Source of the DNA: Geotalea uraniireducens Rf4
Lineage (GTDB): Bacteria > Desulfobacterota > Desulfuromonadia > Geobacterales > Geobacteraceae
Direction: 5' to 3'
NCBI RefSeq assembly: GCF_000016745.1
Contig: NC_009483.1
Location: 4,620,001 to 4,652,000 of the forward strand
DNA length: 32,000 nucleotides
In this document: positions 1 to 32,000 of the stretch, one piece after another
Position numbering within the stretch: position 1 is the stretch's first letter
How the letters are laid out: the number at the start of each line of letters is the position of its first letter
The notes under the pieces: generated by a model
Database searches by the model: none
Seen by the model: the letters and a program-made list of their open reading frames with translations, nothing else
What the model was told of the DNA's origin: nothing
Made by a program: the position numbers and the translations under genes

Positions 1-867
1 GCTTGCCAGCGCCGCCATGATGTTGTCGATGTTATGCACCCCTTTAAGCCGGAAGGAAGCGGTTGCAAAAAGCTCCTCGCGCCCTTCCCAGCGGTAGACT
101 ATGGAGCCGTTGCGGTAGAAAATCCCCTGCGCCAACTCCTGCCGCTGACTTGTGGGCACCACCCGCGCCTTCATTTTACCGGCATACGCGGCGACGAGCG
201 GGTCATCCATGTTAAGCACCGCATAATCCGCGCTGGTCTGGTTCTCGAAGATTCTCAGCTTGGCGTCGATATACTCCTGGTAGGTTGCGTAGCGGTCCAG
301 GTGGTCTTCGGTGATATTGAGCAGCACTGCCACCTGCGGCCGAAAATCGATGATTCCCTCAAGCTGGAACGAACTGAGTTCGACCACTACCCGGTCAACC
401 GCTTCGCCGCTTGTAACGAGCTCGATGAGCGGGTTACCGATATTGCCGCCGACAAAGGTCTTGAAACCGCAGGCAGCAAAAATCTCACCGGTCAGGGTCG
501 TAGTGGTGGTTTTACCGTTGGTGCCGGTAATGGCAACGAGGGGCGCTGTGAGAAACCGGGCAGCCAGTTCTATTTCGCTGATCACCGTCCGGCGCTGGGC
601 CTTGGCCAGCAGCAACGGCTTGATATCCATCGGCACACCGGGGCTGACGACAACCAGGTCCGCCATGAGGAAGCTGTGCCTCTCGTGCCTGCCAAGCTCA
701 TAATCGATATCCAGGTCGGCGAGCTGCTCCATTAACGGTGCGAGCGCCGCTTCATCCTTCATGTCGGTAACGGTGACCCGTGCCCCCCGCGCTGCCAGGA
801 AACGGGCCACGGCAACCCCGGTACGGGCCAGACCGACTACCAGTATTTTCTTGTTTAATAATTCCAT
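1..867 (-). CDS. murD: UDP-N-acetylmuramoylalanine--D-glutamate ligase MurD, N-terminal 289 codons (C-terminus lies beyond window start)
   Basis: Reverse frame is open from ATG (867-865) to position 1. My translation starts [35 protein letters not shown] and contains the Mur-ligase P-loop [10 protein letters not shown]. It lies downstream of mraY as in canonical dcw clusters. It is absent from the ORF track because there is no stop in the window; + ORF 34..735 is its antisense shadow. Confidence 0.9.
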
Positions 868-883
868 GTTCCTCTTCGCATTC

Positions 884-958
884 GTAGGGGCGGGGTTCCC
901 CCGCCCTGGTTGCCGCGCCCTGGTTCCCCCGCCCAGGGCGGGGGAACCCCGCCCCTAC
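884..958. repeat. GC-rich REP-like perfect inverted repeat (26-nt arms, 23-nt spacer) in the mraY-murD intergenic gap
   Basis: GTAGGGGCGGGGTTCCCCCGCCCTGG (884-909) is the exact reverse complement of CCAGGGCGGGGGAACCCCGCCCCTAC (933-958). Each arm is itself internally palindromic (GGGCGGGG/CCCCGCCC). The spacer repeats CCCTGGTT. Confidence 0.85.
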
Positions 959-968
959 ATCATTATGT

Positions 969-2045
969 CTACCGCATCTTCAGCGTCGAGATGGCCACCA
1001 GCGCCAGGATGATGGTGATGATCCAGAAACGGACGATGATCTTCGGTTCGGCGACCCCCTTCAGCTCGAAGTGATGATGGATGGGCGCCATGCGGAAGAT
1101 CCTCTTGCCGCGATATTTGTACGACCCGACCTGAAAGATTACAGAGAGCGCCTCGACGACGAAAACGCCGCCGACGATGACCAGCAGGATTTCCTGCTTG
1201 GTGATGACCGCCAGGGTCCCGAGCCCCCCCCCGAGGGAGAGGGAACCCACATCCCCCATGAACACCTCGGCGGGATAGGAATTGTACCAGAGGAAGCCGA
1301 GCCCCGCCCCGACCATGGCGCCGCAAAGCACGGCAAGCTCACCGGAACCGGGAACATAAGGGATCTGCAGGTAACCTGAGAGCTTCGCGTTGCCGGCAAT
1401 ATAGGTAAAGAGCAGATAGGTAGCGGCGTTGATCGCCACCGGGCCGATGGCGAGGCCGTCCAGGCCGTCGGTGAGATTCACCGCATTACTCGCCCCGACA
1501 ATGACAAGGGTGACGAACGGGATGTACAACAGTCCCAGGTCAGGGTGGAGACGCTTAAAAAACGGAAAGTAGAGATCAGTGGAAAAGCCCGCCAGGTTAA
1601 AGAGGAAAATTCCCACCCCGCTCCCGAGCAGCACCTGCCAGAACATCTTCTGCCGTGGAGAGAGCCCTTTCGGGTTCTTTTCCACCACCTTCTTATAATC
1701 ATCGACAAAGCCGATCAGGCCGTAACCGGCGATAATAAAGAGCGTCAACCAGATATATACATTGGTCAGGTCGGCCCAGAGCAGCGTCGGTATGATAATG
1801 GCAGCGAGTATCAGCACTCCCCCCATGGTCGGCGTTCCCTGCTTCTTCAGGTGTGACTCGGGGCCGTCGGTCCGGATCACCTGACGGGCCTGGAGGCTCT
1901 CCAGCCTGCGGATGAGCCAGGGGCCGAGGATAAAGGCAACGACCAGCGCAGTAATCATGGCGTAGATGGTCCTGAAGGTCAGGTATTTGAATACGTTGAA
2001 CAGTTTATAACTGGATGCCAGCGGGAACAGCAGATGATAGAGCAT
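969..2045 (-). CDS. mraY: phospho-N-acetylmuramoyl-pentapeptide transferase
   Basis: 358-aa polytopic membrane ORF with MraY hallmarks ([33 protein letters not shown]). Its start overlaps the murF stop (TGATG). Position fits the dcw cluster. Confidence 0.95.
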
Positions 2046-3460
2046 CAGGCGACCTCGTTCTTTTCACCAGGCAGAGCAAAGCCTTGCCTGATGGCTTCCG
2101 CCACGATATCCATGCGCATACCGCGCGACCCCTTGACCAGAATATTGTCCCCCTTGGCCACCCTGCGGCGCAGGTCGGCAATAATCTCCTCATGGGTACG
2201 AGCCACGACGATGTTTTCCGGGCTGAGACCACCGTCAACCGCTCCGGCCGCGACAGTCTCCGCCATCTCGCCCATGGCGTAGAGGCGCTCTACGCAGGTT
2301 GCGGCAAGAAGCCCCACCTCACGGTGGGCTGCCACAGAGCCTGTACCCAGTTCCAGCATATCTCCAAGGATCGCAATGGCACGGCTCTCTTCGCGTATAT
2401 CGCGGAGAGTCACAAGCGCCGCCGCCATGGAGGCCGGATTTGCATTATAGCTGTCATCAACGAGCACTACGCCGCGGATCTCTTCCAGACTGAACCGTTT
2501 GTCATAGGGGGTGAACTCCTCCAGCCCCGAACGGATCAGCTCCGGGTCCACTCCGAGCAGATGGGCGGCAGCGGCGGCAGCCAGGGCATTGTACACATTA
2601 TGCAGGCCATAAGCCTTCATCCGCACCGGCACATCCACTCCCGGAAGGCGAAGGGTGAAGCGGAGCCCTTCTCTGCCTAGGCTCTCAATCCCTTCTGAAC
2701 TCACCTCCGCCCCGCGGAGGCCGAAGGAAAGCCTCTTTACGCCGGCAGGAGCCGGGCATCGGGAGATGAGCGGGTCGTCGGCATTATACACTGCCCAGCC
2801 GTCTGTCTTGAGACGCATGAACAGCTCGCCTTTCGCCTTTGCCACAGCCTCCACACTCCCCATGCTCTCCAGGTGAGCGGTAAAAGCATTGGTAATGACC
2901 CCTATCCGTGGGTTCGCCATTTCCGCCAGACGGTCTATTTCTCCAGGCTCACTCATTCCCATCTCAAGGACCGCCCAGCGATCCCTTTTCGTCAGGCGCA
3001 GCAGCATCAACGGTAAGCCGATCAGGTTATTCAGATTGCCGCTGGTCTTCAATCCAGGCCCGGTCTGCGCCAGAATTGTGGCCAGCATCTCTTTGGTGGT
3101 GGTTTTGCCGTTGCTCCCCGTGATCCCGACCAGCGGCAAGTCGAACCGGCTGCGATGCCAGGCAGCCAGGTCACCGAGCGCCCTTAGGGTATCGGGTACT
3201 GCCACATAAATTACGTCGTTTGGTGGTTGCTTGCCGGCAAGCCGGTCCGCAGCAACAAGAAAAGCGCGGACACCTCTGGCAACCGCAGCCTCCAGATAGT
3301 CATGTCCGTCGAATCGTTCTCCCTTTAAAGCAACGAAGAGCTCACCGGCAGCAACCTGCCGCGAATCGGTGGAAACGCCGGAAACAGCATCGTTGCCGCT
3401 GCCGATCCTGGTCCCACCGGTTGCTTCGATTATCTCGTCGATTGTGAACATGCGCGCCAT
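2045..3460 (-). CDS. murF: UDP-N-acetylmuramoyl-tripeptide--D-alanyl-D-alanine ligase
   Basis: Mur ligase motifs ([22 protein letters not shown]) and dcw position. The ORF track start is 3475, but the ATG at 3460 ([10 protein letters not shown]) follows a GAGGGA Shine-Dalgarno and is the likelier start. Confidence 0.9.
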
Positions 3461-3480
3461 TCTTCCCTCAACCATAACAT

Positions 3481-5001
3481 TTATCCGGCAAGCTCACGGC
3501 ACGCTTGCGCCGCCTCTTCCCGGTCGTCGAAATGATGCTTTTCGCTGCCGATAATCTGGTAATCCTCATGCCCTTTGCCGGCCAACAGGACGATATCTCC
3601 CGGTCTCGCCGCCGCTACCGCCAGCCTGATCGCCTCGCGGCGCGACTCGACGGCGGCGTACCCCTTTTCGCTGAAACCGTGGCGCAATTCCTCACTGCCG
3701 TATTCCCTGATACCCAGAGGAACTATCCCCTCCCGCACTCCGGCAATGATCTTCTCCGGATCTTCGCTTCTGGGATTGTCAGAGGTTATGATGCTCAAAT
3801 CACTGTAGCGCCCCGCGATCTCTCCCATCACCGGACGCTTTCCCCGGTCGCGGTCGCCACCGCAGCCAAAGACCGTTATAATGCGCCCTTTTTTCAGCTC
3901 GGTCAGGGTGCGCAACACGTTTTCCAGGGCATCACCGGTATGGGCATAGTCAACGAGAATGGTGAGTCCGCGGTCATTGGCAACCCGTTCCACCCGCCCC
4001 GGAACTTGTGGATGGTGCTCGAGACCCTCATGGATTGCATCAAGCGGCAGCTCCATGGCGATTCCGGCTGCAGTTGCAGCCAGAATGTTATAAAGGTTGA
4101 AACGGCCCAGCAGTTCCGAATGGAGGTTAATCTGTCCTTGCGGGGTTACCAGGACGCAGCTGATGCCGGCTACGGAAAACACCACCCGCTCCGCACGTAC
4201 GTGGGCATTACCGGAGATGCCGTATGAAAGGACAGGACAGGCAGCACCCTGCACTATCCGCGGACCGTATGGGTCATCGATATTAACTACTGCGCAACGT
4301 TTCGGCTTTATCCGGTCTGCAGCGAGGAGTTCGGAGAAGAGCCGCATTTTGCTCTGAAAATACGACTCCATATCAAGATGGTAATCCAGGTGGTCGCGGG
4401 TCAGGTTGGTAAATACGCCTACATCGAAGCAGCATCCGTCTACCCTCCGCTGCTGGAGGGCATGGGAAGAAACCTCCATGACAACCCCCTTGGCCCCCAT
4501 GTCGATTAATTCTCGCAGGGTCCGCTGCAGATCAACGGATTCGGGTGTTGTATTGGGGGCCGGGATGGCCTTTTCTCTGAAACGATAATTGACCGTGCCC
4601 AGCACGGCCGCAGGTATACCACTCTTCTCAAGAATCGATTCAATCAGGTACGTTATGGTCGTTTTGCCGTTTGTACCGGTAATGCCGACGAGCGGCAGGG
4701 TAGCAGTCGGGAAGCCGTAGAAGGCAGCAGCCATCCGAGACATGGCCAACCTGGCATCGGCTACCCGCACCCATGGTATTCCTTGTGGAGTCAGGGTCCC
4801 ATCAACCACAACGGCAACTGCTCCGGCTTTTATCGCTGTATCGACAAAGCTGTATCCGTCGCTGGCAACCCCCTTTAAAGCGAAAAAGAGTCCACCGGCC
4901 TTCACCCTCCGGGAATCGTAGTAAAGCCCCTCGATTTCCGGGTCGGCGCCACCGCCAACTTCAAGCGGCATAACGGATTTTGTCAATTCGGAAAGTAGCA
5001 T
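3481..5001 (-). CDS. murE: UDP-N-acetylmuramoyl-L-alanyl-D-glutamate--2,6-diaminopimelate ligase
   Basis: 506-aa ORF with [11 protein letters not shown]-loop, VMEVSSHAL, a DNPR motif (ITSDNPRSEDP) and dcw order. Confidence 0.93.
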   Translation of the reverse strand: MLLSELTKSVMPLEVGGGADPEIEGLYYDSRRVKAGGLFFALKGVASDGYSFVDTAIKAGAVAVVVDGTLTPQGIPWVRVADARLAMSRMAAAFYGFPTATLPLVGITGTNGKTTITYLIESILEKSGIPAAVLGTVNYRFREKAIPAPNTTPESVDLQRTLRELIDMGAKGVVMEVSSHALQQRRVDGCCFDVGVFTNLTRDHLDYHLDMESYFQSKMRLFSELLAADRIKPKRCAVVNIDDPYGPRIVQGAACPVLSYGISGNAHVRAERVVFSVAGISCVLVTPQGQINLHSELLGRFNLYNILAATAAGIAMELPLDAIHEGLEHHPQVPGRVERVANDRGLTILVDYAHTGDALENVLRTLTELKKGRIITVFGCGGDRDRGKRPVMGEIAGRYSDLSIITSDNPRSEDPEKIIAGVREGIVPLGIREYGSEELRHGFSEKGYAAVESRREAIRLAVAAARPGDIVLLAGKGHEDYQIIGSEKHHFDDREEAAQACRELAG

Positions 5002-5053
5002 TTGACCTCAAACATGGGCAATTGTCAAAAGTTATTTCTCAGAGTTCTGTTCG

Positions 5054-7027
5054 TCAGGCAGCCGGAACAAACTTGACCCAGACCTGATCGTTCGCACCAA
5101 TCCGGCTCCCGGCCATTGGATTTTGTTCTACAGCCCGACCGCTCCCCAGCAACTTGACGTTGATGCCGCGTTTTTCCATGATTTTCAGTACCTGGCGCAT
5201 GCTCAGCCCCTGGAAATTCGGCATTACCGTCCCCCCCGTGCCGTCTACTATACCCCCGTCAGCCACAGCATCGGCCGTTTCGACAGAGGGAGTCGCCTTT
5301 GCCTCTAGCTGCTCAGGCCTTTTTTTCATCCCCTTGTCCGGTGGAACTTTCAGGTAGCAGAGTGCCTGCTGGGCAATGGCGCTGAACGCAGGTGCGGCCA
5401 CTACCCCTCCGTAGGAGCTGGTCTTCGGCTCATCGATTACCACCAGGATGGTCAATCGTGGCTTTTCCAAGGGAACAAAACCGACAAACGAAGCGGTCCG
5501 CTTGTTTACGGAATACCCCCTCGTAAGAGGATCGACCTTTTGGGCAGTTCCCGTCTTTCCCGCAGAGCGATAGCCGTCAACAGCGGCATTTACCCCGGTT
5601 CCCCCTTCAACTACGACACCTTCCAGCATCCTCGCAACAGTTTTTGCCGTCTCTGGCGAAAGAATCCGTCGCTTAACCACAGGAGCAAAGACCTGCAATG
5701 CATTACCACTGTCATCGCTGATCTTTTCCACCAGATACGGCTTCATAAGCAATCCGCCGTTGGCAACTGCCGAAACCGCCGTCGCGATTTGCAAGGCAGT
5801 GGCTGAAACCCCCTGGCCAAAAGATATGGTGGCGAGATCCACACCGAACCATTGATTCTTGTTGCGCAGGTTGCCGCCTGATTCCCCCGGCAGATCTATA
5901 CCGCTCCTTTCGCCGAAACCGAAATTGGTAAGTGCTGCATAGAGCCGTTCCTGGCCAAGCCTGGTCCCTATCTTTGCTGCACCGATATTGCTGGAGTATT
6001 TCAGAATCTGGGCAACGCTGAGACCGCCGTATCTATGGGTATCGTGTATGGTCCTGCCGCCGATGCTGTAACTGCCGTTCTCGCAGTTGAAGCCATCGGT
6101 CGGCCGTATCACTTTCTCTTCAAGTGCCGCAGCGACAAGAAAAATCTTGAAAGTCGAGCCAGGCTCAAAACTGTCCGATATGGATCGGTTTCTCAATGCC
6201 TGCGGCGAATACTTGAAATAGGTATTCGGGTTGAAATTCGGGTAGTTGGCCATGGCCAGCACACGGCCCGTCTCCGGCTCCATCACCAGGGCAATCCCCG
6301 CCTTGGCGCCGTTTGTCTCCACTGCCTTGGTCAATTCCTTCTCAGCGATATACTGAATGTTTTTATCGAGGGTAAGGGTGACGTTGTGTCCCTTGTCCGC
6401 ACTTTTCACCACCGCCCCTTTCAGGTCGATGTCCCGGCCCAGGGCATCCCGCTCGGTTACCAGGTAACCGGTACTGCCGAGAATGGTGGAGTCATATTTC
6501 AGCTCGATCCCCTCCAAACCTTCAGGGTCCAGTCCGGTGAAGCCCACCACATGGGAAGCTACCTCGGAGTTGGGATAAAATCGTTTGCCTTCCTTGACAA
6601 AGCCTATGCCATCCAGATCGAGAGACTTGATCCTGGCCACGAGATCCGGCGCCATTCGTCGCTGGAGCCAGACAAAGTTTTTATTCCCATTGAGCTTCTT
6701 TTCCACCTGCTCTTTCGGCAGCGCCAAAAGCGGGGCAAGCTTGGCCGCCGCTTCGGGCAGGCTCTCCATGTTGCGCGGCTCCGCATAGCAGGAATCCATC
6801 TCGATGGAAACGGCCAGCGGGGCATTATTACTGTCGAATATGACGCCGCGGGCCGGCGTCAGAGGCACGATACGCTGATGCTGTTTTTCCGCCAGCTTGA
6901 CCAACGAATCTTTTTTTACCACCTGCAGATAAAAGGCACGGGATGCGACCAGGACAAAAATGGTGACAAAGAGCACCCACATCAAACGGATGCGGACTCT
7001 TGTCCATTTTTCCCTGCTGTCCATCAT
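5054..7027 (-). CDS. ftsI: division-specific class B penicillin-binding protein (FtsI/PBP3) with C-terminal PASTA domain
   Basis: 657 aa with an N-terminal TM anchor and transpeptidase motifs STFK (PGSTFKIF), SSN (YSSNIG) and KTGT (GKTGTAQK). The last ~57 aa (VMPNFQGLSMRQVLKIMEKRGINVKLLGSGRAVEQNPMAGSRIGANDQVWVKF) match the PASTA consensus. There is an ATGA overlap with ftsL. Confidence 0.93.
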   Translation of the reverse strand: MMDSREKWTRVRIRLMWVLFVTIFVLVASRAFYLQVVKKDSLVKLAEKQHQRIVPLTPARGVIFDSNNAPLAVSIEMDSCYAEPRNMESLPEAAAKLAPLLALPKEQVEKKLNGNKNFVWLQRRMAPDLVARIKSLDLDGIGFVKEGKRFYPNSEVASHVVGFTGLDPEGLEGIELKYDSTILGSTGYLVTERDALGRDIDLKGAVVKSADKGHNVTLTLDKNIQYIAEKELTKAVETNGAKAGIALVMEPETGRVLAMANYPNFNPNTYFKYSPQALRNRSISDSFEPGSTFKIFLVAAALEEKVIRPTDGFNCENGSYSIGGRTIHDTHRYGGLSVAQILKYSSNIGAAKIGTRLGQERLYAALTNFGFGERSGIDLPGESGGNLRNKNQWFGVDLATISFGQGVSATALQIATAVSAVANGGLLMKPYLVEKISDDSGNALQVFAPVVKRRILSPETAKTVARMLEGVVVEGGTGVNAAVDGYRSAGKTGTAQKVDPLTRGYSVNKRTASFVGFVPLEKPRLTILVVIDEPKTSSYGGVVAAPAFSAIAQQALCYLKVPPDKGMKKRPEQLEAKATPSVETADAVADGGIVDGTGGTVMPNFQGLSMRQVLKIMEKRGINVKLLGSGRAVEQNPMAGSRIGANDQVWVKFVPAA

Positions 7028-7359
7028 TTTACGACAACCACCTGTTGTTCCGTCGGCATCGTCATGCCAAGTTCGCCCTTGGCAAGCGCCTCGATCCTGG
7101 CAGGCGTTTTCAATGAAGCAACCTCCAGCTTGAGCCGCTTATTCTCCTGCTGTTGCTCCTTGTATGAACCGTTCGTGCCAACAATCTGGAGATTCAAATC
7201 GATAACCTTCACCCGTGACCAGACATGGAAGATGGAAACCACGGTTACCATCGCCATGACTGCCGTCAGGTAGGGAAATGAACTCCAGCGCAAATCAACA
7301 ACAGCGGCGCTCTTTGTTGGAGCAGCTACTTTGCTGAATGTCGCTTTACTATGTGCCAT
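7024..7359 (-). CDS. ftsL: cell division protein FtsL
   Basis: Small bitopic protein (TM LTAVMAMVTVVSIFHVW followed by coiled coil) between rsmH and ftsI. The ATG at 7359 is preceded by GGGGAGG at good spacing. The track start at 7374 is also ATG but lacks an SD. Confidence 0.8.
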   Translation of the reverse strand: MAHSKATFSKVAAPTKSAAVVDLRWSSFPYLTAVMAMVTVVSIFHVWSRVKVIDLNLQIVGTNGSYKEQQQENKRLKLEVASLKTPARIEALAKGELGMTMPTEQQVVVVK

Positions 7360-7378
7360 ATGCAGCCTCCCCATAATT

Positions 7379-8317
7379 CTAAATCTTTTCGGCAGCTCTC
7401 AGCCTGGCGCTGCGCGAGCGAGGGTTCATCGACACCTCCGCCTCATTTGCCATTACCGGCTTGCCGGTTATTACCTTGACCAGAGGCAGTTTGCCGCACA
7501 CGCAGCGCGGGATGCTCTTTGGGCAGGTACAACCTTGGGCAAAGGAACGAAAACTGGTTTTGACTATTCGGTCTTCCAGGGAGTGGAACGATATGACGAC
7601 CCCTCGCCCCCCCTTTTTCAGAAACCTTACACCAGCGGCCAGCGCCTTTTCCAGACTTGCCAACTCATCATTAACCGCTATGCGCAACGCCTGGAAGGTT
7701 CGTGTCGCCGGGTGAAGCCGAACATCCCATGCCCCGCGAGGAACCGCCCCCTTTATCACATCGACCAGTTGCATGGTGGTTTCAATGGGCGACTCTTCCC
7801 GTCTTTTGACAATGAATGCGGCAATCCTTTTTGCCCAGCGTTCTTCTCCGTAGTCCCAGATGATCCGGGCCAAATCTGCCTCGGAAAGAGTATTCACCAG
7901 ATCCGACGCACTTTGGCCGGAACTGACGTCCATTCGCATATCGAGGGGAGCATCGTGCTGGAAACTGAACCCCCGCGCCGCTGTATCCAACTGATGGGAG
8001 GAAACCCCCACATCGAGGAGAAACCCGTCGATTGCATCTATACCCATTTCATCCAGGGTCTCTGCCAAGCAGGCAAAATTCCTCTGAACCAGCCGCACCC
8101 TCTCCCCGTAAGGTGCAAGCCGTTCTGCCGCAATTGCTATTGCCTCCCGGTCCCGGTCGAATCCGATCAACAGACCGTCGGGAGCCGAGGCCTCCAGAAT
8201 CTGCCGGGCATGCCCCCCACCGCCGAGAGTGCCGTCCACATAGATACCGCCGGCCCGTGGCGCCAGATATTGGATAACCTCCGCCGCCATGACTGATATA
8301 TGGTGAAAATCCGACAC
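7379..8317 (-). CDS. rsmH: 16S rRNA (cytosine1402-N4)-methyltransferase
   Basis: 312 aa with characteristic [20 protein letters not shown]-like ([10 protein letters not shown]) and SFHSLEDR motifs. It is the second gene of the dcw cluster. Confidence 0.95.
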
Positions 8318-8800
8318 CTAAAGGCCCAACTCAGCCAGCACCGGAGAATCAATGGGAAAGTTCTGCTCGTCCTGCCTGCAAACCTTCTCCCACTCCGCCT
8401 GGCTCCATATCTCCGCCTTGTTCAGCATCCCGACGAAGAGAATTTCCCGCTCCAGGACGGCGCTCTTGCGGAGATGGGGCGGAACAAGCACACGCCCGAG
8501 CTTGTCGGCGACACACTCGATGGCCGGCGCCACGATCCGCCGCTTGACGGCGGCAAGCTCGGCAGATGAAAGCCCCAATCCAGTACCGACCATGAGCTTC
8601 TCCTCCAGTGCGAGCCATTCCTTGTAAGGATAAACGACGAGACCCGAACTGTACACACCCTCTCCAAGCCTCACCGGATTGGAATTGGTGATAAAAAACC
8701 GCTCATCGCCAAAGGTCTCAAAGAGCACATCCCGGAACTTGGCCGGCAAGCTCGTTCGCCCCTTGACGTCGATAGTTGTCTCGAATTTCCCTCTAAACAT
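8318..8800 (-). CDS. mraZ: transcriptional regulator MraZ
   Basis: MFRGKFETTIDVKGRTSLPAKFR is a typical MraZ N-terminus, and the duplicated SpoVT/AbrB-like halves each carry a G-R/DxxGRxxxP-type motif (VKGRTSLP, DKLGRVLVP). The track start at 8824 is a GTG inside the operator repeats; ATG 8800 is preferred. Confidence 0.9.
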   Translation of the reverse strand: MFRGKFETTIDVKGRTSLPAKFRDVLFETFGDERFFITNSNPVRLGEGVYSSGLVVYPYKEWLALEEKLMVGTGLGLSSAELAAVKRRIVAPAIECVADKLGRVLVPPHLRKSAVLEREILFVGMLNKAEIWSQAEWEKVCRQDEQNFPIDSPVLAELGL

Positions 8801-8813
8801 GGTCACCCTGGCA

Positions 8814-8848
8814 CTACTTTCCACACTTTACCACTTTATACCACTTTA
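8814..8848 (-). promoter_or_regulatory. putative MraZ operator: phased direct repeats (AAAGTGG boxes, 10-bp period)
   Basis: On the + strand CCAC occurs at 8821, 8831 and 8841 (ccacacttta ccactttata ccactttacg), exactly 10 bp apart. A degenerate fourth box CTACTTT lies at 8814-8820. The reverse strand reads AAAGTGG/AAAGTGG/AAAGTGTGG/AAAGTAG, between the -10 element and the mraZ ATG. Confidence 0.6.
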
Positions 8849-8855
8849 CGGAGAA

Positions 8856-8884
8856 ACTATACTAGCGGTCAATTGGGTTGTCAA
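8856..8884 (-). promoter_or_regulatory. sigma70-type dcw (Pmra) promoter: TTGACA-N17-TATAGT
   Basis: The reverse strand reads cTTGACAacccaattgaccgctagTATAGTttc. The -35 is at 8884-8879 and the -10 at 8861-8856, with an exact 17-nt spacer, ~55 nt upstream of the mraZ ATG. Confidence 0.65.
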
Positions 8885-9094
8885 GGCAAAATTAGGTGAA
8901 AATGTTGAATTTTTCTGCGTTTTATTAAGGAGTTATGCGAAGCAGGATATCAAGGAGGGAAACTCCGGGGGAGGAGAATAAATACATTGTCATTCTAGGA
9001 AGTTGGGGTATTCAATTGGCCAAAATGCAATCATGCCGAGGATTATCAGCTGGGCGGCGACAGGAAAACGGATTAACAGGCGATTTGATGCCCG

Positions 9095-9430
9095 CTATTC
9101 CTTCTTTTTTCTGTCGAAGAGAGAAACTACCTTCGCCCCCCCTTTTTTTTCGTTGTCATCCTCTTTAGCCTCAGGACTTGCCGCTTGCGCCACCGGCTCG
9201 GGCGAAACAATCTTTTCCAGGAGGACAGGCGTCCCGCCCATGGTAAATGGTGCGCCGTTTATCTGGCTCTCCTCCAGAATCCAGGTGTAGATCTGCACCG
9301 GAATGGTCAGAACCAGCAGTTTCACCTTCCACCATCCCGCCTTGACGTCAGGGGAAACATCTTCTATCCTAGCATAAAAACCTGGCTTGTTATCAATATG
9401 CACAAGCACCAAGTCATTTATCGTCGTCAT
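9095..9430 (-). CDS. hypothetical protein (111 aa)
   Basis: Clean ORF co-directional with its neighbours. It has a compact N-terminal domain and a charged, low-complexity C-terminal tail (EAKEDDNEKKGGAKVVSLFDRKKKE). I recognise no family. Confidence 0.55.
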   Translation of the reverse strand: MTTINDLVLVHIDNKPGFYARIEDVSPDVKAGWWKVKLLVLTIPVQIYTWILEESQINGAPFTMGGTPVLLEKIVSPEPVAQAASPEAKEDDNEKKGGAKVVSLFDRKKKE

Positions 9431-9478
9431 CGCCTCTCCCCAATTACCGCATTGATTATCGCCCGGACAGTGGTCGCC

Positions 9479-10006
9479 TCAGCTCGCCTGAACATAACTC
9501 ATCACGGAACCACGCATCCGGCAATCCGTGAACATCCCTTGTAATTCCTTATAGACAAGGCGCAGCTTGCCTTCCGCTGCATAGAAGAACTCTTTGTCGG
9601 AAGTCGGCAAATGCACCTCAATCTGCTCGCAGACAAACGTCACACAATTGAAAGGCCGATACTGAGGAGGCATCAGACAGCCATCCTCCGCAAGATATGA
9701 ACAACGGCCGTTTGCAAAGCGCGGTTCAAAAAGTTTTTTGCCGGTCAACAGATAGACAACGAGATCAATGGCAGAGAAATGATATTTGCCCCGCACACAA
9801 CACTCCCCCCCGCAGGTGGCACAGATTGCTGCACAGTTAACCTTCTCCACAACTTCCTGCATTGCCGCTTTGAGGGCTATCAGCTCTTCGGCGCCGGCTT
9901 TGAGACTGGTCAACTGATCATGCGTCAGGATCCGGAACTCATTGACAACAGCCTTGACACCTAAACGCCATACTTCATCATCCGTTACAACGCCCGTTGG
10001 CTCCAT
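9479..10006 (-). CDS. YkgJ-family (CxxCxxCC-type) cysteine-cluster protein
   Basis: CATCGGECC followed by RCSYLAEDGCLMPPQYRPFNCVTFVC matches the Zn/Fe-chelating UPF0153/YkgJ pattern. The track start at 10195 overlaps the upstream regulator; ATG 10006 (MEPTGVV) removes the overlap. Confidence 0.6.
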   Translation of the reverse strand: MEPTGVVTDDEVWRLGVKAVVNEFRILTHDQLTSLKAGAEELIALKAAMQEVVEKVNCAAICATCGGECCVRGKYHFSAIDLVVYLLTGKKLFEPRFANGRCSYLAEDGCLMPPQYRPFNCVTFVCEQIEVHLPTSDKEFFYAAEGKLRLVYKELQGMFTDCRMRGSVMSYVQAS

Positions 10007-10079
10007 AGTGGCGAATTGTAAAATGAAAAGCCGTGAAAAGTCAAACAACACCTGCAAACATGAATATCCCCTAACAGCT

Positions 10080-10790
10080 TTATTTCTGCGGCTTGAAAGA
10101 ATCCACAAAGTTTTGAATCGCCTCGATGGTCTTCTCTGCAACCTCTGTAAACTCCACACCGAAGCCCACCGGCAACATCGGCTTTTTCCGTTCACTTTTG
10201 CTGTTCTGCCAGGCTATCCGTCCATGAACTTCTACCAGTTCCGGTGAGTCCGGCGGCAATGGAAACGAAAGGGACACCATACCATCCTTACCCACCGCGC
10301 CCTCGGCGATCACATAGAGCCCGCCGACACTTATGTCGGCAATCACGCCGGCGAGCACATCCCCGTCGTCCCTGATGCTTACCTTTGCGTCAAAAGGGAC
10401 CCTCGGCTCGCGGCGGTCGATATCCGGAAGAAACTTTCGCCCCTTTTCCAGAAAAATTCTTCTATCAATGGGCTTGGTTATAAAATCATCACAGCCGGCC
10501 TGCCGGCATAACTCACGGTCTTCGTTCTTCCCGGCGGTTGTAACCATTACAACAGGTATGGAGCACAATTGATCATCCGTTTTGATAGTGGCACAACATG
10601 CAGCGCCATCCATTTCAGGCATATTCAGATCCATGAAAATCAGGTCTGGTCGGTCATTTTTTACAATTTCCAGAGCTTCTTTTCCGTTATGGGCGGTGAA
10701 GATTCGAACCGGCGAATTCCTGAGAAAACTTTTCTCGATTTCCAGTATCAACGCCACATCGTCAACGAGAAGAATTTTGCGTTTCTCCAT
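10080..10790 (-). CDS. response regulator: CheY-like receiver fused to PilZ (c-di-GMP binding) domain
   Basis: Receiver motifs are LLVDD, FMDLNMPEMDG (phospho-Asp), VVMVTT and ITKP. PilZ motifs are RREPR (RxxxR) and DISVGG (DxSxxG). The start is moved to ATG 10790 (MEKRKILLVDD). Confidence 0.85.
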   Translation of the reverse strand: MEKRKILLVDDVALILEIEKSFLRNSPVRIFTAHNGKEALEIVKNDRPDLIFMDLNMPEMDGAACCATIKTDDQLCSIPVVMVTTAGKNEDRELCRQAGCDDFITKPIDRRIFLEKGRKFLPDIDRREPRVPFDAKVSIRDDGDVLAGVIADISVGGLYVIAEGAVGKDGMVSLSFPLPPDSPELVEVHGRIAWQNSKSERKKPMLPVGFGVEFTEVAEKTIEAIQNFVDSFKPQK

Positions 10791-10923
10791 TATTACGTCC
10801 TTTCGACCAAATCGATCTTGGCGCATCCATGCCTTATTGAGTCTATTTATGTATCGGCATGAATGCCCGGAGCTTTAGCAAACACTACCCGTGCGCTGCA
10901 CCTGTTGCTATGCAAAAAAGGTC

Positions 10924-10960
10924 ATTCCGGCAAACTGCGCCTGAATGACCATTTTCACAT
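10924..10960 (-). terminator. intrinsic terminator downstream of rnpB
   Basis: The reverse strand reads GGTCATTC-aggcgcagtttgccg-GAATGACC followed by TTTTTTG, ~58 nt after the RNase P RNA 3' end. Confidence 0.7.
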
Positions 10961-11018
10961 CTCATTTATCCGAAGACAATTATTAAGAGGCGCTTGATTC
11001 GAAAACACCTTTTAATTA

Positions 11019-11402
11019 ATTGGCCGAAGCAGCCCATAAGCCGGGTCCTGTTCCCGCTGCAAGTTTCCCGACCGCGGGCGATGGCCATTCATCTAGGACC
11101 GTCGTTACCGACGGCCTCAAGCAACCAACCCGGAAGCACGGACGGGCCGTCCTTAACGCTTCCCTATTTGGTCTTGCTCCTGGCGGGGTTTACCTGGCAT
11201 CCGACGTCACCGCCGGACCCGGTGAGCTCTTACCTCACCCTTTCACCCTTACCTGCCTTCGCAAAGCTCCGGCAGGCGGACTTCTCTCTGTGGCACTTTC
11301 CCTGGGGTCACCCCCGCTGGATGTTATCCAGCGCCATGCCCTATGGAGCCCGGACTTTCCTCCCCCCTTGCGGGCGGCGGCCATCTGGTCTACTTCGGCC
11401 AA
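11019..11402 (-). ncRNA. rnpB: RNase P RNA, bacterial type A
   Basis: The reverse complement contains the universally conserved GGAGGAAAGTCCGGGCTCCATAGGGCA (11363-11337), GGTAAGGGTGAAAGGGTG and ACAGGACCCGGCTTAT. P1 is formed by GGCCGAAGUAG (5') and CUGCUUCGGCC (3'). The sequence is co-linear with E. coli M1 RNA from memory. Ends are +/- a few nt. Confidence 0.93.
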
Positions 11403-11425
11403 GCTATAAAAACTTTATCCTTCTC

Positions 11426-12142
11426 TCAGTTCTCCGTTTCCTGGCGGAGGATCAACATCCTCTGGCAGTGGGGACAGGTTATCACGTCGTCTCCGCGGAA
11501 GAGCGAATTGTAGAGTTGCGGCGGCAGATTCATGTTACAGCCGAGGCAACTGCCATCCTTCGCTTCGACAACAGCCAGCCCCCTGCGCTGGTCTCTCAGC
11601 TTGTAATAGCGTTTCATTATCGAAGCAGGAAGTCCCTTTACGGCTGCATCTTTAGCAACAACACCCGCGGCGATTTCCGCTTCCAGCTTATCGACCTTTG
11701 TCTGCAATTCACCCTGTTGCGCCGCAATGTTCACTTCAAGCGCATTGAGGTTTTCCTGCTTCTCCGCCATAACCTTCTGCAGCTCTTCGAACTGTCCCAC
11801 CTTTTGCAAAATCTGTTCTTCAAGCTCAACGGTCAGCTTTTTAGCACTTGATATCTCTTTGGAAACGGCCTGGTATTCCTTCTGGGTCTTGATTTCCTTC
11901 AAGCGTGCTTCAGACCTGACAATATTCTCGCTTTCCACAGCAAGACTTTCCTCCAGGGCCTTCTTAGCCTCTTCCAATGACACAGCCTCGGCACTCTTCT
12001 CAGCAATTACATTGCGCGCCTCAACCACGCTATTCTCCAGTGCGGCAATTTCCCCGAGCAAAGTATCCTTCTCTCCATGTAGCAAGTCGATCTTCAGGTC
12101 AATCTCTTGCAACTCTCCCAGCAGTTTCAAATTGTTCCGCAA
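11426..12142 (-). CDS. COG1579/DUF164 coiled-coil protein with C-terminal C4 zinc ribbon
   Basis: 238 aa with a long heptad-rich coiled coil, then CLGCNMNLPPQ...CPHCQRMLI. It shows the conserved pairing downstream of a Nif3 gene. Confidence 0.8.
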   Translation of the reverse strand: MRNNLKLLGELQEIDLKIDLLHGEKDTLLGEIAALENSVVEARNVIAEKSAEAVSLEEAKKALEESLAVESENIVRSEARLKEIKTQKEYQAVSKEISSAKKLTVELEEQILQKVGQFEELQKVMAEKQENLNALEVNIAAQQGELQTKVDKLEAEIAAGVVAKDAAVKGLPASIMKRYYKLRDQRRGLAVVEAKDGSCLGCNMNLPPQLYNSLFRGDDVITCPHCQRMLILRQETEN

Positions 12143-12190
12143 TTCAGCCTCCCCCGTTCCCTTTAGTTTTTCTATGCAAAAAAGAAGCGC

Positions 12191-13309
12191 CTACGCATAA
12201 TTAAAAGGCTCTCTCTCTTCCTTGTAAGCAACAACATCTGCACCATATCCTTTTTCCAGCAACTCACGGGCAACTTTGGCCGCCACCCCCTCCACCATGA
12301 GTATTTCCGTGGCAAAATGCCCGGCATCAATCAAGGCCAGTCCGAGGGACTCTGCATCCCGGGCATCGTGATATTTTACATCACCCGTTATCAGGACATC
12401 AGCCCCCTGGCGGAAGGCGTTTTTGAGCAACGAAGCCCCGCTTCCGCCGCAGATGGCGACCTTTTTCACCCGGCTGCCACTGTCCCCGACGAATCGGGCC
12501 CCGGCAAGGGTAAGCCGTTCCTTGACCAATGCAACCAGGTCACCCAGCGTAGTTTCTTCTTTAAGCCTGCAAAGCCTCCCCAGCCCCCGAACATTCCCCT
12601 TGTTCAACAGGGGGTAGAGATCGTAGGCAGGCTCTTCGTAGGGGTGGGCGGACAGCAACGCGTTAAGCGCTGCGGGCAAGTTCTCCTTGGGAATAAGCAC
12701 CTCAAGGCGGGTTTCTTCCACATGCTCGCGAACCCCGACCTTTCCAAGAAAAGGTTGGGCGCCTGCCAGCGGCGTGAAAGTTCCCGTGCCGCCGGTTTGA
12801 AACGAACAATCCCGGTAATTGCCCATAACGCCGCTGAACCTGAACAGCGCCTCCAGCACTCGCTCCTCGTGGCCTTTGGGAACGAACACGCTCAGCTTGA
12901 CCAACTCTTCCGAGCCGGTAACCCTGAGAGGCTCACCCATCTCCAGTCCCAGGCGTTCAGCGAGTAGATCGTTCAACCCGCCATCTGCCACATCATAGTT
13001 GGTGTGCAAGGACACAACCGACAGGTCATTTTTCAGTGCATACGAAACAAGATAGCCGGTGGGGTCGTTGACGGAAATTTTTTTGAGCGGTGCGAAGATC
13101 AAAGGGTGGTGGGTGAGCAGGAGTTGGCATTTATCTGCAACGGCAGCTTCAACGGCAGCTTTACAGGGATCGAGCGCCACCATGATTTTCCCGGCCGCGG
13201 CAGCGGGATTTCCCACCTGCAACCCCACATTGTCCCACTCTTCAGCATGGCCGAATGGAGCGAATTTATTAATGATTCCAACTATGTCTGAGACCTTGGG
13301 AGTTTTCAT
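12191..13309 (-). CDS. Nif3-like dinuclear metal centre protein (YqfO/YbgI family, long form with inserted domain)
   Basis: Supporting motifs are FAPFGHAEEWDNVGLQVG at the N-terminus, LLTHHPLIF, the SLHTNYD motif, and C-terminal ITGDVKYHDA...IDAGHFATE. The 372-aa length fits the long form with a central PII-like insert. Confidence 0.88.
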   Translation of the reverse strand: MKTPKVSDIVGIINKFAPFGHAEEWDNVGLQVGNPAAAAGKIMVALDPCKAAVEAAVADKCQLLLTHHPLIFAPLKKISVNDPTGYLVSYALKNDLSVVSLHTNYDVADGGLNDLLAERLGLEMGEPLRVTGSEELVKLSVFVPKGHEERVLEALFRFSGVMGNYRDCSFQTGGTGTFTPLAGAQPFLGKVGVREHVEETRLEVLIPKENLPAALNALLSAHPYEEPAYDLYPLLNKGNVRGLGRLCRLKEETTLGDLVALVKERLTLAGARFVGDSGSRVKKVAICGGSGASLLKNAFRQGADVLITGDVKYHDARDAESLGLALIDAGHFATEILMVEGVAAKVARELLEKGYGADVVAYKEEREPFNYA

Positions 13310-13313
13310 CGCA

Positions 13314-13352
13314 CATAAAAGAAAAAGAGTGCAACCTTTCGGTGTGCACTCT
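13314..13352 (-). terminator. strong intrinsic-terminator-like hairpin between tRNA and nif3-like start
   Basis: The reverse strand reads AAAAAGAGTGCA-c-ACC-GAAA-GGT-TGCACTCTTTTTCTTTT, a GAAA tetraloop hairpin with a U-tract. It ends 4-8 nt before the nif3-like ATG (13309). Confidence 0.7.
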
Positions 13353-13429
13353 TTTTCTCTACTCGTTGAGTATTGTTTCTTCTGACCAGGTGCTTTAAGG
13401 GCATCCCCACATCATCCTATGTAGTTAGG

Positions 13430-13506
13430 TGGTGGGCCCACCAGGACTCGAACCTGGGACCGACCGGTTATGAGCCGGTAGCTCTAGCCAACTGAGCTAT
13501 AGGCCC
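13430..13506 (-). tRNA. tRNA with CAT anticodon (elongator Met or, more likely, lysidine-type Ile2)
   Basis: 77-nt cloverleaf: GGGCCTA|TA|GCTC|AGTTGGCTA|GAGC|T|ACCGG|CTCATAA|CCGGT|CGGTC|CCAGG|TTCGAGT|CCTGG|TGGGCCC|A|CCA, with encoded CCA. It is not an initiator: the 1:72 pair is intact and the anticodon stem has no GGG/CCC. C4:G69 and C5:G68 resemble the acceptor-stem determinants recalled for TilS substrates. Confidence 0.9.
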
Positions 13507-13521
13507 GCAAAGCGAATAATA

Positions 13522-13550
13522 ATACTATGATAACCGGCATGGAGTGTCAA
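13522..13550 (-). promoter_or_regulatory. sigma70-type promoter for the tRNA (TTGACA-N17-TAGTAT) with upstream A-tract
   Basis: The reverse strand reads gcaaaaaaaaCTTGACActccatgccggttatcaTAGTATtattattcgctttgc followed by the tRNA 5' end. The -35 is at 13550-13545 and the -10 at 13527-13522. Confidence 0.5.
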
Positions 13551-13588
13551 GTTTTTTTTGCCACTCTTTTATTGACATTCGATCAACG

Positions 13589-13626
13589 AAAGCCCCTCCC
13601 GTGTGAACATGCACGACAGGGGCTTA
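13589..13626 (-). terminator. weak terminator-like hairpin after the giant ORF
   Basis: The reverse strand reads AAGCCCCT...AGGGGCTT (8-bp GC-rich stem with an internal loop) just after the TGA at 13637-13635. The U-tract is poor (TTCGTT). Confidence 0.3.
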
Positions 13627-13634
13627 GCAGCACA

Positions 13635-16600
13635 TCAGTCGTCGTCATCGCGGTCATGCCTTCCATCTCGATCATCGTCACTGTGGTGATGATGCCCATC
13701 CTTCCGTTCATGCCGTTCCCGATCTTCGTCGTCCGATTCCCCACTGCATCCTTGTTTCCCCATATCATGTGGAACCACGACGCTGGTCACCGCGGTAGCC
13801 GTGTTTCCCGCCTTGTCGGTTGCGGTTGCGGTCACCGTGTACACCCGTCCGTCCATGTCGTCTCCGTTCCGCCACGCCTCAAGGTAGACGGTGCTGCCGC
13901 TTGGAAGGTTCTTGTAGTTGTACTTGCCGTATTCGTCGCTGATGGAGATGAGCACGGATTCCATGTCGGTTGCGGTGGTGAGGATGTTCCCCCGGACGGT
14001 CACCGGCACGAGCTTGTGATTGGGCGGCCAGAGGGTGGCGGGTGATGCGGTGACGGTTACGACGGGTGCGGTGGTTGTCACGACGATGGTAGTGGTTGTG
14101 GTTGACTGGTTTCCCGCTGGGTCTACGGTTGCTGCGCTGATGATGTTCGCTCCGTCCGAAAGGGCGGACACGGCGGCTTGCCAGGTGGTTGCCGTCGGAT
14201 AGGCAACCGTGCCGACGGTTGCCGTGGGGCTGGTTACGGTTACGGTGCAGCCTTCTTCCCTTGTTCCGCTTATCACCTGACTCTTCCGGTCGGTGGGTGT
14301 GGCTACGGGGTCGATGGTCAGAACCGGTTTGGTGATGTCATGGATGACGTTGCGCTGCACGCTTGTTTCATTTCCTGCTGCGTCTTTGGCCGTAACCTGG
14401 ATTTCGTAGGTTTTTTCTTCGGCAAAGCTTACGGCCTGCTCGAAGGCGCCGTTCGTTACTTGCGGAGTGAAGGTGTCCATGCCCATGGTTATGGTTACGG
14501 TCGGTTGGGTCAGGGCATCGGTGACTGTTCCTTTGACGGTGATGCTGCCCTGATTGGTGCGCAGGTCCTGGCCTGGGTCGGTTATGGCCAGGGACGGTTT
14601 CTGGTCGTCGAAGATGACGGTACGCTTGTCGTTGGCGGGGTTTCCGGCCTGATCGGTGGCTTTGATGTCTATGGTGTTGAGACCGGGCACAAGCGCTACG
14701 GTTGTCGAGAAGCTCGTGCCGTTGAAGTATTGGACGGGTTCTCCGATTCTGACTTCTATGGAGGCGGGTTCATCGGTTGTTCCGGCCACTTGGATTGCCG
14801 GACCGGCTGTTGCGCTGTTGTCGGGCGGGGTGGTGATGGTGATGACGGGCGCGTTCTGATCGAGGTTGATCGTCCTGGTATCGGTGGTCCTGTTGCCGGA
14901 ACGGTCGAGGGCTGTGGTTGTGATCGGATTCCCCCCCGGTTTCAGGATGACCGTATGGCTGAAACTGCCGTCGGCGTTGAGTGGGACGGGGATGTCGTTG
15001 ATCCGGAGTTCCTGCATTCCTCCTTCGTCTTTTGCGGTGCCGGCTATGTTGAGGGTTTCACCGGCGGTGAATGCGCCGTCTTTGAGCGTGGAGATGACGA
15101 GCACAGGCGGTGTGGTGTCTTTCACTTCGAAGGGGGCGCCGGTGAGGCTCTTTACGTTCCCCTGGTAGTCGTAGAGGAGGATTGCCAGGATGGTCTTTAC
15201 CCGCAGATTGCTTGTGGAGAAGGGGATATTTCCGGTCTTTGTGCCGTTTATCGGCAATGGTTCGGTTTGCGGGGCTTCTATGGTCTTGAGAAGCTCGCCG
15301 GTGTCGGGGTCTGTCAGGAGGATGCGCAGGGAATAGGCGGAGATATCTTCATTCCCCCGGTTGGTGACGGTGAAGGTGAGGTTTCCTGTTGTTCCTGCCT
15401 CAATTGTAGTTGGCTGGACTGCAACGGTCCCGGAAAGGCCTGCCCCGGATGTGGCTGAGCTGACGATCTGGAAGGTGGTGTTGGCCGAGGCGAGCAGGGT
15501 TGTTCCGTCAAGGATCTCTACTTTTGCCTGGTAGGTTCCCTTTGCACTGCCGGTGCAGTTCCACCATTTCTTCATTTCGAAACGGCCGCCGGGGGTGAGG
15601 GAGGCGATGGTTCGCGTCTCGGTGAAGACGGTCGTCCCGCTGCTGTCTTCGAGGGTCAGTCGGAAGGTCAAGTCGGCAAAGGGGAAGTTGGGGCTGGTGC
15701 TGGTTATGGCTGCGGTTATGGCTGCGCTCTCGCTGGAGGTGTAGGTGAGCTTGTCGGCTGAGATATTGGCTGTGGCGGTTTTTACCGGCAGGATGGTGAA
15801 GGGGGCGGAGGCTTGGGCTACGTCCTTCCCTGCGTCTTTCAGCCGGACAACGGCCAGGTAGCTGCCGCTGAAGGTGGTGCCGGTATTCCAGGCTGCTGTC
15901 AGGGCTATATTCCCTTTTGCGGCAAGTGAGACGGGGGTATCGGCTGTGACGGTGGCTACGGATGTCCCGGTTTCGGCTATTATGGTCACATCATAACCGA
16001 GATTCCTGGCTGTTCCGTTCAATTCATTGGCGGAGAGGGTTATGCGCACTTCTTCGTTGGCGGTGTATTCCTGCTTGTCGGTAATTGCATCGAGGCGCAG
16101 ACCTGCGGCCTGGATAAATACTTCGCGCATGCCCTGATTGTTGGTTTCGTTGCTTTCGGTGATGGTGTTATCCGGGTCTGCAACGATATGGAAGGTATGG
16201 TTGCCGGATAGTCCTATGGTGGAGAGGGTGAAGACTGCCTGGCTGCTTCCCCCCTGGGGGATCAGCTGAGGGATGACCGTCTCACCGGTCCGTTTGCCTC
16301 CGGCTGCGGGATTGCCGTCGTAGAGGGCTAGTTTGATGTTGCCTACTGCCTGGCCCAGGTTGTGGATGTTGGCGGCTATGGTCAATTGGTCCCCTTCGTT
16401 GGGGGCGGCAGGGGTGATGGTGATGTCTGCCGCGGTCACCTGCAGGTCGGGCTTGTCTGCCGGGGTGACGAGCACTTCGCGGATAGCGGTGTTGTTGGCT
16501 TTGTTGATTTCGGCAATGGCGCTAAGTGGGTCGACTACTGCGTAGAGATATGTCGTTCCTTGTGCAGCAAGGGTGTTCCAGGCGGCATGGATGGTTGCGG

Positions 16601-19600
16601 CGCCGCCGATGGCGATTGTGGGGATGACCTGGTCGGCTCCGATCTGTTTGCCGCCGGTTGCCGGGTTGCCGGCGTACACTCTAACCAGGATGTTGTTGGC
16701 ATTAAGGGTGCCGCTGTTTCTGACCGTGACCGCGATGTCGGCGAGGGTTCCTTCGGGAATGGATGCCGGGATGGCGATGTCTTCGGCTGAGATGACCAGA
16801 TCCGGGCGGCCGGTGGTGACGAAGACCGGCAGGGTTACGATGTTGTTGGTCTTGTCGCATTCGCTGATTACGCCGTCGGCGTCGGCAGTTACCTGGATGG
16901 TGTGGTTCCCTTCTGCTGGGGCGTTCCAGGTGATGGTTACGTCTTCGTAGTCGCCGGGGTTGAGGGTTCTGGTGGTGGTTGCCGTGCCGATGAGGGTGCC
17001 GCCGGTTGCCGGGTCGCCGTCGTGGAAGGCGGTTTTTACTCCCGCATCGACGGCTTTGGCGCCGCCGTTGCCGATGCGTGTTGTGATGGCGACGGAACTG
17101 GGATAGTTGGCCATGTCGACGCGCACGAAGGATGCGGAGAGGTCTGCCGCCAGGTAGGGACTGCCGGTTGACGGCGTGGTCGGCACGTTGCAGCGGTAGT
17201 TGTTGTTGGTGAGCCAGCTGGGGGTCTCATACTGCGGGATGGAGCCGTCGTCGTTGATGTTGGTGCTGTGGTAGGATGGCTGGTTCCAGATGCGGCGGGT
17301 ACCGACCCAGTCGTTGTTCTTGGCTCCGTAGACGCGAAGGCTTCCAGACGTCGGGCCGTAACCATAGTTCCCAGTTACAACAGCCTCGGCATGGCCATCA
17401 CCATCGACGTCGGCTATAACGACACTGGAGTAATCCCCTACCTGTCCGATATTTTCCTCGAAAAGGAGCGTCCCATCTTTCCCTTCAAAAACCCTGAAAT
17501 ATGGGCCACTGTGTATTAAGACTTTTGGACGTCCGTCGCCGTTTAAATCAAAAACAGACGGAGCAGGGACATCCATTTGCCAACCGGAATTAGGAATGGC
17601 AAGTGTCATTTTGAGACGTCCTTCTGAATCAAGGATTAAATATTTGCTTTCTCCTCGTATGCCGATCTCAGGCTTGCCATCACCATCAAAGTCGGCAATG
17701 ACCGTATGGCCGCCAGTCATATCGTATTTGGCAGTCGGCTCCAGATTTTTCAAAAAGACCGGCCCCCATTTGACTTGACCGGTATGATCGAGTAAGTACA
17801 CTCTCCCTCCCACCCCCCCAGCGAATGGGGGTGGATTAAGATTGGTAAGCAGCACCACTTCCGGATACGGATCATTGTCGAAGTTTCCAACTGCTGTAAA
17901 CCCATCTGTCAGAGAGCTATTAATCCATTTAATGGTGCAATCGTTGTTATAGGCAGTGTAACCAGCAATGATCTCCTGCTTTCCGTCCATATCCAGGTCC
18001 GCCACTGATACTGAATAGCCGAAGCCATTCGACATTCCCGCACCGCCTCTCAACCGATAATCCGGCGCGCAACGAACGGATCCATCCCAGTTGAAAATCG
18101 TTGGACCGTAGATGATTTCTGAATGGCCATCGCCATCCAAATCGGCTAGCACCGGAATGTTACCTTCTTCCATGGTGGTACTGTAACCTGGGTTAGCCAG
18201 CCGCCACGCTGTTACCTGGGCACTGTTATCCCACTTGAGGGTGCCGTCATGGGCAAGAGCTAGCAATCCCACACCGAATCTTCTTTTTATTACTATCTCA
18301 GGCTTGCCATCTCCATCGATATCGCCTACTATCGGATATCCCCCCTCATACGGAGCCTGACCGGTGACAAATCTCGTGAAGCTCACATCCCCCGTATCCC
18401 CCTTGAAGGCCCAAAGCTTTCCTTCCAAGGTCTGGTAGTTGCCAGCAAATGCGTTTACCAGGATTGCCGGTTTGTCGTAATTGTCGATTTTGTCGTCGCC
18501 GTTATCGTCGGTGAGGCTTATCACCACCGGCGTGGAGAGTATCCGGCCCAAAGTTGGGTCAGGTGTGCGTGGCCACTGCCACTTCACCACCGGCTCGATT
18601 GGGTTTGCCGGCCGCGCCGCGCAAGCCGCCCCCCGCCGTATAGTATTATTGATCTCGTTCTGCTCGAACACCGCCTGGCCGCTGTCCACCAAGGCGTAAA
18701 TGGGGGCATCCCTGAAGGTCACGGTTCCCGAGAGGTTGATCGACACGACTCCGACCATGTTGGGATTCATGGGGGTGGCGTAGTCCCAGGAGCCGAGCGC
18801 CTGGTCTGTTCCTTCGGTGTAGACGCCGTCGTTGTCCTTGTCCTCGAAGACGGTGATGCGGAATGGTGTGGCGACCTTGTCGTCTCCTTTGTTCTGGAAC
18901 TTGACCTTCGCCATGCCGGATATGCGCAGGCTCTGCGGGTCGGTGGTCGTGGCGGAGAGGTCGAACTCCAGGGGAACCAGGTCCGGTCCTTTGGCTTCAG
19001 CGGAACTCTTCACCAAGAGGGAGCGGATGGCGGTGTTGTTGTCTTCGTACAGCTCCGCGACCTTGTTGTCCGGGTCGCAGACGGCGTAGAAGCGGTAGGT
19101 GCCTCTGGCTGCGGTGAACGGATAAGTCAGGTCTACGGTGCCGTCACCGGGAAGGTCGGCTATGGCTAAGGTCTGGAGGAGGGTTCCGCCGCTGTTTGGG
19201 TCGCCGTTGTAGAGGTTGACGTTGAAGGGGCCGGTTGCCTTTATCCCCCGGTTCTGCACGGTCACCTTTACGGTTACGGGGTCGCCGTCCATGGGGTGCT
19301 CGGGGGCGATGGCGATGTCGGAGGCGGAGACTTCGATGTCCACCATGTCGGCCATGACCGGGAGGATCTGGCTGTTGTTGGTTTCGTCCCGCTCGGCGCC
19401 GGCGTTTAGCCGGTCGATGTAGGCGCGCAGCGTGCGTATGCCGGGGGGAACCTGCCACGGGACGGCTACGCTTCTCGTCTCGCCGGCATTGAGGGTGACG
19501 GTGGCTTTCTGTAGTAGTGTGCCGCCTGCGGCCGGGTCGCTGTCGAAGAGCTCCAGGTCAGCGGTGGCGGCTTCGGTGCCGTTGTTGACGGCGGCAATGG

Positions 19601-21221
19601 TGACGGTGACGGTGGCGCCGCTTGCCGGGCGGGCGGGGTCGAGCCGGATGCCATTCATCGGGATGGCCAGGTCGATGAAGCCTGCGCCGCTGGTGGTATT
19701 GACGGTGATGTCCTTCCGGGCGGTGTTATTTGCCGTGGAAAGCTCGGTGATGGCATGCTGCGGGTCGGCAACCAGGGTGAGGGTGTGGACGCCGGCGGTG
19801 GCCGGGGTGAAGGTGAAGCTCCCCTCTCCCCAAGCGCCTGCTGCGATGCCGGCCATGGTGACGGTGCCGAGCTGGATGCCGCCCGCGTTCGGGTCGCCGT
19901 CGTAGAGGATGGCGCTAAAGCTCCCGGCTGCGCTCTCACCCATGTTGGCGACCGCGAAGGCAAGGGTGACGCTCTCCCCCGGTTTGAGATAGGCGGGGGT
20001 CACGGTGAGAAAGTCGGGGGTGACGACCAGGTCGGCCGGAGCCTTGGCCCAGAGGCGAACGTTGGCGCTGTTGTTTGTCTTGCTCACTTCGTTGATGGTA
20101 TTGGCCGGATCGATGGCGACGGTCAGGACATGCTCGCCGACCGCAGCGAGGGGGGCAATGGCGAAGGTGGCCGGGACGGTTGCGCCTGGATTGATGGTCG
20201 GAATGGTCTGCTCGCCGATAGAAGCGCCGTTGTCGAGGAGCCGGACAACAACGCCGGTTGCCGCTTCCAGACCGATGTTTGCGACGATGGCAGTAACGGT
20301 GAGGCTGTCGCCGACGGTGGGGCTGTTTGGAGATACGGCGATATTGGCAGTCGCAATGGCCAGGTCGGGTTTGACGTAGGAGAGCGCCCGCAGTGCCAGG
20401 GCTGTGGAATACGGGTCGTCGTTCCAGGAGCCGTTGGCAGATTGGGTGGCGGTGAGGTAGTTGCCGGCATTCTGTAGGGGCTGGGCTTGCCCCTGCCCGC
20501 TTTCGATGAGGGCGATGAAGGCCAGGGCGGTTTCGTAGACGATGGATGAACCCACACCGAAGCCGCCGTCGGGGTTCTGACTGGAAAGGAGGAATGAGGC
20601 GGCGCTCGCGAGTTGCGGCTCGACGATATAGACGGTTCTAAACCGGGCCAGGGTGGAAAGCACCTGCGCCGTTACGTAAATGTTGCTGTCGTCTCCCTGA
20701 TAGAACCCCCAGCCGCCGTCGGGGTTTTGGGTGGAGAGGAGGTAGCTGAGGGCGGGATAGATGACGCTCTGGTCGGTGTAGTTGGCGGCTTTCAGGGCTT
20801 GGAGGGCAAGGGCGGTATGAAAGTTACTGTTAGCTTGGTTCAGATACCCTCCCCAGCCAGTTCCAGAGTTTCTATAAGAAAGAAGAGTATTGACGTCGGT
20901 AGTGGCGTCTCCCCCTGAAGCCGTGACTATCTTGACCTTAGGAGCCAAATATGTTGTGCTTTCAGCTTTCTCATTACTCAGCCAGTTAAGGCCATTTGTA
21001 TATGAGAATGACGCATCGCTCAAAACCGCAAATGACTCCAAAACTGCGGCCGTAGTATAATAATCGGTCGATGAAGACGGTGAATTACTCCAACTCCCAT
21101 CTGTCGCCTGAATTGCCTTAAGCCAATTCAACCCGTTCAATATTGCCGCACTTTGTGCGTGAGATGTTACGGGCCAAAGCGACAGTATCAAGAGGAGACC
21201 ACCGAATATTTTCCTTATCAT
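13635..21221 (-). CDS. giant secreted multidomain surface protein (2,528 aa): signal peptide, alpha/alpha-toroid (prenyltransferase/terpene-cyclase-like) repeats, 5 CARDB, FG-GAP/VCBS beta-propeller, 3 CARDB, Ig-like arrays, Asp/His/Arg-rich tail
   Basis: The signal peptide is MIRKIFGGLLLILSLWPVTSHA. Four QxxDGSW/NPDGGWG repeats lie at ~20375-21145. Eight units have the CARDB logic (PDL...V.N.G...DP.N.I.E..E.NN). Seven to eight DxDGDGxxE blades lie at ~17250-18620 (VGDIDGDGKPEIVI, LADLDGDGHSEIIYG, IADFDGDGKPEIGI and others). Repeated D.T.P...I...AGN Ig-like units lie at ~14050-15120. A WPPNHKLVPV domain precedes the tail ESDDEDRERHERKDGHHHHSDDDRDGRHDRDDDD. Confidence 0.9.
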   Translation of the reverse strand: MIRKIFGGLLLILSLWPVTSHAQSAAILNGLNWLKAIQATDGSWSNSPSSSTDYYTTAAVLESFAVLSDASFSYTNGLNWLSNEKAESTTYLAPKVKIVTASGGDATTDVNTLLSYRNSGTGWGGYLNQANSNFHTALALQALKAANYTDQSVIYPALSYLLSTQNPDGGWGFYQGDDSNIYVTAQVLSTLARFRTVYIVEPQLASAASFLLSSQNPDGGFGVGSSIVYETALAFIALIESGQGQAQPLQNAGNYLTATQSANGSWNDDPYSTALALRALSYVKPDLAIATANIAVSPNSPTVGDSLTVTAIVANIGLEAATGVVVRLLDNGASIGEQTIPTINPGATVPATFAIAPLAAVGEHVLTVAIDPANTINEVSKTNNSANVRLWAKAPADLVVTPDFLTVTPAYLKPGESVTLAFAVANMGESAAGSFSAILYDGDPNAGGIQLGTVTMAGIAAGAWGEGSFTFTPATAGVHTLTLVADPQHAITELSTANNTARKDITVNTTSGAGFIDLAIPMNGIRLDPARPASGATVTVTIAAVNNGTEAATADLELFDSDPAAGGTLLQKATVTLNAGETRSVAVPWQVPPGIRTLRAYIDRLNAGAERDETNNSQILPVMADMVDIEVSASDIAIAPEHPMDGDPVTVKVTVQNRGIKATGPFNVNLYNGDPNSGGTLLQTLAIADLPGDGTVDLTYPFTAARGTYRFYAVCDPDNKVAELYEDNNTAIRSLLVKSSAEAKGPDLVPLEFDLSATTTDPQSLRISGMAKVKFQNKGDDKVATPFRITVFEDKDNDGVYTEGTDQALGSWDYATPMNPNMVGVVSINLSGTVTFRDAPIYALVDSGQAVFEQNEINNTIRRGAACAARPANPIEPVVKWQWPRTPDPTLGRILSTPVVISLTDDNGDDKIDNYDKPAILVNAFAGNYQTLEGKLWAFKGDTGDVSFTRFVTGQAPYEGGYPIVGDIDGDGKPEIVIKRRFGVGLLALAHDGTLKWDNSAQVTAWRLANPGYSTTMEEGNIPVLADLDGDGHSEIIYGPTIFNWDGSVRCAPDYRLRGGAGMSNGFGYSVSVADLDMDGKQEIIAGYTAYNNDCTIKWINSSLTDGFTAVGNFDNDPYPEVVLLTNLNPPPFAGGVGGRVYLLDHTGQVKWGPVFLKNLEPTAKYDMTGGHTVIADFDGDGKPEIGIRGESKYLILDSEGRLKMTLAIPNSGWQMDVPAPSVFDLNGDGRPKVLIHSGPYFRVFEGKDGTLLFEENIGQVGDYSSVVIADVDGDGHAEAVVTGNYGYGPTSGSLRVYGAKNNDWVGTRRIWNQPSYHSTNINDDGSIPQYETPSWLTNNNYRCNVPTTPSTGSPYLAADLSASFVRVDMANYPSSVAITTRIGNGGAKAVDAGVKTAFHDGDPATGGTLIGTATTTRTLNPGDYEDVTITWNAPAEGNHTIQVTADADGVISECDKTNNIVTLPVFVTTGRPDLVISAEDIAIPASIPEGTLADIAVTVRNSGTLNANNILVRVYAGNPATGGKQIGADQVIPTIAIGGAATIHAAWNTLAAQGTTYLYAVVDPLSAIAEINKANNTAIREVLVTPADKPDLQVTAADITITPAAPNEGDQLTIAANIHNLGQAVGNIKLALYDGNPAAGGKRTGETVIPQLIPQGGSSQAVFTLSTIGLSGNHTFHIVADPDNTITESNETNNQGMREVFIQAAGLRLDAITDKQEYTANEEVRITLSANELNGTARNLGYDVTIIAETGTSVATVTADTPVSLAAKGNIALTAAWNTGTTFSGSYLAVVRLKDAGKDVAQASAPFTILPVKTATANISADKLTYTSSESAAITAAITSTSPNFPFADLTFRLTLEDSSGTTVFTETRTIASLTPGGRFEMKKWWNCTGSAKGTYQAKVEILDGTTLLASANTTFQIVSSATSGAGLSGTVAVQPTTIEAGTTGNLTFTVTNRGNEDISAYSLRILLTDPDTGELLKTIEAPQTEPLPINGTKTGNIPFSTSNLRVKTILAILLYDYQGNVKSLTGAPFEVKDTTPPVLVISTLKDGAFTAGETLNIAGTAKDEGGMQELRINDIPVPLNADGSFSHTVILKPGGNPITTTALDRSGNRTTDTRTINLDQNAPVITITTPPDNSATAGPAIQVAGTTDEPASIEVRIGEPVQYFNGTSFSTTVALVPGLNTIDIKATDQAGNPANDKRTVIFDDQKPSLAITDPGQDLRTNQGSITVKGTVTDALTQPTVTITMGMDTFTPQVTNGAFEQAVSFAEEKTYEIQVTAKDAAGNETSVQRNVIHDITKPVLTIDPVATPTDRKSQVISGTREEGCTVTVTSPTATVGTVAYPTATTWQAAVSALSDGANIISAATVDPAGNQSTTTTTIVVTTTAPVVTVTASPATLWPPNHKLVPVTVRGNILTTATDMESVLISISDEYGKYNYKNLPSGSTVYLEAWRNGDDMDGRVYTVTATATDKAGNTATAVTSVVVPHDMGKQGCSGESDDEDRERHERKDGHHHHSDDDRDGRHDRDDDD

Positions 21222-21293
21222 ATGCCCTCTCCGAATCTGAATTTTTTCATTGAATGGTAATCAACAACAAACGAAGCCATCCTATAAGTTGGA

Positions 21294-21839
21294 CTAATTT
21301 TTTCTACCAGTTTTCTGAATTAATTTTTCATGCGGATTGAGGAAAAACATCCTCTCGAAACCATATTTTTCTGATTTATATTCCCATACATAAGGAATTT
21401 GCGTAATTATGGCGTAATGCAGATGTGGAGCTTTTCCAACTGCATTGCCAGTAGCGCCGACTGTCCCTATTTCTGAGCCTTGTTGGACAAATTCACCACT
21501 ACCGACTTTTAGAGTTTTTAGGTGAGCATAGTAGTGAACCCGCCATTTTGGCCCAAGGACAGAGATGACGTTGCCCCCATCTTTATTGGATTCAGCAGAT
21601 ACAACAAGGCCAGAACAAGCGGCAATAACAGGAGTTCCTTCTTTAGCAAAAATATCGATCCCTTTGTGAACGCCAGATTTGCCCCACGGGCTGAACCAGA
21701 AGGATTTTGAGTTCCAATCTGCTCTGGTTGCGCCCTTGACTGGAATTATTAATTCTTCAGGCAAGAATAGGCCACCGCACAAAACGATGCTCGCCAGAAT
21801 GGCGGCAACAAATACAAATTTTTTCAAAGGAAATTTCAT
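21294..21839 (-). CDS. M23 family metallopeptidase (LytM-type), N-terminally anchored
   Basis: 181 aa with a hydrophobic N-terminus (FVFVAAILASIVLCGGLF), HxxxD (HKGID) and HxH (PHLHY) zinc motifs, plus the typical GTVGATGNAVGKAPHLH block. Confidence 0.85.
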   Translation of the reverse strand: MKFPLKKFVFVAAILASIVLCGGLFLPEELIIPVKGATRADWNSKSFWFSPWGKSGVHKGIDIFAKEGTPVIAACSGLVVSAESNKDGGNVISVLGPKWRVHYYAHLKTLKVGSGEFVQQGSEIGTVGATGNAVGKAPHLHYAIITQIPYVWEYKSEKYGFERMFFLNPHEKLIQKTGRKN

Positions 21840-21873
21840 ATTGAATTTGGCTCGCTAACGGCTGTTGAAATTA

Positions 21874-22983
21874 TTATTTCTTCAGAAACAACTCAGGGTT
21901 ACTTAACCACAGAGCAAAGTAAGGATAATCCCCATTCTTTTGTTTGAGACAAATCAGGAATGGTTTGTCGAAAACAAATTTCCTTGGCTTTTCCACACTT
22001 GGTGGTGGGACCTCTTCTTTCATCATGTTGAGGAATCCCCTAGATTTAAGTACGGCCCCCTTCTCATCCAATTTGAATTTGATATCATGGGTCGCCTTTG
22101 CTATGAACCACCCTTCCCAACCTTTGTTTAATATCCGTTTGTTCTCCAGTTCAGTAAAGCTGTGGGTGATATCAAAATCAACCTTTGGAATTCTTAGGGG
22201 TTCATTCTCTCGCAGTTCAGACGCGTTAACTCCCATTCTATGCAGCACGGTTGTATATGTTTGTAAAAGGGTTTTATTAGGCGGAACTTTAGCCATAATT
22301 ATCTGGTCATCATTGGATTTACTGGTTAATACAAGAATAAAGTCGTTTTCGTTTCTGTAATCGAAAATAGAAACTTGGTTGGATAGTTTTTCGTGACGCC
22401 GATTAGATGAGGAAAATGATGGTATTCCAAACCCTTTTACATGTGCTTCGCGTCCATTGGCAATAAATGCAATTGGATCATCCAGCCTTTCGAATTCAGT
22501 CGGAAACTCCAAATTTTTGTACAGGAAAGCATATGCGATAAGCTGCCTGGCGCTACTCGTAGCTTGTGGGATATTGAACTCGTGTGCAACCTGCTCACCG
22601 AACTTTTCATGCAATTCTTTTTCAATTCTTGCGGCAAGGTTTTTCGACAACTCACCAGCTACTGCTACATATGACCCAGAAGATATGTCATTATTTCTCT
22701 GCAATTGCCGGTTCAGATTCTTGGCAAGGGGTGTATCAGGCTCAAGAATGATATCGCCCTTAATGATTTGATCACGCATAATATTCCAGGCCATCTGGAA
22801 TGATGCGCAGTAGAGCAAATTGTTACTTAAATTGATCTGATCCTCTAAATGTGAAGAAATGATTGTATGCTCAGTTTTTGTTATTGCGGATTGTGACTCA
22901 TTACCGTTGGTACACGCCGATACGTTAAACATTGAGCATAAACTGATTAAGATTGAGATTATTGATCCTAATTTTCTTTTCAT
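21874..22983 (-). CDS. serpin-family protein, predicted lipoprotein, atypical hinge
   Basis: The C-terminal serpin signature is KFVFDKPFLICLKQKNGDYPYFALWLSNP (compare F.ADxPFLF.I....ILF.G....P), with the breach/hinge LDEKGAVLKS. The start is moved to ATG 22983 (MKRKLGSIISILISLCSMFNVSAC) behind a GGAGG SD, and the lipobox is V-S-A-C. Confidence 0.75.
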   Translation of the reverse strand: MKRKLGSIISILISLCSMFNVSACTNGNESQSAITKTEHTIISSHLEDQINLSNNLLYCASFQMAWNIMRDQIIKGDIILEPDTPLAKNLNRQLQRNNDISSGSYVAVAGELSKNLAARIEKELHEKFGEQVAHEFNIPQATSSARQLIAYAFLYKNLEFPTEFERLDDPIAFIANGREAHVKGFGIPSFSSSNRRHEKLSNQVSIFDYRNENDFILVLTSKSNDDQIIMAKVPPNKTLLQTYTTVLHRMGVNASELRENEPLRIPKVDFDITHSFTELENKRILNKGWEGWFIAKATHDIKFKLDEKGAVLKSRGFLNMMKEEVPPPSVEKPRKFVFDKPFLICLKQKNGDYPYFALWLSNPELFLKK

Positions 22984-23013
22984 CTTGCCTCCGATTATAA
23001 TTATCCAATCCAA

Positions 23014-26000
23014 TCAAAGTGAATCCAAAGTTAATGATCCACCTTTTATAACCACATATGGTTCATTAGCGTCTGAACTTGGAGTTACGTATTTACCATC
23101 AGCAATACCTGCAGCTGATATCGCAGCGGATTTACCTGAAATAAAGCTACGCCACCAATCAAAAGCAAAATCTCCCGATTCAAAATATTCTACAGAGTGA
23201 GTCCACCCCATGAATACTAGATTATCGACACCAAATGAATTCATAAAACTACCCCGATCTCCAGAACGGCAGCTGTCAAGGAAAACAACACGTGCATTAG
23301 CTTTTGTAATATCGCCAGAATAAACATACTCCGGTTTACCGTCTTTATCATAACCTGGTATTAACATATCCCCATAGTCTGGGCTCGTATTTCCATGTCC
23401 GCTATAATATACAATCCAATTATCTGGCCTGTTGATAAGACTTAACAATTCTTCTTTAGAAAAAGTATACTCATGCCTTGGTATAAATCCTTTAGAAAGT
23501 AACATACCACCGATGGCAAAAATCATAATCTCATCATATCCAGCTCCAATCCATCTCCCTATCCCCCTATTTAAGGCGAACTGGTTTGCTGGTTTTCCTA
23601 GTGCAAGAGCTGCATATTGACGCGAAAGGAGCCTCCCCAACAGTGATATTGATGAAGGTGAACTGGTACTTCCTCCTCCTGCCAGCCCATTCGAAATCAT
23701 GTAAGCGCCTTCGCCAGTATCCGGGTTCCTCACTATGAATCCTGTACCGCTCCACTCATTGCGAGTGATCTTGCTTCCAGGAATTGTCACCTCTTTACCT
23801 GCAGCAACAGCATTTTGAATGTCATCTTTTACCTGTTGCGTCTGGTTCAGCAGCGGCAGGGTTTGACTTACATTTGCGCTATTGATCGTGTAAATCGTCT
23901 GCCCCGCCTCGTTTGCCAGCTGAAGTAGTTTTACCGTAGATACTGAATCAATCCCGGAAAAGCTTTCCCAAATAGCATGCTCAAAGTACGATGAATTGAG
24001 GCCTTGGATTTTGGTGAACGCCTTTTCTTGCTCCTTGTCGCCGATGATGGAAAATGGAGATTGAATGTATCTCGGGATGTCGATAACCAGCCCCGAAATG
24101 ATGGGGGGCGATACCATGAGCCCGAAAAACTCCCGGTACTTCGCCGATACTGAGACGAACCCGGCATTTACCGCTCTCGTGTTATAAATGTGCATCACAC
24201 CTTCGAGCACCTTTGAGGCATTATTCGTGTGGGTGAAGTATTGCAGGCCGATGTTGTGCAGTACCTTGCCGACCTGATTGTCCCCGCTGTTGATTGAATC
24301 GTAGAAGGTGCCGACGAGGTTTTCCGAGTTGTCTAGTCCCCCCAGTGCCTGTTTGCTTGCGACATTCAGGGCGGAAAGCCCGATGTTGTAATAGAGGCCA
24401 GCTGCCATTTCGGTTTCGATGGAGTCGCCGAAACTGCCGGGCGTGGAAAACTGTAGGTTAAGCTTCAACGATTCTCCCATGCCTATCGGCGGCCCTTCCA
24501 GGACAACCGTATCGTCAACTTTCACCCGCGCCTTGACTTTTATCAGATAGGCCGGTGTCTTCAGCAATCCTCCATAGTTGGTCATTACCGCGCTGTCTTG
24601 ATCTGTGGCGGGAGTGTAGGATACGGTGATTTGCTTTCCGGTCAGCTCACAGACGTCTTTCGTTATGGCTGTTGCATCATCTGTTGTGGGATCGCGCAGT
24701 CCTATTGAAATCTTGTGTCGCAGTAATGTATCGATACTTGCGAACTTGCTGCCGACAACGACCGTTTTGTACGGCAGCGTCCCAAGAAAGACGCCGAATT
24801 CGTGCTCTTTGATCTTTTTCAGGTAAAACATCTCATACATGCCACCCTGGTAGTTGGCAGTATGGTAGTCTTCCAAGGCGAACAGGTAGGTAAGTGAAGG
24901 GGGCAATTTGCTCTGAGCCCGCAGATAGTCGGACTCATTGAACTTAACAATCTTTGACATATCCACGGAGGTATTGAGTTCATGCTCCTTGAAGCTCGGG
25001 TCAATGGGTGTCCAGGCGTTACCAGGGCCATTCTTGGCGCCAAAGGATGGGTACATGTTGACATACGCCTCCACCCAGACATGCTCCAGACGGATCGTTG
25101 AAATTTTTCCACCGCTCACGCCTGCTTTTGCAGGTATCCCCCCTGTTGCCAGTATATTTGCCGCCGTAGTTGGGTCCTTGACTCCAATCCATGACATTAC
25201 CCTCTCGATTGGTATTTCAATGGTTCCTGTAACATATTTGGCTGGGATATTTGCCGCTCTTAACAGAGCAATCAACAAGCTGGCCTGGTCGTAGTTATTC
25301 CCGGATTTTTCCATCAGCGTCTGCTGCGCCCCTTTTAGGGAACCATAATACGGTTCATATTCAGCGTTGTTCCGCACCCACTCGTAAATCTTAACCGGGT
25401 TGTTCCCCAACTCCAGAGCCTTGGCCCTGATCTCAGGAGTCAACTGGACGTCAACAGTCTCCGCCAGATCAGCGGCAGTGGGTGGGGTAACGGCATTGAC
25501 CATGCTGGAGGTAAGCAACCCGGCCAAAGACCCCGCCGAGGCGACCATGATCCGCTTTTCATTTCTCCATGCGTTCTTGTCCTTCTTTAAATCCCGCTCA
25601 AACTCCTCCTTCTTCAGCCGCGGCTCCCGCTTTATCACCTTCGGCTGCCGGTGGGGAAGGTTGTTCGGATCAAGGGGCTGATGTCGTGTCGGAGCCTTCA
25701 CCTTTTCCAGGTGTTTCCGGGTCTTCTCGATCTCAGCCTCTGCTTCTTTCTTATCTTTGGCCTTCTCAACCCGCTCGATATTCCCCTTCAACTCAGCCAG
25801 ATTGTCGTCATAGTGCTTGACGAACCGGCGATGGCGCTCCAGAATCTCGGCCGGTAACTTGGCATCCTTAAGCCGCTTCTCCGTCTCGGCGAACTGCTTG
25901 CGGATATCCGTGTCGAGTGCGTCCACCTCCGCCTTTTTGAGCCGCAGGCGACCTTTCTTTGCTTCAATGTCCTCCTTCGGGTCGGCAAGTATCGCCTCCA

Positions 26001-26181
26001 TCTCCCCGGTAACTTTAGAAAATTTCTCCTCCGCCCCTTCCGGCTTTTTCTCCTGACGTTGCGTCTTTGCCTTCCTGGCCTCAACCTGCGCCGCATTGGC
26101 GATGCTGAACACCCCACCCGAAGTCCAGGTGAAAAAGCACAATATAACAGCTGCTATCGTCCTCGAATATTTGCGGAACAT
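23014..26181 (-). CDS. secreted 1,055-aa fusion protein: K/E-rich coiled coil, transglutaminase-like core lacking the Cys nucleophile, large middle region, C-terminal clan-CD (caspase/gingipain-like) His-Cys domain
   Basis: The signal peptide is MFRKYSRTIAAVILCFFTWTSGGVFSIANA. The TGase-core pattern is GNNYDQASLLIALLRAANIPAKYVTG ... LEHVWVEAYV ... WTPIDPS. The C-terminus has WIVYYSGHG ... VVFLDSCRSG. A GGGAGGA SD lies upstream. Confidence 0.75.
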   Translation of the reverse strand: MFRKYSRTIAAVILCFFTWTSGGVFSIANAAQVEARKAKTQRQEKKPEGAEEKFSKVTGEMEAILADPKEDIEAKKGRLRLKKAEVDALDTDIRKQFAETEKRLKDAKLPAEILERHRRFVKHYDDNLAELKGNIERVEKAKDKKEAEAEIEKTRKHLEKVKAPTRHQPLDPNNLPHRQPKVIKREPRLKKEEFERDLKKDKNAWRNEKRIMVASAGSLAGLLTSSMVNAVTPPTAADLAETVDVQLTPEIRAKALELGNNPVKIYEWVRNNAEYEPYYGSLKGAQQTLMEKSGNNYDQASLLIALLRAANIPAKYVTGTIEIPIERVMSWIGVKDPTTAANILATGGIPAKAGVSGGKISTIRLEHVWVEAYVNMYPSFGAKNGPGNAWTPIDPSFKEHELNTSVDMSKIVKFNESDYLRAQSKLPPSLTYLFALEDYHTANYQGGMYEMFYLKKIKEHEFGVFLGTLPYKTVVVGSKFASIDTLLRHKISIGLRDPTTDDATAITKDVCELTGKQITVSYTPATDQDSAVMTNYGGLLKTPAYLIKVKARVKVDDTVVLEGPPIGMGESLKLNLQFSTPGSFGDSIETEMAAGLYYNIGLSALNVASKQALGGLDNSENLVGTFYDSINSGDNQVGKVLHNIGLQYFTHTNNASKVLEGVMHIYNTRAVNAGFVSVSAKYREFFGLMVSPPIISGLVIDIPRYIQSPFSIIGDKEQEKAFTKIQGLNSSYFEHAIWESFSGIDSVSTVKLLQLANEAGQTIYTINSANVSQTLPLLNQTQQVKDDIQNAVAAGKEVTIPGSKITRNEWSGTGFIVRNPDTGEGAYMISNGLAGGGSTSSPSSISLLGRLLSRQYAALALGKPANQFALNRGIGRWIGAGYDEIMIFAIGGMLLSKGFIPRHEYTFSKEELLSLINRPDNWIVYYSGHGNTSPDYGDMLIPGYDKDGKPEYVYSGDITKANARVVFLDSCRSGDRGSFMNSFGVDNLVFMGWTHSVEYFESGDFAFDWWRSFISGKSAAISAAGIADGKYVTPSSDANEPYVVIKGGSLTLDSL

Positions 26182-26228
26182 CTATCCTCCCGAAGCAATC
26201 TAATAAAATAAAATGAAAAAACGACGCG

Positions 26229-26272
26229 AAAGTGTAAAAAATTTTTACAAGTGTAAAAATTTTTTACACTTT
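26229..26272. promoter_or_regulatory. 44-bp perfect palindrome (21-nt arms, 2-nt centre) / two tandem 19-bp quasi-palindromic units in the operon leader
   Basis: AAAGTGTAAAAAATTTTTACA-AG-TGTAAAAATTTTTTACACTTT. The arms are exact reverse complements. It also reads as AGTGTAAAAAATTTTTACA + AGTGTAAAAATTTTTTACA (TGT-N11-ACA twice). It lies 48-91 bp upstream of the 23014..26181 gene start. Confidence 0.6.
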
Positions 26273-26300
26273 ATCCCCCTGTTTTTACTAATTATTTCGC

Positions 26301-26329
26301 AATATATGGGAATGCTTCATAGTATTCAA
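26301..26329 (-). promoter_or_regulatory. candidate sigma70 promoter of the four-gene operon (TTGAAT-N17-TATATT)
   Basis: The reverse strand reads cacTTGAATactatgaagcattcccaTATATTgcg. The -35 is at 26329-26324 and the -10 at 26306-26301. This would put the palindrome at about +22 to +65 of the transcript. Confidence 0.4.
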
Positions 26330-26422
26330 GTGCATTAAGAATATATTTTTTTAATTAGGTGCAAATCCGCGGAAGGATATAAGCCGTTGAGTTTTGAGCA
26401 GCTCTTTTAAATTTGATTATTT

Positions 26423-26592
26423 AACCTAAAAACGGCAGTTGTTTACCGCAAAGGCGCAAAGGGCGCAAAGAAATTCAAATACTTATGGGGATAAAGATCC
26501 AAATCAATCGGGTGAAAGGTTTCCGTTAGATAAATGATTGATTTTACTTCGCGTTCTTAGCGCCTTTGCGGTTCAAATGCTTTTTCTAGGTT
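26423..26592. mobile_element. MITE/REP-like foldback element A (~170 bp, ~50-bp imperfect terminal inverted repeats, CGCAAAG heptamer triplets)
   Basis: The left end is AACCTAAAAACGGCAGTTGTTTACCGCAAAGGCGCAAAGGGCGCAAAGAAA. The reverse complement of the right end is AACCTAGAAAAAGCATTTGAACCGCAAAGGCGCTAAGAACGCGAAGTAAA. No ORF is present. Confidence 0.6.
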
Positions 26593-26655
26593 TAAACGTA
26601 AGGAGAGTTACAGCGAAGGTAGGAGTAATAAAGAGGTACACGCGTCCAAGGAATC

Positions 26656-26685
26656 ATGACAACCGGCTGCATGTAATGTTATACT
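26656..26685 (+). promoter_or_regulatory. possible promoter for the macro-domain gene (ATGACA-N18-TATACT)
   Basis: The hexamers are seen at 26656-26661 and 26680-26685, ~65 nt upstream of ATG 26750. This is sequence match only. Confidence 0.3.
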
Positions 26686-26749
26686 CATTGCCGCCGGATG
26701 TACCCCGTACACCGGACAGCACAACATCCATCACGAAGAAAGTCATGCA

Positions 26750-27175
26750 ATGAAAGAAATTATCGGCAACATCTGGGATTATCAGGATAAGGCCATCATC
26801 GCCATAACCACCAACGGCCTGGTGGGGAAAACCGGGCTTGCTGTTTTCGGCCGGGGGTGCGCCAGACAGGCAATGGAACGCTTCCCCGACCTGCCGGCAC
26901 GGCTCGGCTCCTTGATCAATGCGCAAGGAAACCACGTTTTTTATCTGGGCAATGGGATTGTCAGCTTTCCTGTCGAGCATACCCCCTATGAAACGCCCGA
27001 CCTGCGCCTGATCAAACGTTCAGCCGGGGAGTTGGCAACACTTGCCGACAAAGAAGGGTGGCGCCTGGTGATCGTACCGAGGCCCGGATGCGGTGGCGGC
27101 GGCCTTGACTGGCGCGAAGTGAAACCGGTTCTGGAGAGTTGCCTCGACGACCGTTTCGTCATCATCTCCCAGTAA
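26750..27175 (+). CDS. small stand-alone macro-domain-like protein (ADP-ribose binding/hydrolase fold)
   Basis: 141 aa. GNIWDY..KAIIAITTNG...GLAVFGRGCARQAMERFP and LVIVPRPGCGGGGLDWREV mirror the GD(I/L)...AIV..(T/V)N....G.GIA and P.IGCG.GGL.W..V blocks of short phage-type macro domains. Confidence 0.55.
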   Translation: MKEIIGNIWDYQDKAIIAITTNGLVGKTGLAVFGRGCARQAMERFPDLPARLGSLINAQGNHVFYLGNGIVSFPVEHTPYETPDLRLIKRSAGELATLADKEGWRLVIVPRPGCGGGGLDWREVKPVLESCLDDRFVIISQ

Positions 27176-27197
27176 CATTCCCCCCCCTGGGAACTGT

Positions 27198-28325
27198 TTA
27201 ATAGAGGTCGTATTTCAGCAAGCGGCATTCAATCGGGCCGTTGAAGAGAACAATCCGCCGGGTGGCCTTCAAGCCGACGTATTTGGCCAGTTCCAGATTT
27301 CCCGTAAAGAGGAAAGCGGTGTACCCCTTGCAGCGCTGCTTCATGACATCGCCGATCTCCTTGTACAGCACTTTCAGCTCCTCCTCCTCGCCGAGCCGCT
27401 GCCCATAGGGCGGATTGAAGAGGATTACGCCCGGTGCAGGCGGAGGGGCAAGGTTGCGTATATCCCCCTGGGAAAACTGCACCATATCCCCCACATCGGC
27501 CCGCATACTGTTACTGCGCGCAATCTCGACGGCCTTTGCAGAAATGTCATGGCCGATAATCGGCACCGAAATGGTTTCATGGACCTCTTCTCGTGCCGCC
27601 CGAACCAATTCTTTCCACTTGTTGCGATCAAAACCGGGCCAGCGCTGAAAACCGAACTCTTGCCGCAGAAGACCGGGAGCGCAGCGACTTGCCTTAAGAG
27701 CAGCTTCAATCGGTATGGTCCCGGAACCGCACATTGGGTCAACCAGCGGCACAGAGGCGTCCCAACCGCTTAAATCAAGGAGCGCCGCTGCCAGGGTCTC
27801 CCTCAAAGGCGCCACATTCCTGTCCAAACGGTAACCGCGCCTGTCCAGGGGTGTTCCGGAAGTATCCAGGCTTACCGTGCACCGATTTCGGAACAGGTGA
27901 ACATTAACCCGCAGATCGGGATCTCTGGTATCAACATCGGGCCGGCTGCCACAGCGGTCGCGTATTTCGTCCACAATGGCATCTTTGGTCTTGAGCGCAA
28001 CAAAACCAGAGTGAGTCATGGCTGAATCGCGCAGATTGCAATCGACGGCCAGGGTCATATCCGGGGTGAGAAAATCATTCCAATGTATGGCGCGCACGCC
28101 GTCATAAAGGCTCTGCGGCGTATCGCAAGGAAATTCCGCAAGTGTCATCAGGATTCGACTTGCGGTGCGCAGCCGAAGATTTGTCCGGTAACACGTCGCC
28201 AGATCCCCGTTAAACCGGACTCCACCGCTTTCTACAGATAGCTCTTCTATCCCCAGTGCCCGCAGCTCTTCCGCCAGGACATCCTCTACCCCCTTGGCGG
28301 TGGTGGCAAAAAAGAACAGTTTCAT
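27198..28325 (-). CDS. THUMP-domain class I SAM-dependent RNA methyltransferase (COG0116, RlmL/YpsC-like)
   Basis: It has an N-terminal ferredoxin-like/THUMP region (MKLFFFATTAKGVEDVLAEEL...), SAM motif I VDPMCGSGTIPIEAA and motif IV FNPPYGQR. The track start at 28397 reads into repeat element B; ATG 28325 is preferred. Confidence 0.85.
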   Translation of the reverse strand: MKLFFFATTAKGVEDVLAEELRALGIEELSVESGGVRFNGDLATCYRTNLRLRTASRILMTLAEFPCDTPQSLYDGVRAIHWNDFLTPDMTLAVDCNLRDSAMTHSGFVALKTKDAIVDEIRDRCGSRPDVDTRDPDLRVNVHLFRNRCTVSLDTSGTPLDRRGYRLDRNVAPLRETLAAALLDLSGWDASVPLVDPMCGSGTIPIEAALKASRCAPGLLRQEFGFQRWPGFDRNKWKELVRAAREEVHETISVPIIGHDISAKAVEIARSNSMRADVGDMVQFSQGDIRNLAPPPAPGVILFNPPYGQRLGEEEELKVLYKEIGDVMKQRCKGYTAFLFTGNLELAKYVGLKATRRIVLFNGPIECRLLKYDLY

Positions 28326-28358
28326 ATTCGTCAATCTCTCCTCTACGTCTTCATTTAT

Positions 28359-28551
28359 CTTAAAAACGGCAGTTATCCTGGAAAAAACATTGAACACGGA
28401 TCAAATCTGATCTGTACGGATTTTCACGGATTCAGAAGATCGAGAACAAAGACCCAAAGGGATTATGGTCTGAAACCGGAATATGTCCTTGGGTTATCAG
28501 TGTTAATCCGTCAGGATCCGTGTTAATCCGTGTCCAACTGCCGTTTTTAGT
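28359..28551. mobile_element. MITE/REP-like foldback element B (~190 bp, 15-bp perfect termini CTAAAAACGGCAGTT, CACGGAT heptamer triplets)
   Basis: The left end is cTTAAAAACGGCAGTT (28359-28374) and the right end AACTGCCGTTTTTAG (28537-28551). There are three (C/T)ACGGAT copies in the left half and three ATCCGT copies in the right half. It shares its terminus with element A (26425-26440). Confidence 0.65.
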
Positions 28552-28657
28552 CCCTTAGAAAAATTATTTGCATGTTTTTTGCGAAGAATTTTTCGTGAAG
28601 GGACTTATCCCGTTCATCGGGGTTAGGTTTATTGGGTAAGATACACTACGGGCTGAC

Positions 28658-28689
28658 ATAAAGAAAGGGAGATAATGGAATTATCCCCC
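28658..28689 (-). terminator. intrinsic terminator after the cytochrome operon
   Basis: The reverse strand reads GGGGGATAAT-tcc-ATTATCTCCC followed by TTTCTTTAT, ~40 nt downstream of the stop at 28727. Confidence 0.6.
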
Positions 28690-28726
28690 TCTCTGAGCTA
28701 TTGGGTTGCGATTCGTTGTTGATATT

Positions 28727-29059
28727 CTATTTTGCCGCCTTCTCCTTGGACTCAAGGACATAGGCAAAAAGGTCCCGGCACATTTGCAGGCGCTTGCGGT
28801 AGACCTTGCGGGGAGTCTCCTCAAGGGATTCTATGACCGGTTTCAGTTTTTCACACCCGGCAATCAGCTCTTTCAATTCGCCGGTCGTCAAGGTCATCGC
28901 CACGTCCGTCTTGGCACACAACTCCATGATTTTTTCCTTCCACCCTTCCTCGCCGTAAACCGGCTGAACAAGGCTGTAGCCCGAAAAAGTCATGACCGGG
29001 GGGAGCAATAACAACAAAGAGATGGTGAATAAACGCACGATGTTTTTTTTCGTCAACAT
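28727..29059 (-). CDS. small secreted/periplasmic helical protein (110 aa), unknown function
   Basis: The ATG at 29059 lies 3 nt after the upstream cytochrome stop. The signal-like N-terminus is MLTKKNIVRLFTISLLLLLPPVMTFSG. The mature part is helical with three Cys. The track start at 29215 overlaps the cytochrome gene. Confidence 0.6.
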   Translation of the reverse strand: MLTKKNIVRLFTISLLLLLPPVMTFSGYSLVQPVYGEEGWKEKIMELCAKTDVAMTLTTGELKELIAGCEKLKPVIESLEETPRKVYRKRLQMCRDLFAYVLESKEKAAK

Positions 29060-29061
29060 AG

Positions 29062-29841
29062 TTATTCCTTGATTCCCGGGTGGCATCTTTTGCAGTCGTT
29101 CATGGGGAACGCCACGTTTATATGGCACACTCCGCAGAACTGACCCTTTAAAATATACGACATGGAGAAGAATTTTGTGGTTTTCTTTTTGATATTGAAC
29201 ACATCCGGGTGGCAACTATCGCAATCAAGCCAGGCGGTATGGGCTTTATGTGGAAATATGGACGGCGGAATGATATTCATTTCCGAGTCCAGTATCAGCA
29301 TCTTGTCAAAGGGGAGATCCTGGGATTTTGTTTTAACATAATGGGCAGGAGAAATTACCCCCAGCTTCAGCGATTCAACCCAGTTGATGCCATCACCATA
29401 GGAGGTTCTGGCAAACGGTAATTTCGAAAATATATCGAACTTCTGCTTGCCATAGGTAATATCGCCATTATGGCACTTGTCGCAGTTACCGTTATGCCTG
29501 AAAGCCGTTTTGCCGTTATGACAGGCGCCGCAATATTTTCCTTTCCTGTTGGCAAACTCGGTTATCTCGGTCGTGTTGACCTTCATGTTGAACTCGAGTT
29601 CCGAGTGGCAGACGCGGCAGGTATACTTGATCCTGTGCTGCCAATGGGAAAACGTGGCCGGTTTGACGCCGTTCTTGGTGGAAGTGCGGTTGATGAGAAT
29701 ATTGCCGTATTCTTCAGCAGGGGGAAGCGGCGGAAGATCGAAAAACTCGGACGCCGACGCCGACGACAAGCAGAACAGCAAGCCCCACATCATTATGACA
29801 ATTGTCAGTCTCAAACCGGTTTTGTATGGCATCGTTGACAA
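29062..29841 (-). CDS. hexahaem c-type cytochrome (two c7/c3-like trihaem halves)
   Basis: It has a signal peptide and six CXXCH motifs (CRVCH, CGACH, CDKCH, CDSCH, CGVCH, CKRCH), with F.H..H motifs preceding the first haem of each half. It is a paralogue of the upstream gene. Confidence 0.88.
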   Translation of the reverse strand: MSTMPYKTGLRLTIVIMMWGLLFCLSSASASEFFDLPPLPPAEEYGNILINRTSTKNGVKPATFSHWQHRIKYTCRVCHSELEFNMKVNTTEITEFANRKGKYCGACHNGKTAFRHNGNCDKCHNGDITYGKQKFDIFSKLPFARTSYGDGINWVESLKLGVISPAHYVKTKSQDLPFDKMLILDSEMNIIPPSIFPHKAHTAWLDCDSCHPDVFNIKKKTTKFFSMSYILKGQFCGVCHINVAFPMNDCKRCHPGIKE

Positions 29842-30608
29842 TCCGTCTGGGGGAACGCTACCGTATCGTGGCAGACGCCGCAGTATTTCCCCTGGAATAA
29901 ATCTACCATGGTGTATTTATCGGCGCCCTTCTTCATGCCGATAAAAATTTCCGGATGGCAGACTTCACAGCCGTTCCAGATAGTGTGCTTCTTATGTGAG
30001 AAGATTATATCGGGGATTCCTTCGATTTTCGAGGTAAGGGCAAAATCCTTTTGCGTGGCCAGGGGCGCTTTTTTGATGGAGACCCCCTCGATGAAATCAA
30101 TCGGCTTGATCAGCCCCAGCACTTCCGCCTGCTCCCAGTTTATGCCGTTGCCATAACGTTCTTTAGGCATTTTTTCCGCAAACTTCTCAAATTCTGCTTC
30201 TTTCTTGGGGTTGGGGGCGGAGAGATGGCACCGTTCACAGCGCTTCACCTCTTCCTTGGTAAACTCCTTTGAACATGCCTTAAACACCACCCTGTCGCCA
30301 TAGACCATTTTACCGTTATGGCAGGTGCCGCAGAAGTAGCCGCGCATATTGTCCGCGGCCTTCAATTGGGTTTCGCCGGCCTTCATGGAAAAACCGATAT
30401 CCATATGGCAAAGCCTGCATGTGTATTTACTCCGGTGCACCCAGTGATCAAACTGAACAGGCTTGAGTCCCACCTTTTCCGAGTAGTTGTTAATGGTGAC
30501 TTTACCGAACTCATAGGGAGGCACTCTCTTCTTCTTAACGCCTACTTGAGCGAAAGTTACCCCCGCCATACCGGCAAAGAGAACTATCACAAAGAACATC
30601 TTCTTCAT
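29811..30608 (-). CDS. hexahaem c-type cytochrome (paralogue of 29062..29841)
   Basis: The start is moved to ATG 30608 (MKKMFFVIVLFAGMAGVTFAQ) behind a G-rich SD. The six CXXCH motifs are CRLCH, CGTCH, CERCH, CEVCH, CGVCH and CQRCH. Its 3' end overlaps the next gene by ~22-31 nt. Confidence 0.88.
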   Translation of the reverse strand: MKKMFFVIVLFAGMAGVTFAQVGVKKKRVPPYEFGKVTINNYSEKVGLKPVQFDHWVHRSKYTCRLCHMDIGFSMKAGETQLKAADNMRGYFCGTCHNGKMVYGDRVVFKACSKEFTKEEVKRCERCHLSAPNPKKEAEFEKFAEKMPKERYGNGINWEQAEVLGLIKPIDFIEGVSIKKAPLATQKDFALTSKIEGIPDIIFSHKKHTIWNGCEVCHPEIFIGMKKGADKYTMVDLFQGKYCGVCHDTVAFPQTDCQRCHTKPV

Positions 30609-30651
30609 ATTCCGCCCCCCTATGTTCTGATATTTATATAAGTGGATTAAA

Positions 30652-30680
30652 ATAATAATCAAGTAGCCGTACCATGTCAA
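30652..30680 (-). promoter_or_regulatory. sigma70-type promoter for the cytochrome operon (TTGACA-N17-TATTAT)
   Basis: The reverse strand reads accgTTGACAtggtacggctacttgatTATTATtttaat. The -35 is at 30680-30675 and the -10 at 30657-30652, ~45 nt upstream of ATG 30608. Confidence 0.45.
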
Positions 30681-30860
30681 CGGTATAATAATATTTTTTA
30701 AATAATCACCCGTAATGTGACAGCCGAGACACGTCCTTTTTTATTATTTATGTGAACTATTTCTATTGATCTGACAGATTTTCAACTTTCCCGCTTGCTT
30801 TTGCGCGTTTTAATGGTATTGAGATAAAATAATTTATTTTCACTAAAAAGGGAGCCGTTT

Positions 30861-32000
30861 ATGAACATTCACGAGTACCAGGCCAAAGAGATTTTAAGCT
30901 CCTTCGGCATTCCGGTGCCACGCGGCAGGGTTGCTCTGACCTCCGACCAGGTGGAACGTGCGGCCAAGGAGATGGGAGGGCGTTGCGTGGTGAAGGCCCA
31001 GATATACGCCGGCGGCAGGGGTAAGGCCGGCGGCGTCAAGCTGGTCCACCACCCGGAGCAGGCGCAGGAACTGGGGAAGGACCTGTTCACCAGGAAACTG
31101 GTCACACCGCAGACCGGCCCGGAGGGTCTAAGGGTGCGGAGGATTCTGGTAGAGGAGGCGGTGGAAATCGCTCGCGAGTTCTATCTCTCCATCACCCTCG
31201 ACCGGGAATCATCCCGCTACTGCCTGATCGCCTCGGCCGAAGGCGGGGTAGAGATCGAAGAGGTGGCGCAAAAGTCGCCGGAGAAGATCCACATGCTTAC
31301 CATCGACCCGTTCACCGGACTTCGTCCCTACCAGGCGCGCAAAATCGCCCTTGCCCTCGGCCTGGCGGGGAGCGTCTGCGAGGACTGCGTCGAGCTGATC
31401 CTGAACCTGTACCGTCTCTGCCTGGAAAAGGACTGCTACCTGGTGGAGATCAACCCGCTGGTAGTGACCAGGGCGGGGTGGCTCATGGCCATGGACGCCA
31501 AGATCAACTTTGACGACAACGCCATGTTCCGCCACCGGGAGTACCCCGACATGCTCGACTACTCCCAGCTCGACACACTGGAGATCAACGCCGGCAAGTA
31601 CGACCTCTCCTACATCAAGCTGCAGGGAAATATCGGCTGTATGGTGAACGGCGCCGGTCTGGCCATGGCAACCCTGGACGTGCTCAAAGAGTTCGGGGGC
31701 GAACCCGCCAACTTCCTCGACGTGGGGGGTGGAGCAACCAGGGAAAAGGTGGCCGAGGCGTTCAAGATTATCCTCCAGGACTCTGACGTCAAAGGGGTCT
31801 TTGTCAATATTTTCGGCGGCATCATGCGTTGCGACGTAATCGCCCAGGGGATCATCGAGGCGGCCTCCGAGGTGCACTGTGCACTCCCCATCGTGGTGAG
31901 AATGGACGGCAGCAAGGTGGAAGAGGGAAAAAAGCTCCTTCTGGATTCGGGCCTGAACGTCCAGATCGGTGAAAACCTGGGGGACGGCGCTGCGCGGATT
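30861..32000 (+). CDS. sucC: succinyl-CoA synthetase (ADP-forming) beta subunit, 380 codons, 3' end just beyond window
   Basis: ATG 30861 follows an AAAGGGAG SD. My translation is MNIHEYQAKEILSSFGIPVPRG...VVKAQIYAGGRGKAGGVKL...GNIGCMVNGAGLAMATLD...VNIFGGIMRCD, all classic SucC blocks. It is open to position 32000 and absent from the track because there is no stop. Confidence 0.93.
   Translation, partial: MNIHEYQAKEILSSFGIPVPRGRVALTSDQVERAAKEMGGRCVVKAQIYAGGRGKAGGVKLVHHPEQAQELGKDLFTRKLVTPQTGPEGLRVRRILVEEAVEIAREFYLSITLDRESSRYCLIASAEGGVEIEEVAQKSPEKIHMLTIDPFTGLRPYQARKIALALGLAGSVCEDCVELILNLYRLCLEKDCYLVEINPLVVTRAGWLMAMDAKINFDDNAMFRHREYPDMLDYSQLDTLEINAGKYDLSYIKLQGNIGCMVNGAGLAMATLDVLKEFGGEPANFLDVGGGATREKVAEAFKIILQDSDVKGVFVNIFGGIMRCDVIAQGIIEAASEVHCALPIVVRMDGSKVEEGKKLLLDSGLNVQIGENLGDGAARI

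What the first reader, a model, noticed from the sequence alone, without database searches (positions are those of the whole stretch)
13635..26329. Candidate undescribed extracytoplasmic module: Cys-less transglutaminase/caspase-fold fusion + lipoprotein serpin + M23 peptidase + 2,528-aa integrin-like giant protein in one operon
Four reverse-strand genes (26181->23014, 22983->21874, 21839->21294, 21221->13635) are separated by only 30, 34 and 72 bp. A purine-rich SD precedes the three starts I inspected (I did not check the M23 start). One sigma70-like promoter plus a 44-bp palindrome lies upstream, and I can see no internal terminator. All four products begin with a signal peptide, lipobox or signal anchor, so the whole set acts outside the cytoplasm. 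The parts are a serpin, a transglutaminase fold, a clan-CD caspase/gingipain-type His-Cys dyad, an FG-GAP beta-propeller, and alpha/alpha-toroid repeats like those of terpene cyclases and complement/alpha2-macroglobulin thioester domains. Together they resemble a eukaryote-type extracellular proteolysis/adhesion toolkit, and I know of no named bacterial system with this combination. Hypothesis (i): a protease (the clan-CD domain and/or M23) processes, releases or anchors the giant adhesin and is held in check by a cognate membrane-tethered serpin. Hypothesis (ii): it forms a protease-trapping or defensive surface layer.
Basis: partly seen in the sequence, partly recalled or inferred. Interest (0 to 1): 0.85.

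Follow-up and report, generated by a model that had tools for sequence, protein, structure and literature searches.

The report
Polymorphic toxin cassette with serpin immunity
The four genes are real and travel together, but they look like a bacterial "swappable-warhead" toxin (here a caspase-like protease) with a probable serpin-type antidote, a cell-wall peptidase and a giant surface protein that accompanies such toxins: a new variant of a known kind of bacterial weapon, not a wholly new system.

Summary
Four same-strand genes of Geotalea uraniireducens sit at the stated coordinates, and every domain call was verified: Cys-less transglutaminase, clan-CD fold, serpin fold, M23, and a toroid/CARDB/FG-GAP giant.

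The interpretation changes. Gene 1 belongs to a large family (>950 relatives). Its first ~837 residues are conserved, and the rest is replaced, after an "AYMISGGLxGG" motif, by dozens of unrelated C-terminal domains. These include NlpC/P60, CHAP, PLA2-like, SLT-like, many membrane-helix-rich domains, and Rhs repeats. The gene(s) immediately downstream co-vary with that C-terminal domain.

In this window the caspase-like domain, the serpin and M23 form a compositionally foreign cassette (GC3 0.28-0.41, against 0.63-0.70 for the flanks). This is the signature of a polymorphic toxin/immunity system of the "inactive transglutaminase" class (Zhang et al. 2012).

Three things appear undescribed:
- a serpin-fold lipoprotein in the immunity position of a clan-CD toxin;
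- a highly conserved M23 peptidase riding in that cassette;
- a giant protein with a squalene-cyclase-like toroid head encoded downstream of 44 of 56 family members. I infer it is a display or delivery partner, but this is untested.

Nothing supports the protease processing the giant protein, or a protease-trapping layer.

The parts
26216..26285 (.). Operator-like palindrome: two tandem copies of a 19-bp self-complementary unit (TGTAAAAAWTTTTTACA core at 26233-26249 and 26252-26268), lying between the promoter-like site and the gene 1 start.
   Evidence: The same 17-mer occurs upstream of the homologous genes in G. toluenoxydans loci L005 and L010.
26301..26329 (-). Weak sigma-70-like promoter match (TTGAAT-17-TATATT, 9 of 12 positions).
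   Evidence: This is a consensus match only.
23014..26181 (-). Gene 1: polymorphic-toxin-type protein, 1055 aa. It has a conserved N-terminal ~837-aa scaffold plus a variable C-terminal domain.
26092..26181 (-). Gene 1 aa 1-30: N-terminal hydrophobic segment (signal peptide or anchor). It is unusually conserved across the family (F16, F17, W19, T20, G23).
   Evidence: invariant columns; sequence.
25537..26091 (-). Gene 1 aa 31-215: charged, probably alpha-helical region.
   Evidence: Sequence. The only other evidence is a weak helical-bundle-type match.
24997..25443 (-). Gene 1 aa 247-395: transglutaminase-like core. The nucleophile Cys is replaced (GNNYDQAS, Asn296); His367 and Asp394 are retained.
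   Evidence: (alignment to 3isr_A).
23671..23706 (-). Junction motif AYMISNGLAGGG (aa 826-837), after which homologues diverge into unrelated C-terminal domains.
   Evidence: Against L001, identity is 85% before the motif and 35% after it.
23017..23670 (-). Gene 1 aa 838-1055: clan-CD (caspase/CHAT/gingipain-fold) C-terminal domain with catalytic dyad His929 and Cys971. GC3 is 0.28.
21874..22983 (-). Gene 2: serpin-fold lipoprotein (lipobox VSAC at aa 21-24), in the immunity position. The hinge DEKGAVLKS (aa 306-314) plus the variable reactive-centre-type loop (aa 316-335) map to nt 21979-22068.
21294..21839 (-). Gene 3: membrane-anchored M23 (LytM-type) metallopeptidase, with HKGID at aa 58-62 and HLHYA at aa 139-143. 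It is part of the low-GC cassette.
13635..21221 (-). Gene 4: giant secreted protein, 2528 aa.
20373..21152 (-). Giant protein aa 24-283: squalene-hopene-cyclase-like alpha/alpha toroid head. This is the only part shared with the giants of the closest relatives of the module.
17022..18524 (-). Giant protein, approximately aa 900-1400: FG-GAP beta-propeller region. It is flanked by CARDB repeats (about 19002-20372 and 15942-17024). Glucodextran_B and Ig-like domains lie further downstream, and the protein ends in an acidic, His-rich tail (13638-13775). Boundaries are approximate.
13590..13625 (-). GC-rich hairpin immediately after the giant gene's stop codon; a likely terminator of the unit.
   Evidence: MFE -35.4 kcal/mol, z = -3.56.

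Best explanation
The locus is a Sec-dependent polymorphic toxin module.

Gene 1 is the toxin. It has a constant ~837-aa N-terminal scaffold: a conserved hydrophobic leader, a helical region, a catalytically dead transglutaminase-like domain and a ~440-aa domain of unknown fold. The scaffold ends in the motif AYMISGGLxGG and carries an exchangeable C-terminal warhead. In this genome the warhead is a clan-CD (caspase/CHAT-like) cysteine protease that would act in the periplasm or cell envelope.

Gene 2 is a lipoprotein with a serpin fold and an exposed, fast-evolving loop where the reactive-centre loop would be. It is most likely the cognate immunity protein, protecting the producer's own periplasm by inhibiting that protease.

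Gene 3 is an intact, strongly conserved M23 peptidoglycan-type endopeptidase. It belongs to the same horizontally exchanged cassette and appears to travel with the immunity side. Its role is unknown; possibilities are repair or replacement of the toxin's target, or local wall remodelling.

Gene 4 is the module's second constant partner. Its N-terminal toroid head is conserved next to these toxins whatever their warhead, while its long body of Ig-like and beta-propeller repeats is itself swapped between modules. I infer that it displays, exports or targets the toxin at the cell surface.

Shown here: the family-wide polymorphism, the toxin/downstream-gene co-variation, the folds, the compositional break and the linkage to the toroid gene. 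Inferred, not shown: toxicity, inhibition by the serpin, the role of M23 and the role of the giant protein.
For: 1. Constant N-terminus, variable C-terminus. Most of 120 homologues align only to residues 1-~836 of gene 1 and then diverge. There are at least 45 C-terminal clusters. They include NlpC/P60, CHAP, a prokaryotic-PLA2-like domain (CxxHDxCY), an SLT-like domain and many 110-160-aa domains rich in membrane helices.
2. Rhs link. The same N-terminal module is fused to PKD-PASTA-DUF6531-RHS repeats in L041, L066 and L051. This is the 'inactive transglutaminase + RHS' toxin architecture of Zhang et al. 2012, who also define C-terminal 'Tox-Caspase' domains.
3. Co-variation. Downstream gene families D0 (P310), D1 (M23) and D2 (serpin) occur only after caspase-type C-termini. 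Most other recurrent C-terminal clusters have downstream gene families of their own. Membrane-helix-rich C-termini are followed by multi-TM small proteins. Soluble enzymatic C-termini are followed by 300-430-aa proteins with a single N-terminal hydrophobic segment.
4. Serpin pairing. Within the caspase-type C-termini, the subclade at least 62% identical to the window's is followed by a serpin in WIN, L007 and L009; for P0002, P0003 and P0007 the pairing is inferred only from matching contig lengths. The rest pair with P310. A serpin only 37% identical still follows a TGase protein whose caspase-type C-terminus is ~28% identical.
5. Compositional break at the junction. GC3 is 0.63 for the N-part, 0.28 for the C-terminal domain, 0.41 for the serpin, 0.37 for M23 and 0.70 for the giant. 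Amino-acid identity to L001 falls from 85% to 35% at residues 837/838.
6. Folds. Serpin, with a low-confidence loop at 315-332 and a conserved hinge DEKGA[VL]LKS followed by a hypervariable stretch. Clan CD, with invariant His and Cys.
7. Toroid partner. A gene with the toroid domain lies on the same strand within 6 kb downstream of 44 of 56 family members that have at least 4 kb of flank. Modules occur as tandem [toxin-small gene(s)-toroid] units. The distance matrices of the two constant parts correlate (Mantel r = 0.54; 0 of 2000 permutations reach it). The giant's body is exchanged independently of the head.
8. Mobility. The genomic context differs between relatives: Tn7-like tnsABCDE in T. 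lovleyi, clpX-lon-hup in L001, and RlmL / tRNA-Met here.
Against: - No toxicity, secretion or inhibition data exist.
- This C-terminal family is small: 18 representatives in 1.8 billion proteins. It was not seen on other toxin scaffolds at phmmer sensitivity.
- The wider serpin-like family (30-43% identity) is mostly stand-alone, in unrelated housekeeping contexts. Only 1 of 79 metagenome loci has the toxin upstream. The family is therefore not a dedicated immunity family; only a subclade sits in toxin cassettes.
- The hinge residues at P12-P9 (L-K-S-R) are not the Ala-rich hinge of classical inhibitory serpins.
- Serpin+M23 pairs also occur without any toxin gene (L082, L085, L086).
- Some family members have no gene between toxin and giant, for example G. 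daltonii.
- 12 of the 56 members with enough flank lack a detectable toroid gene.
- No route across the outer membrane is evident. No T5SS, T6SS or T7SS markers were found in the window.
Confidence: 0.65

Rival explanations
1. First reader's hypothesis (i). The clan-CD domain and/or M23 is a maturation protease that processes, releases or anchors the giant adhesin. The membrane-tethered serpin keeps it in check.
For: The four genes are co-directional, tightly spaced and co-conserved. Clan-CD domains do act as processing peptidases of large surface proteins and toxins (Zhang et al. 2012). The serpin / clan-CD pairing is supported.
Against: The toroid giant is present next to family members whose C-terminus is NlpC/P60, PLA2-like, SLT-like, membrane-helix-rich or Rhs. 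A caspase-type protease therefore cannot be generally required for the giant. The closest full-length homologue of this giant (L016, 60% over 2389 aa) sits beside a toxin with a different C-terminus and no serpin or M23. The protease, serpin and M23 form a compositionally foreign insert between two native-composition genes.
Confidence: 0.1
2. First reader's hypothesis (ii). The set forms a protease-trapping or defensive surface layer, analogous to alpha-2-macroglobulin or complement: toroid as thioester domain, serpin as inhibitor, transglutaminase as cross-linker.
For: There is a weak Pfam hit of the toroid to the A-macroglobulin TED domain (E 1.5e-6). A neighbouring gene in L001 has a faint MG2 hit. 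A serpin fold is present.
Against: The toroid's conserved positions are only the structural QxxDGxW-type repeats, with no CxEQ thioester motif. Its best matches are squalene-hopene cyclases (E 1e-17). The transglutaminase lacks its nucleophile family-wide, so cross-linking is unlikely. The serpin is accessory, not core.
Confidence: 0.04
3. Self-directed envelope module. The TGase-scaffold proteins are housekeeping or developmental envelope-remodelling factors: wall hydrolases, lipases and membrane anchors acting on the producer's own envelope, for instance to assemble the giant surface protein. The downstream genes are regulators rather than immunity proteins.
For: Many C-terminal domains are wall- or membrane-directed. 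The membrane-helix-rich C-termini could be anchors. Some members have no downstream small gene. M23 is strongly conserved, like a housekeeping enzyme.
Against: These points argue for conflict systems rather than housekeeping. There is extreme C-terminal diversity, with several paralogous modules per genome. Rhs-encapsulated variants exist. The cassette has foreign composition. Orphan downstream genes occur. The modules lie in mobile contexts.
Confidence: 0.1
4. The serpin is not the toxin's immunity protein. It works with M23 as an independent two-gene unit (for example a periplasmic protease-inhibitor / wall-enzyme pair) that merely lies inside the toxin locus. The real immunity function is supplied by P310-type proteins or is absent here.
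For: Serpin+M23 pairs exist without a toxin (L082, L085, L086). The wider serpin-like family is mostly stand-alone. P310 is the more frequent gene after caspase-type toxins, and it co-occurs with the serpin in L005 and L083. The hinge is atypical.
Against: In the window, L007, L009 and L081 the serpin is the only gene in the immunity position. L081 has a serpin but no M23. M23 also pairs with P310 in the absence of a serpin (L003, L010, L025). The choice of serpin versus P310 tracks the C-terminal subclade. Serpins are not known to inhibit metallopeptidases (my own knowledge).
Confidence: 0.15

Closest known systems
Sec-dependent polymorphic (Rhs) toxins with an inactive N-terminal transglutaminase domain (Zhang, de Souza, Anantharaman, Iyer, Aravind 2012, PMC3482391)
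   Same: A signal peptide is followed by a transglutaminase-like domain that has lost catalytic residues. The C-terminal toxin domains are variable and followed by immunity genes. Members of this very family carry RHS repeats.
   Different: The window's protein has no RHS repeats; the warhead is attached directly after a ~440-aa uncharacterised domain and an AYMISGGLxGG junction. The paper does not mention the linked toroid-headed giant gene, serpins, or Geobacter (0 occurrences each of 'serpin', 'prenyl' and 'Geobacter').
Tox-Caspase C-terminal toxin domains with Imm36 immunity (same paper)
   Same: A clan-CD His/Cys domain is the C-terminal-most domain of a polymorphic toxin exported by the Sec route.
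   Different: The downstream proteins here are a serpin-fold lipoprotein or the unrelated ~310-aa 'P310' family. P310 hits no Pfam family, and the serpin's only Pfam hit is a sub-threshold Serpin match, so neither is Imm36. The closest solved folds are CHAT domains.
Cross-class serpin inhibition of clan-CD proteases: viral CrmA with caspases 1/8, Arabidopsis Serpin1 with metacaspase 9. Also bacterial lipoprotein serpins such as miropin. (All from my own knowledge; not checked here.)
   Same: A serpin fold with an exposed bait loop is encoded as the partner of a caspase-fold cysteine protease, and the serpin is lipid-anchored in a diderm bacterium.
   Different: Here the serpin would be a self-protection (immunity) factor of an interbacterial toxin. 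The hinge is L-K-S-R rather than Ala-rich. The loop is about 7 residues longer than in alpha-1-antitrypsin (my manual alignment). Inhibition is untested.
Contact-dependent inhibition CdiA/CdiI, including ionophoric CdiA-CT toxins (PMC11630599; title and abstract only)
   Same: A constant delivery region carries a junction motif, a variable C-terminal toxin and a cognate downstream immunity gene. Hydrophobic membrane-targeting C-termini are paired with membrane immunity proteins.
   Different: There is no TPS domain, no CdiB transporter and no filamentous haemagglutinin repeats. The large repeat protein is a separate gene downstream of the toxin rather than part of it.
Squalene-hopene cyclase / class II terpene cyclase fold, and the alpha-2-macroglobulin thioester domain
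   Same: The giant's first ~260 mature residues form an alpha/alpha toroid of QW-type repeats (E 1e-17 to SHC chains; TED hit).
   Different: The domain is secreted, is a single toroid, and has no DxDD acid motif and no CxEQ thioester. It is a structural or binding head, not an enzyme or a trap by these criteria.

Membership tests
Polymorphic toxin system | Homologues share a conserved N-terminal region and differ in unrelated C-terminal domains that begin at a fixed junction. | tested here: met
   the break is at aa ~837, after AYMISGGLxGG, and there are at least 45 C-terminal clusters.
Polymorphic toxin system | The gene immediately downstream co-varies with the C-terminal domain (a cognate immunity gene). 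| tested here: met
   most recurrent downstream gene families are private to one C-terminal cluster (a few, such as D5, D8 and D12, recur across clusters). Their membrane or periplasmic topology matches the toxin type.
Polymorphic toxin system | There is evidence of cassette exchange by recombination or horizontal transfer. | tested here: met
   GC3 is 0.63, then 0.28 / 0.41 / 0.37, then 0.70. One search shows the identity drop. Orphan serpin+M23 cassettes occur.
Polymorphic toxin system | The C-terminal domain is toxic to bacteria and is neutralised by the downstream protein. | not testable with these tools
   This requires expression and competition experiments.
Inactive-transglutaminase Rhs toxins (Zhang 2012) | A transglutaminase-like domain directly after the leader, lacking one or more residues of the C/H/D triad. 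| tested here: met
   Cys is replaced by Asn296 (Ala in the family consensus), while His367 and Asp394 are kept.
Inactive-transglutaminase Rhs toxins (Zhang 2012) | An array of RHS repeats between the transglutaminase domain and the toxin domain. | tested here: not met
   this protein has no RHS hit. RHS is present in family members L041, L066 and L051. The window's protein is therefore a short, RHS-less variant.
Serpin (PF00079) | The serpin fold. | tested here: met
   pLDDT 86.6; the top 50 PDB matches are all serpins or serpin-fold proteins (E down to 4e-10, TM 0.4-0.5).
Serpin (PF00079) | The sequence reaches the curated Pfam threshold. | tested here: not met
   18.4 bits against a cut-off of 27, with only the C-terminal 87 residues matched. 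Relatives P0128 and P0189 carry PF00079 in precomputed annotation.
Serpin (PF00079) | An inhibitory reactive-centre loop with a small-residue hinge, and suicide-substrate inhibition. | tested here: inconclusive
   the E-K-G hinge start and the F-x-F-D-K-P-F motif are conserved, and the loop is exposed (low pLDDT at 315-332). By my numbering the inward-facing P14/P12/P10/P8 are A/L/S/G, but P12-P9 are not Ala-rich. Activity is untested.
Clan CD cysteine peptidases (caspase / metacaspase / CHAT / gingipain) | A caspase-haemoglobinase fold with His then Cys, each at the end of a hydrophobic strand. | tested here: met
   8tl0 CHAT (TM 0.60), Yca1, caspase-1, RgpB, MALT1, separase. YYSGH929G and VFLDSC971 are invariant.
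Clan CD cysteine peptidases (caspase / metacaspase / CHAT / gingipain) | Membership of a curated sequence family (C14, C25, CHAT) at threshold. | tested here: not met
   only sub-threshold hits (Peptidase_C14 in 7 of 20 members, C25 in 2 of 20). One distant relative carries CHAT PF12770.
Peptidase M23 (LytM type) | A Pfam match at threshold, with intact HxxxD and HxH zinc ligands. | tested here: met
   (86.6 bits against 28.7). HKGID and HLHYA are conserved in the nine full-length orthologues; the tenth (L082) is truncated before the HxH motif.
Alpha-2-macroglobulin / complement thioester proteins | A CxEQ thioester within the toroid, plus flanking MG domains. | tested here: not met
   there is no CxEQ, no MG domain hit in the giant, and only a weak TED hit (28 bits).
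Class II terpene cyclases (squalene-hopene cyclase) | A two-domain beta-gamma toroid with a DxDD catalytic acid, membrane-associated and cytoplasmic-facing. | tested here: not met
   the domain is a single ~260-aa toroid behind a signal peptide. The conserved positions are only QW-type structural residues.
T5SS CDI, T6SS or T7SS delivered toxins | A TPS domain with CdiB, or PAAR/VgrG/Hcp, or LXG/WXG markers in the toxin or its neighbours. | tested here: not met
   none of these families is found in the four proteins or in the flanking genes of the window.
Known anti-phage defence systems (PADLOC) | A match to any PADLOC model. | tested here: not met
   no hits for any of the four proteins.

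The most novel reading that the evidence does not exclude
The dead-transglutaminase scaffold and the toroid-headed giant protein together constitute a previously unrecognised Sec-dependent toxin display or delivery apparatus of anaerobic diderm bacteria (Geobacterales, Nitrospirota, Thermodesulfobacteriota). The constant toroid head docks the constant toxin scaffold, and the exchangeable giant body selects the target. Within it, a serpin has been recruited as an interbacterial immunity protein against a caspase-fold toxin, a bacterial counterpart of CrmA/caspase.
Probability: 0.3. Interest if true: 0.8.

Novelty: new variant of a known kind. Interest (0 to 1): 0.6.

Why it matters
How Sec-exported polymorphic toxins (Rhs-type, MafB-type) leave a diderm producer and enter a neighbour is still an open question. 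A gene that accompanies about 80% of one such toxin family, and that keeps one constant domain while swapping its body, is a concrete and testable candidate for the missing partner.

A serpin acting as immunity protein against a caspase-fold toxin would extend the serpin/caspase antagonism, known so far from viruses, animals and plants, to bacterial warfare. It would also give a function to part of a widespread family of compact bacterial serpin-like lipoproteins.

For Geobacter and Nitrospirota, organisms of dense biofilms and aquifer sediments, these multi-copy modules may shape kin discrimination and community structure.

Tried and rejected
- Direct sequence search of the serpin against PDB found nothing. 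Only the structure comparison worked.
- A profile of the whole toxin family against PDB matched only the transglutaminase core (3isr). The ~440-aa middle domain remains unassigned.
- A word-indexed search with a profile of the C-terminal domain returned only 3 proteins. The exhaustive search returned 18. I could therefore not show this warhead on other toxin scaffolds.
- P310, the alternative downstream family, has no Pfam or PDB match.
- I searched for att-like direct or inverted repeats between the tRNA-Met side and the upstream border of the cluster. None of 11 nt or longer was found.
- Upstream regions of related modules do not align. The palindrome is shared only with the two G. toluenoxydans loci.
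- Conserved neighbours of the distant stand-alone serpin-like genes: none. Contexts are unrelated housekeeping genes.
- My first clustering of C-termini without low-complexity filtering merged unrelated hydrophobic domains. It was redone.
- PADLOC gave no hits.
- Considered and rejected: a thioester trap, an active transglutaminase cross-linker, a terpene cyclase, and T5SS/T6SS/T7SS delivery (see membership tests).

Full report
OBSERVATION. The window comes from Geotalea uraniireducens: gene 1 is 100% identical to an NCBI protein of that species on a 5.14-Mb contig. GGAGG-type ribosome-binding sites precede genes 1, 2 and 4. The M23 gene has none that I can recognise. The upstream palindrome is real: two tandem 19-bp self-complementary units at 26230-26268, with 0 of 100 shuffles giving two matches. 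The promoter-like site is only a 9-of-12 match. No convincing internal terminator was found. A stable hairpin follows the last stop codon (z = -3.56). The cluster lies between an RlmL-type methyltransferase gene and tRNA-Met / NIF3, which are housekeeping genes.

DOMAIN ASSIGNMENTS.
- Gene 1 has a Transglut_core domain (E 1e-16). Its nucleophile cysteine is replaced throughout the family: Asn296 here and Ala in the consensus. The alignment to the solved transglutaminase-like protein 3isr puts Cys opposite that position. His367 and Asp394 are conserved.
- The last 218 residues of gene 1 were modelled at pLDDT 89.3. They match CHAT, metacaspase, caspase-1, gingipain, MALT1 and separase structures. 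His929 and Cys971 are invariant in 31 relatives. Sequence hits to C14, C25 and CHAT are sub-threshold.
- Gene 2 is weak by sequence (Serpin E 1.4e-3, below threshold; nothing in PDB by sequence). Its model (pLDDT 86.6) matches only serpins.
- Gene 3 is an intact M23 peptidase.
- Gene 4 begins with a squalene-hopene-cyclase-like toroid (E 1e-17 to SHC chains). CARDB, FG-GAP and Ig-like domains follow.

WHAT GENE 1 REALLY IS. More than 950 relatives were found. When they are aligned to gene 1, most match residues 1-~836 and then stop. After a conserved motif (AYMISGGLxGG, residues 826-837 here) they continue with unrelated sequences. I counted at least 45 C-terminal clusters. Among them are NlpC/P60, CHAP, a PLA2-like domain with CxxHDxCY, an SLT-like domain, and about 30 clusters of 110-160-residue domains made largely of membrane helices. 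In three loci the same N-terminal module is followed by PKD, PASTA, DUF6531 and 12-23 RHS repeats, that is, a canonical Rhs toxin.

This matches published work. Zhang et al. [quoted passage not shown] They also described "Tox-Caspase" domains at the C-terminal end of such toxins. Gene 1 is therefore a short, RHS-less member of a polymorphic toxin family, with a clan-CD warhead.

THE DOWNSTREAM GENES BEHAVE AS IMMUNITY CASSETTES. I called ORFs in 76 genomic loci retrieved with the family profile and clustered the C-termini and the genes that follow them. Most recurrent downstream families are private to one C-terminal cluster. Helix-rich C-termini are followed by small multi-TM proteins. Soluble enzymatic C-termini are followed by 300-430-residue proteins with one N-terminal hydrophobic segment.

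Caspase-type C-termini are followed by one of two unrelated families, sometimes both: the serpin family, or a ~310-residue family with no Pfam or PDB match, which I call P310. The choice tracks the C-terminal subclade. Those at least 62% identical to the window's pair with the serpin, although for three of the six members this rests only on matching contig lengths. A serpin only 37% identical still follows a toxin whose caspase-type C-terminus is ~28% identical.

In the window the composition breaks at the junction. GC3 is 0.63 in the scaffold, 0.28 in the warhead, 0.41 in the serpin, 0.37 in M23 and 0.70 in the giant gene. Amino-acid identity to the closest module with a different cassette falls from 85% to 35% at residues 837/838. 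Warhead, serpin and M23 were evidently imported together.

THE SERPIN. The model has a low-confidence loop at residues 315-332, where a reactive-centre loop would be. The family alignment shows a strongly conserved hinge, DEKGA[V/L]LKS. It is followed by a stretch that varies in length and sequence, and then by the conserved FxFDKPF motif. This is the layout of alpha-1-antitrypsin's "[30 protein letters not shown]" (my own recollection of that sequence).

By my numbering the inward-facing hinge positions P14/P12/P10/P8 are A/L/S/G, which would not forbid loop insertion. However, P12-P9 are not the Ala-rich run of classical inhibitors, and the loop is about 7 residues longer. The inhibitory mechanism therefore remains open. 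Serpins that inhibit clan-CD proteases are known (CrmA with caspases; plant Serpin1 with metacaspase 9; my own knowledge). I found no paper describing a serpin as a polymorphic-toxin immunity protein.

An important caveat: a metagenome scan with the serpin profile returned 79 loci, and only one has the toxin upstream. Two have serpin+M23 without a toxin. The remainder, at 30-43% identity, are stand-alone genes in unrelated contexts. The family as a whole is thus a widespread compact serpin-like lipoprotein family, of which one subclade has been recruited into toxin cassettes.

M23. It is found only in loci with caspase-type warheads, after either serpin or P310. It is retained in orphan serpin+M23 pairs. 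It is 80-90% identical between loci whose warheads are only 36-50% identical, and its zinc ligands are intact. It therefore belongs to the cassette and looks tied to the protective side, under purifying selection. Its role is unexplained. A toxin-resistant replacement of the toxin's target, repair of damage, or local wall opening are all guesses.

THE GIANT PROTEIN. A gene whose product starts with the toroid lies on the same strand within 6 kb downstream of 44 of 56 family members that have at least 4 kb of flank. This holds whatever the warhead, including Rhs forms, and in isolates such as G. daltonii and T. lovleyi. Modules occur as tandem [toxin - small gene(s) - toroid gene] units. The divergence of scaffold and toroid is correlated (Mantel r = 0.54; 0 of 2000 permutations), which demonstrates co-inheritance but not contact.

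The giant itself is mosaic. The modules closest in scaffold (L001, L003, L009) share only residues 1-280 with this giant. Full-length homologues (60%, 45% and 41% identity) sit beside toxins with other warheads. The conserved toroid positions are only structural QW-type repeats; there is no DxDD and no CxEQ.

Each protein thus has one constant part and one exchangeable part. The simplest inference is that the two constant parts work together, or with a common machinery, and that the variable body of the giant confers adhesion or target specificity. This is inference; nothing here tests it.

COMPARISON AND VERDICT. In kind, this is a polymorphic toxin/immunity system, and it meets every defining feature that could be tested computationally (see membership table). 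It is not a CDI, T6SS or T7SS substrate by any marker, and not a known defence system. The toroid is neither a thioester trap nor a cyclase.

It loses its core claim, processing of the giant, because the giant accompanies non-protease warheads and the protease cassette is a foreign insert. Hypothesis (ii) has no support.

What remains new, as far as the literature I could search shows:
- the RHS-less direct-warhead form of the inactive-transglutaminase scaffold;
- its near-constant toroid-headed partner;
- a serpin in the immunity position;
- the cassette-borne M23.

I rate it a new variant of a known kind, with interest 0.6.

Noticed in passing
window 13430-13506 (-) and 11022-11396 (-): A tRNA-Met gene lies directly downstream of the giant gene, and the bacterial RNase P RNA lies 2 kb further on. 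The mechanical ORFs at 10994-11851 and 11020-11409 overlap the RNase P RNA and are probably spurious.
   Followed up: partly
window 26230-26268; L005 9086-9102; L010 9528-9544: The 17-mer core of the palindrome (TGTAAAAAWTTTTTACA) recurs upstream of the two homologous toxin genes of Geotalea toluenoxydans. It was not found in the other 80 loci. It may be the operator of an unidentified regulator.
   Followed up: partly
window 26092-26181 (gene 1 aa 1-30): The N-terminal hydrophobic segment of the toxin scaffold is conserved far beyond what a generic signal peptide needs (F17 and W19 invariant; F16, T20 and G23 in at least 90% of 36 diverse members). This suggests a functional membrane anchor or a dedicated sorting signal.
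   Followed up: no
L003 / L004 1077-9290: In Trichlorobacter lovleyi the whole module (toxin, P310, M23, 3684-aa toroid giant) lies immediately after a Tn7-like tnsABCDE set, as if it were transposon cargo.
   Followed up: no
L041 10001-18235; L066 9983-18253; L051 10001-16213: The Rhs-type members of the family carry a PASTA domain (normally a peptidoglycan / beta-lactam-binding module of Gram-positive kinases and PBPs) between a PKD domain and the RHS repeats, in diderm bacteria.
   Followed up: no
L082 8001-9543; L085 and L086 (serpin + M23): Serpin+M23 gene pairs occur without any toxin gene. In L082 a Y1-transposase-like gene lies nearby and the M23 is C-terminally truncated. These may be orphan immunity cassettes.
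   Followed up: partly
L087-L161 (metagenome loci): A widespread family of compact (~350-480 aa) serpin-like proteins, 30-43% identical to gene 2, occurs as stand-alone genes in unrelated contexts. Several ORFs are 575-1013 aa, suggesting N-terminal fusions or ORF-calling artefacts.
   Followed up: partly
L014, L033, L042, L064, L070 (C-termini of toroid giants): Many toroid giants end in a shared ~50-residue motif (...MVKFKRxDVIxxLPxGxxVxVxVTGxVGxxxFEGVDxIRVI). The window's giant lacks it and ends instead in an acidic, histidine-rich tail (GESDDEDRERHERKDGHHHHSDDDRDGRHDRDDDD).
   Followed up: no
window 29062-30680 (-): Two adjacent multihaem cytochrome c7 / class III cytochrome genes (259 and 289 aa).
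   Followed up: no
window 10080-10826 (-) and 5054-7027 (-): A response-regulator-PilZ fusion protein, and a PBP-type transpeptidase with a C-terminal PASTA domain.
   Followed up: no
window 26182-26750: The 570-bp region upstream of gene 1 is markedly AT-rich (GC 0.376, against 0.537 for the window). It contains only short unassigned ORFs on both strands.
   Followed up: no

Follow-up and report, generated by a model that had tools for sequence, protein, structure and literature searches.

Gene organization of the locus

The window, a 32,000-nucleotide stretch of the genome of Geotalea uraniireducens Rf4 (NC_009483.1, positions 4,620,001 to 4,652,000), contains a gene for a protein of 1055 amino acids that is annotated as 'transglutaminase-like domain-containing protein'. 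Genes for a divergent serpin, an M23 peptidase, and a giant exported protein lie downstream (Table 1). The open reading frame described in the earlier note is present as claimed, and all residues and codons quoted there proved exact on recheck against the sequence. The encoded protein has only three Cys residues, at positions 15, 511, and 971.

Table 1. Features of the locus; positions are those of the window.
Feature	Position	Strand	Basis or remark
Whole ORF, 1055 aa	23014..26181	-	Carrier (aa 1 to ~836) plus variable C-terminal warhead
Putative Sec signal peptide, aa 1-30, MFRKYSRTIAAVILCFFTWTSGGVFSIANA/AQ	26092..26181	-	Read from sequence
Charged K/E/R/A-rich N-terminal region, aa 31-214, probably helical	25540..26091	-	Composition, family conservation
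Transglutaminase-like core, aa 247-395, predicted to be catalytically dead	24997..25443	-	Pfam, 3isr alignment, homologue column
Central module, aa 396-838, family-specific, mixed alpha/beta	23668..24996	-	
Junction motif W810-x-G-x-G-Y..N-P-x-T-G-x-G-A-Y-M-I-S-G-G-L-x-G-G836	23674..23754	-	Conserved
Predicted clan-CD (caspase/CHAT-like) cysteine peptidase domain, aa 850-1055	23017..23634	-	AF2 model, Foldseek, profiles
Serpin, divergent, lipoprotein-type signal peptide (…VSAC)	21874..22983	-	Candidate cognate inhibitor/immunity protein
Peptidase_M23, HxxxD and HxH motifs present	21294..21839	-	Member of low-GC cassette
Giant exported protein, 2528 aa	13635..21221	-	Conserved operon partner of carrier family

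The richness of the N-terminal region in charged residues was confirmed, with residues 30-210 consisting of 18% K, 15% E, 10.5% A, and 10% R. Pro and Gly are scarce from aa 78 to aa 163, and a hydrophobic periodicity of 3.5 residues is modest, which is a weak test of the coiled coil that had been predicted. The sequence of the charged region is kept family-wide (e.g. FVKHYDDN), so that it is more than a low-complexity linker. For the central module of about 440 residues, a structural relative was not detectable in the PDB, and a Pfam-type domain search of the whole protein yielded no RHS or other repeat family at E≤1.

The giant protein consists of an N-terminal alpha/alpha-toroid domain (prenyltransferase/TED-like), seven CARDB repeats, FG-GAP, and Glucodextran_B. 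Of 80 loci, 53 have a same-strand gene for a homologue of its N-terminal domain.

The transglutaminase-like domain

The core domain matches Pfam Transglut_core (PF01841, papain-like fold; E=1.2e-16, 61.3 bits, cut-off 23). In the motif G294-N295-N296-Y-D-Q-A, N296 (AAC, 25294-25296) occupies the position of the catalytic Cys; in the alignment with the solved transglutaminase-like protein 3isr it stands opposite the Cys ('ERAGVCRDFAHL' vs 'EKSGNNYDQASL'), and no Cys falls at the nucleophile position. The catalytic-type residues H367 (CAT, 25081-25083) and D394 (GAC, 25000-25002) are kept. Among 120 homologues, the nucleophile column is occupied by Ala (74), Asp (36), Ser (8), Asn (1), and Val (1) and never by Cys, while H367 is retained in 118 and D394 in all 120; N295 and D298 are nearly invariant as well. 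In every one of the closest orthologues the nucleophile position is taken by Asp (GND[YF]D), and the exchange of D for N is the only difference of the Geotalea protein from them in this motif. The earlier note had described a specific loss of Cys to Asn; this does not hold, since Cys is absent family-wide, and Asn, found in one homologue of 120, is not conserved. At the level of the domain the claim of a dead fold stands: judged by its sequence, the transglutaminase-like domain is catalytically dead with His and Asp kept, and most likely it only binds something.

The caspase-like C-terminal domain

The proposed dyad consists of H929 (CAT, 23395-23397) and C971 (TGC, 23269-23271), which are 42 residues apart, a spacing within the range of clan-CD families. 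Both residues lie in motifs that follow a hydrophobic strand (WIVYYSGH929G and RVVFLDSC971), and YSGHG and DSC align to the YSGHG and DSCHSG of metacaspases. An AF2 model of aa 850-1055 has a pLDDT of 93.9 and a pTM of 0.91. Searching with this model, Foldseek returned 24 matches at E≤1e-3, and the best 50 (E up to 2.9e-3) are all clan-CD, with probabilities of up to 1.00 and TMq values of up to 0.65. The leading match is SAVED-CHAT (8tl0; E=1.2e-6, TMq 0.64), and further high matches are metacaspases, DdvA, gingipain, caspases, separase, and MALT1. The predicted fold is a caspase-like alpha/beta fold, the caspase-haemoglobinase fold of clan CD.

A profile of the domain gave 688 matches when searched against 1.84 billion representatives. 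Neither H929 nor C971 varies in 25 diverse tails, in 16 locus-derived tails, or in 64 distant relatives; among the latter, His and Cys are the sole invariant columns. The distant relatives include CHAT (15 of 64), Peptidase_C14 (5), and C13 (1) proteins, and some are fused to PepSY and DUF4901. The curated models were not passed (Pfam Peptidase_C14, 13.7 bits vs 21.4; NCBIfam caspase_w_EACC1, 15.5 vs 140), so that the link to CHAT, C14, and C13 runs only through the domain's own profile. Both the invariance of the dyad and the predicted fold bear out the intact His/Cys domain that had been proposed for the C-terminus, and from the model it can confidently be regarded as a compact clan-CD cysteine peptidase.

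A shared carrier with exchangeable tails

The transglutaminase-like protein had been taken for a one-off fusion of two enzymes. This was not borne out: a carrier of about 836 residues takes many interchangeable cassettes, and the caspase-like domain is only one of them. BLAST coverage of most homologues ends at about aa 836 and is followed by complete divergence past the junction motif. The tails on the shared carrier are caspase-like, NlpC/P60-CHAP, TM-rich, Cys-rich, or without recognised type, and most warheads lack a recognisable domain. In the sequence collection the carrier family has 956 proteins or more, with 214 relatives among GTDB species representatives, and it is spread over Geobacterales, Nitrospirota, and relatives with hundreds of proteins. 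As in polymorphic toxins, a conserved N-terminal carrier is joined at a fixed exchange point to unrelated C-terminal domains. Tandem paralogues within one genome bear different tails, and orphan tail cassettes were found at loci L049 (two), L061, L080, and L052; these ORFs start at HMM positions of about 620-710, run to about 850, and continue into a new tail.

In the window, the caspase-like tail, the serpin, and the M23 gene form a low-GC cassette. Their GC3 values are 0.27, 0.41, and 0.37, respectively, compared to 0.60-0.70 for the carrier and 0.70 for the giant gene. The GC content of the tail is 0.38, and the break in GC3 falls at the junction. The M23 gene is restricted to loci with caspase-type tails (8/8).

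The downstream serpin and its counterparts

Taken alone, the serpin gene scores 18.3 bits and is below the Pfam cut-off of 27. A profile of its family finds 35 PDB matches, all of them serpins (best PAI-1, 3.6e-5), two members of the family match PF00079, and NCBI lists one as 'serpin family protein'. An alignment of Serpin-12 to the family profile covers positions 118-362. The stretch FVFDKPFLICL of the downstream gene presumably fits the PROSITE serpin signature. The neighbour that had been called a serpin in the earlier note is therefore a true but divergent one. Members of the family have lipoboxes, and the even positions of their hinge hold small or hydrophobic residues. Two distant members of the serpin family sit in unrelated contexts. 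The reactive-centre loop reads approximately …DEKGAVLKSRGFLNMMKEEVPPP…, and in the hinge E-K-G-A-V-L-K-S-R-G the residues at P14, P12, P10, and P8 (A, L, S, and G) are compatible with insertion. The hinge is not classically Ala-rich and carries Lys at P11 and Arg at P9, so that the inhibitory competence of the serpin is not assured.

As expected for a cognate gene, the gene immediately downstream co-varies with the type of tail. A serpin or a member of a PepSY-like lipoprotein family directly follows 12 of 13 caspase tails and none of 74 other tails (p=7e-14), and covariation of tail and downstream gene is general (odds ratio 286, p=3e-65; without caspase tails 171, p=4e-20), with the reservation that the loci are phylogenetically non-independent and these p-values overstate the evidence. 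Whether the partner is a serpin or PepSY-like tracks the phylogeny of the tails, and an independent, divergent pair of tail and partner is present at locus L081. In the PepSY-like family, four of ten members match PepSY (best E=3.5e-4) and two of ten DUF4901, mostly below cut-offs; a search of the family against PDB sequences gave no match. At least one family member, that of G. daltonii (L004), has its toxin-like gene next to the giant gene with no small gene in between.

Relation to known systems

In the contact-dependent inhibition and Rhs systems CdiA-CT/CdiI and Rhs-CT/RhsI, a conserved carrier ends at a sharp junction motif and is followed by a variable CT and, next downstream, by the immunity gene, and orphan CT-immunity cassettes occur. 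The Geotalea family shares this plan of carrier, junction, variable tail, and downstream partner, including orphan cassettes that retain a conserved stretch. It differs in being devoid of the TPS domain, FHA repeats, CdiB, RHS, PAAR, and VgrG of those systems, and its junction motif is different from VENN and PxxxxDPxGL.

The architecture had not been recognised in the earlier note, yet this kind of architecture is known: both inactive N-terminal transglutaminase domains and a C-terminal Tox-Caspase have been described for polymorphic toxins (Zhang et al. 2012, PMC3482391). Inactive-transglutaminase polymorphic toxins and Tox-Caspase are thus already known since 2012. Zhang, de Souza, Anantharaman, Iyer & Aravind (PMC3482391) described proteins with a signal peptide, an inactive transglutaminase domain, and many C-terminal toxin domains, placed them under Sec/T2SS-dependent export, and proposed that the transglutaminase domain binds peptides or anchors the toxin. 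The signal peptide, the disabled transglutaminase, and the shared carrier with varied C-terminal domains are common to these toxins and the Geotalea family. In the former, the transglutaminase domain directly follows the signal peptide and precedes an RHS array, whereas in the Geotalea protein it is preceded by a charged helical region of about 185 residues, and a module of about 440 residues without PDB relative takes the place of the RHS filament. Furthermore, catalytic residues have been lost in the toxins described in 2012, whereas only Cys has been lost and His and Asp are retained in the Geotalea family. The text of PMC3482391 does not mention a Geobacter or uraniireducens entry.

Tox-Caspase and the Geotalea domain have in common a caspase-like fold, the H, C dyad, and the position as C-terminal-most domain of a polymorphic toxin. 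The sole immunity family given for Tox-Caspase is Imm36, and the word 'serpin' is absent from the paper (PMC3482391); caspase-like tails of the Geotalea family are instead accompanied by exported lipoproteins of serpin or PepSY-like type. CHAT proteins and metacaspases (8tl0; DdvA 8rot; yeast and Candida metacaspases 4f6o and 7qp1) are the best structural matches and share the layout in which the dyad motifs follow hydrophobic strands. At 9-17% identity to these structures, the Geotalea domain is minimal with about 200 residues, lacks SAVED, TPR, and p10-type additions, and is predicted to be exported, in contrast to the cytoplasmic CHAT proteins and metacaspases. Serpins are known to inhibit metacaspases, namely AtSerpin1 with AtMC9 and AtMC1 and CrSERPIN with CrMCA-I (PMC10609998), which provides a mechanistic precedent for a pair of serpin and clan-CD protease. 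Those serpins are eukaryotic regulators of endogenous proteases, whereas the Geotalea serpin is a bacterial lipoprotein that is co-inherited with the warhead and whose inhibitory action we infer. Neither the Geotalea carrier family nor serpin-type immunity was found in the literature searched.

Proposed function and alternative explanations

On the best reading of the locus, in our view a rather probable one, the gene encodes a polymorphic toxin that is exported by Sec and bears a caspase-like warhead, with the serpin as cognate immunity protein. The carrier, composed of the signal peptide, the charged helical region, the Cys-less transglutaminase-like domain, and the ~440-residue module, would be exported by Sec, and family members would bear unrelated warheads past the junction (…NPxTGxGAYMISGGLxGG). 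The warhead of the Geotalea gene would be a clan-CD protease using the His929/Cys971 dyad. The lipoprotein serpin would be exported to the same compartment and would most likely trap the protease as a suicide substrate, thereby protecting the producer and its kin; in sister loci, the PepSY-like lipoprotein may do the same job. As exported lipoproteins, the partners imply that the toxin acts outside the cytoplasm, presumably in the periplasm. Tail, serpin, and M23 gene probably move jointly and would have been recombined as a cassette onto a native carrier gene. The toxin would have to cross the outer membrane, and the giant protein may have a role. Several observations count against this reading: no T5SS, T6SS, T7SS, or RHS apparatus for delivery to a target cell is recognisable, the caspase-like domain scores below the curated cut-offs, the G. 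daltonii locus has no small gene in the partner position, the serpin hinge is not of the classical type, and two distant serpin-family members lie in other contexts. More tentatively, and with considerable doubt, the locus may be part of a previously uncharacterised system of contact-dependent antagonism, widespread in Geobacterales, Nitrospirota, and Syntrophia, in which the carrier, with its module of novel fold, and the giant CARDB/alpha-toroid protein deliver exchangeable warheads into the periplasm of neighbours; in the branch with caspase warheads, classical protease-inhibitor folds, a serpin or a PepSY-like protein, would have taken up the role of lipoprotein immunity protein.

The strongly conserved synteny with the giant surface protein is also compatible with a housekeeping function in the biogenesis of surface proteins. 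Surface proteins are processed by clan-CD enzymes, PorU among them, and the giant adhesin LapA by LapG, a small transglutaminase-like periplasmic protease with a Cys-His-Asp triad. The transglutaminase-like protein could assist the giant CARDB/alpha-toroid protein as an accessory factor in the periplasm or at the cell surface; its C-terminal domain (caspase-like, NlpC/P60, or membrane anchor) would process or anchor that protein or open peptidoglycan for it, and the serpin or PepSY protein would be a mere regulator or a prodomain-like chaperone of the protease. The same-strand homologue in 53 of the 80 loci agrees with such an envelope system, as do the M23 and NlpC/P60-CHAP proteins, which are peptidoglycan hydrolase types, and the numerous TM-rich tails, which could serve as anchors. 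It leaves unpredicted, however, that unrelated tails meet at one junction, that orphan cassettes and tandem paralogues with different tails exist, that tail and downstream gene strictly co-vary, and that the cassette is of foreign composition. In addition, the resemblance to LapG/LapA appears to be limited to a transglutaminase-fold protein tied to a giant surface protein, as the Geotalea family lacks the Cys and has polymorphic tails; without a nucleophile, a LapG-like action is impossible. We therefore regard the housekeeping role as unlikely.

Two further explanations concern single domains. The caspase-like domain could be an autoprocessing peptidase for release or maturation that cuts the carrier to which it is attached, perhaps within aa 837-880, the Ser/Gly-rich linker; it would then not be the toxic activity, and the serpin would only time the cut. 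According to Zhang et al. (2012, PMC3482391), the Tox-Caspase domains of polymorphic toxins mostly act as releasing peptidases, and the linker between junction and domain is flexible and Ser-rich. Nevertheless, autoprocessing is improbable because the domain comes last in the protein and has no module after it that could be released, because it fills exactly the slot that is held by NlpC/P60 and TM-rich warheads in paralogues, and because a co-evolving, dedicated exported inhibitor is better explained by protection against a toxic activity. Still far less probable is that the transglutaminase-like domain has remained an enzyme, acting via a non-Cys nucleophile or His/Asp chemistry in a bifunctional protein. 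The near invariance of H367, D394, N295, and D298 and the Asp at the nucleophile position of close orthologues would suit this idea, but a structural or ligand-binding role predicts conserved His and Asp equally, the nucleophile column holds chemically incompatible residues, with Ala in most cases, and analogous domains were judged 'inactive, peptide-binding' (Zhang et al. 2012, PMC3482391).

Implications

Even if the housekeeping role were true, the locus would represent a new accessory system in giant-surface-protein biogenesis. If the domain is read correctly, the non-catalytic transglutaminase fold that preserves His and Asp is a natural case for studying pseudoenzyme evolution. With a toxin and its immunity protein, the serpin and the caspase-like protease would be a genetically defined bacterial pair that is directly testable, and it poses the questions of whether a serpin can serve as toxin-immunity protein and which specificity a minimal clan-CD protease of 200 residues has. 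Should the system indeed mediate antagonism, a serpin would be seen for the first time in the role of toxin-immunity protein, and a bacterial serpin and a clan-CD protease would co-evolve as a pair under conflict. The carrier proteins would then be a large family of swappable-tip effectors in Geobacter relatives, Nitrospirota, and syntrophs, environmentally important anaerobes in which interbacterial antagonism is almost unstudied.

Transglutaminase-like domain and N-terminal region

Residues 247-395 of the 1055-residue open reading frame (ORF) match the Pfam family Transglut_core (E=1.2e-16), and all residues and codons named in the earlier note (G294-N-N296(AAC)-Y-D-Q-A, H367, D394, H929, and C971) agree exactly with the translation. 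The proposed inactivity of the transglutaminase (TGase) fold is upheld by an alignment that places N296 opposite the catalytic Cys of the solved TGase-like protein 3isr, and by the best 120 homologues, none of which has Cys at this position. A survey of the nucleophile column in these homologues for a conserved Asn showed that loss of Cys is not confined to this protein but family-wide and that Ala predominates (Ala 74, Asp 36, Ser 8, Asn 1, Val 1). Since all close orthologues carry Asp (GND[YF]D), the window protein is one D-to-N change away from them. The surrounding residues are retained almost throughout (H367 in 118, N295 in 119, D298 and D394 in all 120). An alternative nucleophile was ruled out, as Ala predominates in the column. 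We therefore regard the domain as a conserved pseudoenzyme that most likely serves in binding.

The region preceding this domain (residues 30-210) is rich in Lys (18%), Glu (15%), Ala (10.5%), and Arg (10%), in agreement with its earlier description as K/E/R-rich. It is conserved in sequence, and FVKHYDDN is one of two patterns that retrieve the family. Its 3.5-residue periodicity is a weak signal, and a coiled coil is weakly supported.

Modular carrier and exchangeable tails

Most homologues share with the query residues 1 to about 836, as judged from BLAST coverage. This carrier ends in a conserved junction motif, W810xGxGY..NPxTGxGAYMISGGLxGG836, beyond which the tails belong to many classes that are unrelated to one another. 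Among 120 tails, 31 are caspase-like and about 15 are NlpC/P60-CHAP-like (confirmed by Pfam), many are rich in transmembrane segments and 100-130 residues long, and others are Cys-rich; several classes had no match in a Pfam search. The central module of the carrier (residues 396-838) was modelled at pLDDT 79 and has neither a Pfam match nor a significant Foldseek match in the PDB (best E=0.034, probability 0.10). With Pfam, the ORF showed neither RHS repeats nor any other repeat family.

When one genome per GTDB species was scanned, 214 relatives came to light and 76 distinct loci were obtained. They belong to Geobacterales, Nitrospirota, Syntrophia, and other groups, and a genome often encodes several paralogues. 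A small ORF of varying size nearly always lies within about 30 nt downstream of the carrier gene, and copies are often in tandem. Full-length tandem paralogues are found in loci L006, L021, L024, L047, L055, L068, and L077, and every copy there has a small ORF of its own downstream. Several loci also contain short ORFs that match just HMM positions ~620-710 to ~850 before continuing into a new tail (see table). In two genomes (L043 and L071) the carrier lacks the tail of about 200 residues and extends into one ORF of about 2750 residues, which may have arisen by fusion to a long repeat or surface protein. Transposition genes directly precede the orthologue in a Trichlorobacter lovleyi metagenome-assembled genome (L001), where the module may travel as cargo of a Tn7-like transposon.

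Features of the toxin-like locus and of related loci (L, loci of relatives from other genomes)
Feature	Coordinates	Strand	Remarks
1055-aa ORF	23014..26181	-	Product identical to NCBI entry 'transglutaminase-like domain-containing protein [Geotalea uraniireducens]'
Serpin gene	21874-22983	-	
Peptidase_M23 gene	21294-21839	-	Between serpin and giant gene; HxxxD and HxH intact
Giant 2528-aa protein	13635-21221	-	alpha/alpha-toroid (prenyltransferase/TED-like) N-terminal domain, matched weakly by TED_complement and prenyltransferase; 7 CARDB, FG-GAP, Glucodextran_B; His/Asp/Arg-rich C-terminal tail (…HHHHSDDDRDGRHDRDDDD)
Tandem AT-rich 17-bp palindromes	26233-26249 (TGTAAAAAATTTTTACA); 26252-26268 (TGTAAAAATTTTTTACA)		52-87 nt upstream of the ATG of the 1055-aa ORF
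141-aa ORF	26750-27175	+	Opposite strand, just upstream of the toxin-like gene; very weak Macro-domain match (E=0.14)
Start of dcw cluster	969-8824	-	Includes mraZ, mraW (rsmH), FtsI-type PBP, murE, murF, mraY; lies about 5 kb past the giant gene
L049, short carrier-end and new-tail ORFs (two)			Carrier HMM
L061, same type	13941-15020		Carrier HMM
L080, same type	3316-4065		Carrier HMM
L052, same type	10016-10519		Carrier HMM
L006, tandem full-length paralogues	5894-9055; 9935-13114		Both with caspase tails, each with its own X gene
L043, ~2750-aa ORF	10001-18235		Carrier HMM to ~820-830
L071, ~2750-aa ORF	9941-18253		Carrier HMM to ~820-830
L001, transposition genes	1-7290		TnsB, TniB/TnsC-like, TniQ/TnsD, TnsE_C
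L082, distant serpin-like lipoprotein	6001-7104		No adjoining TGase-like or caspase-like gene

C-terminal caspase-like domain

An AlphaFold2 model of the C-terminal domain, calculated on an alignment of 25 tails with 24-70% identity to the query, reached a pLDDT of 93.9 and a pTM of 0.91. H929 and C971 are invariant in this alignment. The top Foldseek matches in the PDB were all clan-CD peptidases, comprising SAVED-CHAT (8tl0, E=1.2e-6, TMq 0.64), metacaspases of Candida and yeast, the CHAT domain of DdvA, gingipain R, caspases 1/3/7/9/11, separase, Craspase, and MALT1. The clan-CD fold and the invariant dyad thus confirm the suggested caspase-like His/Cys dyad at fold level.

Support from the single sequence is weak (Pfam C14, E=0.051; NCBIfam caspase model, E=0.009). 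A profile of the domain aligned its YSGHG and DSC to the metacaspase motifs among PDB sequences and matched metacaspases, CHAT, and MALT1 at individually non-significant E-values of 0.13-2, and such sequence-only links to clan CD were accepted solely in combination with the fold search and transitive profile matches. A word-seeded search with the domain alone had returned four proteins; it was replaced by an exhaustive search in which a profile was run against 1.84 billion representatives and found 688 relatives. Among 64 distant relatives that were typed, Pfam assigned 15 to CHAT, five to Peptidase_C14, and one to Peptidase_C13, and the His and the Cys are the sole invariant columns. CHAT and metacaspase proteases are the closest relatives of the domain.

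Partner genes of the caspase-like tails

When the first downstream ORFs were clustered across loci, caspase tails were found to be followed by one of two families, which follow no other tail type: the serpin family or X, a PepSY-like lipoprotein family of about 310 residues. The X cluster has 11 members, or nine once two duplicate loci are removed. A serpin is the partner in the window, L007, and L009, and in L005 an X gene is followed by a serpin. One of the two families comes next after 12 of 13 caspase tails versus none of 74 other tails (Fisher p=7e-14), and tail similarity is associated with downstream-ORF similarity over all locus pairs (odds ratio 286, p=3e-65) and remains so when the caspase tails are left out (odds ratio 171, p=4e-20); these p-values leave shared ancestry out of account and overstate independence. 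In the caspase-tail tree, a single clade unites the tails of the window, L007, and L009; the serpin alone is their partner, and the clade is nested among X-partnered tails. In L081, a divergent caspase tail is followed by a serpin just 37% identical to that of the window.

The assignment of the adjoining gene as a serpin was borne out by a profile. The window protein alone scores 18.3 bits, under the Pfam Serpin cut-off of 27, and a profile from 34 family members matched 35 PDB sequences, all serpins, including PAI-1 (3.6e-5), Serpin-12 (positions 118-362 aligned), and alpha-1-antitrypsin. Two members reach PF00079, and one is named 'serpin family protein' by NCBI. The hinge E-K-G-A-V-L-K-S-R-G has small or hydrophobic residues at its even (buried) positions and the loop contains a conserved M-K-E-E segment; both are compatible with an inhibitory serpin, which is not proof of one. 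Inhibition of metacaspases by serpins has been described for AtSerpin1 with AtMC9 and AtMC1 and for CrSERPIN with CrMCA-I (PMC10609998).

The N-termini of serpin-family members are lipoprotein-type signal peptides (…VSAC, …LGGCS). X proteins have lipoprotein-like N-termini and two PepSY-like repeats; PepSY (Pfam) was matched by four of ten members (best 3.5e-4) and DUF4901 by two of ten, and an X profile had no match among PDB sequences. The same two domains, PepSY and DUF4901, also occur in fusions with distant relatives of the caspase-like domain. Both partner types appear to have protease-inhibitor folds and to be exported, from which we infer that the protease probably acts outside the cytoplasm. 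The genes downstream of the carrier in L001 and L003 were ruled out as serpins (15-23% identity) and belong to the PepSY-like family X.

The serpin family does not always adjoin caspase-like genes: among the distant members checked, only that of L081 lies next to one. Two distant serpin-like lipoproteins, protein P0180 and one from L082 (32-37% identity), occur in unrelated contexts with no TGase-like or caspase-like gene next to them, as judged from locus DNA for L082 only, and may represent periplasmic serpins that stand alone or orphaned immunity genes.

Gene neighbourhood and composition

GC3 is 0.60-0.70 in residues 1-700 of the carrier and 0.51 in residues 701-836, falls to 0.27 in the tail (residues 837-1055), 0.41 in the serpin gene, and 0.37 in the M23 gene, and is back at 0.70 in the giant gene. 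Thus, tail, serpin gene, and M23 gene make up a cassette of foreign composition that lies between two native-looking genes, and the composition breaks near the junction motif. The M23 gene, which shares the low GC of the cassette, is present in 8 of 80 loci, all with caspase tails; it is a candidate for a co-effector, a second immunity function, or peptidoglycan remodelling. No alpha-2-macroglobulin-like CxEQ thioester motif was found in the giant protein. The palindromes upstream of the ORF look operator-like and were rejected as a conserved operator, being absent upstream in 14 orthologous or paralogous loci. A link between the dcw cluster and the toxin-like locus is not evident.

A proposed polymorphic toxin family with caspase-like tails

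The giant protein is a conserved operon partner of the carrier gene; 53 of 80 loci encode a homologue of its N-terminal domain on the same strand. In the main rival explanation, which is considered unlikely, the ORF would have a housekeeping function and serve biogenesis of this giant surface protein. The variable tails, the downstream small ORFs, and the short cassettes are best read as polymorphic toxin loci with orphan CT cassettes. Orphan CT cassettes are known from CDI and Rhs systems, and they are present in carrier-family loci too.

Zhang et al. (PMC3482391) describe inactive transglutaminase domains of polymorphic toxins, located after a signal peptide and before RHS repeats, with a proposed role in peptide binding and in anchoring of the toxin. 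They enter these domains among the Sec/T2SS-exported toxins and define Tox-Caspase as a C-terminal toxin domain with the immunity family Imm36. The kind of system is therefore known. The earlier note had not recognised the architecture; its observation is confirmed, and its domain-level interpretation was right. In contrast to those toxins, the carrier in the window has no RHS repeats, includes a novel-fold module, and has a giant-protein partner, and the caspase tails are partnered by serpins or PepSY-like lipoproteins instead of Imm36. Serpins are not mentioned in that paper, the text of it that was considered names no Geobacter member, and the literature searched contained no paper linking serpins to polymorphic-toxin immunity. 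This carrier and its serpin or PepSY-like lipoprotein partners appear to be undescribed.

The explanation that fits best, and that we hold to be reasonably probable, is a polymorphic toxin. The ORF would represent one cassette state of the family, with the caspase-like domain as a putative warhead, delivered and toxic, and the serpin as the candidate immunity protein that would inhibit it.
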